Positions 1-64,000 of a stretch of DNA of 64,000 nucleotides are shown one piece after another. The stretch is from assembly GCF_000143415.4 (NCBI RefSeq), contig NW_003314303.1, forward strand, positions 1,177,322-1,241,321, given 5' to 3'. A program made the position numbers and the translations under genes. The notes under the pieces are model-generated. The model ran no database searches. It worked only from the letters and a program-made list of their open reading frames with translations, and was not told the origin of the DNA. The stretch's first letter is position 1, and each line of letters begins with the position of its first letter. This DNA is from Selaginella moellendorffii. Its lineage: Eukaryota > Plantae > Lycopodiophyta.

Positions 1-265
1 GCTTATCTAGCGCCGTGTAGAAGAGCGCGTAGAATCCAGCAAACAGGAAGCTGTAGTTGATCACCATAAAATCCTGGAGCGGCAGCGTCCTGGCGGGCAG
101 CGGCAAGGGCATCAGCGGCTTCGGCGACGCCAGCGCCATTAGAAGGAGCGCCGTGAAGAGGATCGGCCACACAAACACGACGTGGATGCCGACATTGATC
201 CTGTTGCTGTGATAGGCGCCATAGAAGGCGAAATGCTTCTCCAGATCGAGGATCCCTCTCGCCAT
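1..265 (-). CDS. Mpo1/DUF962 (YGL010W-like) ER membrane protein, 5' part; runs off window
   Basis: Manual translation from ATG at 265: MARGILDLEKHFAFYGAYHSNRINVGIHVVFVWPILFTALLL..., the FYGAYH..N..IH motif of the Mpo1 family. Not in the ORF track. Confidence 0.85.
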   Translation of the reverse strand, partial: MARGILDLEKHFAFYGAYHSNRINVGIHVVFVWPILFTALLLMALASPKPLMPLPLPARTLPLQDFMVINYSFLFAGFYALFYTALDK

Positions 266-346
266 CGCTAGAGTTTTAGGGCTCTTGCAGAGATTTATAC
301 CCAAACGCTATCTGGCCGTACACGTGGCAGAATTAGGGTTCTAGCT
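266..346. promoter_or_regulatory. Compact bidirectional promoter
   Basis: 81 bp between divergent ATGs (265 and 347). Contains CACGTG (G-box) and TTAGGG(TT) telo-box-like motifs. Confidence 0.55.
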
Positions 347-2133
<1,787 letters not shown>

Positions 2134-2273
2134 CCAAGAGTTCCAAATTTTGAGAGACTGGTAGCTATGATTCAGGTTTTGATTCTCAGGCAGGTATGAT
2201 AAAACTCAAACTTCGTACTTATTTTTGTTATGGATGATCCACAAACAAGACAGCGAAAAGAATATCGAAGTGC

Positions 2274-2658
2274 TCACGCGGAGTAGTCGATATCGATGAC
2301 TCCTGCGATTCTTCCGAATGCCTTCTGGGTATCAAAAGCTCCTGGACAGCAGCCATTACCAATACATTTGGTGGAGTAGAAGTGTCCACATGCGGCTTTA
2401 ATGTTATAGATCCCTGGCGATGCCGCTGCAAACATAAAATCTGATGGAAGATCGCCGTTCTCGTAGCAGGCCTATTGCGAGACGAAAGAGAGAGGTCATC
2501 ATCCTACTGGTATAGTGAAAAGTTCCAGTTATCTTCTTACACTCTTTCTGTTTGTGGTGCATAGCTGCGCTAAGAATTCCCAGGCTTGGCTCGAGGACTG
2601 CCATGAACACTACGGTGGCAATGGCAAGAGCAGCGAAGGCTTTGGCAGTAGAAGCCAT
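2274..2658 (-). pseudogene. Divergent EG45-like/PNP paralog with internal deletions
   Basis: Signal peptide MASTAKAFAALAIA..., an intron, then ACYENGDLPSDFMFAAASPGIYNIKAACG...GNGCCPGAFDTQKAFGRIAGVIDIDYSA*. Lacks the RNGNTIRVQIVDLCPG segment present in paralogs. Confidence 0.65.
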
Positions 2659-3025
2659 CATGGAGGAAATGCAAATGCGACATGGAACTTGTCGAGAAAC
2701 GCGTGCGTACGCATTGCGTATTTATACTCGACCAAGAAGCGCTAGACTACAGTAAAAATTCTCTTTCCAAAGAGACCGCAATGGTGCCATTTTTTTCTCT
2801 TGAAGCCTCTGAACTCCACGTCCCAGACTTTGCCATGCAAGCTCGCTACGTACCACGCCATTAAAGCCTGGTAAAGATTTCAAAGCTCTCACAATTGTGT
2901 ATGGGTAAGAAGGCTGGAATCGAGAAAGAAATAACAAGATGTCAATCTTCTTGATAAATCCTTTTATTGTGATCATGGATCATTGTAGTTCTTCTTTAGG
3001 GCAGCGATAGTGCTTTGGAGCATAT

Positions 3026-3478
3026 CTAGCATGCGTTGTAGTTGACACTGATAACTCCAACAGCTGGGTCTGCAATACGTGCAAATGCCTCTTGGGAGAG
3101 ATCAAAGGCGCCTGGACAGCCCGGGCAAAGATCCACGATCTGCACTCGGATGGTGTCGCCATTCCTGCAGCCATTTCCAGTGCATCTCACGCAGAAAAAG
3201 GTCCCGCAAGCTGCGCCATTGTTGTAGACTGCCGGAGACGCCGCTGCGAACAGAAAATCTGCTGGGAGAGGATTAAACCCAAAGCAAGCCGACGCTGCAC
3301 GAGAAGTTGATCGAGATTTTCACGAATGAGAGTTTAGAACTGCAAAGATCTTACGCTGGTATGGAGGTGTATAGAACGTAGCCCTGCTGGAAATTCCCTG
3401 GGCCATGCTTGGCACCACGAGTGCCAGGAGAAGTGCGGAGGCAATGACTAGAGCAGCAAATCCTTTGCTAGAAGCCAT
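3026..3478 (-). CDS. EG45-like domain (DPBB) / plant natriuretic peptide-like secreted protein, type A
   Basis: Two exons: MASSKGFAALVIASALLLALVVPSMAQGISSRATFYTPPYQ|PSACFGFNPLPADFLFAAASPAVYNNGAACGTFFCVRCTGNGCRNGDTIRVQIVDLCPGCPGAFDLSQEAFARIADPAVGVISVNYNAC*. Confidence 0.88.
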
Positions 3479-4006
3479 GATTCGTGTAGCAAGAGTGAGA
3501 ATGCTTGTATTGAAAACTCAGACTTTATACTCAAGAGATCGCTGGGACGGGAATGCAAAGAGTGTTCTACTTTGAAGTTTCACAGCGGAGTTCCTGGACC
3601 ACCAAAAACGACTCTGGGTGATTGACGTGGGATTTTCAACACGACTCATCTCAGTTTTCCTCACGGCTCATCTCAGTTTTCCTCAAGATCAGTTGTCCCG
3701 TTTTCTCGTTCTAGAGGCGTGTTCAAGTTTACGTAGAAAAGAGTTTTGCCGTTCTCTGAGTCACGAGCCATACGAAAGAAAGTCTATCCAATTCTAGACG
3801 ATGAAGAGTTTGGGTGGCGAAGTTTCTTACATCTCCAAGGTGCCACGAGCCCTATGACTATCGAAGTCTATCCAATTGAATACGACGTGAAAGGCTCTTT
3901 TATAATCCATATGACACATATTCATAAGTTCTAGCGTTTAGTTTTTCAACGCTTCTTTCCAGAGAAATACGTACTTATTTGCAAACCCCCTTTTTTATCC
4001 AAATGC

Positions 4007-4496
4007 TTAGCACCTACGATAAGTAAGAGAGATTATAACATCACCAACATAGATTTCGATGTTGATGACACTGGCATCTGGGTTTGCAATTCTTGCAAAT
4101 GCCTGCTGGGAGAGATCAAAGGCACCCGGGCAGCCCGGGCAAAGATCCACGATCTTCACGCGGATAACATTGCTGTTCCTGCAGCCATTGCTCGTGCATT
4201 TCACGCAGTAGTAGTGTCCGCAAGCGGCTCCATTGCTGTAAATAGATGGAGCCGCTGCTGCAAAGCTATAATCTGATGGAAGAGAACCATAGCCATAGCA
4301 AGTTGGTGTTGGTGGATCAGAGAAAAACATTTTTAGGTGTCACTGTGCATGATGAATTCGTGAAAGCTTAAGTTCTTACGCTTGTATTGGTTGTAGAAAG
4401 TGGCTTTGCTTGCGATTCCTAGGCTTGGCTCCGCAAATGCCAAGAGCAGCGTGGTGGCAATGAAGAAAGCAGCAAAGGGGCTTTGGTAGAAGCCAT
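4007..4496 (-). pseudogene. EG45-like type B pseudogene
   Basis: Near-identical to the 10329 and 16066 copies. It has a 2-nt insertion just after the ATG (gcaaaggggctttgg vs gcaaaggctttgg) and a deletion removing the last splice donor. Confidence 0.8.
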
Positions 4497-4987
4497 GGAT
4501 GTGGATAATCGCGAAGTAGTGTTCGATGTTGAAAATAATCGTGAACGGGAAGATAATCGTCATGTGATGAAAGTTAAATTCTGCAATTCAAGGAAAGAGC
4601 TTATTTCAAAGCCCTAAAATTCTTGGCAAACGTTGAATACTTCATAATGAATTGAAAGTACATTGTATTCCAGGAGGGACACTCTAGTCATGGATTTATG
4701 GAACGAGTGTTCAAGAGACTGTTGATGTTGAAGCTTATCGTGAACGAGTGCTTGATGATGAAGATAATCCTCATGTGATTATATTATAGTTGAGGAATGA
4801 AAGTTCAAAACGATATCAAATTCTGGGATGCCAGAATAATTCAAGACTAAAACTTTGAAAGCCGTAAAATTCCATGTAACCTGTAAATTCATCAACACCA
4901 AACTTCAATAATGCGAGCAGAACCATTAGATTAAAAATAAATAAGCTGTAATTAAATGTAGTTATTAACTTTGTACAAAGATTTGTA

Positions 4988-5885
4988 TGTATCTTGGCTC
5001 ACATCGAAGCTCACTTCCACTTTCTTTCCACCACTCTTCTCGACCAAGGCCTTGTAGCTTCCAGTGTGAAACTTCCCTTCCTTGTCTGTGGAACCAGAGA
5101 GCTCCGTCTGCCACAGCCTCTTCCCAGCTTCATTCACAATGGCCATCCTGCCAGAATCCCCACAGCACCACTCCCTCCACTTCTGGATGAGCAAACGCTT
5201 CGCGCAGCACAGCCTCCAAGTCGTCCACTCGGACGTGCTCGTTGCTCGAAGACACGTCCAACAAGCCGCAAAGAATCACCCCCACGGGAATGTAGACATG
5301 GCCTTGGACGCAGATACCACTGACTGGAGCACCTTGTGTTGAGTATATACACTGTCTATGACATGAGCTTAAATAGCAGTAGTGCCACCTCACTGATCCA
5401 GGTGTAGGCTAGAGGTGTGTTTCTTGATCATGTCTATCTTTGTCCATTGTAACTTCTGCGTATCTCGTCATGGTATCAGAGTTGTAAGTTCTTGAGTAGG
5501 AAACAGAGTCCTGTCGTGGATATGAGAGAGTGATTGGATGTAGAGGGGATTCATGTCATTGAGATTAAGAGGGTATATGCTTTCTATGACATGGATCTTG
5601 ATCATGTATATTTAGCTATGACAATATATTCAAGCTACATCATAGCTTCCACATATCTCTTCACCTTGCATGATCGAACTCTCAATTTTCTGGACGTGTT
5701 TCTGAGCTGAGGAGCTCATCTTCAACGTGGTAGTCATTGACGAAGAGCCAGACCGGTAGATCCAGAGCTTGAACATGTTGGCGTGAACCTCGTCACCCAG
5801 CCTGCTCTTGTAGAAATCCCTGTCCTTGTTCACGTTGTAGAACTGAAAGCAGAGCTCTCTGTACCACCTGATCACGTTCTAGAGG
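4988..5885 (-). pseudogene. Duplicated 3' fragment of the GH10 xylanase, interrupted by a TRIM
   Basis: Matches 17265-17960 with deletions (FAHPEVEGVVLWGFWQ, DFYKSRLGDEVHANMFK). Confidence 0.85.
5337..5663 (+). mobile_element. TRIM (terminal-repeat retrotransposon in miniature)
   Basis: Absent from the intact GH10 gene. Flanked by the 5-bp TSD CCTTG, with TG...CA ends. 5' repeat 5337-5470 is followed by PBS TGGTATCAGAG (tRNA-iMet). The 3' repeat is degenerate. Confidence 0.82.
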
Positions 5886-5994
5886 TTGCTCTAAGCCTGT
5901 CACCCTGGGAGCTTTTACGGACTCTTCCAAGATTCGGTCAGACTTTGGAGAACTTTGCCCACTCAGCAGAAGCATCTCCTCTTCTCCTCATAGT

Positions 5995-6217
5995 GTTAGC
6001 AGCATCTCCGACAGTTTTCAACAATCTCAGAGCTTGCAGGACCTTCTTCTGCTTGAGATGCACTGGAAACGGCTGCAGGGATGGGAACATCATCCGGGTG
6101 CAGATCGTGGATGTTTGGCCGTGCTGTCCAGGAGCCTTTGATCTCTCCCAAGAGGCATTTGCACGAATTGCAAACCCAGATGTTGGAGTTATCAGCCTCA
6201 TCTACAACGGATGCTAA
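5995..6217 (+). pseudogene. 5'-truncated EG45-like type A fragment
   Basis: AASPTVFNNLRACRTFFCLRCTGNGCRDGNIIRVQIVDVWPCCPGAFDLSQEAFARIANPDVGVISLIYNGC*. No signal-peptide exon. Confidence 0.8.
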
Positions 6218-7874
6218 ATGTCTCTGATATCCTTCTGATATCTCACTCGCACGTGCTTCCATGATCATACACAATAAAAGGATTTATCAAGAGGATTGGT
6301 GAATCAAAGGATCTCATTCTTGGCTGATCGATTCTAGCTTCCCTTCCCATATATTATTGCGAGAGCTTTGAAATGACCACAAATACGGATGTGGTATGTA
6401 ACACTGTCATAAACATGCATGGCAAAGTCTGGTTGACGGTTTTGACAGTATGCAAATTTCCCTTGTTTTAAACCAATGCTTCTAAAATAATGGTTTTGAA
6501 TTTCATATATTTCTTATGAACTTTTAAATTTTGCAAGAAAGCCTTTTAAATTTCTCAATGTAATTTGCACTTTCCCTTATCATATTGACATCGCTGTGGA
6601 TTGTTGATCAACTTGCTTGACCAGCTGTCTCCTTGTGCCGCATCTTAGGGCTTGACTCTTAATCCAGGCCCGGGCCTCCATGACACTGAGTTGTCACCCT
6701 CAGCAAAGAATGCTCTTAGGGTGATTCTCTATCCAGAATTTCCAAGACGATGGCAATTCCCTTGCCACACCACACACCCAGCCTGAGCATGCAGGGACTT
6801 CCCGTCTGTAGATGTTAGTCCACTAGTGATGAGCAAAGCCAAGGTCCATAACTTTCTGTGATTGTGTGGGATTCAGCAATTAAGAACTCCCTGATTTGAT
6901 GGCCACGCAACAGTGTCCTCTCAAGCGAGGCCAATTGTTTCTCTACAGCTCAACTATGGAGTCACATATGGGAACTCCTTCTGGTACACACACAGCATGT
7001 GACTTTGAGGTACTGTCTATGAAGCCATCATCATCTTACCCATTCAAAACCACTTACAAAGAGCTTTGCAAGCTCATTGAATTATGCCCCTTGAAGTTTT
7101 AATAAGAACTTCAAGAGGAAAGGAAGATCTCCATGCTTTCACGCTCACCTATAGTGTTTGTGATTGTGATGGAATGTCTATTGCCATTGTTCACATAGAT
7201 TGTTAGTCCAAACAATTTGGAGAATGGCAATTCTTAATGCCTACCAGGTTTTCAACCAGATGGAGAAGTGTGTCTAACCTTGCTTCTTAGCCAGACGCTA
7301 TTAGGCTGCTCTAAAATCTGCCACGTGGAACCTCTAACCAGGAGCTTTTATGCAAACTAACATAAAACAACATAAATTAACAGTTGGCCAAAACGAATAT
7401 TTCTACATATGTCATAAGGATTATATGAAAACAAAGATAAGAGTCGTTCACGTCGTTTTCAATTGGATAGACTTCGATAATCTTATGGCCCGTGACGACT
7501 CCAAGTTTTCTAAAGTGAGATATAAGAAAACTTCGCACCCAAACTCTTCATCGTTTAGAATTGGATAGACTTTCATGATAATCGTATTGCTCGTGACTCA
7601 GAAAGCGGCAAACTCTTTTCTACGTAAACTTGAACACGCCTCTAGAACGGAGAAACGAGACAACTGATTTGAGGAAAAACGTGTTGAAAATCCCACGTCA
7701 ATTACCCAGAGTCCTTTTTGGTGGCCCAGGAACTCCGCTGTGAAACTTCAAAGTACAACACTCGTTGCATTCCCGTCCCAGCGAGCTCTTGAGTATAAAG
7801 TCCGAGTTTTCAATACACTCGTCTCAAGCAGCTCCATATCTTCTTCAAACATTCTCGTTCTTGCTACACAAATC

Positions 7875-8336
7875 ATGGCTTCTAGCAAAGGATTTGCTGC
7901 TCTAGTCATTGCCGCCGCGCTTCTCCTGGCACTCGTGGAGCCAAGTGTGGCCCAGGGAATTTCCAGCAGGGCTACGTTCTACACACCTCCATACCAGCGT
8001 AAGATCTTTGCAGTTCTAAACTCTCATTCGTGAAAATCTTCAACTTCTTGTGTTGCTTCTCGTGCAGCGTCCTCTTGCTTTGGGTTTGATCCTCTCCCAG
8101 CAGATTTTCTGTTCGCAGCGGCGTCTCCGGCAGTCTTCAACAATCGCGCAGCTTGTGGGACCTTTTTCTGCGTGAGATGCACTGGAAATGGCTGCAGGAA
8201 TGGCAACACCATCCGAGTGCAGATCGTGGATCTTTGCCCGGGCTGTCCAGGTGCTTTTGATCTCTCCCAAGAGGCATTTGCACGTATTGCAGACCCAGCT
8301 GTTGGAGTTATCAGTGTCAACTACAACGCATGCTAG
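7875..8336 (+). CDS. EG45-like/PNP-like secreted protein, type A
   Basis: ATG 7875, one GT-AG intron, intact frame ending VISVNYNAC* (TAG 8334-8336). Inverted paralog of 3026-3478, including promoter and 3' flank. Confidence 0.88.
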
Positions 8337-8539
8337 ATATCTCTGATATCATGATCAGTAATCATACACAATAATTTATCAAGAGGATTGATGAATCGTT
8401 CTCGATTCTAGCCTTCTTACCCATACACAATCGTGAGAGCTTTGAAATCTTTTCCAAGCTTTAATGGCGTGGTATGTAGTGATCTTACATGGCAAAGTCT
8501 GGGACGTGGAGTTCGAGGCTTCAAGGGAAGAAATACTGA

Positions 8540-9637
8540 AAGATGTCGCACTGAAAGAAGCCACCTTGTGCCATCAAAGGTTGGGAGTCTGTCAAAACAT
8601 TCTCCACGTCAGCCGAAGTCCAAGACCTTGACACAAAAGATCGGGAGCTTCACTGCAAATATGAAGGTGGCAATGCTGGAAGTGATTCCGGAAGAGAAAG
8701 AAGTTGCCTCAGCTGAGTATCAATGTTTGCAAGGTGTTCCTCAAACGTGAAGTGGTAGGTAACTTCAATGTCAGTGCTGTTGCAATGAAAACTTTCCATC
8801 TTGTGCAATGAAAGATCTTCGTTCAACTCAACAGTTTACAGGAAGGACTTGTAGTTGAGGATGCGACGACTTGTGGAGAATCTTGTGCATTCAGATAGTG
8901 GCCATGAGCATTGTAGAGTGTGGCCTTTGAATGTCCATTAGAGATGTCCTTAACAGGCTGTGGCTCGCCCATTAACTTGATTCGACCATTGGCAATTGTC
9001 GGATTGAGTCACGTTCTCTGCGAGAACGTGGTTGACAACTGCCAGGTTCTCCAGAACCTAGTTGCCAGCTGCCAATTCTGGAGAACCCTCTCATCCTCCA
9101 ATAATGTTATTCCACGTGTCCATTAATGGTCTCGCCACAGCCCGTTAAAGCCGTTCCCGGGCACGGCCTTGCTCGTTCCCTCCAGAAGGCGCTTGCCGGG
9201 CTAACGCCCGGCTCGCCTGTTCTGGGCGGGAACGTGCTCGCCCTACCCAGGAACTGCCTCATCTTTCCAAGCTTCCAAATGGTGATGCCATTCACCTTCT
9301 TATGCCATCCGCATTCAAGGATTATGGAATCCTTCAGAGGTGTGGAGCCAAGCTGTTGGTAGTCCACCACCACAAAATCTGCCTATGAAGGGAGGCCAAA
9401 TACTGAAAACCGAACGCCACTGGCAAATGCCTGTGGGAACCATAGTGTGATTAGCAAATGTCTTCAGGATTAAAGTGTGCTTTGAGATGTGAATATGTGA
9501 TGCTTGGGCAGCTTCCATGGAGATGATGTTGCTGCTTTAACCAGAGTCGACGGGAGCGTCAAGGATGGGCAATCCATGGCTGAAGTCCACTAGTGCAAAG
9601 AATGTGCCAGGATCTGGAAAAACAGTTTTGTCAATCA
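8540..9637 (-). mobile_element. Decayed retroelement fragment (aspartic-protease-like)
   Basis: Minus strand reads ...APVDSG*SSNIISMEAAQ...ADFVVVDY...DSIILECGWHKK, resembling the DSG and ILG..WL motifs of retropepsins, with stops and frameshifts. Repeated at 14761-15391. Confidence 0.55.
8949..9259. mobile_element. 311-bp structured insertion (non-autonomous element of unknown class)
   Basis: Present here but absent in the paralogous unit (empty site gatgtc|catctt near 15025). Made of nested inverted repeats. No clear TSD. Confidence 0.7.
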
Positions 9638-9639
9638 GA

Positions 9640-9878
9640 TGTACGAACAGGAAATCTGCTGGAAGAGGAAAGCAAGACGACGCTGCATGAGGAGCAACAC
9701 AAGAAGTTGATCAAGATTTGATTGCGGATGAAAGTTTCTATATAAAGATCTTATGTAGTTATGGAGGTGTGTCGAATGTAGCCCTGCTGGAAATTCCCTG
9801 GGCCACGCTTGGCTCCACGAGTGCCAGGAAAAGCGCGGCGACAATGACTAGAGCAGCAAATCCTTTGCTAGAAGTCAT
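9640..9878 (-). pseudogene. 3'-truncated EG45-like type A
   Basis: MTSSKGFAALVIVAALFLALVEPSVAQGISSRATFDTPP* has a premature stop. Exon 2 is cut off by the retroelement fragment. Confidence 0.8.
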
Positions 9879-10328
9879 GAGCGAGACTGTTTGAAGAAGA
9901 ACTGGGGCTGCTTGAGACGAGTAACTCGAGTGTGCGAGGACTTTATACTCGAGAGACGTGTATTCTACTTTGAAGTTTCACAGCGGGCCACCAAAAACAA
10001 CTCTGAGTAATGGACATGGGATTTCTAACACGACTTATCTCGTATGTCCTCAAGATCAGTTATCTCGTTTCTCCATTCTAGAGTCGTGTTCAAGTTTACG
10101 TAGAAAAGGGTTTTACCGTTCTCTGAGACACGAGCCGTAAGATTATCAAGTAAGTCTGTTCAATTGAAAACGATGAAGTGCTGGGCTCGTCACGAGCCAC
10201 AATATTATCCAATTGAACACGACATGAAATCTTTGTTTTGTATTAAGGCTTATTCATATCATACTAGTGTTTAGTTTTTCAACATTGAAATACGTACTTA
10301 CTTCGGCTTCTCATCACGTCCCAAATGC

Positions 10329-10841
10329 TTAGCACCTATGATAAGTAAGAGAGATTATAACATCACCAACATAGATTTCTTTTATCATTCTTACTGGTAG
10401 TAGTCGATGTTGATGACACCGGCATCTGGGTTTGCAATTCTTGCAAATGCCTGCTGGGAGAGATCAAAGGCACCTGGGCAGCCCGGGCAAAGATCCAGGA
10501 TCTTCACGCGGATAACATTGCTGTTCCTGCAGCCATTGCTCGTGCATTTCACGCAGTAGTAGCGTCCGCAAGCGGCTCCATTGCTGTAAATAGATGGAGC
10601 CGCTGCTGCAAAGCTATAATCTGATGGAAGAGAACCATAGCCATAGCAAGCTGATGCTGGTGGATCAGAGAAAAACATTTTTAGTTGTTATTGTGCATGA
10701 TGAATTCGTGAAAGCTTATTATAAGTTCTTACGCTTGTATTGGTTGTAGAAAGTGGCTTTGCTTGCGATTCCTAGGCTTGGCTCCGCCAAGAGCAGCGTG
10801 GTGGCAATGAAGAAAGCAGCAAAGGCTTTGGTAGAAGCCAT
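10329..10841 (-). CDS. EG45-like/PNP-like secreted protein, type B (3 exons)
   Basis: MASTKAFAAFFIATTLLLAEPSLGIASKATFYNQYK|PSACYGYGSLPSDYSFAAAAPSIYSNGAACGRYYCVKC...AFDLSQQAFARIANPDAGVINIDYYQ|C*. The last exon contributes only G TGC TAA. Confidence 0.85.
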
Positions 10842-11380
10842 GGATGTATGGAACAGGATAATCACGAACGAGTGTTTGATGTTGAAAATAATCGTGCGAT
10901 GGGGAAGATAATCGTCATGTGATTAGATGTGTAAAAGTTAAATTCTGCAATTCAAGAAAAGATCTTATTTCAAAGCCCTTGGCAAACCTATCTCAAGTTG
11001 AATACTTCATAATGAATTGAAAGTAGAACGAGTGTTCAAGAGACTGTTTGATGTTGAAGCTTATCGTGAACGAGTGGTTGATGATGAAGATAATCCTCAT
11101 GTGATTATATTATAGTTGAGGAATGAAAGTTCAAAACGATATCAAATTCTGCGATGCCAGAATAATTCAAGACTAGAACATGATGCTGGATGCGTATAGA
11201 ATCTTATTGCTGGAAGAGCTTATTTGAAAGCCATAAAATTCCGTGTAACCTGTAAATTCATTAACACCAAACTTCAATAATGCGAGCAGAACCATTAGAT
11301 TAAAAATAAATAAGCTGTAATTAAAGGTAGTTATTAGAATTTTTTTATTGTCAGGATTCGAACTTGTACAAAGATTTATT

Positions 11381-12325
11381 TGTATCTTGGCTCACAAAGC
11401 TCCCACTTTCTTTCCACCACTCTTCTCGACCAAGGCCTTGTAGCTTCCAGTGTGAAACTTCCCTTCCTTGTCTGTGAAGCCAGAGAGCTCCGTCTGCCAC
11501 AGCCTCTTCCCAGCTTCATTCACAAGGTGGCCATCCTGCCAGAATCCCCACAGCACCACTCCCTCCACCGCTGGATGAGCAAACGCTTCGTGCAGCACAG
11601 CCTCCAAGTCGTCCGCTCGGACGTGCTCATTGCTCGAAGACACGTTCAGCAAGCCACAAAGAATTACCCCCACGGGAATGTAGACATGACCTTGGACTCA
11701 GATACCACTGACTGGAGCACCTTATGTTGTGTATATACACTCTCTATGACGTGAGCTTAAATAGCAGTAATGCCACCTCACTGATCCAGGTGTAGGCTAG
11801 AGGTGTGTTTCTTGATCATGTCTATCTTTGTCCATTGTAACTTCTGCATATCTCTTCATGGTATCAGAGTTGTAAGGTTTTGAGAGGGAAATAGAGTCCT
11901 GTCATGGATATGAGAGAATGATTGGATGCAGAGGGGATTCATGTCATTGAGATTAAGAGAGTGTTAAGTATATATGCTTTCTATGACATGAGCGTGGTGC
12001 CATCTCATGTACGCTAGATCTTGATCATGTATATTTAGCTATGACAATATATTCAAGCTATCCTTGTCCATCATAGCTTCCACATATCTCTTCACCTTGT
12101 GCGATTGAACTCTCAATTTGCTGGACGTGTCTCTGAGCTGAGGAGCTCACCTCTCGACCATCTTCAACGTGGTAGTCATTGACAAAGAGCCTGACCGGTG
12201 GATCCAGAGCTTGAACATGTTGCGTGAACCTCGTCACCCAGCCTGCTCTTGTAGAAATCCCTGTCGTTGTTCACGTCACAGTGTTGGAACTGAAGGCAGG
12301 GCTCTCTCTACCACCTGATCACGTT
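11381..12325 (-). pseudogene. Second duplicated 3' fragment of GH10 xylanase, with TRIM
   Basis: Paralog of 4988-5885 (AFAHPAVEGVVLWGFWQ). Confidence 0.85.
11725..12094 (+). mobile_element. TRIM, second copy (duplicated with host block)
   Basis: Repeat 1 11725-11858 (TGTTG...CTTCA), PBS TGGTATCAGAG 11859-11869, purine tract GAGATTAAGAGAG, repeat 2 11962-12094 (TGTTA...CTTCA). TSD CCTTA/CCTTG. Confidence 0.85.
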
Positions 12326-12439
12326 CTAGAGGTTGCTCTAAGCCTGTCACCCTGGAAGCTTTTATGGACTCTTCCAGGATTCAGACAGACTTGAGAATTT
12401 TGCCCACTCAGCAGAGGCATCTCCTCTTCTCCTCATAGT

Positions 12440-12643
12440 GTTAGCAGCATCTCCGACAGTCTTCAACAATCTCAGAGCTTCTTCTGCTTGAGATGCACTG
12501 GAAACGGCTGCAGGGATGGGAACACCATCCGAGTGCAGATCGTGGGTGCTGTCCAGGCGCCTTTGATCTCTCCCAAGAGGCATTTGCACGAATTGCAAAC
12601 CCAGATGTTGGAGTTATCAGCATCATCTACAACTGATGCTAAA
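12440..12643 (+). pseudogene. 5'-truncated EG45-like fragment
   Basis: Paralog of 5995-6217 with further deletions. Confidence 0.75.
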
Positions 12644-14135
12644 TGTCTCTGATATCCTTCTGATATCTCACTCGCACGTGTTTCCATGATCATACACAAT
12701 AAACGATCTATCAAGAGGATTGGTAAATCAAAGGATCTCATTTTTGGCTGATCGATTCTAGCTTCCCTTCCCACTTATAATTGCGAGAGCTTTGAAATGA
12801 CCACGAATACGGATGTGGTATGTAACACTGTCATAAACATTTGAGAGTATGCAATTTTCCCTTGTTTTAAACCAATGCTTCTAAAATAATGGTTTTGATT
12901 TTCACATATTTCTTATGAATTTTTAGAAAGCCTTTTAAATTTCTCAATGTAACTTGCACTTGCCCTTATCATATTGACATCGCTGTGGATTGTTGATCGA
13001 CTTGCTTCCAGCTGTCTCCTTGTGCCGCATCTTAGGGCTTGACTCTTAATCCAGGCCCGGGCCTCCATGGCACTGAGTTGTCACCCTCAGCACAGAATGC
13101 TCTTCGGGTGATTCACAGCAGACATCCAGAATTTCCAAGACGATGGCAATTCCCTTGCCACACCACACACCCAGCCTGAGCATGCAGGGACTTCCCGTCT
13201 GTAGATGTTAGTCCACTAGTGATGAGCAAAGCCAAGGTCCATAACTTTCTATGATTGTGTGGGATTCAGATGAAGCCATCATCATCTTACCCATACGAAG
13301 AGCTTTACAAGCTCATTGAATTATGCCCCTTGAAGTTTTAATATCCTTATGAAGTTTAAGAACTTCAAGAGGAAAGGAAGATCTCCATGCTTTCACGCTC
13401 ACCTATAGTGTTTGTGATTGTGATGGAATGTCTACTGCCATTGTTCACATAGATTGTTAGTCCCAAACAACTTGGGGAATGGCAATTCTTAATGCCTACC
13501 AGGTTTTCAACCATGCTTCTTGGATATAATAAGCCAGACGTTATTAGGCTTTTGCAAATATGACAAATTCCATTTATGCAATTTTCACTTAATGGAAAAT
13601 GGGGCTTAAACTTTTACAAACTAACATAAACCAACATAAATTAACAGTTGGCCAAAACGAATACTTCTACAGATGTCATAAGGATTATATGAAAACAAAG
13701 ATAAGAGTCTTTCACGTCGTTTTCAAATGGATAGACTTCGATAATCTTGCCCGTGACAACTCCAAGTTTTCTAGAGTGAGATATACGAAAACTTCGCACC
13801 CAAACTCTTCATCGTTTAGAATTGGATAGACTTTCATGATAATCGTATTGCTCGTGACTCAGAGAGCGGCAAACTCTTTTATACGTAAACTTGAACACGC
13901 CTCTAGAACGGAGAATCGAGACAACTGATTTGAGGAAAAACGTGTTGAAAATCCCACGTCAATTACGCAGAGTCCTTTTTGGTGGCCCAGGAACTCCGCT
14001 GTGAAACTTCAAAGTAGAACAATCGTTGCATTCCCGTCCCAGCGAGCTCTTGAGTATAAAGTCCGAGTTTTCAATACACTCGTCTCAAGCAGCTCCATAT
14101 CTTCTTCAAACATTCTCGTTCTTGCTACACAAATC

Positions 14136-14597
14136 ATGGCTTCTAGCAAAGGATTTGCTGCTCTAGTCATTGCCGCCGTGCTTCTCCTGGCACTCGTGGA
14201 GCCAAGTGTGGCCCAGGGAATTTCCAGCAGGGCTACGTTCTACACACCTCCATACCAGCGTAAGCTTTTTGCAGTTCTAAACTCTCATTCGTGAAAATCT
14301 TCAACTTCTTGTGTTGCTTCTCGTGCAGCGTCCTCTTGCTTTGGGTTTGATCCTCTCCCAGCAGATTTTCTGTTCGCAGCGGCGTCTCCGGCAGTCTTCA
14401 ACAATCGCGCAGCTTGTGGGACCTTTTTCTGCGTGAGATGCACTGGAAATGGCTGCAGGAATGGCAACACTATCCGAGTGCAGATTGTGGATCTTTGCCC
14501 GGGCTGTCCAGGTGCTTTTGATCTCTCCCAAGAGGCATTTGCACGGATTGCAGACCCAGCTGTTGGAGTTATCAGTGTCAACTACAACGCATGCTAA
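14136..14597 (+). CDS. EG45-like/PNP-like secreted protein, type A
   Basis: Near-identical to 7875-8336. Intact frame, stop TAA 14595-14597. Confidence 0.88.
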
Positions 14598-14760
14598 ATA
14601 TCTCTGATATCATGATCAGCAATCATACACAATAATTTATCAAGAGGATTGATGAATCGTTCTCGATTCTAGCCTTCTTACCCATACACAATCGTGAGAG
14701 CTTTGAAATCTTTTCCAAGCTTTAATGGCGTGGTATGTAGTGATCTTGCATGGCAAAGTC

Positions 14761-15391
14761 TTTCTGGAAGAGAAAGAAGTTGCCTCAGCTGAGTGTCAAT
14801 GTTTGCAAGGTGTTCCTCAAACGTGAAGTGGTTGATAACTTCAATGTCAGTGCTGTTGCAATGAAAAGTTTCCATCTTGGGCAATGAAAAATCTTCGTTC
14901 AACTCAACAGTTTATGGGAAGGACTTGTAGTTGAGGATGTGACGACTTGTGAAGAATCTTGTGCATTCAGATAGTGGCCATGGGCATTATAGAGTGTGGC
15001 CTTTGAATGTCCATTGGAGATGTCCATCTTTCCAAGCTTCCAAATGGTGATGCCATTCACCTGCTTATGCCATCCGCATTCAAGGATTATGGAATCCTTC
15101 AAAGGTGTGGAGCCAAGCTGTTGGTAGTCCACCACCACAAAATCTGCCTATGAAAGGATGCCAAATACTGAAAACAGAACGCCACTAGCAAATACCTGTG
15201 GGAACCATAGTGTGATCGGTAAATGTCTTCAGGATTAATGTGTGCTCTAAGATGTGAATATGTGATGCTTGGACAACTTCCATGGAGAGCTTTAACCAGA
15301 GTCGACGGGAGCGTCAAGGATGGGCAATCCATGGCTGAAGTCCACTAGTGCAAAGAATGTGCCAGGATCTGGAAAAACAGTTTTGTCAATC
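14761..15391 (-). mobile_element. Decayed retroelement protease fragment, copy 2
   Basis: Paralog of 8540-9637 without the 311-bp insert. The frame runs KLGKMDISNG across the empty site. Confidence 0.55.
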
Positions 15392-15634
15392 AGACGTGCG
15401 AACAGGAAATCTGCTGGAAGAGGAAAAGCAAGACGACGCTGCATGAGGAGCAAGACAGGAAGTTGATCAAGATTTGATTACGGATGAGATGTTCTATACA
15501 AAGATATTATGCAGTTATGGAGGTGTGTCGAATGTAGCCCTGCTGGAAATTCCCTGGGCCACGCTTGGCTCCACGATTGCCAGGAAAAGCGCGGCGACAA
15601 TGACTAGAGCAGCAAATCCTTTGCTAGAAGTCAT
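15392..15634 (-). pseudogene. 3'-truncated EG45-like type A, copy 2
   Basis: Same premature stop (TFDTPP*) and truncation as 9640-9878. Confidence 0.8.
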
Positions 15635-16065
15635 GAGCGAGACTGTTTGAAGAAGAACTGGGGCTGCTTGAGACGAGTAACTCGAGTGTGCGAGGACTTT
15701 ATACTCGAGAGACATGTATTCTACTTTGAAGTTTCACAGCGGGCCACCAAAAACAACTCTGAGTAATGGACGTGAGATTTCCAACACGACTTATCCTCAA
15801 GATCAGTTATCTCGTTTCTCCATTCTAGAGTCGTGTTCAAGTTTACGTAGAAAAGGGTTTTACCGTTCTCTGAGACACGAGCCGTAAGATTATCAAGTAA
15901 GTCAATTGAAAACGATGGCCACAATATTATCAAGTCTATCCAATTGAACACGACATGAAATCTTTGTTTTGCATTAAGGCTTATTCATATCATACGAGTG
16001 GTTAGTTTTTCAACATTGAAATACGTACTTACTTCGGCTTAAACCTTTCATCACGTCCCAAATGC

Positions 16066-16576
16066 TTAGCACCTATAATAGTTAAGAGATTATAGCATCA
16101 CCAACAAAAGATTCCTTATCATTCTTACTGGTAGTAGTCGATGTTGATGACACCGGCACCTGGGTTTGCAATTCTTGCAAATGCCTGCTGGGAGAGATCA
16201 AAGGCACCTGGGCAGCCCGGGCAAAGATCCACGATCTTCACGCGGATAACATTGCTGTTCCTGCAGCCATTGCTCGTGCATTTCACGCAGTAGTAGCGTC
16301 CGCAAGCGGCTCCATTGCTGTAAATAGATGGAGCCGCTGCTGCAAAGCTATAATCTGATGGAAGAGAACCATAGCCATAGCAAGCTGATGCTGGTGGATC
16401 AGAGAAAAACATTTTTAGGTGTTACTGTGCATGATGAATTCGTGAAAGCTTAAGTTCTTACGCTTGTATTGGTTGTAGAAAGTGGCTTTGCTTGCGATTC
16501 CTAGGCTTGGCTCCGCAAATGCCAAGAGCAGCGTGGTGGCAATGAAGAAAGCAGCAAAGGCTTTGGTAGAAGCCAT
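16066..16576 (-). CDS. EG45-like/PNP-like secreted protein, type B
   Basis: Intact three-exon structure as in 10329-10841, ending IDYYQ|C*. Confidence 0.85.
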
Positions 16577-17242
16577 GGATGTATGGAACAGGATAATCAC
16601 GAACGAGTGTTTGATGTTGAAAATAATTGTGAACGGGTGTTTGATGGGGAAGATAATCGTCATGTGATTATATATAGTCGAGGAATGAAAGTTCAAAACG
16701 ATATCAAATTCTGCAATTCGTGGTGTGTGTGTGGTGTTCTATTTGGTAGCTATAATGCCATTAGATTAAAACAAATCAGCGGTAATTAATAGTTTTAAGC
16801 ATAGTTATTACACTTCATATTGAATTGAAAGTACACTGTATTCCAGGAGAGACCTTCTAGCCATGGATGTATGGAACGAGTGTTTAAGAGAGTGTTTGGT
16901 GAAGATTATCGTGACGTCACGTGATTTTATTATAGTTGAGGAATGAAAGTTCAAAACGATATCAAACTCTGCGAAGCCAGAATAATTCATGAACATGATG
17001 CTGCTTGCGTATAGAATCTTATTGCTGGAAGAGCTTTGAAATAAGCGGTTTCCACGTAGATTGGCAAACCTGTAAATTCATCAATTTTAAAATCAGCACA
17101 AAATCAAAATTTAACAAATGCTTACCTGATAGACAGCAAAGCAGAAGGTGTTTAAGCATAGTTATTAGAGTTTTTGTATAAACTTTTATTTTTTATTGAA
17201 TTTATCGAACTGCTCACAACTTTGCACTCCAAGGATTTGCGA

Positions 17243-20200
17243 TCACAGGCGTAACTCTATGGTGTTTGTATCTTGGCTCACATCGAAGCTCACTTCCACT
17301 TTCTTTCCACCGCTCTTCTCGACCAAGGCCTTGTAGCTTCCAAAGTACCCGCGAAACGCAAACTTCCCTTCCTTGTCCGTGGAGCCAGAGAGCTCCGTCC
17401 GCCACTCTCCTCTCAGAGCTTCCAGCCTCTTCCCAGCCTCGTTCAGCGTCCCATCCACCTCCACAAGGTGGCCATCTGATCTACAGCACCCCTGCCAGAA
17501 TCCCCACAGCACCACTCCCTCCACCGCCGGATGAGCAAACGCTTCGCGCAGCACAGCCTCCAAGTCGTCCGCTCGGACGTGCTCGTTGCTCGAACACACG
17601 TCCACCTCCGTGAGCCAGATTGGAAGTCCCAGCATCGCGAGCTCGTCCAGCGAGCCGCGAAGAATCGGCCCCACGGGAACGTCGACATGGCCTTGGACGC
17701 CGATACCACCGACTGGAGCACCTTGCGCGATCAAACTGTCGATTTGCTGGACGTATCTCCGAGCCGAGGAGTTCGCCTCTCGACCATCTTCGACGTGGTA
17801 GTCATTGACGAAGAGCCTGGCCAAGGGATCCAGACGATGGATTTGCTTGAACATGTTGGCGTGGACCTCGTCACCCAGCCTGCTCTTGTAGAAATCCCCG
17901 TGTAGCATCTCGTTGTTCACGTCGTAGTGCTGGAACTTGCCCCGGTATCGCGACACCAGCTTTTCTATGCGGCTCTCCACTGCTGCTTGGAGCTTCTCCT
18001 TGCTAAGTTTCTTCAACCAGCCTTGGACGCAGTGCTCCACCTCCCAGAACACGCAGTGGCCTCGGACAGGGAGCTTGTGATCGGCACAGAACTTGCAGAG
18101 CTCGTCCGCTTCTCTGAAGTTGAGCTTTCCCTGCTCGGGCTCTGTCCATCCCCACTTCATCTCGTTCTCAAACACCGTGTAGTTGAAAGTCTTGAGGAAG
18201 TAGTCCACGTACTTGGTGTTTTCCAGATTGATGCGGTTGATGCAAGCTCCCAGCGCGAAGCTCGAGGATATTTGCTTGACTTGTAGGCGTAGAGGAGTGC
18301 CAGACTTATCGCTTTTGATTCGAAGCACCACGTCGCGTTTCCTAACCTGTATCGAGAACAAAGAAATAAGATCTGAAAGCTTCCAGTTGAGTTTTCTAGT
18401 ACCTGGTCAGCTTGCTTCTTCAGAGCGGCGTATTGATCGCTGCGATTCACTGAAAAAATCCGGAGGTTTGCCACCATGATATCAACACCTGCGTCAGGAC
18501 CCTGAACGTAAACCATGACTTCCGAAGGCTTCTTCTCAAGCCGGAAAGAACCCGCTACTTCTGTCCAGGAGCTCGGGCTTGCATCTACTTCGCCACCGCT
18601 CATCCATTGCCCGTCCACGGAGAGAGCCACGTTTACTCTCGCAAGAGACTGGCTGCTTCCACCGATGCGCACCCAGGCACAGACTTGGTAAGGAAGGAAG
18701 AGCTGGATTCTCTCCGTGAGTTTTTGAGCAGGACCTTCCCATCCGAACTTCCTGTTTGTTGCAACGATGTAGTTTCCGCTAAACTCTGGGTGGAACTCCA
18801 GAGACAGCTTTGCGGACGGTGGAAGAATTTTCGGTGCACCAGTTGCAACACGAAGGGAGCATGATCCCATTGAAAACCAGCTCGACAGTCCCTTGTGGAG
18901 ATCCGAGTTCTCTACAATATTGATGCCGAACATGGGATTCTGTAACAAGTTTTCACCAGTAAGAAACAGTTAAGTATTCTGATCACCTGGAAAGACGGCG
19001 GAGGGCTTGGCTCGGGTTTCTTTGCTGGACACACAGAGAATGAATCAACCAGAATATCAACACCAGGTGCCGGACCCTCAAGGAAAATCACAGCTCGTTT
19101 CGGCATGCTATGGATGGTAAAGCAGCCTTGCAAACTCGACCAGCTTTCGGCTGAAGCAGTTGTCCTAGGAAAGGACAACATAAGCACACCGAAACCCAAC
19201 CAAGTTGCAAACATACCTTCCAATGGTCATGTATTGCTCTTGCATGTTGGACTTTTGAATGTACAGAGTCGCTAGAACTTCCGCTCGTGAAAGGCCTCCA
19301 CGGATGCGAACAGTAGCCCTCACATCATACATGATGTTCGCAGACAAGCGTCCCGTTACGTCTTGCTCGATTCCGTGCCATGTCTGTGTTCGATTCGATG
19401 CTATTGCAAAGTGATCTCCTGTGCAGGGGGAGACATGAGGATCATCCAGTGTAAGTGTACACGATCTTGCAGACCACCCTTGCAAACCCCGAGAAAAGCA
19501 AGCATTCTTTATGACCGAATCACTGGGGGAAGTGTCGGGCACGTCCTGCATAAAAAACAATGTTTGAGCTCAAGAAATCTAAAAAGTAGCGCACCGAGTA
19601 ATCCTGTTTCCCAGGCACTATGCCAGAACTTTGTGTGGTGATGCTCACGCTGTCGACTAAAATATCAATTCCAGCAGGCGGTCCTTCCAAGTACACCAAG
19701 ACTTTGTCAAAACTTTCGTTTAGAAGCAGCGGTCCTTGTATTCTTGTCCAAGTGCCTCTTGAAGCTCTTGCTCTGCAATGGAAACTCAAACTTTGTCAGG
19801 GAAAAGATCAGAGCAATTACCTCCCAAGCTGCATATATTTCGTATCAGAATCCTTCTTTTCCAGTTTCGCGGTAGCAAGAACATCCGCTTCGGAAACTCC
19901 AGCCACACTGACGAACGCAAGAACTTCATACTTGATGCCTGGCTTAACCCGTTCACTGATATCCTGCTCAATCCCTTGCCACCCTTGCGTCCTCCCCGAC
20001 ACAACAGCCACAAACTCACCGCCGCGAGGCTGGATCCCTTGTAGCGCGTTCGGATCACAGAGCGAAACTTTGCATCCATACGAGGCCCTCCAGCCCTCTA
20101 ATCCACTGTCGAAGTTTCCATTGATGATAATGTCCTCGTCCCTCATAGCTCCCGCAGCTCCTGCAGCTCCAGCACCTACAAAAGACAATTTTTTCAAGAA

Positions 20201-20268
20201 CAGTCACGATGGTCTTGGATCTTACCTTCTGGCTGCCGCTTCAGCTTGGAAGCTAGAAAACTCCTCAT
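17243..20268 (-). CDS. Endo-1,4-beta-xylanase (three CBM22/CBM_4_9-like modules plus GH10 domain)
   Basis: Three repeats of N.(F).GL.GW...R...W.G..Q...EGP..G.DILVDS. GH10 motifs FENEMKW, RGHCVFW, YDVNNEMLH, GIGVQGH, IWLTEVD, LWGFW. Start uncertain (20268, or an upstream ATG near 20337). Confidence 0.92.
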
Positions 20269-20439
20269 GCCACCACAGCAATGGCGGATCTTGATTCGTC
20301 GCCGAGCACCAATTGGAGCCTGCAAAACCATGACCATCGACTCATCAGAGAAACTCACAAGAGGATGCAGCCAAAACTTCAGATGCAAACCAAGCATCGG
20401 AATCGAGAGACTTACCCGGCCAGCAACTCGCAAGAAGCC

Positions 20440-22242
20440 CTATGATGACGACACTGTGCTGCTTTGCTCTTGTTCTCGCATAGTGTAGTAAATGTTGGCT
20501 AGCGACACGTACGCTCCAGCCTCTCTCCTGTCAAACTCGAGAACTCGCTCGGCCGCTACCGCAGCCCTCTCCAGATCCCCATGAATCGCGCAGCAACTTA
20601 GCAGGATCCCCCACGCAGTAGCGTCCGCGGAGAACGGCATGCCCTCCACGAGATCCTGCGCGTTTCTCAGCTGTCCTGCCCGTCCCAGGATGTTGACAAT
20701 GCAGCAGTAGTGGAAGAGCGAGTGATCCACGCCGTGATCATGGAGCATCCCTCTGAAGCAGCCGAGTCCTACGCTCAGCGTCCCGACGTGAGTGGACGCC
20801 ACCAAGACGTTCCTCAGCGTTGGCTCGTCCGTGTCCACTCCCTGGAGAAGCATCCGCTGGAAGAACTGGAGAGCTCGTCTTGGATAGCTCCTGCTGCTGC
20901 TACCACTGGCGATGATCCGAGAGTGGGCATTTGCGGCAATGATCGAAGTCCATGACACCGCGCTTGGCTGTGGGAGACGCTCAAACAATGCCTCGGCTTG
21001 AGCCATATACCCGTTGTGGGCATACCCGGACAGCATCGTGTTCCAAGCGACCGTGTCTCTCACCGGCATTTGCTCGAACTGGGCTCTCGATTCCGCCACG
21101 AAGCCGCTGGCTGCGTAAGCGTAGATCATCGCAGTGCTCGCCACAACGTCCACCGAAGGCATTCGATCGAACATCGCCTTGGCTTCTTCCAGTCGCCGGC
21201 TCTCGGCAAGGAGCTGGAGCATCGACGTCCATATAACCACGCTTCCCTCTGGGATCTCGTCGAAGAACACCTTGGCTTCCTGGATTCGTTCCCGGCTGTG
21301 AGCGTAGGCCTGGAACAGCGCGGCCCACGAGAGAGAGTTGTGCTTGGGCATCTCGTCCAAGAACTTCTTGGCCTCTTCCACATCCCCGAGCTGGGCATAC
21401 GCGGAGATCATCGAGTTCCACGAAGAACAGTCGCGCTCGATCATGGCGTCGAAGATCTTCTTCGCGCCAGCCACGTCTTCGACCTCTGCGTGAGCGGCTA
21501 TCAGGGCGTTGCACGACACGATGCTGAATTCCGGCATGGATTGGATGATCTCCCGGAATTTCTCGTGATCCCCTATCTGGGCATATGCTAGAACCATCGT
21601 TGTCCACGAAACGATGTCCCTCTGGCTCATACTGTCGAAGATCTTTCTTGCTTCATCGATCCGCAAATGCGAGCTATAGCTCGAGATCATGATGTTCCAC
21701 GACTTGACGTTCCACTCGGGCATCCTTTGGAACAACTGCTTCGTTCCACCCATATCCCCATTCTCGGCATTTGCTGTGAGCACGGCATTCCAGCAAGCCA
21801 AATCCCTCTGAGGCATCGTCTCGAAGAGATCACGCACAGAATCCATCTCGCCACTGTCGGCATAGGCGCTTATCATCGTAGTCCACGACACAATGTCCCT
21901 GAGATCAGCCATTCTCTCAAAAATCGCCCGGGCATCCTGGATCCTCCCGGCAAGCACATAGCTCTGGAGCATCACGTTCCAGGAGAAGACGTTGGGCTCC
22001 GGGATGGCCTCAAACACCCTCCGCGCATCATCCACGCTCCCACACTGCCCATACATTTGCACCACGACATTGGCCAGGAATCGGCTCCTGGCAAAGGCGC
22101 CGCTCGCGATCTTGGCATGGATTTCCCTCACCTCCTCAGCAGTGTCGCAAGATCGCACCAGTCTTGCGAGATCTTCCTTGAGGACCTGCTGCTGCTGCTG
22201 CCGGCGATCCAACCCGGCGACGCTGCAGCGCGATCTAAGCAT
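20440..22242 (-). CDS. PLS-class pentatricopeptide repeat protein with E domain, no DYW
   Basis: Intronless 600-aa ORF with many 31-aa repeats (VSWTTMI.AY...G....A..IFD.M). Ends HYCCIVNILGRAG...WGILLSCCAIHGD...AYVSLANIY. Confidence 0.93.
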   Translation of the reverse strand: MLRSRCSVAGLDRRQQQQQVLKEDLARLVRSCDTAEEVREIHAKIASGAFARSRFLANVVVQMYGQCGSVDDARRVFEAIPEPNVFSWNVMLQSYVLAGRIQDARAIFERMADLRDIVSWTTMISAYADSGEMDSVRDLFETMPQRDLACWNAVLTANAENGDMGGTKQLFQRMPEWNVKSWNIMISSYSSHLRIDEARKIFDSMSQRDIVSWTTMVLAYAQIGDHEKFREIIQSMPEFSIVSCNALIAAHAEVEDVAGAKKIFDAMIERDCSSWNSMISAYAQLGDVEEAKKFLDEMPKHNSLSWAALFQAYAHSRERIQEAKVFFDEIPEGSVVIWTSMLQLLAESRRLEEAKAMFDRMPSVDVVASTAMIYAYAASGFVAESRAQFEQMPVRDTVAWNTMLSGYAHNGYMAQAEALFERLPQPSAVSWTSIIAANAHSRIIASGSSSRSYPRRALQFFQRMLLQGVDTDEPTLRNVLVASTHVGTLSVGLGCFRGMLHDHGVDHSLFHYCCIVNILGRAGQLRNAQDLVEGMPFSADATAWGILLSCCAIHGDLERAAVAAERVLEFDRREAGAYVSLANIYYTMREQEQSSTVSSS

Positions 22243-22625
22243 CTATGTCCCGAAATATCCAGTGCTAGCTCGAAATTTCCCAGCGAAGATCTTTCACCGC
22301 GGCCATGCGATGCTGCTGCCGGCGATCCAATGCCGCGATGCTGTGGCGCAATCTAAGCATCTGTGCCCCCTGCCGATCGACATATCCAGTGCTAGCTCGA
22401 AATTTCCCAGCTTAGATCTGTCATCGCGGCCGCAAGCATCTAGAGCTCTTCCGACGATCGATCCTACCCCCTGGAACTTCTAGAATCGCGAAGATTTCCA
22501 GCGAAGATCTTTCATGCGATGCTGCTGCCGGCGATCCAATGCCGCGACGCTGCCCCTGCCGATCGAAATATCCGGTGCTAGCTAGAAGTTTCCCCTTTCA
22601 TCGCGGCCGAAAGATCTTTCCATCC
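22194..22625. repeat. Degenerate tandem repeat (about 3 units of 115-200 bp) over the PPR start
   Basis: TGCTGCTGCCGGCGATCCAA at about 22194, 22311 and 22520, each followed by ATATCC(A/G)GTGCTAGCT and GAAGATCTTTCA-type blocks. Confidence 0.7.
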
Positions 22626-22786
22626 CAATGCAAGCATCTCGAACGATCGATGGCGGAGCTCTAGGAAGAAGCGCTCTCTAGAGAGAGCCCTGGAACTTTT
22701 TTACTTCTATCTACCTGGGTCTACCTAGGGTTCAAGAAGAATGAAGAACAAGGTGGAGGAGAGGAGGAGCCCTTGTTTGTGAGGAA

Positions 22787-22981
22787 ATGGCGCCCAACAT
22801 CGAAGGGCCAATCCTGGGCTTGTGCGCGGTGGTGGCAGCTGCGGCGGCATCCGCGACGCTGGTGGCGGCGGTGGTGGCCGCTGCCGCTGCGCTCATGGCG
22901 GTGGGCTACATTGCCTTCGTGGAGCTGGACAAATTCTTGCGCGGCGGCGCTGCCCCGTCCTCGGCCAATCGCCGCAGTTGA
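22787..22981 (+). CDS. Possible small hydrophobic membrane peptide (64 aa)
   Basis: GC-rich ORF with a long Ala/Val/Leu stretch. No family recognised. Confidence 0.3.
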   Translation: MAPNIEGPILGLCAVVAAAAASATLVAAVVAAAAALMAVGYIAFVELDKFLRGGAAPSSANRRS

Positions 22982-23139
22982 GTGATCGATCGCGCCGGAT
23001 CGATCGAGGTAACACAGTAGGTTCTCGTAGTAGTGGACAAAAGGGAAAGAGAGAAAGGGAAATTTCCTAGGGAGGAGGTGGCGAGCGAGCGAGCGATCGA
23101 TCGATCGATCGATCGATCAATGACTGCTAATTCATCGCG

Positions 23140-25106
23140 ATGGAGCCGTCCTCTTGTTGCGGATTTCTTCCCGTCCCGCCGGAGGTGGTGATTGGACGAT
23201 TCAATCCTTTCAGCGAAGCGCAGCAAGTCCAGCTACGTGCGCAGATAATTGTCTATGGCTCCATCGTGTAAGTTTCTTTCATCTTTTCTTCCCTCTTTCT
23301 TAAATTCTCTCTCGTCTCTCCTCAGCCGGGAGCTCGCTCCCGAGGAAACTTTGATGAGCTTGTGCTTCGCGGACATATCCACGGGTGAGTTTACTCTTCT
23401 CGTTCTCGATAGAGCTTTTAAGTTTCTTAAGCTGTAGTTATGACACAGGAAGTAGTGTGGAGGATTTTCACGAAGGGAATCTGGGCAGGAGTGCATGGGA
23501 GAAAATCTGGCAAGCTGCTTCGTTCAATAGTGCTCGAGCAAAGAAACCGAGCAAGAGCAAGGCGGCATCGGCAGCACCATCTCCGGCTCCTCCAGCGAAG
23601 ACGAAAGCCGCGAAGCCTGCTATCAAACGCAAGGCCTCCAAAGCTGCGACGGCCAACCAAAGCAGGAAGAAAAGTGTGAAGCAGAAGAACATATCGGATC
23701 TGGATTCGGATGTCGTCGTCGTGCAGCAAGTCATCACGGATGCTACTGAAACTCAGAGCAATAGTGAGGAGGAGGAGGAGAAGCAAGGTGGAGAAGAAGC
23801 GGACACAGAGCTCGAGCAGCTAGCAGCTTCCGCCATCAAAGCGATGAGCGATCTTCCTCCGACTGCTGGCAAGAAGAAGGGGAGGCAAGAAGAAGAAGGC
23901 GAAGAGGAAGGAGAAGGCGAAGAAGAAGAAGAAGAAGAAGAAGCTCATTGCAAAGCTTCCGAGGACAACACGTCCAGAGATCCAGGGGACTTGACGGACG
24001 AAAAGGCTGAGTCAATGGAGATTGATGATGCTGAAACCAGCAAAATCTCGAACACAGAGGAAGGGCTAAGGCGGCATTGGAAAGAGATTGTGCAAGGAGC
24101 TATGGTTGAGGTTCGTATGCTTGTTTGCGGTTTCTCGATCGAGGGAAGGGAATTCTAATCAACTTAATCAATCCATTCAGGTTATTTCGGACGAAGACGG
24201 ACTTCACGGAGTTTGGTTCTCGGGGAAGGTTCGGACAGTTCGGAAAGACAAAGTGCAGGTTGTCTACACCGATCTTCTCCATGAAGATGGTAAGAAAAAA
24301 AAAATTCTCTTTGTTCTTTTCCTGAATTATTTCTCAAATTTCCAGGACAAACTATGCTGCAAGAATGGGTGTCCTCTTGCGATTTGATGAACGACGCCCC
24401 CAAAATCCGGCTGGCTCATCCCGTGACGTCGGCTGATCTCCCGCTGAAAAGGAACAACTTTTCAGTTGGAGATCATGTTGATGCTTGGATGAATGACGGG
24501 TGGGTTTGTAAAGTTTCTCTTCCATGGGTCTCTCTTACACTGTGTTGTCCGAAACTTCAGGTGGTGGGAAGGAATAGTAGAGGGTATTAACAGCGAGAAC
24601 CAAAAGCAAGTGACGCTGTTTTTCCCAGGTACCATCGTATTATCTGTGTGGTCGTGCTTATCAGGGAGACGCTGTGCTTTCAACAGGAGAGGGAGACATT
24701 GGTGTGGCTAAGATCAGCCACTTACGCCCGTCCCTTGTCTGGAAAAACGGGGAATGGATTCTTTGGGCTCCAAAAGAAGGCGGAAAGAAGGTACCATGGC
24801 TTGCTTTGGTTTTCATCTCTTGTTCACGTATTTCTCTCTGGCCAGGTCAGGAAGCAACCGGTCTCAAAGCCAACTCAGGTGATTCCCGAGAAGAAGTTTG
24901 TTGAAGTTACGCCGGTGGTATTGGATGGGAAGCGCAAACGCGAGCGGCCAAAGAGGCTGGCGGATGGATTGGACGACGAGCAGCCCCCGAGGAAGCCTTA
25001 CACGAGAAGAGCTCCTCCAGCGAGCAGGGGGAGCGAAGCCAACCCCACCAAGAGAGTACTGCCCCCTCGAAACAAAGCCAGCTCTTCGAGAGCCAAGAGG
25101 AAGTAG
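23140..25106 (+). CDS. SWOLLEN1/G2484-1-like Agenet (plant Tudor) domain protein
   Basis: Exon 1: MEPSSCCG...NPFSEAQQVQLRAQIIVYGSI|..APEETLM...GRSAWEKIW (G2484-1 conserved block). Then an acidic tract and Agenet motifs GAMVEV|ISDEDGLHGVWFSGKV, VGDHVDAWMNDG|WWEG, LRPSLVWKNGEW. Confidence 0.82.
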
Positions 25107-25269
25107 ATGATAAGTCACACTTTTGAGTTGTAAAGAACGCAAAGAAGAACTCGATTTTGAGTGATCATATAAATGTAAACACTTGGTTGACACAATCTTT
25201 CTCTAGAGCTTCTTTTGTTCTTCCTTTTAGTTTCTTTACTCGAGTAACCATTCCAATCACAATGCCAAA

Positions 25270-26010
25270 CCATCTTCTTGCTTCTTCCGCAGTGGAGAAG
25301 GCCAGGTTGAATCGCGAGGGCAGCACAAAATCCAGCTAAAGAGACAGTAAGAAACGCACAGGCTTGCTTTGCTTCGAGCGCCTCAATGTAAAACTCGATT
25401 TTTGGAGCGTCCAAGGCATTGGTTGAGCTTCAATCATAGGTTGGAAATTGATTAGCAGTCCATGACGAGACTCTTTCGTGTTTGTTACCTCCCATGGTTT
25501 GCCAAGAGAATTCAAGACGTTTACGAGTGTGGCGTCCGACAAGGGTGCTTCTCCCGCAAATCTCTCGAGCCTCTGTGTAGATAGACAAGATCTTACACAC
25601 CAAGACTTGACAAGAACAATGTACTACACCGTCGAGCCGTATGTGAAGCCAAGGCAAGCGTAGACAGAATCGAAAAGCTCCAAGCACTTCAAGAGCCCCT
25701 CGGCCACCTTGGTTTGAGATTTAAGCAGCGAGATTGCAAGAACAGAATGGAGAGACTTAAGGCAATACCTTCTGCTACAGAAGATGTGAGCACCAGCCTG
25801 TGTTGTCCGGGATAAACAAGTGAGATCGTCAATGATACTGGCCTTCTGAAGAACACCAATCAGTTGCAGTGGAAGCTCTGCAAAGAACAATTATGCTCAA
25901 GACGACAAAGATCTGAGCAAACCTTGATAGGATCTAATGCGATAGTGGGGCAGTGAGCTGTGCAATTTGCTGGTTTCACGGCAAACTCCATGTTTTCTTC
26001 ATGGAAAAAC
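25270..26010 (-). pseudogene. Threonyl-tRNA synthetase catalytic-core relic
   Basis: FAVKPANCTAHC..IRSYQ|ELPLQL.GVL...AHIFC, VYACLGFTY, LGKPWE, APKIEF, LDFVLPSRFNL are colinear with ThrRS KPMNCPGHC, RSYRELPLR, DDAHIFC, GPKIDI, QLDFQLP. Introns kept; frameshifts present. Confidence 0.8.
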
Positions 26011-26049
26011 TTTGCTAGCATGAGCAAACAAAACTACACTTTCACCTTC

Positions 26050-28280
26050 ATGGTTAGAATGTCCCCTTTGATCGGAGCACTTGATCTCAAATTGTAAGAG
26101 TTATATAGTGAAATGGTGTTTAGAATTGCTCAAACAATTATTAACTATCTCATCTTTTTGTGTCAGCTCATTTGAGGTTGCTTTTTTAAGAAACTGATAA
26201 GTATTGAAAACAACAAAACTATAGATAAATACTTAAGAAAAAAAATATGGATTTATGTTTACTTTAAAACCATACTTATAAAGGCTTAAAATTTTTTAAT
26301 CCAATCCCAAGCTAATCTAGAAATCTAATTAAGACATGGTCCTAAATACTCATCCATGTTTTGAGTTTAAATTCCATCAGTAAAGGTTTAAGGTTTGATT
26401 TTTATAGTGGCAATTAGTAGTGAATATACTCCTCAGTAAATACAAAAATATGGCAAGTACATATTATGTGAAACATACATATAAAAAACTTTAGTTTATG
26501 GTATATAAGTTTTTTAAAATAGAAACTACTACTCCCAAAATCATATGGTAGAAAAAAATTCAAGAAAAGTTTATTTTAATGGCTTTTGTTCACAAATATA
26601 ACTCTTTTGGATGTTGAGACTTTTGGCTTTATTAAACTAATAAAAAGTTAACTTAATTTATAATTAATAATATGTTATTAAAACTTATATTTAGTTTTTA
26701 TTTAATTATTTATTATTAATATTGATAGAGAATTATTTTATTTTAAATTTTCAATTTAACTTTTTTAATTATAAGCATAAAGCTGAAATTTATAAATATA
26801 TTAAATTTTATAATTTAGTTACTATTTTTTTATACTTTTTTATTTTTAATGATTTAATTTGGAAAAATTAATATCTTACAACCAAAAGCTATTATTATTG
26901 TAGCTATATATAATTTAATTAAAAAAGTTCACTAAAGATATTTTTTATTTGCAACTTATGCAAATTCAATATAAGCACTTCCTTCATAAAAAAAATATCA
27001 AAGTACTTATTAAATGAAAAATTACATGTTCAACTATAAAAGATATTAAAGGAATGAATATTATATATGGTTTAGAAAATAATCTTGAAATATCTTAGTT
27101 ATTTTAAATAAAAAAATTCTAAATTTTTTAATAAATTATTCAGATTCTACCTCTACATATTATATAAAGTTATATCTTCAATGATTTATACAATTATTAA
27201 TTTTTAAAAGTGATTTATACCATGACTTATCTCTTTTGAAATTTAAAAGTTTCTTAATTTATATTTATATGTAATTATATTTTATAAAAATTTAAAATTT
27301 TAGAGACATATGACTAATAACTAACTAAATATAGAAAAAAAGTTGCTATATAAATGTATTTTTTCTCATTAGTGAAAATGTTCCAGATTAATCTAGAAGC
27401 CTTAGATTTCTTTAAGCATTGCAAAAATCAATATTTACTATGTGGTGGTAAGGGATAAAATATGAATAAATGACATAGATGGTGTTAAAACTATTCAATA
27501 GTTATGTGGAACTTTGGCTTTGAGTCAAGAGATTTTGCAAAGGCTATTATGTCTATATCTGAATATTTTATTTGTGATACTGATAATAATAAACAATCAA
27601 AATTTCTAAACTAACATATATCCATAATTAATTATTTATTTGCATAATCATATAAATTATAATCTGTTAATTATAATAGCTGGCTGCAACCAACTATTTT
27701 ATAACTCAAAATGGCCCTTAATCTCTTTTTTACGTTCAGCCCCAAGAAGTCCACAATTCACCATAATGCCCATGTGATTCCCTCTTATAATCTTACACTA
27801 TATTTTACATTGGTTTATAAACAGCTTATACCTCATTTCAAGGATCACATATATATGTAGGTTTTTTTTGCATGTCAAACCTTCTTGTACTTTTCTAATG
27901 TCACTTATGAGAAAGAAAAAGCCTTATAGAGATGTATAGCAACTTCCAGGATCTTTTGGGGTAAGGAGTTTGTAGAAAAACCATGGCATAAGCTCTACTA
28001 ATTAAAGTTAATGTCTTTAGAATGAAAATCACCAATCTTGAGCACATACCAAAAGCCAAGGATCTTTTAAGCAAATATTATGACCAGACCTCCCAGGATT
28101 TTAGATTGCAATTATTGTAAATTAAAAACAATTTAATTTTTATATAAACAAACTGCTTATGTGTGGTAATTAATAAATCATTTTACATTATGGTGAACTA
28201 AGGTAATATTCTTTGCTGAAACCTTTGGTGGAGCTTTTGAATTACCATCTACTTTGTAGAATATTATAATAAAACTACAT
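26050..28280. other. Very AT-rich non-coding block
   Basis: Abrupt compositional shift. No ORF of 60 aa or more. Confidence 0.7.
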
Positions 28281-29309
28281 GAATCAATCAAGCTATGCTA
28301 AATTCCAGCACATGGGAGCTTCTAGGCTGTGGGTTCTTGTGTGCAGAAGTCTTTTATATCCCATGGGCTATTGAGGCACCTCTTCTCATGAGTATGCCAA
28401 GGACAGCACAATTGAAAGCTCATTTCGCAGCCATGGCTCCCAAAAATGGTATCTCGGTTCTTGTTATGAAGGAAAGCTTCTACTCATATGGCAAACGCGC
28501 TCAACTTAATTCTTAGACTCGCGATAGGATGCAAGGAGCGCAAAGCAGTTGCCCATGAGAGTAATGTCCAGTAAAAAGTATACAGTCAATGATGCCGAGA
28601 ATCTCGAGCGCCTCTTTCACAAGTATGCTGACGAGTTTATTGTAGGGCCTCTACTTGGCTGTGCGATTATGTGCTCGTATGCGCAAGCTGGATGGTTATA
28701 AACCTTAGTGGCGGCGCCGCCATCCTCCGAGGTCGTTGAAGCTTCAAATCTGGTGTTGAAGCCATTCCCGATCCAAGCAAAACACTAGATAAAGATTCGA
28801 TTTGGTATTTTGTGTGGCTCCAAACAAGGTCCGCTAGACATTACTGTGGAAACGTGGTAGAGTTTTCCATGTTCTTTCTCACTGAGTTCCCCAACATGAT
28901 CAAAATCCCTGGATTCTCTCTAAGATGTTGCTTGATCCCAGGAAAATCCTTGAAAGATAGAAAGATCCAAAAAGACTGGATGCCCTTGAATTTAGTACAA
29001 AGAAACACTGCCACTGGCATAGCACGCTGATGCGCTCCACGAGATTTTCTCTTCCATCGATCGAGTACTCCTCTTGGAAGCTTTTCTCTATCCTTTATTC
29101 GTTTTGCAGGAGCTAGCAATCGAATGAATGGCTCTTCTGTGATGCATCCTCGTCGATTTTGGCGCTGGGCGTTTGGTCCATCCAGTGACTTGCCTCACGA
29201 GCTTGACACTGGGGCTCCTTGCTCCTCTTCTTGTCGACATCACTGATGTAAACGTTTTCTACAAAATATAAAGCGAGAAACTGTTTAAGAAGCTTATATA
29301 TATTTTCCT

Positions 29310-29455
29310 GTCCGCGCAAGCTCATGCCGGAGAGATTGAGTCCTCTAACCGAGGAACTGGAGCTGTCGCACGCTACTCCAATCCAGACGCATGGATTGCT
29401 ACTTTGCTGCTTCCAGTCGTTTAAAACTGCTCTCCAGATTGGATCGAAACTGCAA
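29310..29455 (-). pseudogene. LRR N-terminal cap fragment (LRR-RLK-like)
   Basis: DPIWRAVLNDWKQQSSNPCVWIGVACDSSSSSVRGLNLSGMSLRGQ, with no further LRRs. Confidence 0.7.
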
Positions 29456-29905
29456 AAGAACCGCAACCTCGTCCTCAGACTAGCAGTGACACCAAGGAAA
29501 AGAGAAGCAGCGAAAACCATATTGTAGTATTCATTTTTGAGAAATTGAGACGCATTTTCCATGAGACTCACATGGAAACATAAGAACACCTGTGCCCGCT
29601 AGAAGGTGCCGTAGATTCTACGTTACCTTGGAGCTGTTAGTCAATGGGATTTGTTTTGACTAATATGGACTGCTGTTGACTTTTCGAGCTTTTGTGAGCT
29701 CAAAAGCTCTACAATGACGGCTCTAGATTTCTTTTCAGAATTTCTTGGTTCTATCAGCAATTTGTTGAAACATCCTTATTCTGCTAGAGCTTTAAACGCT
29801 TGGATCTTAAGAAGCAATAAAAAACATGCGAGAAAGTGTTTGATTTCTTCTTCCTTTGGAAAGGAACTGTTATTTATTTTTGATTTGATGATCATGAACT
29901 ACTTA

Positions 29906-31395
29906 CTATTGCAAGAATTTGTCCTCCTGGAAAGCTGAGTAAGGTGGCACGTCAAGAGCTGCCTTGGCGATACGTCCATCTTCGTGGATCTTGTTAATCA
30001 GATCCTCTAGCGACGAGAAATTGGCCTGGACAGAGACAACCATTGTTTCTGAAACGAAATGGATAAGGATTGTTTACCTCGGGCCGAATGTAGCCGACAA
30101 CAACGAGCCGGAGCTCCTCTCCGTAAAAATCTTCTGGGAATTCGTGCAATAACCAGGGTTCCTGTAGTAGCAGCACCTGAGCTTCCTTCCTAACAAACGT
30201 AAAACTTGCACTTTACCACTGTTTTTTTCTGCATTGTCGAAATATGGATTCCAGCCGACGCTCATCACCATCTTAAACACTCCCTTGTCCGAAAGCCTCG
30301 CCCAGCCTAGATAAATCCCGCAAACTTGCTCTGCTAGTTGCTTGGAGAATGCTCCAGTTGGGAGATTCGCTGCACAGAAGGAAACAAATGATCAAGCCCG
30401 CCTTGCAAGAAGTTTTACGTACCAGTGGGAATTCCGAGGACTTTGGAGCCTCGACCAAAGCCTCTGATCACGGGTCCAGAGATGTACCAGGGCTCTATTG
30501 GTAGCGCATTTGCTATCCCTGTTGAGAATCCATTCGATCAGGACTGAGAAAAGTTTGATGAGATGACTTACAGTCTTGAAATGGCTTTGCCTGCCGTGAT
30601 ACCACTTCTGTAGAGTCGGATAGTCAGAACAAAATGCCAAGGACTAACTTGAACGTTTTTGAACTTACGGAGAGTCTTCAATGACAAGGCAGCAGCTTGG
30701 AGTGGCATTGAGTCGTGTAGCGGCCTCCAAGAATCTGGGAACATTTTCTTGCTTACAAAAGCCAGGATAAATAAATAAATAAATGTGGCACTTACATTTG
30801 TGGAGAAGGCTTGGGTTCTTGGACCTCATCCACAGCCACAATCACCGGAAAAGTTTCAGTCCAGCCTGAGAAAAATTGTAATATGTAAACAAACGCTTCT
30901 ACCCGGATCAAGTTACCTGAATGTGGAGCGAGTTTTTCTGCAATAGAACTCCAAGAAGTGTTCGAGCCGATCACAATTGGTATCTTGTGCGCAACTAAAT
31001 GTTTGAGAAGACGATTAGCACCTGGGAGCGCTTTAGCGTTTCAGAACCTGTAAATGACCTCTGAAAACAAGGATGCTGTAAAAGATTTACTACCTTCCAC
31101 GTACTAGATCCACGATTTCAGCCATAAACTGCTCCGGAGTGCAAGGAAGCTCATAATCCTCCACAATCGCTGCTACAGCTTGAAGAGGCTTTTTGCCAAG
31201 CCGTTTTTCCAAGTTCCTCCTATCCCACTGTTTGCCATATTTAGCTAGCAAAAACTCCTCACACACTTCGTCCACAATTCTCTCTACAAGGCAAGGACAA
31301 TGGTGTCAGAGCAGCCACGCAAACAAAGAAAACCCACCTGTGTCTAACAATGTCCCGTCCAAATCGAAAATCACATTCGTCATTGGCTCCTCCAT
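29906..31395 (-). pseudogene. FHY/RFK: Bifunctional FMN hydrolase (HAD)/riboflavin kinase, disrupted
   Basis: VIFDLDGTLLDT, KPSP, GFGRGSKVLGIPT, KMVMSVGWNPYF, EPWLLH, VVGYIRPE. In-frame TGA near 31042, an extra A in a poly-A run near 30225, and the end of the HAD domain is missing. Confidence 0.85.
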
Positions 31396-32164
31396 TGCCA
31401 AATTGCTACCCTTGCGCACAAAAATAGTGGAAGCATATTGCGAGAGAATCTTGGTTGAATGCGGCAGCAAACTTTTTTTTAACTTGCAAAACATATGCTT
31501 TTGATTACAGTATTACAGTTCTAGAAAAAGAAAACTCTTAATAGCAAGCACTGATACCACTTCACTTACACGTTACAAGTTCTTCCGTTATAAAACATCA
31601 AAGAAAAGGTTTTGATAGAACTTTGAGGCAACCTTTGCAAGCGGCGATTTAACTTATCACTGCCACCAGTGTTATTGGAATCATGGGCGCTGGAGCGCTA
31701 GAAACTTGGCGATGGATGGAGTGAGCTCGACTCCATCCTCTGGAAAAAACCACTCCTCCAAACTGAGCTAAAAGCTGAGAAAGCGACACCAACCTTTGTG
31801 TTGTTCTTGCGAGACACATCGTGAAGTTGCGCTTCGAGCAAAAAGGGATATGTTGATAGCTGGATGATCTTCACTGTTCGATTGTGCGCGGGCTGCGCTT
31901 CACTCGCTGCCGGGATCGCCTATCACTCAACATCATGTGTGCAATGCGTAGAAAGAAAAATATAGAGTACCTTAAGCCAGTGCTGATCCACGTACTTGTA
32001 ACTCCGATGTCCACCATTCACTTCGGCAACAGATAACAAAAAAGATTTAATGCTTGTGTGTTTGATGCGTTCAGGCTCAGATCACTCGGATTTCCTGCGC
32101 GAAGATCTCATGCATGAGAATTATAAATACCAGAGCGTACTGGCACTTACCTTTTTCTGAAACT

Positions 32165-32959
32165 TTAGACAGCTTGAAGCAGCAGGTTGTAAAACTTGTA
32201 ACGCAAGAAAAACTCGCGGCCCGTGTCGCTCACGGCCTACACCAACCTCCACTCCGGATGCTCTTGAGGTCCTCTCCGCCCGTGTAGTAAGGATCCAGAA
32301 TAAGAAAAGCGCTCTCGCCAGTAAGTTCGTTGTAATCCACGCCAAGTAATGTATATGCCAGGACTCCACCCCCTGTGTTTAACTTCCTTGGTTATAAAGA
32401 GAAAAGATCATATTCTATGCTTGAAGCGTACCGATCATAACTGGAGTGCCTTGCGTGCCGAAATGTGCCGCAAGCTCCTGGCATTTTTCCGGTAAATCTG
32501 CTCACGCTTAGTATCTTCGAAGTCACCTGCAAAGAAACAAACAAGTCATTGAGAGATCAAGAAAACAACAAAAAAGAAGTTATGCTTTGGAGTAGTGAAC
32601 ACGTACCCCGAGAAGTTTGTCTAGTACAAAGCTTAACTCGATCGCTCGAACCCATTCTTGAGATCCAACAAAAGAAGGCTCCTTGTCTCCTATTTCTACA
32701 CGTGTTGCCAGGATCTCTCTGCAAAGTAAAAAGCAAAGAAAGCATTAGTTGCTGACCATTGATGATTACACCTGTGAGAAGGTTCTTTCACAGAAGTGTA
32801 ATGCTGCAGCCTAAACCACGACATTATGGTCTGCAAGGATCGATATGCGCAGCCCCAGCCCTGGAAAGCAAGCAATCCAAAGTCCCGGGAGTTGCAAAAA
32901 AAAGGAAAGCAGATAAATTGTTTTTTTCCTTTGTCGTCCATTCGATCCTGAAGGTAGTG
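32165..32959 (-). pseudogene. UFSP: Ufm1-specific protease (peptidase C78) 3' part
   Basis: [10 protein letters not shown]|[22 protein letters not shown]|[21 protein letters not shown] (DPH changed to DPY). Confidence 0.85.
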
Positions 32960-33499
32960 TATTGGCGATGGCGCCAGAGACTCCCTCGCATCGATGATCT
33001 TGACTCCAAGAACCACGATCGCGATGGTAGAAACAGCTGCGACCACATTCCAGACAGATATTTCAGGAGCACGATTCTTACCAGCGAGGAAGCACGCCAA
33101 GAACAGTGAAAATCCTCGGTCGCTTGGAATCCATGAGAGATCGGCTCGCGCGAGCTTGGATTCCTCGCTCGCCAAGGAGCGCCTCGTCCATTGCTCGTCA
33201 CATGCAAAGTACAAAATTTTCTCAAATAGGGCCTTTCAAGTTCGAATCCCGGGACTTATAAGGTCTCAAGTTCGAATCACGGGACATACAGGGTCTGCAG
33301 TTCGATTCTTGAGAAATTTCCCTGGCTTTGAGAGCTCCAGTGATACTTTAGATAGCTTGAATCAGAGCTGAATGCTTGTTCGTTTCTCTAGAGAATTTTT
33401 TAGTGTTCTTGGTCGTTCCAAATTAGTAACATGTTTTATTTGGTCTGGCCATTTTATCGTTGGCGTCTTCCAGGTACGAAAGCTTTGCATAAGCCGATA

Positions 33500-33900
33500 T
33501 CATCGCGTTCCAGGAGAAAACATTGAGCTCGAGCATGGAGTCGCCAATGCAAGGTACTTATGGTTTTGTGTTCTTGCCGCCCTTTTCTGGAGCACGGAGA
33601 TGACACTGACGCAGCCATAGATTGGATCTTTCACTCGCATGTCCACCTCGTACGCCAAAGTGTTGATGCAATCCTCATGGAAGTAGACGAGGAGCTCGTT
33701 GAGCATCTTCCTCACGTTGGAGACGCCAAAGACGTTGTGAACGTTGGCAAAGCGCTCAGGCTGGTCCGGCAGGAAGTATGGCGCGAACAGGCACTCGGGC
33801 GTGCAGCGCCACTGGAGGTTTCGGCAAGCTGTGCAGGCGGAGGTGGTGCTCGACTGCTGGTGGTGGCTGTGGTGGTGATTTTGAGTTTGAGTTTGGTGGT
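33500..33900 (-). pseudogene. LOB-domain (LBD) transcription factor fragment
   Basis: CTACRNLQWRCTPECLFAPYF...FANVHNVFGVSNV...LAYEVDMRVKDPIYGC. No start codon found. Confidence 0.85.
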
Positions 33901-34244
33901 GATTAGGAGAGATTTTGGTGGTGGGAGGAGAGATTTTGGGGGTGACTTTGGAGATTTTGGTGGTGGTGGTGCGCTTCAGTTGGAATGTCAGTTGATGAAG
34001 AACCGTTTCAAAGCCTTCGTTTTTCCCCCTTTTTTTTGTTTACTTATGCTGATTAAATAAAACTACTTTGCTCATGGCAGTAGCAGTCACCGAAGAGATT
34101 AGTGATACATCAATGTATTCTGGCTATTTATCTGATTATACAACACAAAGAAGTTTCATCTTTGATGAAAGCCCTACTTCTTTACTCTCTATCCAAATTA
34201 TATGTTTGTACAGTTTGGTTACAAAATTATGTGTGAGTGATGTT

Positions 34245-35342
34245 TCAGTGGACAGTTTGCCATGCTCCATTTATACATCGCAGTCGAATCTTTTTTGGCT
34301 CGATCATTATAGTTTTTAAATGCTCTTCTTCCCGCTTTCTTTTCACACACCATTTCCCGGGCTCTGACTGCTGGAAAATCAATTTCAAACTCATTTTCCC
34401 TGCCTTTGTTTGATCCTGGAGCTTTTCCATTGTCAATTCGTGTTGTGGACTGGGCAAATTCCTCACCACCCAAGGATGCTTCTTCACTTTCCGCAAGGAC
34501 AGCCTCTTCTCAGGGTTGATGTTGAGCAAATGCAGAATGAGTTTTTTAGCTTCGTCGCTTATGCCTATCCAATCGAGAGAGCTTATTGGCAAATCCTCCA
34601 AACATCCTAATCTCTTCTCAATTTCCTGCGATGCCAACCTTGGAAATGCACACTTTCCAGACAACATCTCATAAAGAACAATCCCCACACTCCACACATC
34701 AACCCTCTCGTCATAAACATGGCCAGGAGATGACATCTCAGGAGCTCTGTACCTCTCTGTCCCAACCATCCCCCTCATGATCATACCTGGTGGTGACCCC
34801 TTCTTTGAAAACCTTGACGATGTTCCAAAGTCTGCCAACTTTACATTCCCAAATAAGCTTTCCCCAAACCCAAGAAGGATGTTCCCAGGCTTGATGTCCC
34901 TGTGAGTGACACCCCTCCTGTGCATCTTGTGGACTGCCTTGGCCACTTGCTTGATCACAATTGCAGCTTCGTGCTCACTAAGCCTCTTTTTTCTAAGTAG
35001 TACATCTCTTAGTGAACACTGACATAGCTCCATGACGAGATGATAGTAATCCTCATCCCTAAAAACCTCCACAAGCTCAGGTACCATTGCTCCACCACTC
35101 GGACTATGCATCTTTGAGAGATGCACCAGTGCCTCAATCTCTGCCTCGGCTTCTTCTCGTAAGCCTCCATCTGGGAGCATGTCATCGGTGATCGAGTCCT
35201 CAATTGTATAATCACTCACTCGGATTGTTTTACATGCGAAAAACTTGCCATCTACCTTGCGCTTCATCTTGTATACGATTGCTTGGCCACCACGACCGAG
35301 CTCTTCCTCCAGAGTATAAAAGTTCTCTATATCACTCCCCAT
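34245..35342 (-). CDS. Intronless Ser/Thr protein kinase (CAMK/CDPK-PPCK-like, no EF hands)
   Basis: LGRGGQAIV, FACK, HRDIKPGN, LADFG, GTERYRAPE, DVWSVG. Open from ATG 35342. Confidence 0.8.
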   Translation of the reverse strand: MGSDIENFYTLEEELGRGGQAIVYKMKRKVDGKFFACKTIRVSDYTIEDSITDDMLPDGGLREEAEAEIEALVHLSKMHSPSGGAMVPELVEVFRDEDYYHLVMELCQCSLRDVLLRKKRLSEHEAAIVIKQVAKAVHKMHRRGVTHRDIKPGNILLGFGESLFGNVKLADFGTSSRFSKKGSPPGMIMRGMVGTERYRAPEMSSPGHVYDERVDVWSVGIVLYEMLSGKCAFPRLASQEIEKRLGCLEDLPISSLDWIGISDEAKKLILHLLNINPEKRLSLRKVKKHPWVVRNLPSPQHELTMEKLQDQTKAGKMSLKLIFQQSEPGKWCVKRKREEEHLKTIMIEPKKIRLRCINGAWQTVH

Positions 35343-35561
35343 TCTCGCTGCTCTCTGTCCTCTCCTAACAATATACCCTAACAAAAGGATTCCGTAGTAA
35401 AGGCAAATATATTTCTGCGTTATTCTGAGGAAAAATGCTTTAAAAATTAAAAAAATGTATTTCTAGACAGTAAAAGAGAAAACAAGCAAGAAAAGAAAAG
35501 ATACCAGTGCCACCTCCCCAAGATGGAGGAGGCATTCCAAGAACAGCCGGCCCTTCGGCCC

Positions 35562-36045
35562 ACCCGGCCCTTCGTTGGTAATCAGCTCCAGCGTCCTGGC
35601 CAGCTCCTCGTTGCGAAGAACATCACCAGCTTTCGCCAGCTTCCCATTCGGCGAGAGGAACTTTCGAAGCGTTCTGTGAGCTAGAATCCCCTTGAGACTC
35701 TGAGCAATTTCAAATTCCAGGTAAGGTGTTACCACGAATCCATCCCGGGCTAGCTTGATGGCCGGCTCCAAGAGCGATTTCCAGGGCAGCCTTCCAAAGT
35801 GTTGCCACGCGAGGTGGAGTCCAGCGAGCTCGCCAGGAACTCCAGCGGACGAAGCACCATCGACTTTAGAGGATGGCTTCTTTGCGTACATGTCCTGGAA
35901 AAAAAGAGAGGAGTTCTCCGTGGATGGAATGTAATGTAATGAAAGAAAGAAAAAAATTCCAAGTACCTTGGATGCCGCGGCCGGGGCGATCTCGCGCATG
36001 TCATAGGCGATGGCGGAGCCATTGGCGAGTTGCAGGAGCAAGAAC
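35562..36045 (-). pseudogene. Gamma-glutamyl transpeptidase internal fragment
   Basis: AYDMREIAPAAAS, GVPGELAGL, FGRLPWKSLLEPAIKLARDGF, LARTLELI. One intron. Confidence 0.85.
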
Positions 36046-37421
36046 CTCGCAAACAGCCAAACCGGTTGGAGATGAACTGTGACCCTCTGGTAGTTAATGC
36101 ATTGGCAACGCGAAAAAGTGGACGTTCTAGTGGCAAGCCGAGCCGAGAATGCAATGCTCTCCGGAGGTCAACTACAATAACAACACACACTTTGACAGCG
36201 AGTCAAGCAAGTAATAAAAGCTCACCAGAGTCGCGTTCAAGCTGGTTCTTATCGAAGATGGCTGTTACAGGATGCACGCTAGCGGGAACTTTGAAATGAT
36301 ATGGGCGCAACTACGTCGTCCGTGTAAGTAAGCATGGCTCTCTACTCTACTCACGAGTCATACCTGAAGACTGGTATTCCTTGCCGACAAAGCTTTACCA
36401 ATGGATTTCCAGTTGAATCGTCAGAGCACGAGTGATTGTGTTCATCGCTTTGTGCAAGGCGGAGTTCCTGGAAACTAAGCATAGCACGTCCAGGGAAACC
36501 GTGGCTATGTGTAGCAAGGTTCCGTCTGCAGCTATGTAAGGAGAATGAGAAGCGGATAAACAAACCGGCACCACTTACAAGGAGTGTAATGAGATCAGTC
36601 TGCTTGCTTTGCTGCGTCAAAAGCTTGCCAACCGGAGGATGTGCTATCTGGAAAGCAAACTCATCAGAGTTCTTACAAACTTGTGTTTGAGAGCTTACCA
36701 AAGAGTCGAAAAGAGCTGAATCTGGGAACACAGATTGTAGCTCTTCGTTAGCTTGAGAGCGAACGAGAAATCTTCTCGACGATCCTTCCATAATACATAC
36801 AGTGCTTGAGCTCGTGAAACTCTGGGGAAGGTCTCTAATTTTCCCATCCAGCTGCTTCTTAAGATCTAATGTCACACAGTTAGAAAAGTATAAGAGAAAA
36901 AAAGTACCTGAGGAAGTTCCAGAAGATGTGTAGAGCGAGAGGCCAAGCTCGACTTTGACATGAAGAAGCGTGAAACTCTGGGGAAGGTCTCTAATTTTCC
37001 CATCCAGCTGCTTCTTAAGATCTAATGTCACACAGTTAGAAAAGTATAAGAGAAAAAAAGTACCTGAGGAAGTTCCAGAAGATGTGTAGAGCGAAAGGCC
37101 AAGCTCGACTTGACAATGAAGAAGCGCTGTGGATTCCCAAAACTCTTTCGCGGAAAAGGAAGATTGCTCGATCGGTTGTAGGGCCTGAGAGAAGAACGTA
37201 ATGCCATCGCTGGAGCTGGATCGAGTAGCATCATCGTTCGATGAGACCAGAGGCTTTTCCTGGCCACAGCACACGCCTTTGCAGCATCCGATCCAACCAG
37301 CAATGCTCCAATCACTTCCAGCCCCCGGGAAGAAGGATCCGCAATTCACCTGGAATCTCGGATCACGAAATCTCTGTGCCTAGAGCCCTACCTTCCTCAG
37401 CGGCGTAATCTGGATCGCCAT
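36046..37421 (-). pseudogene. UFSP: Ufm1-specific protease 5' part, with an internal 156-bp tandem duplication
   Basis: GLEVIGALLVG, FWESTALLHCQ, HPVTAIF, LHSRLGLPLERPLFRVANAL match the plant UFSP N-terminal region. Confidence 0.75.
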
Positions 37422-37658
37422 CCTTGTAGCGCAGGCAGCGGATCGAGGAAGCGATCGTCCGGGACTCCAATCAGCCACGCCACGCCGGCATTCTCTTGTC
37501 TGTGCTTGGCGAGATCGCACAGCACCCTAAGTTGACTTGCTGACTACCATCATTGACTGACAAGAACTTTGCTTAATTCTTGGGAGTTTTCGCAAATCCT
37601 CCTAGTAATATAGCTGAAACAACACTACTTTCACGCGATTCTTTGCAATTACAACTAT

Positions 37659-38650
37659 CTACGAAACGTTCATAGTTCTCATCGCTTGGATCTCTTGCCT
37701 CTCCTTCCACAGCCCGAGACTTCCATAGATGTTCGCCATAAGAGCGTAGGCCGAGTCTAATCTCCTGTCCAGAGCAATCAAACGCTGAAACGCCAATCTC
37801 TTGTGACACCCTGCGAGCACGGTCGTCCAAGTTACCAGCATCGCCTCAAATGGCATCCTCGCCACCATAGCCACCGCTTCCTCGAGTCTGTTACTTCTGC
37901 TGAGAAGATCCACCACGCAGTGGTAGTGATGGATCCCGGGAGCCAGCCCAAACTTTGAGCTCATCTCTTCGAAGTAACGCTTGCCAAGATCGACCAAGCC
38001 GGCGTGGCTGCAAGCCGAGAGAAGCGAGGAGAAGATCATCACGTCTGGACGAAGGTCTTTGTCTAGCAGCGCCTGGAAGAACTCCAGAACTCGTGGAGTG
38101 TCTCCCTGCCTGCTATATCCTGCGACCAAGGCCGTCCAGGCCACCATATCCTCCTGCGAGCTTAGCTGGAATGCCTCGAGAGCTTCATCCACGCTTCCAC
38201 ACCTTCCATAGAAATCGACCAGCGTCGCGGCGATGGAGGCCTCTCTTTCCAGTCCAGCGTCCCGGATTTGCTCGTGGATCTCTTGGCTGGTTTCCAGCGC
38301 CGCCAAGTTCCCGCACGCCTTGAGAGCCGCCACGAAAGTCCAGGCATCGAGAGGACACCGCTTCTCTTCCATCATGCGCCGGAAGAGCTCGAGAGCGAGC
38401 TCGTCTTGGCTGTTGTCGACGCAGCCAAAGATCATGGACGTCCACGAGATGACGTTGTGATCTTGCATGGAGTCGAAAACTCTTTGTGCGTCGGCGATGT
38501 TTCCATACTTTCGCGATCTAGCGAAAATGCCACACCTGGAGTACATGCTCACCAGGCTAGATCCCACGAACAGGTCAGAATCGAGGCCGCATTCCACCGC
38601 CGTCGCGTGGATCCTCTTGCCCCGCGCTAGATCCTTGCGCTTGGCGCCAT
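37659..38650 (-). pseudogene. 5'-truncated PLS-E PPR gene
   Basis: PPR motifs, LSACSHAGLVD, HYHCVVDLL. E-domain deletion relative to the right-arm copy. Confidence 0.8.
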
Positions 38651-39059
38651 ATACTAACCACTGTTACTGCTAATTGAAGAGCAGACTTCAAATCAGAATA
38701 AATCAAATAAGCAAACTGTGTTGATGCATATTAAGTAAGTATAATCAAGTAAATCGTAATGAAATTTAAGACTGCTAATCAAAGTCGACTGAGGATTCGT
38801 CCCTGGAGAGAAATCAAACACGCTGCCATCAAGCACTCAGAGTTTTTCGACCCCAAGAACTTTGTAAGTTCCACCACCTTTCCCACTCTGCAGCTACCAT
38901 GGTAGGGTAGTGATTGGTTGCCAGACCACCTTTCCTGGGCTTCAGTAAAGGATTCCTTCGATTTGGAGCAGCCACAATCCCATCTGATTTGTGAGATAAA
39001 CCATGGCTTAGCCTTAAGGGCCTTAAAGTAGTTTGTTAGGTTAAAACACATTATATTTA

Positions 39060-39760
39060 ATATCGGCTTTTAAGTTGAACAACTCTTTGAATTGCACTCG
39101 ACTTGTAGAGGCTCCGGGAGAAAGCAGCTGGTGCGATGAAGGTCCTGCTTCCACTTCCCTTGGAGCACCATCCAACAAGACCGGTGTGAGGAACAAGCTC
39201 TGGAAAACTTGCTCTCCTTGGTTGCCAAATCTCATCTGCTGTACTTGGCAAGTTTGTCCCTCAGTTTCGCTGTGCTTAATATGTCTGTATCACCGGCCGC
39301 CAAAAGGATTTCTGCTTCCGCGACTGTGGCCAGTGCAGATACCCACTGCGTTGAAAGATGTTCAGGCAGAGTCTTCATGACCAAGTATAGGCTCTCTTGA
39401 TGATCCTGTATGAGCCTGGTGACCTTTGATCCATAATCCTCGTCTTTGTGCTCCAGCTCGGCTCTTTGCTGTGATATAATCACTGCTCTTACGGCCTCGT
39501 GGAGGTCTTCGACTTCCTCCACGTCATCGGTCGCGTTCTTTTTGTCCTCGACAACCACATAATCAAGCCACGTCAAAGCCACTTCATCGTTGTGGACGCA
39601 ACCGAAATCTGTGGAATCTACAAGGCGCAACACCAAGTCTTGCAATGTCATGCTGTAGTGCTTGCAATACCTCATGGCCATCAATTGCATGCGCCTAGAC
39701 AAACGCAACTCCAGGAGCTCTATAACATCTCTGAAGCACATCCCCAGGGAATGGTATTGT
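39060..39760 (-). pseudogene. Unidentified coding fragment
   Basis: Protein-like ORF 39232-39741 with a frameshifted continuation. Copy at 54182-54830. Confidence 0.4.
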
Positions 39761-39834
39761 GATGTTCAAGTTCTCGGACTTGGACTCGATCCGCGGACGC
39801 GAGAGAGAGAATCTAATGTGGACCACGACACGCA

Positions 39835-40120
39835 TCAAATGGCGACTCTTTGTCCCGGATTTGCTCGTGGATCTCTCGCACCATGCGCCGGAAGAGCTCC
39901 AGAGCGAGCTCGTCTTGGCCGTTGTCGACGCAGCCAAAGATCATGGATGACGTTGCGATCTTGCATGGAGTCGAAAACTCCCTGCGCGTCGCCGATTTCA
40001 CGTACATGTCGACGAGGGAAAATGCTGGAGTGAGCCATACCCTTCTTCAGAGAAGCGAGCTTGACGAGCCGGGAGTCGATCTCCACGGCCTCCCCCTTCA
40101 CTGCGCAGCAGCCGCAAGCC
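39835..40120 (-). pseudogene. PPR fragment related to 37659-38650
   Basis: DAQGVFDSMQDRNVI, SMIFGCVDNGQDELALELFRRM, with deletions. Confidence 0.7.
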
Positions 40121-41054
40121 TTGATCGCAGCTAAAAAAGTTCTCGGTCGTGGCCCTTGAGCCCGGCAAACGAGAGGCTAGTCTTGGCGGGATCGCCAAGT
40201 GCTTCCTCTTGTACTCCTCGAGGTTTACAAAGTATGCATATGAATACAAGGGGTAGATCGTAGCTATCATCATCTCCCTCTTTGAGTCCTCAGCCTCGCC
40301 GCACGCTATTGCCAAAGCCACAAAGACTTAGAAATGGAAAAAACTAGAGTAGAGATCGATGCTTACGGTGGCGGGTTGCATCAGGATGCGTTTGATCTTC
40401 TGGGCGCGTTTGCTCTCTGCACCACACCGCCCCCGCCTTTCTCGACCCATTCCCGGAGAAGCTCTTTCACTCGAGGCAGCACTATGAACTCCACGTCCAG
40501 ACTGAAAACCAGGATCCGCCAGTAACGTCCTCGAGCTGGTGCTCGCAGTCTCAAAAGAATATCGTCAAGAAGTGCTGCCTTGCAAGAAATCAAAGCTGGA
40601 GCCCTGGCGGACCGCGAGAGCTCCTCCGGTGTGGCCGCGAGAGCTCCTCCGTGGGGAGCTGGACGATCCTTGTTGCAAACATCCCAGCTTCCTTCTCCGT
40701 GTCCCTGTGGAACTTTTGAAGTGTCCTCGAGCCTCGTAGAGCAGCGGCTTGTAGAGCTTCACGTCGAGCTCCAGAGCTCTGGCATCCAGCCCCATGGCGG
40801 CGAGACCACAGACGAGAAGAAGCTTGGGGCAGGAGATGTTATCTGGAATGCTCGCCGAGACCGTATGGCGCTTGCTGGCAAACCGACTTGGCCAGACCCG
40901 GAATCCATAACTCTCTTTCACCCTAAAATGTGGGTGGATTGGATCTTTCTTACTTCTATTTCAAGAGAACCGTGCTCTAGAAAAGTAAGCTTGTTTTCCT
41001 TTGTATTGAAAACTCTAGAATAATACTGCTGCTTCTTGGGTTTAAAATTTGGGG

Positions 41055-41249
41055 GGTTGGGTTGTGCCAGGCTAAGGCGGTAGTGTAAGGCCAAAGCGAC
41101 ACGTGGAGGACCGGGTAGCAAGCTACCGGTGGCCCTCCTCCCACAAAAAATTAGGTTAATAGCGTTGGGACACGTGGTCCCATATCAGCTATTAAACTGA
41201 TAAGAACAGATACTACACTTGATCTTAGCCAAAAGGCCGAGAAAGGTAT
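41055..41249 (-). ncRNA. U2: U2 spliceosomal snRNA
   Basis: 5' ATACCTTTCTCGGCCTTTTGGCTAAGATCAAGTGTAGTATCTGTTCTTATCAG, branch-point pairing GTAGTA, Sm site AATTTTTTG. 3' end approximate. Confidence 0.97.
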
Positions 41250-41271
41250 GAGTGTTCTATGACCAGCCCTC

Positions 41272-41322
41272 TGTTTATATACTCAAGCCCCGGCACGATT
41301 ATGCGCCTTCGCATGTGGGATA
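41272..41322 (-). promoter_or_regulatory. Plant snRNA promoter (USE plus TATA)
   Basis: TATATAAA at about -30 and USE-like ATCCCACATGC at about -70, a Pol II-type spacing. Confidence 0.85.
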
Positions 41323-41996
41323 GGGCGCACGCTTACGTGTCGCGCACTCCTTTACCCACGTCGAGCGCCGACGTGTCAAAAATTAGGGTACAGGTGGTTG
41401 CCATCTCAGACTTTTATTTTCATCGTCATAAACATTCTTGTTTTATGCTGTTTATATATGTTTATGATTAGTAAATGAGCTTTTTCCTGGAACGCTAAGT
41501 CTCTCTTTTTTGTTTTACTTTCTAAGTTCTTGCTATAGGTGGTGCTTTGGTAAGCAATTGCCAAAGCTTTTCTACTGATCTTGTGTTCCAGCTTCTTTCG
41601 TGCTCTAGAATAGTTAGTTGTCTTTGATTTTCTTTCTAAAGCTCAAAGCTTTGTAGGTTTTAAATTCACTTTCTTTTTATATTTCTTCATCGCGTAAGCT
41701 CAGAGTTTAGAAGAAGAAACTACTTTTCTAGAGCTGGATTCGTACTGCTGTAACTTCGATCTTCCTCCTGGTGAAACAAGACATCTGAAAAGAAAAATGC
41801 AGTGAACGTGGAACGAACATGCGACCTTCAGATCTTCAGTCTGACAACTGAGCTATCCCCGCTTAATTTGACTAATTAATAACATTGATTTGTTCTTTAA
41901 AAAAAAGGAAATTGAACAAACGTTAGAAGTTGAGAACAAAAGCTAAACTGATGAGTATAATATGAAAGGCTATTTGCTAGAAAAAACTTTTCACCA

Positions 41997-43210
41997 CTAC
42001 TTTGTAAGGAATTTCCTGTACCACCGTGCGGATGTTACCAACGTGGGAATTCTTTGCAAGTCCTTCCCATACTCGACGTGATAGAGGCCGAATATCACTG
42101 ACAATCCTCTCGTCCACTCAAAGTTATCCAACAGAGACCATACGAAGTAGCCTCGACCATCGGAGCCACCGCTATGCAAGCACGGAGATGATGAAAAAGA
42201 GAACATGCGTTTGCCAGGTTAGGAAGCTTACGCAATTGCGGCTCAAAGATTGGAAAGGTAGGACTTCAAGAAGTTCACCCTCGTCGTGTCGTTGGGTCTT
42301 GGATTTTCCCTGGTAAGATACATATCAGCTACTTGCGTCTTTGTGAAATTCTTGCAGAAGGGAGTGGCAAAATAAACCAGGAAGGTGTCAAGTATTACAA
42401 CCATCTTAATGTTGAAGACAATGTGCCTTTTTCTTTTGTTTTCTTAACTAATTCTTAATAGGTATTATGTAACTTTGTTTTTCTGGACAGTCCTCAAGTT
42501 TTGGAAGACGCCTACAAGACATGGCTGAGCTCTAGAATAGTGTAAGTTTTTATTAAACTTGAAGGAGTACATTGTGCTTAAAACTTTGATCTTTACAGGG
42601 ATGATTATGCAGCTTATGTCGAAGCATGCTTCAGAGCGTTTGGAGATCGTTTAAGCACTGGATTACTTTCAACGAGCCTCATGCGGTCTGTAACTTTGGT
42701 TGCAACTTTGGCTTGCTTGCTCCTGGAAGATGCTCGTCTGAAGTTGGCAACTGCTCTGCTGGGAACTCTTCAGGGGAGCCTTACATCGTTGGACGTCATC
42801 TTCTTTTATCTCACGCGTCCGCAGTGAAGATATATTGAGAAAAATACCAGGTCTCAAAAATTGTGTTTCATTTCCTGATTGGATTTCTCGTTTCGTTTCT
42901 TTTATCAGGAGAAACAAGCTGGAATCATCGGTATTACGCTCGATGCACAATGGCACGAACCTTCTCTAATTTATCAAAGGATAGAGCTGCAGCTAGGAGA
43001 GCCCAGCACCATCAATCCGACGTCTTCCTGTTTGTTCACAGTCACGAGCAAAGCCAAACCAGATAGAGCTTGCAGAACCTTATAACGATGATACTGATCC
43101 ACTGCAACATCTCCAGTTGTTCCATCCATTACTTTTCCGGGAGTGTGAGCATAAACATCCCAGATGCTTGGGCCCCTTCCACCTTCTTTAACAGCGCCTT
43201 CGTACTGCAA
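41997..43210. pseudogene. GH1 beta-glucosidase, scrambled (middle inverted)
   Basis: Minus 43000-43210: [16 protein letters not shown]...DQYHRYK|EDV. Plus 42290-43000: WITFNEP, APGRCS, EPYIVG, GIIGITLD. Minus 41997-42170: [13 protein letters not shown]...FGLYHV. Confidence 0.85.
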
Positions 43211-43242
43211 CATAAACGTTGCTTGAAGAATGACGAAAAGCG

Positions 43243-43620
43243 CTAAGCTCCACCTGGTATGACGCGGACGATGTTCCAGCTTGAAGCAGCGCATTCTGGA
43301 AAGGGTCCAGTCCGAGGCAGTGACGCTATCCCGTTCTCAAGCCACTCATAAGATGCATTCACTTGAGCGTAGTCATCCAAGCCCACGATCCGGTCGATCT
43401 CGGACTTTGGTGCACGAGTCATGAAGCCACCGTTTATAGAGCGTCCTCCCCCAAGGATTCTTGCTCTTGCATTTGGTACCAGATCTGTGGTAAAAAATCC
43501 TTGAGAATGAGCTTGATCGAGAATGCTCAATGCAGAATTCTCTTCTCTCATGAACACGGCATTTCCATACGGCGAGTCGCCTCTTTCCAGGAGCAGGACT
43601 TTGGACTTTCGCGACAGAGA
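43243..43620 (-). pseudogene. GMC oxidoreductase (HOTHEAD/mandelonitrile-lyase-like) fragment
   Basis: [39 protein letters not shown]. Confidence 0.8.
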
Positions 43621-44031
43621 TGTATCATATTTTTACTATTGCAATCTCTGTGTGGATCCTCTGGCAGGTTTCAGCATCCCTTTAGCTTTCGCATGCCATC
43701 AGTGCCGCAGATGGGAGATTCTAGCTCCTTCACCAAAAAGCCAATGCAAAAAACACTCCGAGGCTTCTAAACACCAGCACGAGATAGGCGCAGCACTTCC
43801 ACGAGCAAACTTTGCCACTCTGCACAAGAACAAGGCTGATCAACCTGGCTATAATAGACGATATAGTAAGATACAATGTTTATATAGTTCCTCAAGAAGC
43901 ATAAGATTGACACATTCAAATGAAACATTACTTTCTAACTTGATGCTTCCCAGAGAAACAAATACAGTTGAGAGCTGTCATTAAACATTTGCTAGAGTAA
44001 TACTATTAAAGTTATTAGGGCTGTTTTATTA

Positions 44032-45856
44032 ATGGGCTTGGTTCATATAAGCGAGGAGAAGAGAAAGGCGGTGGTGGATCTCGACAATGTGGAGCTCCAG
44101 CGAGTCGCCTCCATCCTCCACTCCGTGGTAAGCAAGCTTGGCGACGACAGCCCCGTCGAGCTCGCCAGGCTATGGTCGCTCGCCGCTAAATGCCACAAGC
44201 CCACGCTCACTGTGAACGTTGTCACGCCATCCGCCGCCGCCCTCAAGCAGCGCTTGGCGATCCAGCGCCAGAACTTGGAACCCAATCTCTCCATCGCCCC
44301 CGCCTTGCAACCCATCCCTGCACCACCGCCTCCTCCATCAGCTTCTTCATCTTTGTTCTTCACCACCACCACCAACAGTGCTACAGATGCTCCATCGCCA
44401 TCGCCCCCTCTTGCAGTGGCAAGCCGAGGATTCGGCCAGTCTCTCGAGGAAGCCTTCGCCGGGCTGGGCCGGCTCAAAGATCCCGAGAAGGAGAATGAAA
44501 ATGCGGTATCTCCAGTGCTGGAAGCTCCTCAAGTTGGCGGTGGTCTCCAAGAGAATGAGGTAAGCAAACTTCCCTCTTGGTTCTCGCTAAGTTCTGCTAT
44601 GATCTTCCATGGCAGCCCAAGCTGGAAGGCTCTTGCTTTGGAGCTTGCAAGCTTCGCAGGCTGTCTGTGGAGATGAGTCCCTGGAAAGGATGCCTCGCGA
44701 CTCCATCGTCCGAGCACAATAACTCGGCCATCTCGGCGCTTCTCTACTGTCCGGTGCTCGAGGCCTTCTCGGGGGACTGGGAGCAGAAAGGCTGGCTCTT
44801 CTCAGCGTCACACAACCTTCTCAATCTCTGGGTGTGCTCTCGAAAGCCAGTCGGCCACCCTCTCGAGGTAGCCACACTTCAAAAGCTTGACGTTTGCAAA
44901 CTCTTTATGATCTCGTTCTTGCCAGCTGACGCATTCGCAGAACACTGCCACCGTCGTGGATGCCATGGACGTCGACATGGGTGTCAAGGTGATCATGTCC
45001 GTGGGCTCTCCTCGGCCGGGAAGGCCCTTTCGCGTTGCTCTCCACAGCCTCCAGACGAAGAACTTATTCGAGCCTCTGGTAATTTCCGTGCTTGTGTCCT
45101 CCTTCCAGAATCACGTCGTGGTGCTCGCAGGGAACGATCCAAATCCCGGAGAGAACCTCTCCCGAGTTCCTCAAGCAGATCTACGCCGGGTCCTCGAGAA
45201 TGGTTCACGTCTCGTCCCTCCAGCCTTTCAAAGGACCTCTCAAGACAGCTCTAGCTGTTGGTCTCGGAGGAGATGTCCTGGTCTACGAGCTGGCCGCCGC
45301 GTCGACAGTGGAGGCCATCGTCGCTCCAAGAGCTTCGTGGAGAGCTCACGACACCGCCATCTCGTGCATGCATCCCAGCGCGTTTTGCTGCAGCATCATC
45401 ACCGGTGCCTGCGATGGATCGATCAAGCTCTGGGACCTGAGAAGCAAGCCCACGCTTCCCTCCCGCCAGTGTGGACACCAGAAGCAAGTAACCGGCCTTG
45501 CAGTGCTCGACACCACCACCCTTTGCAGCTCCGGCACTGACGGCTCCATCCACTTCTGGGACTTGCGCTCGACCAACCGAGCTTTCGCCAGCGTCATTCC
45601 GGACGGGAAGCCGGTGCTCAACATGGCGTCGGCGTCGTCGTCACCGAGCTTGATCGCCTTCACGACGCGGCAGAGCCTCTACTGCCTCGAGTTTTGCGGG
45701 CCAGAGGGGATGACCACCATGCTCTCGCCGCTACGGCCTCTCCCTCCGGTGGGGCCTTGCACGGCGGTCAAGTGGAACACCAACAGCAAGCACGTCTACG
45801 CCGCTGGCGTCGATGGAACCATCAGCGTCTTCAAGAATGCGTCGTCCTCGTCTTGA
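44032..45856 (+). CDS. WD40-repeat protein with a low-complexity N-terminus (multi-exon)
   Basis: AHDTAISC...GACDGSIKLWDLR, GHQKQVTGL...SSGTDGSIHFWDLR, AAGVDGTISVF. GT-AG introns. Confidence 0.8.
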
Positions 45857-46449
45857 AGAAGATCAAGGCTTTCAAGACCGGGTTGGCCGATCGTTTTAAG
45901 TTCGTGTTCTTTCAAAGCTCTTGCCACGCGTAGTATCATCTCATGTCATGAGAATGGAGACGAAGAATCAGCTCTCTATCAATTCATACTTGACGAAGGT
46001 GGCAAACCCAGCACGGCGACTTTGGTTTTTAAATCTCTTTTCTAGTCGCGAGCAAAGGAGATGCATCGAAGGGAGATTCCCGAAGAGAGGAACGTATTCG
46101 CAAATGATCGTGTCACTCTCCTTGTAGCACTCTTGTTTTACTGAGGAGGAGCAATCACAGCTCAAAGAAATACTAGTGAGGTTTTTGGACACACCATGCT
46201 GGCAATTCTTACGCGAAGAGCCGGAGCGCGGTCTTCAAGTCTTTGAAAGGATCTGGCAACCCGGTCTCCTGGACTGCATCGTTTGTGATTCCTGCGGTGA
46301 AAGTGAGGCTGTGCTCAAGACGGTTGAAAGAAGAACGAGGAAGTAACGAGGTGAACTTGGTGACATATGTTGCAGCTCTTAGGGTGAAGATTATAGCTGC
46401 TGATCCAAAAGAGCTTATCAACTCACTATAGCAAAGATTTTGATGAACA

Positions 46450-47877
46450 GTTTTTAAAAGTCACCATTAAGGATTATATTGAATGAGACGATTTTATGGT
46501 TGCTTTTCACTTACCTTTGAGTTTTTTTGTTATTCTACTTAACTACATTAATTTTTTATTTCTCTTATAAACTACACTAAATACTTATTAATATTAGGAA
46601 CACAAATTTGTACTTTATATTTTAGTTATATGATATAGATATAAAAAATAATTTATATATTAATATAAAAACTTTTAATGCCAAAACCTATGTTAGGAAT
46701 GTTTTATTAGAAAATAATAACTTTATTTAGTTTTACTTTGAGTAATATAAATTAGTTATATTTTCTATGATCAGTTTTGACCACAATGATTTTTTTATTA
46801 TTTATATGCGGTATAAATCATTATTTGAGTTGCATCTTTATCTCAATAAATAATATACTCAAAGCTAAATGTAAAATTGAGATCATTTGCATAAGTTTAA
46901 TGAGGATTTAGATTTATTTAATAGTTATTTTACTTTTTGAAATAAATAAGTTTTTAAGTAACTCAATTTAATATATAAGATTTAATTATCACTACTAATT
47001 TTTTTGTTATGTTTAAGTATTTTTTATCATTCTTTTTATTTTGAATCCTTTGAAAAATTACAAATAAAAATCATCAATTTAGTTTTTAAAAATCTTAACT
47101 TACTAATCAAAGAGTGTTATATACATTTTAATCAAAAATATTGAAAAGTGAGTACAATTAAAAAATTAAATGAATTTTGATTTAAAAAGTCTTACATCCA
47201 ACCTATTTAATTTATATATTCAGATATACATGTCCAAAAAACAATTTGAGCTCGGAAATCTTGGATCTTGAATTCATCTATAGCACTACCAAAAATAAAA
47301 ACAGTTTACCATGGTTGAATGAATATATGACCTTTACAAATTTATAATTTAATATAATTATATTAAATATATATTTTAAATAGAACTAAAAATAAAAATA
47401 TAATATAATAAACTTTATACATATAAAGTGAGGTTTTTAGAGATATTTTAAATTTTATGAGTTAAAATTGATATAACTAAGCATTGTCTATAATAAATTT
47501 ATCAATTATAAAGACTTTATTAAAAACAAAAGTTCTAACATGATTTTGATCTTCTTAATTAATTTATTAATATAGACATAATAAAAACTATCTAAATATT
47601 TAAATTAAATTTATTTAATTTCACTTGAATGTACATGTGGTGTTCATATCATCCTTTCTTGGATCTAGTGATCGGGATTGAGCATTGATGAGGGTAATAC
47701 TTTGTAAAAAACTTTATTGGAATGATATCTCAAAAAAAAAATAAAAATTACTTGGCAGGTGATAAGATAGAAAAATAGAATAAACACAAAATATTTAGCT
47801 TTAATGGGTTTATAACAATCATCTTTTATAGATTAATAATATTTGTAAAAGGATATAATATTAAAAAATAATTATTT
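46450..47877. other. Very AT-rich non-coding block (continues 52886-53200 beyond the LTR element)
   Basis: Composition. No ORFs. Confidence 0.7.
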
Positions 47878-48051
47878 TGTGCGTGCATGGAATATGGAAA
47901 GGGAATACAGAAATGTGCATATCAATTAACCCAAAAACCCTAGCTTATATACAGGAGCGAGTGGTCCGGATTGAAACCAATCCGACGGCTACCAAAATCC
48001 ACTACGCTAATATTAGTATACGGCTACGATGCCGTACACTTGGCCCTCACA
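47878..48051 (-). repeat. 3' LTR
   Basis: Appears identical to 52712-52885. Confidence 0.95.
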
Positions 48052-48083
48052 TCATCCCCTCCTCTCGGAATAATGGAAGGCCG

Positions 48084-50615
48084 TCAGGGTTCTCTTGTAG
48101 ATGGGCCGGGATCTAGAGGAACGTTAGGAGGAGGCATCGGTGGATCTATAGACGGTATTAACTGCTCCTGATCCCTCTGTATGAAGCGTTTTAACCGCTG
48201 CACATGCACAATCTCCGGAGGATCAGCCTGCTGAACGTCATGCCGAACCTCATAAACTTGTGGTCCAACTTGCCGCAACACCCGATACGGTCCTTTCCAC
48301 TGCGCAAGGAGCCCCTTAGATAAACCATGTACCGTAAGATGGGGAAAACGGACTAACACCAAATCATCCACTTTGTACTCCGCTGGTGGATGATGATGGG
48401 AATTGTAGCGCCATTGTTGTCCCACTTGTACGCGGCCTAAGTGTTCAGCAGACTCTGCTCGGACAAGTGGAAGAATGCTTGTCAAATATTGATCCCATGA
48501 CCTAGCATCAGGAGCTCGTGGCAATCGCGAAGGTAAACCTAGCTCTGTTGGTAATATTGGATCATGACCATATAGAAGTTTATATGGTGAAGCACCAACA
48601 GAACTCTGCACCCCTGTGACATAAGCATACCGAAGAGACGGCAAATAACCATCCCAATCCGAATGTTGAAAGTTCACATACTTCGCAATCATCCCTTTGA
48701 ATGTTCGAACGAGCCGTTCCACCAGACCGTCTGATTGTGGATGATAAGCACTCGTAAAAGTGTGGCGTATCCCCAACCGAGATGTCAAAACATGAAATAC
48801 CTCAGCCATAAATGCAGGACCATTATCCGAAAGAATCTGTTCTGGACAAGAATGCTGGAACACCACTCGATTGAGGAGGAAGTATCCAACAGCAGTTGCA
48901 GAGGCACTAGCAAGAGCACCAACTTCCACCCAACGAGTCAAGTAGTCAGAAGCAATAATAACATACTCATTGCCAGCAGTCGATCGCGGAAAAGGTCCCA
49001 TAAGATCAAACGCCACCAACTCAAACGGACGAGAAACTGCAATTGACTCCAACCGTCCTTCTGCAGCACAAGGGGGAGTATTACGAGCTTGGCACCAAAC
49101 GCAGCTACGCACATACCGGATAATATCACGTCGCATCTCTGGCCAATAGAAAGATCTGCGCAACTTCTCGGTGACACGACGGTGTCCCATATGCCCACCT
49201 AGAATAGGAGAATCATGGTAAGCATGGAGAAACCGCGGAATAAACACCGAAGGCACCACCAGCCGTAAATGAGCATCAGGATCCGTCCCCACAAAATAAA
49301 GAAGGCCATCTTCAAGGCGATATTGAGAATGTAAATGCCGAAAAGGCAAGTCATCAGCAAGTGATGCAGGATTCTCAAACCCATCTCGAAGCCTTCGAAT
49401 CCACGGCTCAATCTTTTGAGCCTCGCGAACCTCATCCAGAGAAGGTAGATCTTGCTCTACGCCCTGTGGACACTGAACGTCAAGGACAGCAACCGCCGAC
49501 GGCACAGAATCCTCATCTAGAAAATCCACAGATGCTGGAACAACAGGTTCGTCAAAAACATGAGAAGTGAGTGGAGAAGGAAGAGGAGCTCGAGAAAGGG
49601 CATCAGCATCAGCCATAGAACTCCCTGGGCGATGAACAACATTGAAATCATATATCTGAAGCTTCAAAGCCCATCGAGCCGTACGACCAACCAGGTTCTT
49701 CCGCTTCAATAATGAAGTAACAGCAGCATGGTCACCTTCAAGTAACGTCCGAGAACCATGTAGATAGGCATGAAGTTTCTCGAAACCCCAGACTGCTGCT
49801 AAACACTCCTTCTCCGTCGTGGAGTAGTTCATCTCCGCTGGTTGTAATGTACGGCTTATGTATGCAATGGGATGGCGCTGACCAGGCACACTCGAGCTCT
49901 CTTGCATCAACACACCTCCAAGACCAATGTCAGAAGCATCCACGCGCAAAATAAAAGGTCGAGTGTAGTCAGGATATGCCAAAACCGGAGGAGTCGTCAA
50001 TAGCTCTTTGAGATTCACGAACGCCCGCTCACAATCGGGAGACCAGATGAAAGATGACGTTGATGACTTCAGCAACGCTCGCAATGGTACAGTGCGATCG
50101 GAAAGATGATCCACAAAACGACCGAGATACTGCACCTTACCCAAAAAACGCTGCACATCATTCACACACTTCGGAGTAGGGAACTTTAGAACAGCCACAA
50201 GTTTGTCAGGATCAACTTGCAAACCCTCACGAGAAATACGGTACCCAAGATAAGTTGTGTCCTTGGACCCAAACACGCACTTCGACCGCTTCAGCTTTAA
50301 ACCAACGTCGTGTAGCCGATCCAACACTTTACAAACATCATGAACATGCTCCTCCCATGTCCCCTCCGAGTGGATCAAGACATCATCAATGAAGTCAGCC
50401 GTCACCTCCGGCATATCGCAAAGAACCTCATCCATCATTCGCTGAAAAGTTGCTGGAGCATTGTTCAAACCAAACGGCATCACCAAAAACTCGTACAAAC
50501 CAAATGGTGTACGAAAAGCAGTCTTAGGAATATCGTCTTCAGCCATCGGTACTTGCCAATACCCAGAAGCAAGATCTAGCTTGGTGAACCAACGACTTCG
50601 CCCCAGACGATCCAA
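48084..50615 (-). CDS. pol: Pol: RT, RNase H, integrase
   Basis: KLDLASGYWQ, MPFGLNNAPATFQ, FIDD, DASDIGLG, NYSTTEKE, H..H..C..C, SDNGPAF, HPQSDGLVER, WKGPY. No chromodomain. Confidence 0.93.
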   Translation of the reverse strand: MDRLGRSRWFTKLDLASGYWQVPMAEDDIPKTAFRTPFGLYEFLVMPFGLNNAPATFQRMMDEVLCDMPEVTADFIDDVLIHSEGTWEEHVHDVCKVLDRLHDVGLKLKRSKCVFGSKDTTYLGYRISREGLQVDPDKLVAVLKFPTPKCVNDVQRFLGKVQYLGRFVDHLSDRTVPLRALLKSSTSSFIWSPDCERAFVNLKELLTTPPVLAYPDYTRPFILRVDASDIGLGGVLMQESSSVPGQRHPIAYISRTLQPAEMNYSTTEKECLAAVWGFEKLHAYLHGSRTLLEGDHAAVTSLLKRKNLVGRTARWALKLQIYDFNVVHRPGSSMADADALSRAPLPSPLTSHVFDEPVVPASVDFLDEDSVPSAVAVLDVQCPQGVEQDLPSLDEVREAQKIEPWIRRLRDGFENPASLADDLPFRHLHSQYRLEDGLLYFVGTDPDAHLRLVVPSVFIPRFLHAYHDSPILGGHMGHRRVTEKLRRSFYWPEMRRDIIRYVRSCVWCQARNTPPCAAEGRLESIAVSRPFELVAFDLMGPFPRSTAGNEYVIIASDYLTRWVEVGALASASATAVGYFLLNRVVFQHSCPEQILSDNGPAFMAEVFHVLTSRLGIRHTFTSAYHPQSDGLVERLVRTFKGMIAKYVNFQHSDWDGYLPSLRYAYVTGVQSSVGASPYKLLYGHDPILPTELGLPSRLPRAPDARSWDQYLTSILPLVRAESAEHLGRVQVGQQWRYNSHHHPPAEYKVDDLVLVRFPHLTVHGLSKGLLAQWKGPYRVLRQVGPQVYEVRHDVQQADPPEIVHVQRLKRFIQRDQEQLIPSIDPPMPPPNVPLDPGPSTREP

Positions 50616-50619
50616 GAGA

Positions 50620-51570
50620 TCAGCAGTGTGAGGAAGAGGGTACGTCCGGGATCGTCACTTCATTTAACGGACGATAGTCGATGCAGAAACGAATACTCCC
50701 ATCAGGCTTCGTCACAAGATGAGGTTCACATGCCCAAGGACTCCGTGACTTCCGAATAACACCCTTCTCCAACATCTCCTTGACGTTTGCACGTAAAATC
50801 TTGATCTCCTTGGGTGACCGACGACGAACATGAACCTTGATTGGACGAGCATCCCCGGTTGGAATGGGATGACGTGTGGCAATCTTGGCCCCAGACGATA
50901 GGTCAAATTCAAAGAGATCAGAATACTCCTTCATGAGCTGGTCAACAGCTGCAACACAAAGATCATCGGAGGGATCGGAAAAGGGAAGAGCAGAACAAGA
51001 TGGAAACACAAGAGGAAATAATGGGGGAACAAAAGTAATGGAAGCAGAGGTAGAAGTAGAGGGACGAAGAGGTACAGAAGTGAGAGGAATGGATGAAACA
51101 TAAGGAAGTATGAGACAAGGGGGAAAAGCCTCAAAGTCACACTTGGCATGATTGTGCTGCAACCAATCCATACCAAGAATGAGGTCAAAAGCTTGACTCG
51201 GCACCACCCGCAACGACTGCAACTCAAGCTCGAGATCGCCCACATGCACAACCAGGTCCGCCTCATCTCGTGCACATGCATGTGTACGGCCGTTGCCATA
51301 AAGAATGAAAACTGGATCCGCCGCACGACGCAAGTGTAGACGACAACGTGTGGCAACAGGTCGAGCAATAGAAGATAAACTCGAACCTGTATCAACCAAC
51401 ACGGAGAGAAGAATAGGAGACCTCTTGTTATAAAAACGAGCTTGGAAAGTAAACACTGGATGAACCGGTGCCGAGTGAACCCCTTGATGATACTCCCGAA
51501 AGAAAGATGGAGGGGTCACTAACTTATTCACGCAAGGTCCCTCCATTACTCGCGCGACTCCTCGTTTCCC
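50620..51570 (-). CDS. Protease and RT N-terminus (-1 frame relative to gag)
   Basis: VLVDTGSS, DLILGMDWL, SPWA, RFCIDYRPLN. Frameshift into the remainder of pol near 50640. Confidence 0.88.
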   Translation of the reverse strand, partial: GKRGVARVMEGPCVNKLVTPPSFFREYHQGVHSAPVHPVFTFQARFYNKRSPILLSVLVDTGSSLSSIARPVATRCRLHLRRAADPVFILYGNGRTHACARDEADLVVHVGDLELELQSLRVVPSQAFDLILGMDWLQHNHAKCDFEAFPPCLILPYVSSIPLTSVPLRPSTSTSASITFVPPLFPLVFPSCSALPFSDPSDDLCVAAVDQLMKEYSDLFEFDLSSGAKIATRHPIPTGDARPIKVHVRRRSPKEIKILRANVKEMLEKGVIRKSRSPWACEPHLVTKPDGSIRFCIDYRPLNEVTIPDVPSSSHC

Positions 51571-52478
51571 GAATGCACCTCGGTATCCAAACCTTCCACC
51601 GCAGCAGCACCAACGGGACGTTGCTGACGCCAAGGTCTCCACCCAGGAAATGGAGGTCGCCAATCCGGAAAGCGCCGACAACGCCGATAAGTATGACCAA
51701 CTTCATCACACGCCCAGCAATGAATGTCACGGCCACGACCACGTCCTCGCCCTTGTCCTTGGACTCGAGTAGCAGCAGCATCAACCTCCATGGGAACAGG
51801 ACTATCACTCATAGGAAGTGGAGCTGAAGGACGTGTAGCAAGAAGTGGAAGAGGCGACGTCTCATAACGTTGCGCCAAGCGAAGAGCATCGTCAAGAGTG
51901 GCAGGAGCAAGTGCATGCACAAGTCCGACAAGATCTTGACGAAGTGCTGGCCACAGCATTCCTAGCTTGATCCGCTCCGACATATTTGGCTCCGCACGAA
52001 GCAAAAGACTTCGGAAACGAACGCCAAATTGCATCACCGACTCAGATGGCCCTTGGCGAAGACGATGCAATTGTTGGAAGGCATCATCACAATCGTCGGC
52101 GTGTCTGAAGGCGCGTTTGAAGACGTCCGGAAGAACACTCCAATCGCCACGAGTAGCTGCGCTCAACCCATTGTACCACTGCAATGCCGTCCCTTGAAGA
52201 CATGTGGGGAACTCACGCAAACGTCGAGCATCATCCCAAGAATGATATGTGGCAATCACCGTGAAGTGATCGAACCAATGGTACACATCATCCCCAGGAT
52301 TCCCACGAAAGAACTTCGGCCGAACGCGAGGATTGGCACCAAAAATAGGAGGAGTTGTACCATGTGCCGTGAACGCCGCCATCAACTGAGTTTGGTTGTT
52401 CAATTGCAGGCGCATAGCATCAAGCAATTGAACCAACTACTGCTCTAGAGTCAAAGGAGGAGATTGCGGATCGGCCAT
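51546..52478 (-). CDS. gag: Gag with CCHC zinc knuckle
   Basis: LQGTALQWY, LRQGPSESV, PVPMEVD, CWACDEVGHTYRRC. An in-frame TAG lies 14 codons after the likely ATG. Confidence 0.88.
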
Positions 52479-52711
52479 GAAAATGAATGAGAAAGAAAGA
52501 GCAAAAGAAGAGAAATGACAAAAAGCTGGAAAGAAATGGTAGATCTAGACAATGCAAAAAGCTAGATCTAAACCAAAATCCTGAAAGAAAAGAACAAAAG
52601 AAAGGAAATGGAAAAAGCTAGATCTAGACAATGCAAAAGCTAGATCTAAACCGAAATCCCAAATCCAAGCACTCCCCAGGGACAATCAAAGGTGCCCCTC
52701 ATCTCCACCAA

Positions 52712-52885
52712 TGTGCGTGCATGGAATATGGAAAGGGAATACAGAAATGTGCATATCAATTAACCCAAAAACCCTAGCTTATATACAGGAGCGAGTGGTC
52801 CGGATTGAAACCAATCCGACGGCTACCAAAATCCACTACGCTAATATTAGTATACGGCTACGATGCCGTACACTTGGCCCTCACA
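52712..52885 (-). repeat. 5' LTR
   Basis: Followed on the minus strand by a PBS complementary to the tRNA-Ala 3' end. Confidence 0.95.
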
Positions 52886-53273
52886 ATTTTATATATTTAA
52901 CACATTACAATTAATAAATTTATTTAAATTAAGTAATAAATTTTATTAATTAAATATCACCAAGATCAGTGTAAAAGAGCTAAAAGGACATATAATAGAA
53001 TTAAGAAGAAAAATTGAAAGAATGTAAGCTGATAAAAATAAACATTATTATTATATGATATTATAAAATATAGTTGGAAAGTGTTCATCATTAGTTTTAT
53101 AACAATATAAAATCTTAAACAACCAAAGTACAATAAATAAATTTATTTATTTTTCATAATTTGCATGGTAAAGTTTTAGCTCTTTGTTTGCAACATTACA
53201 TACAAGAGTTTTACATTTATACATTGTCTATGCCTCTGACTTCGACAAGAAAATGACCAGAAAAGCTGTAAAC

Positions 53274-54181
53274 TTAGGAGCACTTTGTGCCACTGCAGCC
53301 AGCTTCTTGCAAATGAACTAGAGAAAAATACGTACCAGACATCGACATTAGTTCCTCATGTGTTCCCTGCTCGACCACAGCTCCACTGTGCATTACCGAG
53401 ATGCAGTCGCAGTTCCTAACCGTAGAGAGCCTGTGAGCGATCACGAGTGTCGTTCTTCCGGCCATTGTCTCCAGCGCATCCTGAACGAGGTGCTCCGACT
53501 CTAGATCCAAAGCACTGGTGGCTTCGTCCAGCAGTAAAATCTGTGGGCTCTTCAAGACCGCTCGAGCTATTGCAATTCGCTGCTTCTGACCGCCAGAGAG
53601 ACGGATTCCCTTCCGGCCAGAATGCGTCTTATACCCCTCCGGCAGTGCACTGCAACCAAAGCAATCTTAGTGACTCACAAACAAGAAAGGAAAAAGCTTC
53701 TGCCAACCTGATGAAATTGTGTGCATTAGAAATGCGACTGGCTTGGATTACTTCCGCTTCGGTGCATTCGCTTTCACGTCCATAAGCGATGTTTCATGTA
53801 TGGTTGCCGAAAACAAGCATGGCTCCTGGCTCACAAGACCGATCTGTCTCCTCAGCGAGTAAAGGTCAAGCTTTTTGATGTCCTTCCCATCGATTTTCAC
53901 CACGCCGCTTAGAGGGTCGTAGAACCTCTCGATGAGCGCGACGACCGTGGATTTCCCCGAGCCACTGTGACCAACCAGTGCCATAGAAGTACCACCTGGA
54001 ACGTGTAGATTCAAGCCTCTCAGAACTACAACGTCCGGCCTTGTTGGATAAGCGAAGAACACGTTGCATGCGTCGATCTCTCCCGTAACTTTCCCCGGAG
54101 GAGTAGCTTCTGGATCGTTCGCATTTATCTTTCCCTTCTGACAGAGGATCCCAAATACCGAATCAATGCTGGCAGCACCTT
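53274..54181 (-). pseudogene. ABCB/P-glycoprotein C-terminal (NBD2) fragment
   Basis: [53 protein letters not shown]. Frameshift near 53792; 5' end replaced by the duplicated arm. Confidence 0.88.
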
Positions 54182-55244
54182 TGGAGTTGCGTTTGTCAAG
54201 GCGCATGCAATTGATGGCCATGAGGTATTGCAAGCACTACAGCATGACATTGCAAGACTTGGTGTTGCGCCTCGTAGATTCCACAGATTTCGGTTGCGTC
54301 CACAACGATGAAGTGGCTTTGACGTGGCTTGATTATGTGGTTGTCGAGGACACGCGACCGATGACGTGGAGGAAGTCGAAGACCTCCACGAGGCCGTAAG
54401 AGCAGTGATTATATCATAGCAAAGAGCCGAGCTGGAGCACAAAGACGAGGATTATGGATCAAAGGTCACCAGGCTCATACAGGATCATCAAGAGAGCCTA
54501 TACTTGGTCATGAAGACTGCCTGAACATCTTTCAACGCAGTGGGTATCTGCACTGGAAGCAGAAATTCTTTTGGCAGCCGGTGATACAGACATATTAAGC
54601 ACAGCGAAACTGAGGGACAAACTTGCCAAGTACAGCAGATGGGACATGAGACTTGGCAACCAACGAGAGCAAGTTTTCCAGAGCTTGTTCCTCACACCGG
54701 TCTTGTTGGATGGTGCTCCAAGGGAAGTGGAAGCAGGACTTTCATCGCACCAGCTGCTTTCTCCCGGAGCCTCTACAAGTCGAGTGCAATTCAAAGAGTT
54801 GTTCAACTTAAAAGCCGATGTGATAAAATATGATTTACTGATTAAATATAATGTGTTTTAACCTAACAAACTACTTTAAGGCCCTTAAGGCTAAGCCATG
54901 GTTTATCTCACAAATCAGATGGGATTGTGGCTGCTTCAAATCGAAGGAATCCTTTACTGAAGCCCAGGAAAGGTGGTCTGGCAATCATGTATCACTACCC
55001 TACCATGGTAGCTGTAGAGTGGGAAAGGTGGTGGAACTTACAAAGTTCTTGGGGTCGAAAAACTCTGAGTGCTTGATGGCAGCGTGTTTGATTTCTCTCC
55101 AGGGACGAATCCTCAGTCGACTTTGATTAGCAGTCTTAAATTTCATTACGATTTACTTGATTATACTTACTTAATATGCATCAACACAGTTTGCTTATTT
55201 GATTTATTCTGATTTGAAGTCTGCTCTTCAATTAGCAGTTAGTA

Positions 55245-56229
55245 TATGGCGCCAAGCGCAAGGATCTAGCGCGGGGCAAGAGGATCCACACGGCGGCGGT
55301 GGAATGCGGCCTCGATTCTGACCTGTTCGTGGGATCTAGCCTGGTGAGCATGTACTCCAGGTGTGGCAGTGTCGCTAGATCGCGAAAGTATGGAAACATC
55401 GCCGACGCACAAAGAGTTTTCGACTCCATGCAAGATCACAACGTCATCTCGTGGACGTCCATGATCTTTGGCTGCGTCGACAACAGCCAAGACGAGCTCG
55501 CTCTCGAGCTCTTCCGGCGCATGATGGAAGAGAAGCGGTGTCCTCTCGATGCCTGGACTTTCGTGGCGGCTCTCAAGGCGTGCGGGGGAAACTGGCCAAG
55601 AGATCCACGAGCAAATCCGGGACGCTGGACTGGAAAGAGAGGCCTCCATCGCCGCGACGCTGGTCGATTTCTATGGAAGGTGTGGAAGCATGGATGAAGC
55701 TCTCGAGGCATTCCAGCTAAGCTCGCAGGAGGATATGGTGGCCTGGACGGCCTTGGTCGCAGGATATAGCAGGCAGGGAGACACTCCACGAGTTCTCGAG
55801 CTCTTCCAGGCGCTGCTAGACAAAGGCCTTCGTCCAGACGTGATGATCTCGGCTTGCAGCCACGCCGGCTTGGTCGATCTTGGCAAGCGTTATTTCGACG
55901 AGATGAGCTCAAAGTTTGGGCTGGCTCCCGGGATCCATCACTACCACTGTGTGGTGGATCTTCTCAACAGAAGTAACAGGCTCGAGGAAGCGGTGGCTAT
56001 GGTGGCGAGGATGCCATTTGAGCCGACGCTGGTAACTTGGACGACAGTGCTCGCGGGGTGTCACAAATGGAAGAACTCGATGGTGGGGAGATTGGCGTTT
56101 CAGCGTTTGATTGCTCTGGACAGGAGATTAGACTCGGCCTACGCTCTTATGGCGAACATCTATGGAAGTCTCGGGCTGTGGAAGGAGAGGCAAGAGATCC
56201 AAGCGATGAGAAGTATGAACGTTTTGTAG
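55245..56229 (+). pseudogene. 5'-truncated, frameshifted PLS-E PPR
   Basis: Copy of 37659-38650. Deletion and frameshift near 55590. Confidence 0.8.
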
Positions 56230-56476
56230 ATAGTTGTAATTGCAAAGAATCGCGTGAAAGTAGTGTTGTTTCAGCTATATTACTAGGAGGATTTGCGAAA
56301 ACTCCCAAGAATTAAGCAAAGTTCTTGTCAGTCAATGATGGTAAAACTTTCTAGTCAGCAAGTCAACTTAGGGTGCTGTGCGATCTCGCCAAGCACAGAC
56401 AAGAGAATGCCGGCGTGGCGTGGCTGATTGGAGTCCCGGACGATCGCTTCCTCGATCCGCTGCCTGCGCTACAAGG

Positions 56477-57686
56477 ATGGCGATCCAGATTACGCCGCTG
56501 AGGAAGGTAGGGCTCCAGGCACAGAGATTTCGTGATCCGATATTCCAGGTGAATTGCGGATCGGGGCTGGAAGTGATTGGAGCATTGCTGGTTGGATCGG
56601 ATGCTGCAATGGCGTGTGCTGTGGCCAGGAAAAGCCTCTGGTCTCATCGAACGATGCTGCTACTCGATCCAGCTCCAGCGATGGCATTACGTTCTTCTCT
56701 CAGGCCCTACAACCGATCGAGCAATCTTCCTTTTCCGCGAAAGAGTTTTGGGAATCCACAGCGCTTCTTCATTGTCAAGTCGAGCTTGGCCTTTCGCTCT
56801 ACACATCTTCTGGAACTTCCTCAGGTACTTTTTTTCTCTTATACATTTCTAACTGTGTGACATTAGATCTTAAGAAGCAGCTGGATGGGAAAATTAGAGA
56901 CCTTCCCCAGAGTTTCACGAGCTCAAGCACTGTATGTATTATGGAAGGATCGTCGAGAAGATTTCTCGTTCGCTCTCAATCTAACGAAGAGCTACAATCT
57001 GTGTTCCCAGATTCAGCTCTTTTCGACTCTTTGGTAAGCTCTCAAACACAAGTTTGTAAGAACTCTGATGAGTTTGCTTTCCAGATAGCACATCCCCTGG
57101 TTGGCAAGCTTTTGACGCAGCAAAGCAAGCAGACTGATCTCATTACACTCCTTGTAAGTGGTGCCGGTTTGTTTATCCGCTTCTCATTCTCCTTACATAG
57201 CTGCAGACGGAACCTTGCTACACACAGCCACGGTTTCCCTGGACGTGCTATGCTTAGTTTCCAGGAACTCCGCCTTGCACAAAGCGATGAACACAATCAC
57301 TCGTGCTCTGACGATTCAACTGGAAATCCATTGGTAAAGCTTTGTCGGCAAGGAATACCAGTCTTCAGGTATGACTCGTGAGTAGAGTAGAGAGCCATGC
57401 TTACTTACACGGACGACGTAGTTGCGCCCATATCATTTCAAAGTTCCCGCTAGCGTGCATCCTGTAACAGCCATCTTCGATAAGAACCAGCTTGAACGCG
57501 ACTCTGGTGAACTTTTATTACTTGCTTGACTCACTGTCAAAGTGTGTGTTGTTATTGTAGTTGACCTCCGGAGAGCATTGCATTCTCGGCTCGGCTTGCC
57601 ACTAGATCGTCCACTTTTTCGCGTTGCCAATGCATTAACTATCAGAGGGCCACAGTTCATCTCCAACCGGTTTGGCTGTTTGCGAG
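56477..57686 (+). pseudogene. UFSP: Ufm1-specific protease 5' part
   Basis: ATG 56477. Ends ...RPLFRVANAL...FGCLR at the mosaic junction. Confidence 0.75.
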
Positions 57687-58170
57687 GTTCTTGCTCCTGC
57701 AACTCGCCAATGGCTCCGCCATCGCCTATGACATGCGCGAGATCGCCCCAGCCGCGGCATCCAAGGTACTTGGAATTTTTTTCTTTCTTTCATTACATTA
57801 CATTCCATCCACGGAGAACTCCTCTCTTTTTTTCCAGGACATGTACGCAAAGAAGCCATCCTCTAAAGTCGATGGTGCTTCGTCCGCTGGAGTTCCTGGC
57901 GAGCTCGCTGGACTCCACCTCGCGTGGCAACACTTTGGAAGGCTGCCCTGGAAATCGCTCTTGGAGCCGGCCATCAAGCTAGCCCGGGATGGATTCGTGG
58001 TAACACCTTACCTGGAATTTGAAATTGCTCAGAGTCTCAAGGGGATTCTAGCTCACAGAACGCTTCGAAAGTTCCTCTCGCCGAATGGGAAGCTGGCGAA
58101 AGCTGGTGATGTTCTTCGCAACGAGGAGCTGGCCAGGACGCTGGAGCTGATTACCAACGAAGGGCCGGGT
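57687..58170 (+). pseudogene. Gamma-glutamyl transpeptidase fragment
   Basis: Copy of 35562-36045. Confidence 0.85.
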
Positions 58171-58389
58171 GGGCCGAAGGGCCGGCTGTTCTTGGAATGC
58201 CTCCTCCATCTTGGGGAGGTGGCACTGGTATCTTTTCTTTTCTTGCTTGTTTTCTCTTTTACTGACTAGAAATACATTTTTTTAATTTTTAAAGCATTTT
58301 TCCTCAGAATAACGCAGAAATATATTTGCCTTTACTACGGAATCCTTTTGTTAGGGTATATTGTTAGGAGAGGACAGAGAGCAGCGAGA

Positions 58390-59487
58390 ATGGGGAGTGA
58401 TATAGAGAACTTTTATACTCTGGAGGAAGAGCTCGGTCGTGGTGGCTAAGCAATCGTATACAAGATGAAGCGCAAGGTAGATGGCAAGTTTTTCGCATGT
58501 AAAACAATCCGAGTGAGTGATTATACAATTGAGGACTCGATCACCGATGACATGCTCCCAGATGGAGGCTTACGAGAAGAAGCCGAGGCAGAGATTGAGG
58601 CACTGGTGCATCTCTCAAAGATGCATAGTCCGAGTGGTGGAGCAATGGTACCTGAGCTTGTGGAGGTTTTTAGGGATGAGGATTACTATCATCTCGTCAT
58701 GGAGCTATGTCAGTGTTCACTAAGAGATGTACTACTTAGAAAAAAGAGGCTTAGTGAGCACGAAGCTGCAATTGTGATAAAGCAAGTGGCCAAGGCAGTC
58801 CACAAGATGCACAGGAGGGGTGTCACTCACAGGGACATTAAGCCTGGGAACATCCTTCTTGGGTTTGGGGAAAGCTTATTTGGGAATGTAAAGTTGGCAG
58901 ACTTTGGAACATCGTCAAGGTTTTCAAAGAAGGGGTCACCACCAGGTATGATCATGAGGGGGATGGTTGGGACAGAGAGGTACAGAGCTCCTGAGATGTC
59001 ATCTCCTGGCCGTGTTTATGACGAGAGGGTTGATGTGTGGAGTGTGGGGATTGTTCTTTATGAGATGTTGTTTGGAAAGTGTGCATTTCCAAGGTTGGCA
59101 TCGCAGGAAATTGAGAAGAGATTAGGATGTTTGGAGGATTTGCCAATGAACTCTCTCGATTGGATAGGCATAAGCGACAAAGCTAAAAAACTCATTCTGC
59201 ACTTGCTCAACATTGACCCTGAGAAGAGGCTGTCCTTGCGGAAAGTGAAGAAACATCCTTGGGTGGTGAGGAATTTGTCGAGTCCACAACACAAATTGAC
59301 GATGGAAGAGCTCGAGGATCAAACAAAGGCAGGGAAAATGAGTTTGAAATTGGTTTTCCAGCAGTCAAAGCCCGGAAAATGGTGTGTGAAAAGAAAGCGG
59401 GAAGAAGAACACTTGAAAACTATAATGATCGAGCCGAAGAAGATTCGACTGCGATGTGTAAATGGAGCATGGCAAACTGTCCACTAA
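58390..59487 (+). pseudogene. Ser/Thr kinase copy with a nonsense codon in the Gly loop
   Basis: GGT GGC TAA at 58441-58449, versus GGT GGC CAA in the left arm. Confidence 0.85.
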
Positions 59488-59829
59488 AACATCACTCACA
59501 CATAATTTTGTAACCAAACTGTACAAACATATAATTTGGACAGAGAATAAAGAAGTAGGGCTTTCATCAAAGATGAAACTTCTTTGTGTTGTATAATCAG
59601 ATAAATAGCCAGAATACATTGATGTATCACTAATCTCTTTTGTGACTGCTACTGCCATGAGCAAAGTAGTTTTATTTAATCAGCATAAGTAAACAAAAAA
59701 AAGGGGGAAAAACGAAGGCTTTGAAACGGTTCTTCATCAACTGACATTCCAACTGAAGCGCACCACCACCACCAAAATCTCCAAAGTCACCCCCAAAATC
59801 TCTCCTCCCACCACCAAAATCTCTCCTAA

Positions 59830-60232
59830 TCACCACCAAACTCAAACTCAAAATCACCACCACAGCCACCACCAGCAGTCGAGCACCACCTCCGCCTGCA
59901 CAGCTTGCCGAAACCTCCAGTGGCGCTGCACGCCCGAGTGCCTGTTCGCGCCATACTTCCTGCCGGACCAGCCTGAGCGCTTTGCCAACGTTCACAACGT
60001 CTTTGGCGTCTCCAACGTGAGGAAGATGCTCAACGAGCTCCTCGTCTACTTCCATGAGGATTGCATCGACACTTTGGCGTACGAGGTGGACATGCGAGTG
60101 GAAGATCCAATCTATGGCTGCGTCAGTGTCATCTCCGTGCTCCAGAAAAGGGCGGCAAGAACACAAAACCATAAGTACCTTGCATTGGCGACTCCATGCT
60201 CGAGCTCAATGTTGTCTCCTGGAACGCGATGA
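59830..60232 (+). pseudogene. LOB-domain fragment
   Basis: Copy of 33500-33900. Confidence 0.85.
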
Positions 60233-60929
60233 TATCGGCTTATGCAAAGCTTTCGTACCTGGAAGACGCCAACGATAAAATGGCCAGACCAAATAAAACA
60301 TGTTACTAATTTGGAACGACCAAGAACACTAAAAAATTCTCTAGAGAAACGAACAAGCATTCAGCTCTGATTCAAGCTATCTAAAGTATCACTGGAGCTC
60401 TCAAAGCCAGGGAAATTTCTCAAGAATCGAACTGCAGACCCTGTATGTCCCGTGATTCGAACTTGAGACCTTATAAGTCCCGGGATTCGAACTTGAAAGG
60501 CCCTATTTGAGAAAATTTTGTACCTTGCATGTGACGAGCAATGGACGAGGCGCTCCTTGGCGAGCGAGGAATCCAAGCTCGCGCGAGCCGATCACTCATG
60601 GATTCCAAGCGACCGAGGATTTTCACTGTTCTTGGCGTGCTTCCTCGCTGGTAAGAATCGTGCTCCCGAAATATCTGTCTGGAATGTGGTCGCAGCTGTT
60701 TCTACCATCGCGATCGTGGTTCTTGGAGTCAAGATCATCGATGCGAGGGAGTCTCTGGCGCCATCGCCAATACGATCGCTAGCGAGCGCCGCTGGCGAGG
60801 CGGACAAAGGCGTCGTGCTGCTCGATCGTCGGAAGGGATGCGCTTGCGCGGGGCAGCCATGCGATGATCTGGCTTTAAATCTTCGTTTGTAAGCACTTGG
60901 ATCAAATTTTTCCAGGAAAGCGACGTTTG

Positions 60930-61831
60930 GATGTTCATCTCGGTCTTGTGAGTTCTTCATTTGTATTATGTTCTTTGTTAGCTCACATCGGTTATTCATA
61001 GTTTCTGGTGGAGAAGTGAGTGTCATTGACCGCTCGTACGAGTACTGTCACTACCTTCAGGATCGAATGGACGACAAAGTAAAAAAAACAATTTTTCTGC
61101 TTTCCTTTTTTTTGCAACTCCCGGGACTTTGGATTGCTTGCTTTCCAGGGCTGGGGTTGCGCATATCGATCCTTGCAGACTATAATGTCGTGGTTTAGGC
61201 TGCAGCATTACACTTTTATGAAAGAACCTTCTCACAGGTGGAATCATCAATGGTCAGCAACTAATGCTTTCTTTGCTTTCACGTGTAGAAATAGGAGACA
61301 AGGAGCCTTCTTTTGTTGGATCTCAAGAATGGGTTCGAGCGATCGAGTTAAGCTTTGTACTAGACAAACTTCTCGGGGTACGTGTTCACTACTCGAAAGC
61401 ATAACTTCTTTTTTGTTGTTTTCTTGATCTCTCAATGACTTGTTTGTTTCTGTGCAGGTGACTTCGAAGATACTAAGCGTGAGCAGATTTACCGGAAAAA
61501 TGCCGGGAGCTTGCGGCACATTTTGGCACGCAAGGCACTCCAGTTATGATCAGTACACTTCAAGCATAGAATATGATCTTTTCTCTTTATAACCAAGGAA
61601 GTTAAACACAGGGGGTGGAGTCCTGGCATATACATTACTTGGCGTGGATTACAACAAACTTACTGGCGAGAGCGCTTTTCTTATTCTGGATCCTTACTAC
61701 ACGGGCGGAGAGGACCTCAAGAGCATCCGGAGTGGAGGCTGGTGTAGGCCGTGAGCGACACCAGCCGCGAGTTTTTCTTGCGTTACAAGTTTTACAACCT
61801 GCTGCTTCCACAGCGTCCTCAAGCTGTCTAA
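60930..61831 (+). pseudogene. UFSP: Ufm1-specific protease 3' part
   Basis: [26 protein letters not shown], ending YNLLLPQRPQAV*. Confidence 0.85.
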
Positions 61832-62201
61832 AGTTTAAGAAAAAGGTAAGTGCCAGTACGCTCTGGTATTTATAATTCTCATGCATGAGATCTTCGCGCA
61901 GGAAATCCGAGTGATCTGAGCCTGAACGCATCAAACACACAAGCATTAAATCTTTTTTGTTATCTGTTGCCGAAGTGAATGGTGGACATCGGAGTTACAA
62001 GTACGTGGATCAGCACTTGCTTAAGGTACTCTATATTTTTCTTTCTACGCATTGCACACATGATGTTGAGTGATAGGCGATCCAGGCAGCGAGTGAAGCG
62101 CAGCCCGCGCACAATCATGATCTGATAGCGAAAGTTTTTTAAAAGTTAGGGTTTATAGCGTAAATGGCGCCATTTTGGCTTAGGGTTTGCAAGAGAGGGC
62201 G

Positions 62202-64000
62202 ATGGGGCCGGAGCGGTCGGTGTCCTACATTTCGCTGTTCCGGTTCGCGGATGCCAAAGATTTTGTGCTGATTGCGGCTGGCACGCTCGGCGCCGTCGTC
62301 AATGGCCTCACTTTCCCTGCGATGCTCATCATTCGCGGCCGCATGATCGACAACTTTGGTACTTTGCCACAGGACGGCGCGATGAGCACGAAGTTCTCCC
62401 AGGTGCGCGGTTTTCTCCCTGTTCTAAGTAGTGCGCTCGCTTTTTCTCCTTTGACTCCACCGGTTTTGGTGATTGGATCTTGGATTTGGTTGTGAGTGTG
62501 GATTGGTTGTTTTGCTGCAGGACGCGCTTCTTTTTGTTTATATCGCCATTGTTGCGTGGATCGCGTCATACATTGGTATCTTATCCATAGACTAAAGAAA
62601 AAGGAATAGAAGAACAACTTAGTGGGCTTGCTTAAATGTGTTTTTATCTCGTGTGGTTAAGACAGAAGTAAGCTGCTGGATGTTTACTGGCGAGAGGCAA
62701 GCGTCGAGGCTGAGAGCACTGTATCTCAGATCTGTGCTCCGCCAGAACGTTTCTTTTCTTGACAACGAGCTTTCAGCAACTTACATTGTCAACTGCGTAT
62801 CGGACGATACGCTCCTGGTGCAAGAGGCAATTAGCGAGAAGGTAACGTTGTCTTTCATATATTTTTTGTGTCGCTTTCGGATATTGATGTTTGCTGTGAA
62901 GGTCTATATAGACTGGCAACTTCATCCGGAACGTTGTCCAGTTTGTGGGAGGATATTTGGTTGGATTTACGCAGTCTTGGAAGCTGGCAATCGCTATACT
63001 GCCTTTCACGCCGCTGCTCATTCTGCCAGGGGTGTTTTACGGGAGCGCCATCTTGAAGTTTGAGAATGAGAAGCAGGCCACGTACAGTAAAGCAGGGAAC
63101 ATGGCGGAGCAAACGATCGCGTGCATTCGTACTGTGTACTCACTTGTCGCGGAGACCAAGTCCCTTCGAGCTTATTCTCTTGCTCTCGAGGAAACCGTTG
63201 CATCTGGTTTAAAGCAGGGACTTATCAAGGGGCTGGTACTCGGTTCCAACGGGATCAGCTTCGTTTTATGGGCCTTCATGGCCTGGTTTGGAAGTGTGCT
63301 TGTCATGCACGGCGAAGCTAATGGTGCTGAGATTATCACTACCGGTTTGGCTCTGCTTAACGGAGGAAGGTACTTCTTCTCTTTTACGTTTGGAACAAAT
63401 GAAAACTTTGGTTTTTCTGATGCAGAGCTCTTGGTTTTGCCATGTCCAATCTTGGCGTTTTTGTTGAAGGACGCATGGCGGCATGGAGAATGTTTCACAT
63501 CATTAGGCGGATTCCACCCATCGACGTCGATAAATCTGACGGGAAAGCAATGCAATCTGTTCAAGGGCACATCAGACTGGAGGAAGTGGTATACGGCTAT
63601 CAGACAAGAGCTGACACACCCGTTCTTACCAGTTTCACACTGGACATACCCGCCGGTAACTCTGACTCTTGAGGTTTTTCGTTCTCTCATGAGCGTCAAA
63701 TGCAGGTAAAACCACCGCTTTAGTTGGCAGAAGTGGCTCCGGAAAATCTACTGTTATTTCTCTGCTGGAACGGTTTTACGATCCTTCAGCTGGTAGAATT
63801 CTTTTTGATGGAGTAGACATTAAGGAGCTTGACCTCAATTGGTATCGGCACCAGATTGGTCTTGTGAGCCGCGTTGTTTGCGACAACAATAAGGGAAAAC
63901 ATATTATACGGAAAGGAAGATGCCAGCGATGACGAGGTCTACAGAGCTGCTCACGCAGCAAATGCACATAGTTTTATTGTCAGGCTTCCCGAAGGCTACG
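62202..64000 (+). CDS. ABCB/P-glycoprotein transporter 5' part (possibly disrupted); runs off window
   Basis: [50 protein letters not shown]. Apparent deletion of QEP with a frameshift near 63870. Confidence 0.8.

What the first reader, a model, noticed from the sequence alone, without database searches (positions are those of the whole stretch)
8949..9259. 311-bp TSD-less insertion folded almost entirely into two fold-back domains
Seen: the sister unit has an empty site (gatgtc|catctt near 15025) with a continuous reading frame, so this is most simply an insertion, with only 1 nt of boundary ambiguity. Domain 1 (8950-9148) is closed by TTAACAGGCTGTGGC / GCCACAGCCCGTTAA. It encloses two hairpins: GGCAATTGTC..CACGTTCTC/GAGAACGTG..GACAACTGCC and GGTTCTCCAGAA/TTCTGGAGAACC. 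Domain 2 (about 9150-9258) is a GC-rich rod: GCCGTTCCCGGG/CCCAGGAACTGC, CGTTCCC/GGGAACG, CCAGAA/TTCTGG, GCCGGGC-TAAC-GCCCGGC. Inference: asymmetric structured ends without TIRs or TSD do not fit an ordinary MITE. They suggest a non-autonomous element moving as ssDNA (HUH-type; Replitrons are reported in non-seed plants) or a mobile structured RNA. An alternative is a TTAA-flanked MITE (domain 1) joined to a second element.
Basis: partly seen in the sequence, partly recalled or inferred. Interest (0 to 1): 0.8.

Follow-up and report, generated by a model that had tools for sequence, protein, structure and literature searches.

The report
Small hairpin-rich transposon-like insertion in spikemoss
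A 311-base, strongly self-folding piece of DNA sits between two genes in one copy of a tandem repeat of the spikemoss Selaginella moellendorffii; its layout best fits a gene-less passenger of the known rolling-circle (Helitron2/Helentron) transposons, but it lacks their usual T-T target and I could not check whether other copies exist.

Summary
Window 8950-9260 (or 8949-9259; one C is ambiguous) is 311 bp. It is present in repeat unit A and absent, without target-site duplication, from sister unit B (15025) and from B's allele on the other haplotype (L003). It is the most stable 311-nt stretch in the window (z -8 to -11; 68% paired).

The genome is Selaginella moellendorffii, scaffold GL377607.1. 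The site lies between EG45-like genes, not in a gene.

Best reading (about 0.4): a non-autonomous Helitron2/Helentron-type (HLE2, HINE-like) rolling-circle element.
- A 15-nt inverted repeat sits at the 5' end.
- Its partner (9134-9148) is internal and is followed by a 3' stem-loop tail.
- There are short central repeats and no duplication.
- This kind is published for this species (Helitron-5_SMo).
- Against it: the target is C^C or C^A, not T^T, and the 3' tail is long (111 nt).

Rivals are a TTAA-flanked MITE beside a second hairpin, captured DNA or a deletion in B, and a new HUH element.

I found no second copy in about 160 kb of this genome, and the tools cannot search the whole genome. 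Copy number, partner element and polarity are therefore untested.

The scan had already noted small Helentron-like insertions elsewhere in this genome (s1-380662, s1-385211). I could not compare them.

The parts
8950..9260 (+). Whole 311-bp extra segment (equally 8949-9259; one C ambiguous). No target-site duplication.
   Evidence: empty in unit B (15025) and in the allelic haplotype L003 at about 12634
8950..8975 (+). Left inverted-repeat arm. The core is 8950-8964 (15 nt, 14/15 complementary to 9134-9148). The arm is itself a weak palindrome, TTAA-N18-TTAA.
   Evidence: (I1)
9123..9148 (+). Right inverted-repeat arm. It is internal, 111-112 nt from the 3' end, and is also self-palindromic.
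   Evidence: (I1)
8991..9043 (+). Internal hairpin a. Its tip is a 21-nt palindrome at 9010-9030 (9-nt arms, 3-nt centre).
   Evidence: (I9)
9045..9087 (+). Internal hairpin b, with a 12/12 stem.
   Evidence: I5
9023..9074 (+). Two copies of a direct repeat about 30 nt apart (22 nt, 82%). These are the central short repeats.
   Evidence: D2
9150..9257 (+). 3' tail: an imperfect 108-nt rod, 69% GC. The arms are 72% alike and the mismatches are mostly transversions.
9195..9212 (+). Perfect 7-bp GC stem with a TAAC loop at the tip of the rod.
   Evidence: (I2)
15025..15025 (.). Empty site in sister unit B.

Best explanation
The 311 bp is most likely one non-autonomous transposable element of the Helitron2/Helentron (HLE2) rolling-circle type, comparable to the HINE/DINE-1 elements of animals.

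Anatomy, shown:
- The 5' end starts (0-1 nt in) with a 15-nt inverted repeat.
- Its partner lies inside the element at 9134-9148.
- Everything 3' of that partner is a stem-loop tail.
- The interior carries small hairpins and short repeats.

Mechanism, inferred from what is known for Helitrons, not shown here: a RepHel (HUH nuclease plus helicase) enzyme encoded by a full-length partner elsewhere in the genome would recognise these ends. It would nick one strand, move the element as single-stranded DNA and join it into the target without duplicating host bases.

The element either entered unit A after the A/B duplication or was lost cleanly from unit B. The window cannot say which.
For: - There is no TSD, and the indel boundaries coincide to within 0-2 nt with the outermost base pairs of the compound structure.
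- The layout matches the published HLE2 definition. ATIRs are 8-15 bp, the 5' one lies 0-2 bp from the end, and the 3' one lies upstream of a hairpin (PMC3627910). TIRs of 12-16 nt with a stem-loop after the right repeat (PMC11417382). Palindromic subTIRs, central repeats and no target modification (PMC4067079). Here.
- The first base is T if the ambiguous C is given to the host on the left, as preferred by Helitron2 (PMC3627910).
- Helitron2 is published for this species (Helitron-5_SMo, PMC3627910), whereas cut-and-paste MITEs are very rare in it (73 elements, one family; PMC3964958).
- The rod's arms differ by 28%, mostly by transversions, while the A/B flanks differ by 6-7%. The imperfect hairpin therefore came ready-made from a source element and is not a fresh snap-back.
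- The insert has no similarity to its own flanks.
- GTTC/GAAC half-sites occur 10 times against 2.3 expected and are shared by both domains. CTCGCC occurs 4 times on one strand across both domains. This fits one unit or one family.
Against: - The target is C^C or C^A, not after a T or between T and T as in all HLE2 families I read about (PMC11417382, PMC4067079, PMC5148889).
- The 3' tail is 111 nt, against 20-60 nt in described families.
- The 5' hairpin that should involve the 5' repeat is weak (-1.6 kcal/mol, z +0.6).
- I found no second copy in about 160 kb of this genome (window, L003, L009-L012).
- I compared no partner element.
- TTAA lies on both sides of domain 1, as a TTAA-specific cut-and-paste element would leave it.
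Confidence: 0.4

Rival explanations
1. Two elements. A 199-bp TTAA-specific cut-and-paste MITE (8950-9148, or its core 8954-9144 between two TTAA) inserted into a TTAA at the left edge of an earlier 116-bp hairpin insertion (domain 2).
For: - 26-nt terminal inverted repeats (85%) are flanked by TTAA on both sides.
- Unchecked scan notes report TTAA-targeting Sola1-like transposons with their own 22-24-bp palindromes and MITEs in this genome.
- Domain 1 holds a 21-nt palindrome, and domain 2 holds an 83%-similar copy (D3).
Against: - It needs two hits at one spot.
- The first insert (domain 2 plus TTAA) would still be TSD-less and unexplained, and the empty site has no TTAA.
- TTAA is its own reverse complement and also ends the inner side of both arms (8972, 9123). 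It may therefore simply be part of the repeat.
- MITEs are very scarce in this species (PMC3964958).
- There is no other copy in about 160 kb.
Confidence: 0.25
2. Not a transposition. Either a fragment of some palindrome-rich repeat was captured during double-strand-break repair in unit A, or the segment was ancestral and was deleted from unit B by end joining at 1-nt microhomology.
For: - A TSD-less junction with 1 nt of overlap is typical of end joining.
- Only two independent copies of the site exist, A and B. B' on the other haplotype is B's allele, so no outgroup fixes the polarity.
- Units A and B differ by other indels as well.
Against: - The boundaries coincide with the ends of the compound structure, which a random deletion or capture would not do.
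- The left boundary is exactly the start of an inverted repeat.
- There is no similarity to local sequence that could serve as a template.
- The hairpin is too imperfect to be a fresh snap-back.
Confidence: 0.2
3. A non-autonomous member of an undescribed or little-known TSD-less transposon group (Replitron-like, IS200/IS605-like, Crypton-derived) with a non-T target, or an integrated mobile structured RNA.
For: - Ends are asymmetric, there is no TSD, and the target is not T^T.
- The fold is extreme on both strands.
- Replitrons reach high copy numbers in non-seed plants, including a Selaginella species (PMC10288648).
Against: - There are no short direct terminal repeats; only a 4-nt CAGG lies near both ends.
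- No Rfam family matches at E<=10, there is no hammerhead and no tRNA-like part.
- There is no poly(A).
- Nothing here requires a new mechanism.
Confidence: 0.1

Closest known systems
Non-autonomous Helitron2/Helentron elements (HLE2; HINE/DINE-1 type), including Helitron-5_SMo of S. moellendorffii (PMC3627910, PMC4067079, PMC11417382)
   Same: - A short inverted repeat at the 5' end, with its partner subterminal and followed by a 3' stem-loop.
- Palindromic repeat arms.
- Short central repeats.
- No target-site duplication.
- A few hundred bp long with no coding capacity.
- The host species is known to carry this group.
   Different: - The target is C^C or C^A rather than T^T or after T.
- The 3' tail is 111 nt rather than 20-60 nt and forms a long rod rather than a 5-10-bp palindrome.
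- The 5' hairpin is weak.
- Family membership (shared ends with a RepHel element, multiple copies) is untested.
TTAA-specific cut-and-paste MITEs (piggyBac-, Kolobok- or Sola-type)
   Same: Domain 1 alone has terminal inverted repeats bounded by TTAA on both sides and is about 200 bp long.
   Different: - The empty site has no TTAA.
- The whole insert has no TTAA at its right end.
- 111 extra structured bases are attached.
Replitron-N1 and other non-autonomous Replitrons (PMC10288648)
   Same: HUH-type, small and non-coding. A palindrome lies near one end. The group is reported in lycophytes.
   Different: Replitrons carry short direct repeats at both termini and no inverted pair. Here it is the reverse.
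Canonical Helitron1 non-autonomous elements
   Same: No TSD, and a GC-rich 3' hairpin.
   Different: There is no 5' TC, no 3' CTRR at the end and no A^T target.

Membership tests
Helitron2/Helentron (HLE2) non-autonomous element | Short (8-16 nt) inverted repeat whose 5' copy lies 0-4 nt from the 5' end | tested here: met
   15-nt core at 8950-8964, 14/15 complementary to 9134-9148, lying 0-1 nt from the boundary
Helitron2/Helentron (HLE2) non-autonomous element | 3' copy of the repeat is subterminal and followed by a stem-loop that runs to the 3' end | tested here: met
   The right arm ends at 9148. Positions 9150-9257 fold into a rod with a perfect 7-bp tip (z -5.0). The tail is 111 nt, longer than the 20-60 nt described.
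Helitron2/Helentron (HLE2) non-autonomous element | No target-site duplication | tested here: met
   Exact flank comparison with the empty site shows 1 ambiguous nt only
Helitron2/Helentron (HLE2) non-autonomous element | Insertion after T, or between T and T | tested here: not met
   The host bases at the junction are C^C or C^A (G^G or T^G on the other strand). The papers describe this as a strong preference.
Helitron2/Helentron (HLE2) non-autonomous element | 5' hairpin involving the 5' repeat | tested here: inconclusive
   The left arm is a weak palindrome (7/9 arms), -1.6 kcal/mol, z +0.6
Helitron2/Helentron (HLE2) non-autonomous element | Multiple copies sharing both ends with a RepHel-encoding partner | not testable with these tools
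   No tool searches this plant genome. There is no second copy in about 160 kb held. The metagenome scan gave only chance hits.
TTAA-specific cut-and-paste MITE (domain 1 only) | Terminal inverted repeats flanked by a duplicated TTAA, with an empty site holding one TTAA | tested here: inconclusive
   TIRs and TTAA on both sides are present. But TTAA is self-complementary and recurs inside the arms. The only empty site available lacks the whole 311 bp and has no TTAA.
Replitron (non-autonomous) | Short direct repeats at or near both termini | tested here: not met
   Only a 4-nt CAGG is shared near the two ends. Criterion from PMC10288648.
Canonical Helitron1 | 5' TC, 3' hairpin plus CTRR, A^T target | tested here: not met
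   Neither strand has these ends or this target
Known structured RNA (Rfam), including hammerhead retrozymes, SINE/tRNA-derived and miRNA families | Match to a covariance model or a tRNA-like part | tested here: not met
   There is no match inside the element better than 10 bits at E<=10. ARAGORN finds nothing.

The most novel reading that the evidence does not exclude
The 311 bp is one mobile unit of a TSD-less transposon lineage that uses an HLE2-like end layout but a different, non-T target. The reiterated GTTCYS-N-SRGAAC palindromes in both domains would be its protein-binding sites. That would make it a divergent or undescribed HUH-type (or other) system in lycophytes.
Probability: 0.1. 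Interest if true: 0.6.

Novelty: new member of a known kind. Interest (0 to 1): 0.3.

Why it matters
If it is an HLE2 passenger, it is one more small rolling-circle element in a lycophyte. Land-plant Helitron2/Helentron elements were long thought absent and have been surveyed only since 2024, so a clean insertion with an empty site helps to define their ends and targets in plants. The non-T target is the one feature that could point to something less ordinary. For the host, the insert is intergenic, inside a variable EG45-like gene array. No effect on a gene is evident.

Tried and rejected
- Other copies in the window: none (blastn, word size 7).
- Rfam at E<=10 and ARAGORN: nothing.
- Pfam on the ORFs in and around the insert: nothing.
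- Word-index protein search with the ORF that crosses domain 2: no hit. Exact look-ups of window ORFs: not on record. My first PPR look-up used a wrongly trimmed minus-strand range.
- Metagenome scan with a 22-nt repeat pattern: five hits, all the pattern alone, at about chance level.
- Sampling of four further S. moellendorffii loci (87 kb): no copy.
- Spliceosomal intron: rejected, with no GT/GC...AG on either strand at the only two possible boundaries.
- Local duplication: MAFFT aligned the insert's first 55 nt to the right flank, but local alignments are no better than shuffles.
- Fresh snap-back palindrome: rejected on arm divergence.
- Supplements: those of the HELIANO paper are not held. 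Those of PMC3627910 hold only a protein alignment, no termini of Helitron-5_SMo.
- Not run: the exhaustive protein-representative search. It is costly and a poor proxy for non-coding DNA.

Full report
WHAT IS THERE

Unit A of a tandem array with a period of about 6.3 kb carries 311 bp that unit B lacks. The left flank matches exactly up to A 8949 = B 15025, and the right flank matches from A 9260 = B 15025. The extra DNA is therefore 8950-9260 or 8949-9259, with one ambiguous C and no duplicated host bases. The flanks are 93-94% identical between the units.

The segment folds far better than shuffles: DNA z -7.9, RNA + strand z -9.3, RNA - strand z -11.2. It folds better than any of 205 other 311-nt windows of the 64 kb, and 68% of its bases are paired.

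WHERE IT IS

An EG45-like exon next to the site matched annotated proteins of Selaginella moellendorffii (accessions). Their genes lie on scaffold GL377607.1 of GCA_000143415.2, which is the window in reverse. The annotation places the site between two EG45-like genes.

A cluster member led to the allelic scaffold GL377653.1 (L003). That haplotype lacks a whole unit (window about 3971-10330, which holds the insert). Its single copy of the site is empty and 98.5% identical to unit B. Only two independent states of the site exist, A filled and B empty, and no outgroup is available. Insertion into A and clean loss from B cannot be told apart here.

WHAT IT IS NOT

- A spliceosomal intron: there are no GT/GC...AG ends at either possible boundary.
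- A known RNA: Rfam at E<=10 and ARAGORN find nothing.
- Coding: no Pfam match.
- A copy of neighbouring sequence: local alignments to 500 bp on each side, both strands, score no better than shuffles. An apparent match made by MAFFT is an artefact.
- A fresh snap-back palindrome made during repair: the arms of domain 2 are only 72% alike and 9 of 13 mismatches are transversions, while the flanks of A and B differ by 6-7%.

ANATOMY

- Left arm, 8950-8975. It pairs with 9123-9148 (26 nt, 85%). The outer 15 nt pair 14/15. Each arm is itself a weak palindrome bounded by TTAA on both sides.
- Interior. Between the arms lie two hairpins. One has a 21-nt palindrome at its tip, the other a 12/12 stem. 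There is also a 22-nt direct repeat spaced 30 nt apart.
- 3' tail. After the right arm come 111 nt at 69% GC. They fold into one imperfect rod with a perfect 7-bp GC tip.
- Shared motifs. GTTC/GAAC half-sites occur ten times against 2.3 expected, five in each domain. Two 18-nt palindromic segments, one per domain, are 83% alike. CTCGCC occurs four times on one strand across both domains. By my rough estimate the 18-nt similarity has a chance probability of about 0.01-0.02. This hints that the two domains belong together, or at least to one family.

BEST READING

The layout is an inverted repeat at the 5' end, its partner internal, then a stem-loop to the 3' end, with no duplication. This is the published definition of Helitron2/Helentron (HLE2) elements and their non-autonomous HINE/DINE-1 derivatives (PMC3627910, PMC4067079, PMC11417382). 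PMC3627910 names Helitron-5_SMo of this species as an example.

Scan notes reported many Helentron copies and two small Helentron-like insertions with empty sites in this genome. Those notes led me to this comparison. I did not check them.

Cut-and-paste MITEs are very rare in this species: 73 elements in one family (PMC3964958).

I therefore prefer a single HLE2-type passenger moved as single-stranded DNA by a RepHel enzyme encoded elsewhere. The mechanism is inferred from the family, not shown here.

WHAT SPEAKS AGAINST IT

- The host junction is C^C or C^A. The HLE2 families I read about insert after T (T^T; TTTT^T/C; TNAT^A).
- The tail is about twice the usual length.
- The 5' hairpin is weak.
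- No second copy turned up in the window, the allelic locus or four further loci of the genome, about 160 kb in all. That only bounds the family at a few thousand copies or fewer.

For these reasons I say it works like an HLE2 element but do not claim family membership. The novelty class 'new member of a known kind' rests on either of the two leading readings being right.

RIVALS

- A TTAA-specific MITE (domain 1) sitting in a TTAA at the edge of an earlier hairpin insert remains possible. The scan's unchecked notes of TTAA-targeting Sola1-like elements with private palindromes fit the palindromes seen here. But this needs two events at one spot and leaves the first insert unexplained. TTAA may also simply be part of the repeat.
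- Capture of foreign DNA at a break, or deletion from B, fits the 1-nt overlap. It does not fit the coincidence of the boundaries with the structure.
- A Replitron is not supported, because direct terminal repeats are absent (PMC10288648).
- A truly new TSD-less lineage with a non-T target is the most novel reading left. I give it about 0.1.

LIMITS

None of the DNA collections here holds this plant.
- The metagenome scan gave chance hits only.
- The protein index holds no ORF from the insert.
- The exhaustive protein search was not run, because it is a poor and costly proxy for non-coding DNA.
- One BLASTN against the public assembly would settle most of the open points.

Noticed in passing
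window 3971-10330 versus L003: The other haplotype (GL377653.1) lacks one whole 6.36-kb unit of the EG45-like array, the unit that carries the insert. The array therefore differs in copy number between the two haplotypes.
   Followed up: partly
L003 10693-11767 (target at window about 15889): Haplotype 2 has a 1.07-kb insertion with long terminal direct repeats and a 5-bp duplication (GTAAG) that the window lacks. It looks like a polymorphic TRIM-type retroelement.
   Followed up: partly
window 8501-8680: A second indel of about 180 bp lies between units A and B, 270 bp left of the insert. Its boundaries are ambiguous (a repeated CTGGAAG) and it has no obvious transposon features.
   Followed up: no
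window 7400-8500 versus 13650-14760: Units A and B are about 99% identical over this EG45-like gene stretch but only 93-94% identical around the insert site. This suggests a gene-conversion tract that stops near 8500.
   Followed up: partly
window 22440-22664: A 225-bp stretch is bounded by 24-nt inverted repeats (79%) that start with CTAGAGCTCT. It may be a MITE of the AGCTCT-ended family that scan notes mention. A (GATC)n run lies nearby at 23082-23121.
   Followed up: no
window 34245-38597 (-) and 55549-59487 (+): The same gene set (PPR-E, an unknown ORF, a gamma-glutamyltranspeptidase fragment, a protein kinase) occurs twice in inverted orientation, about 17 kb apart. A Ty3/gypsy element lies between the two copies.
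   Followed up: no
window 47878-52885: A Ty3/gypsy retrotransposon has gag, protease, RT-RNase H and integrase ORFs. The 174-nt terminal repeat segments are 100% identical, so it is probably a young insertion.
   Followed up: no
window 20443-22242 (-): This 600-aa PPR-E gene is listed in the public annotation of the locus. It is absent from the protein collection by exact look-up, and its best hits there are only 25-34% identical.
   Followed up: partly
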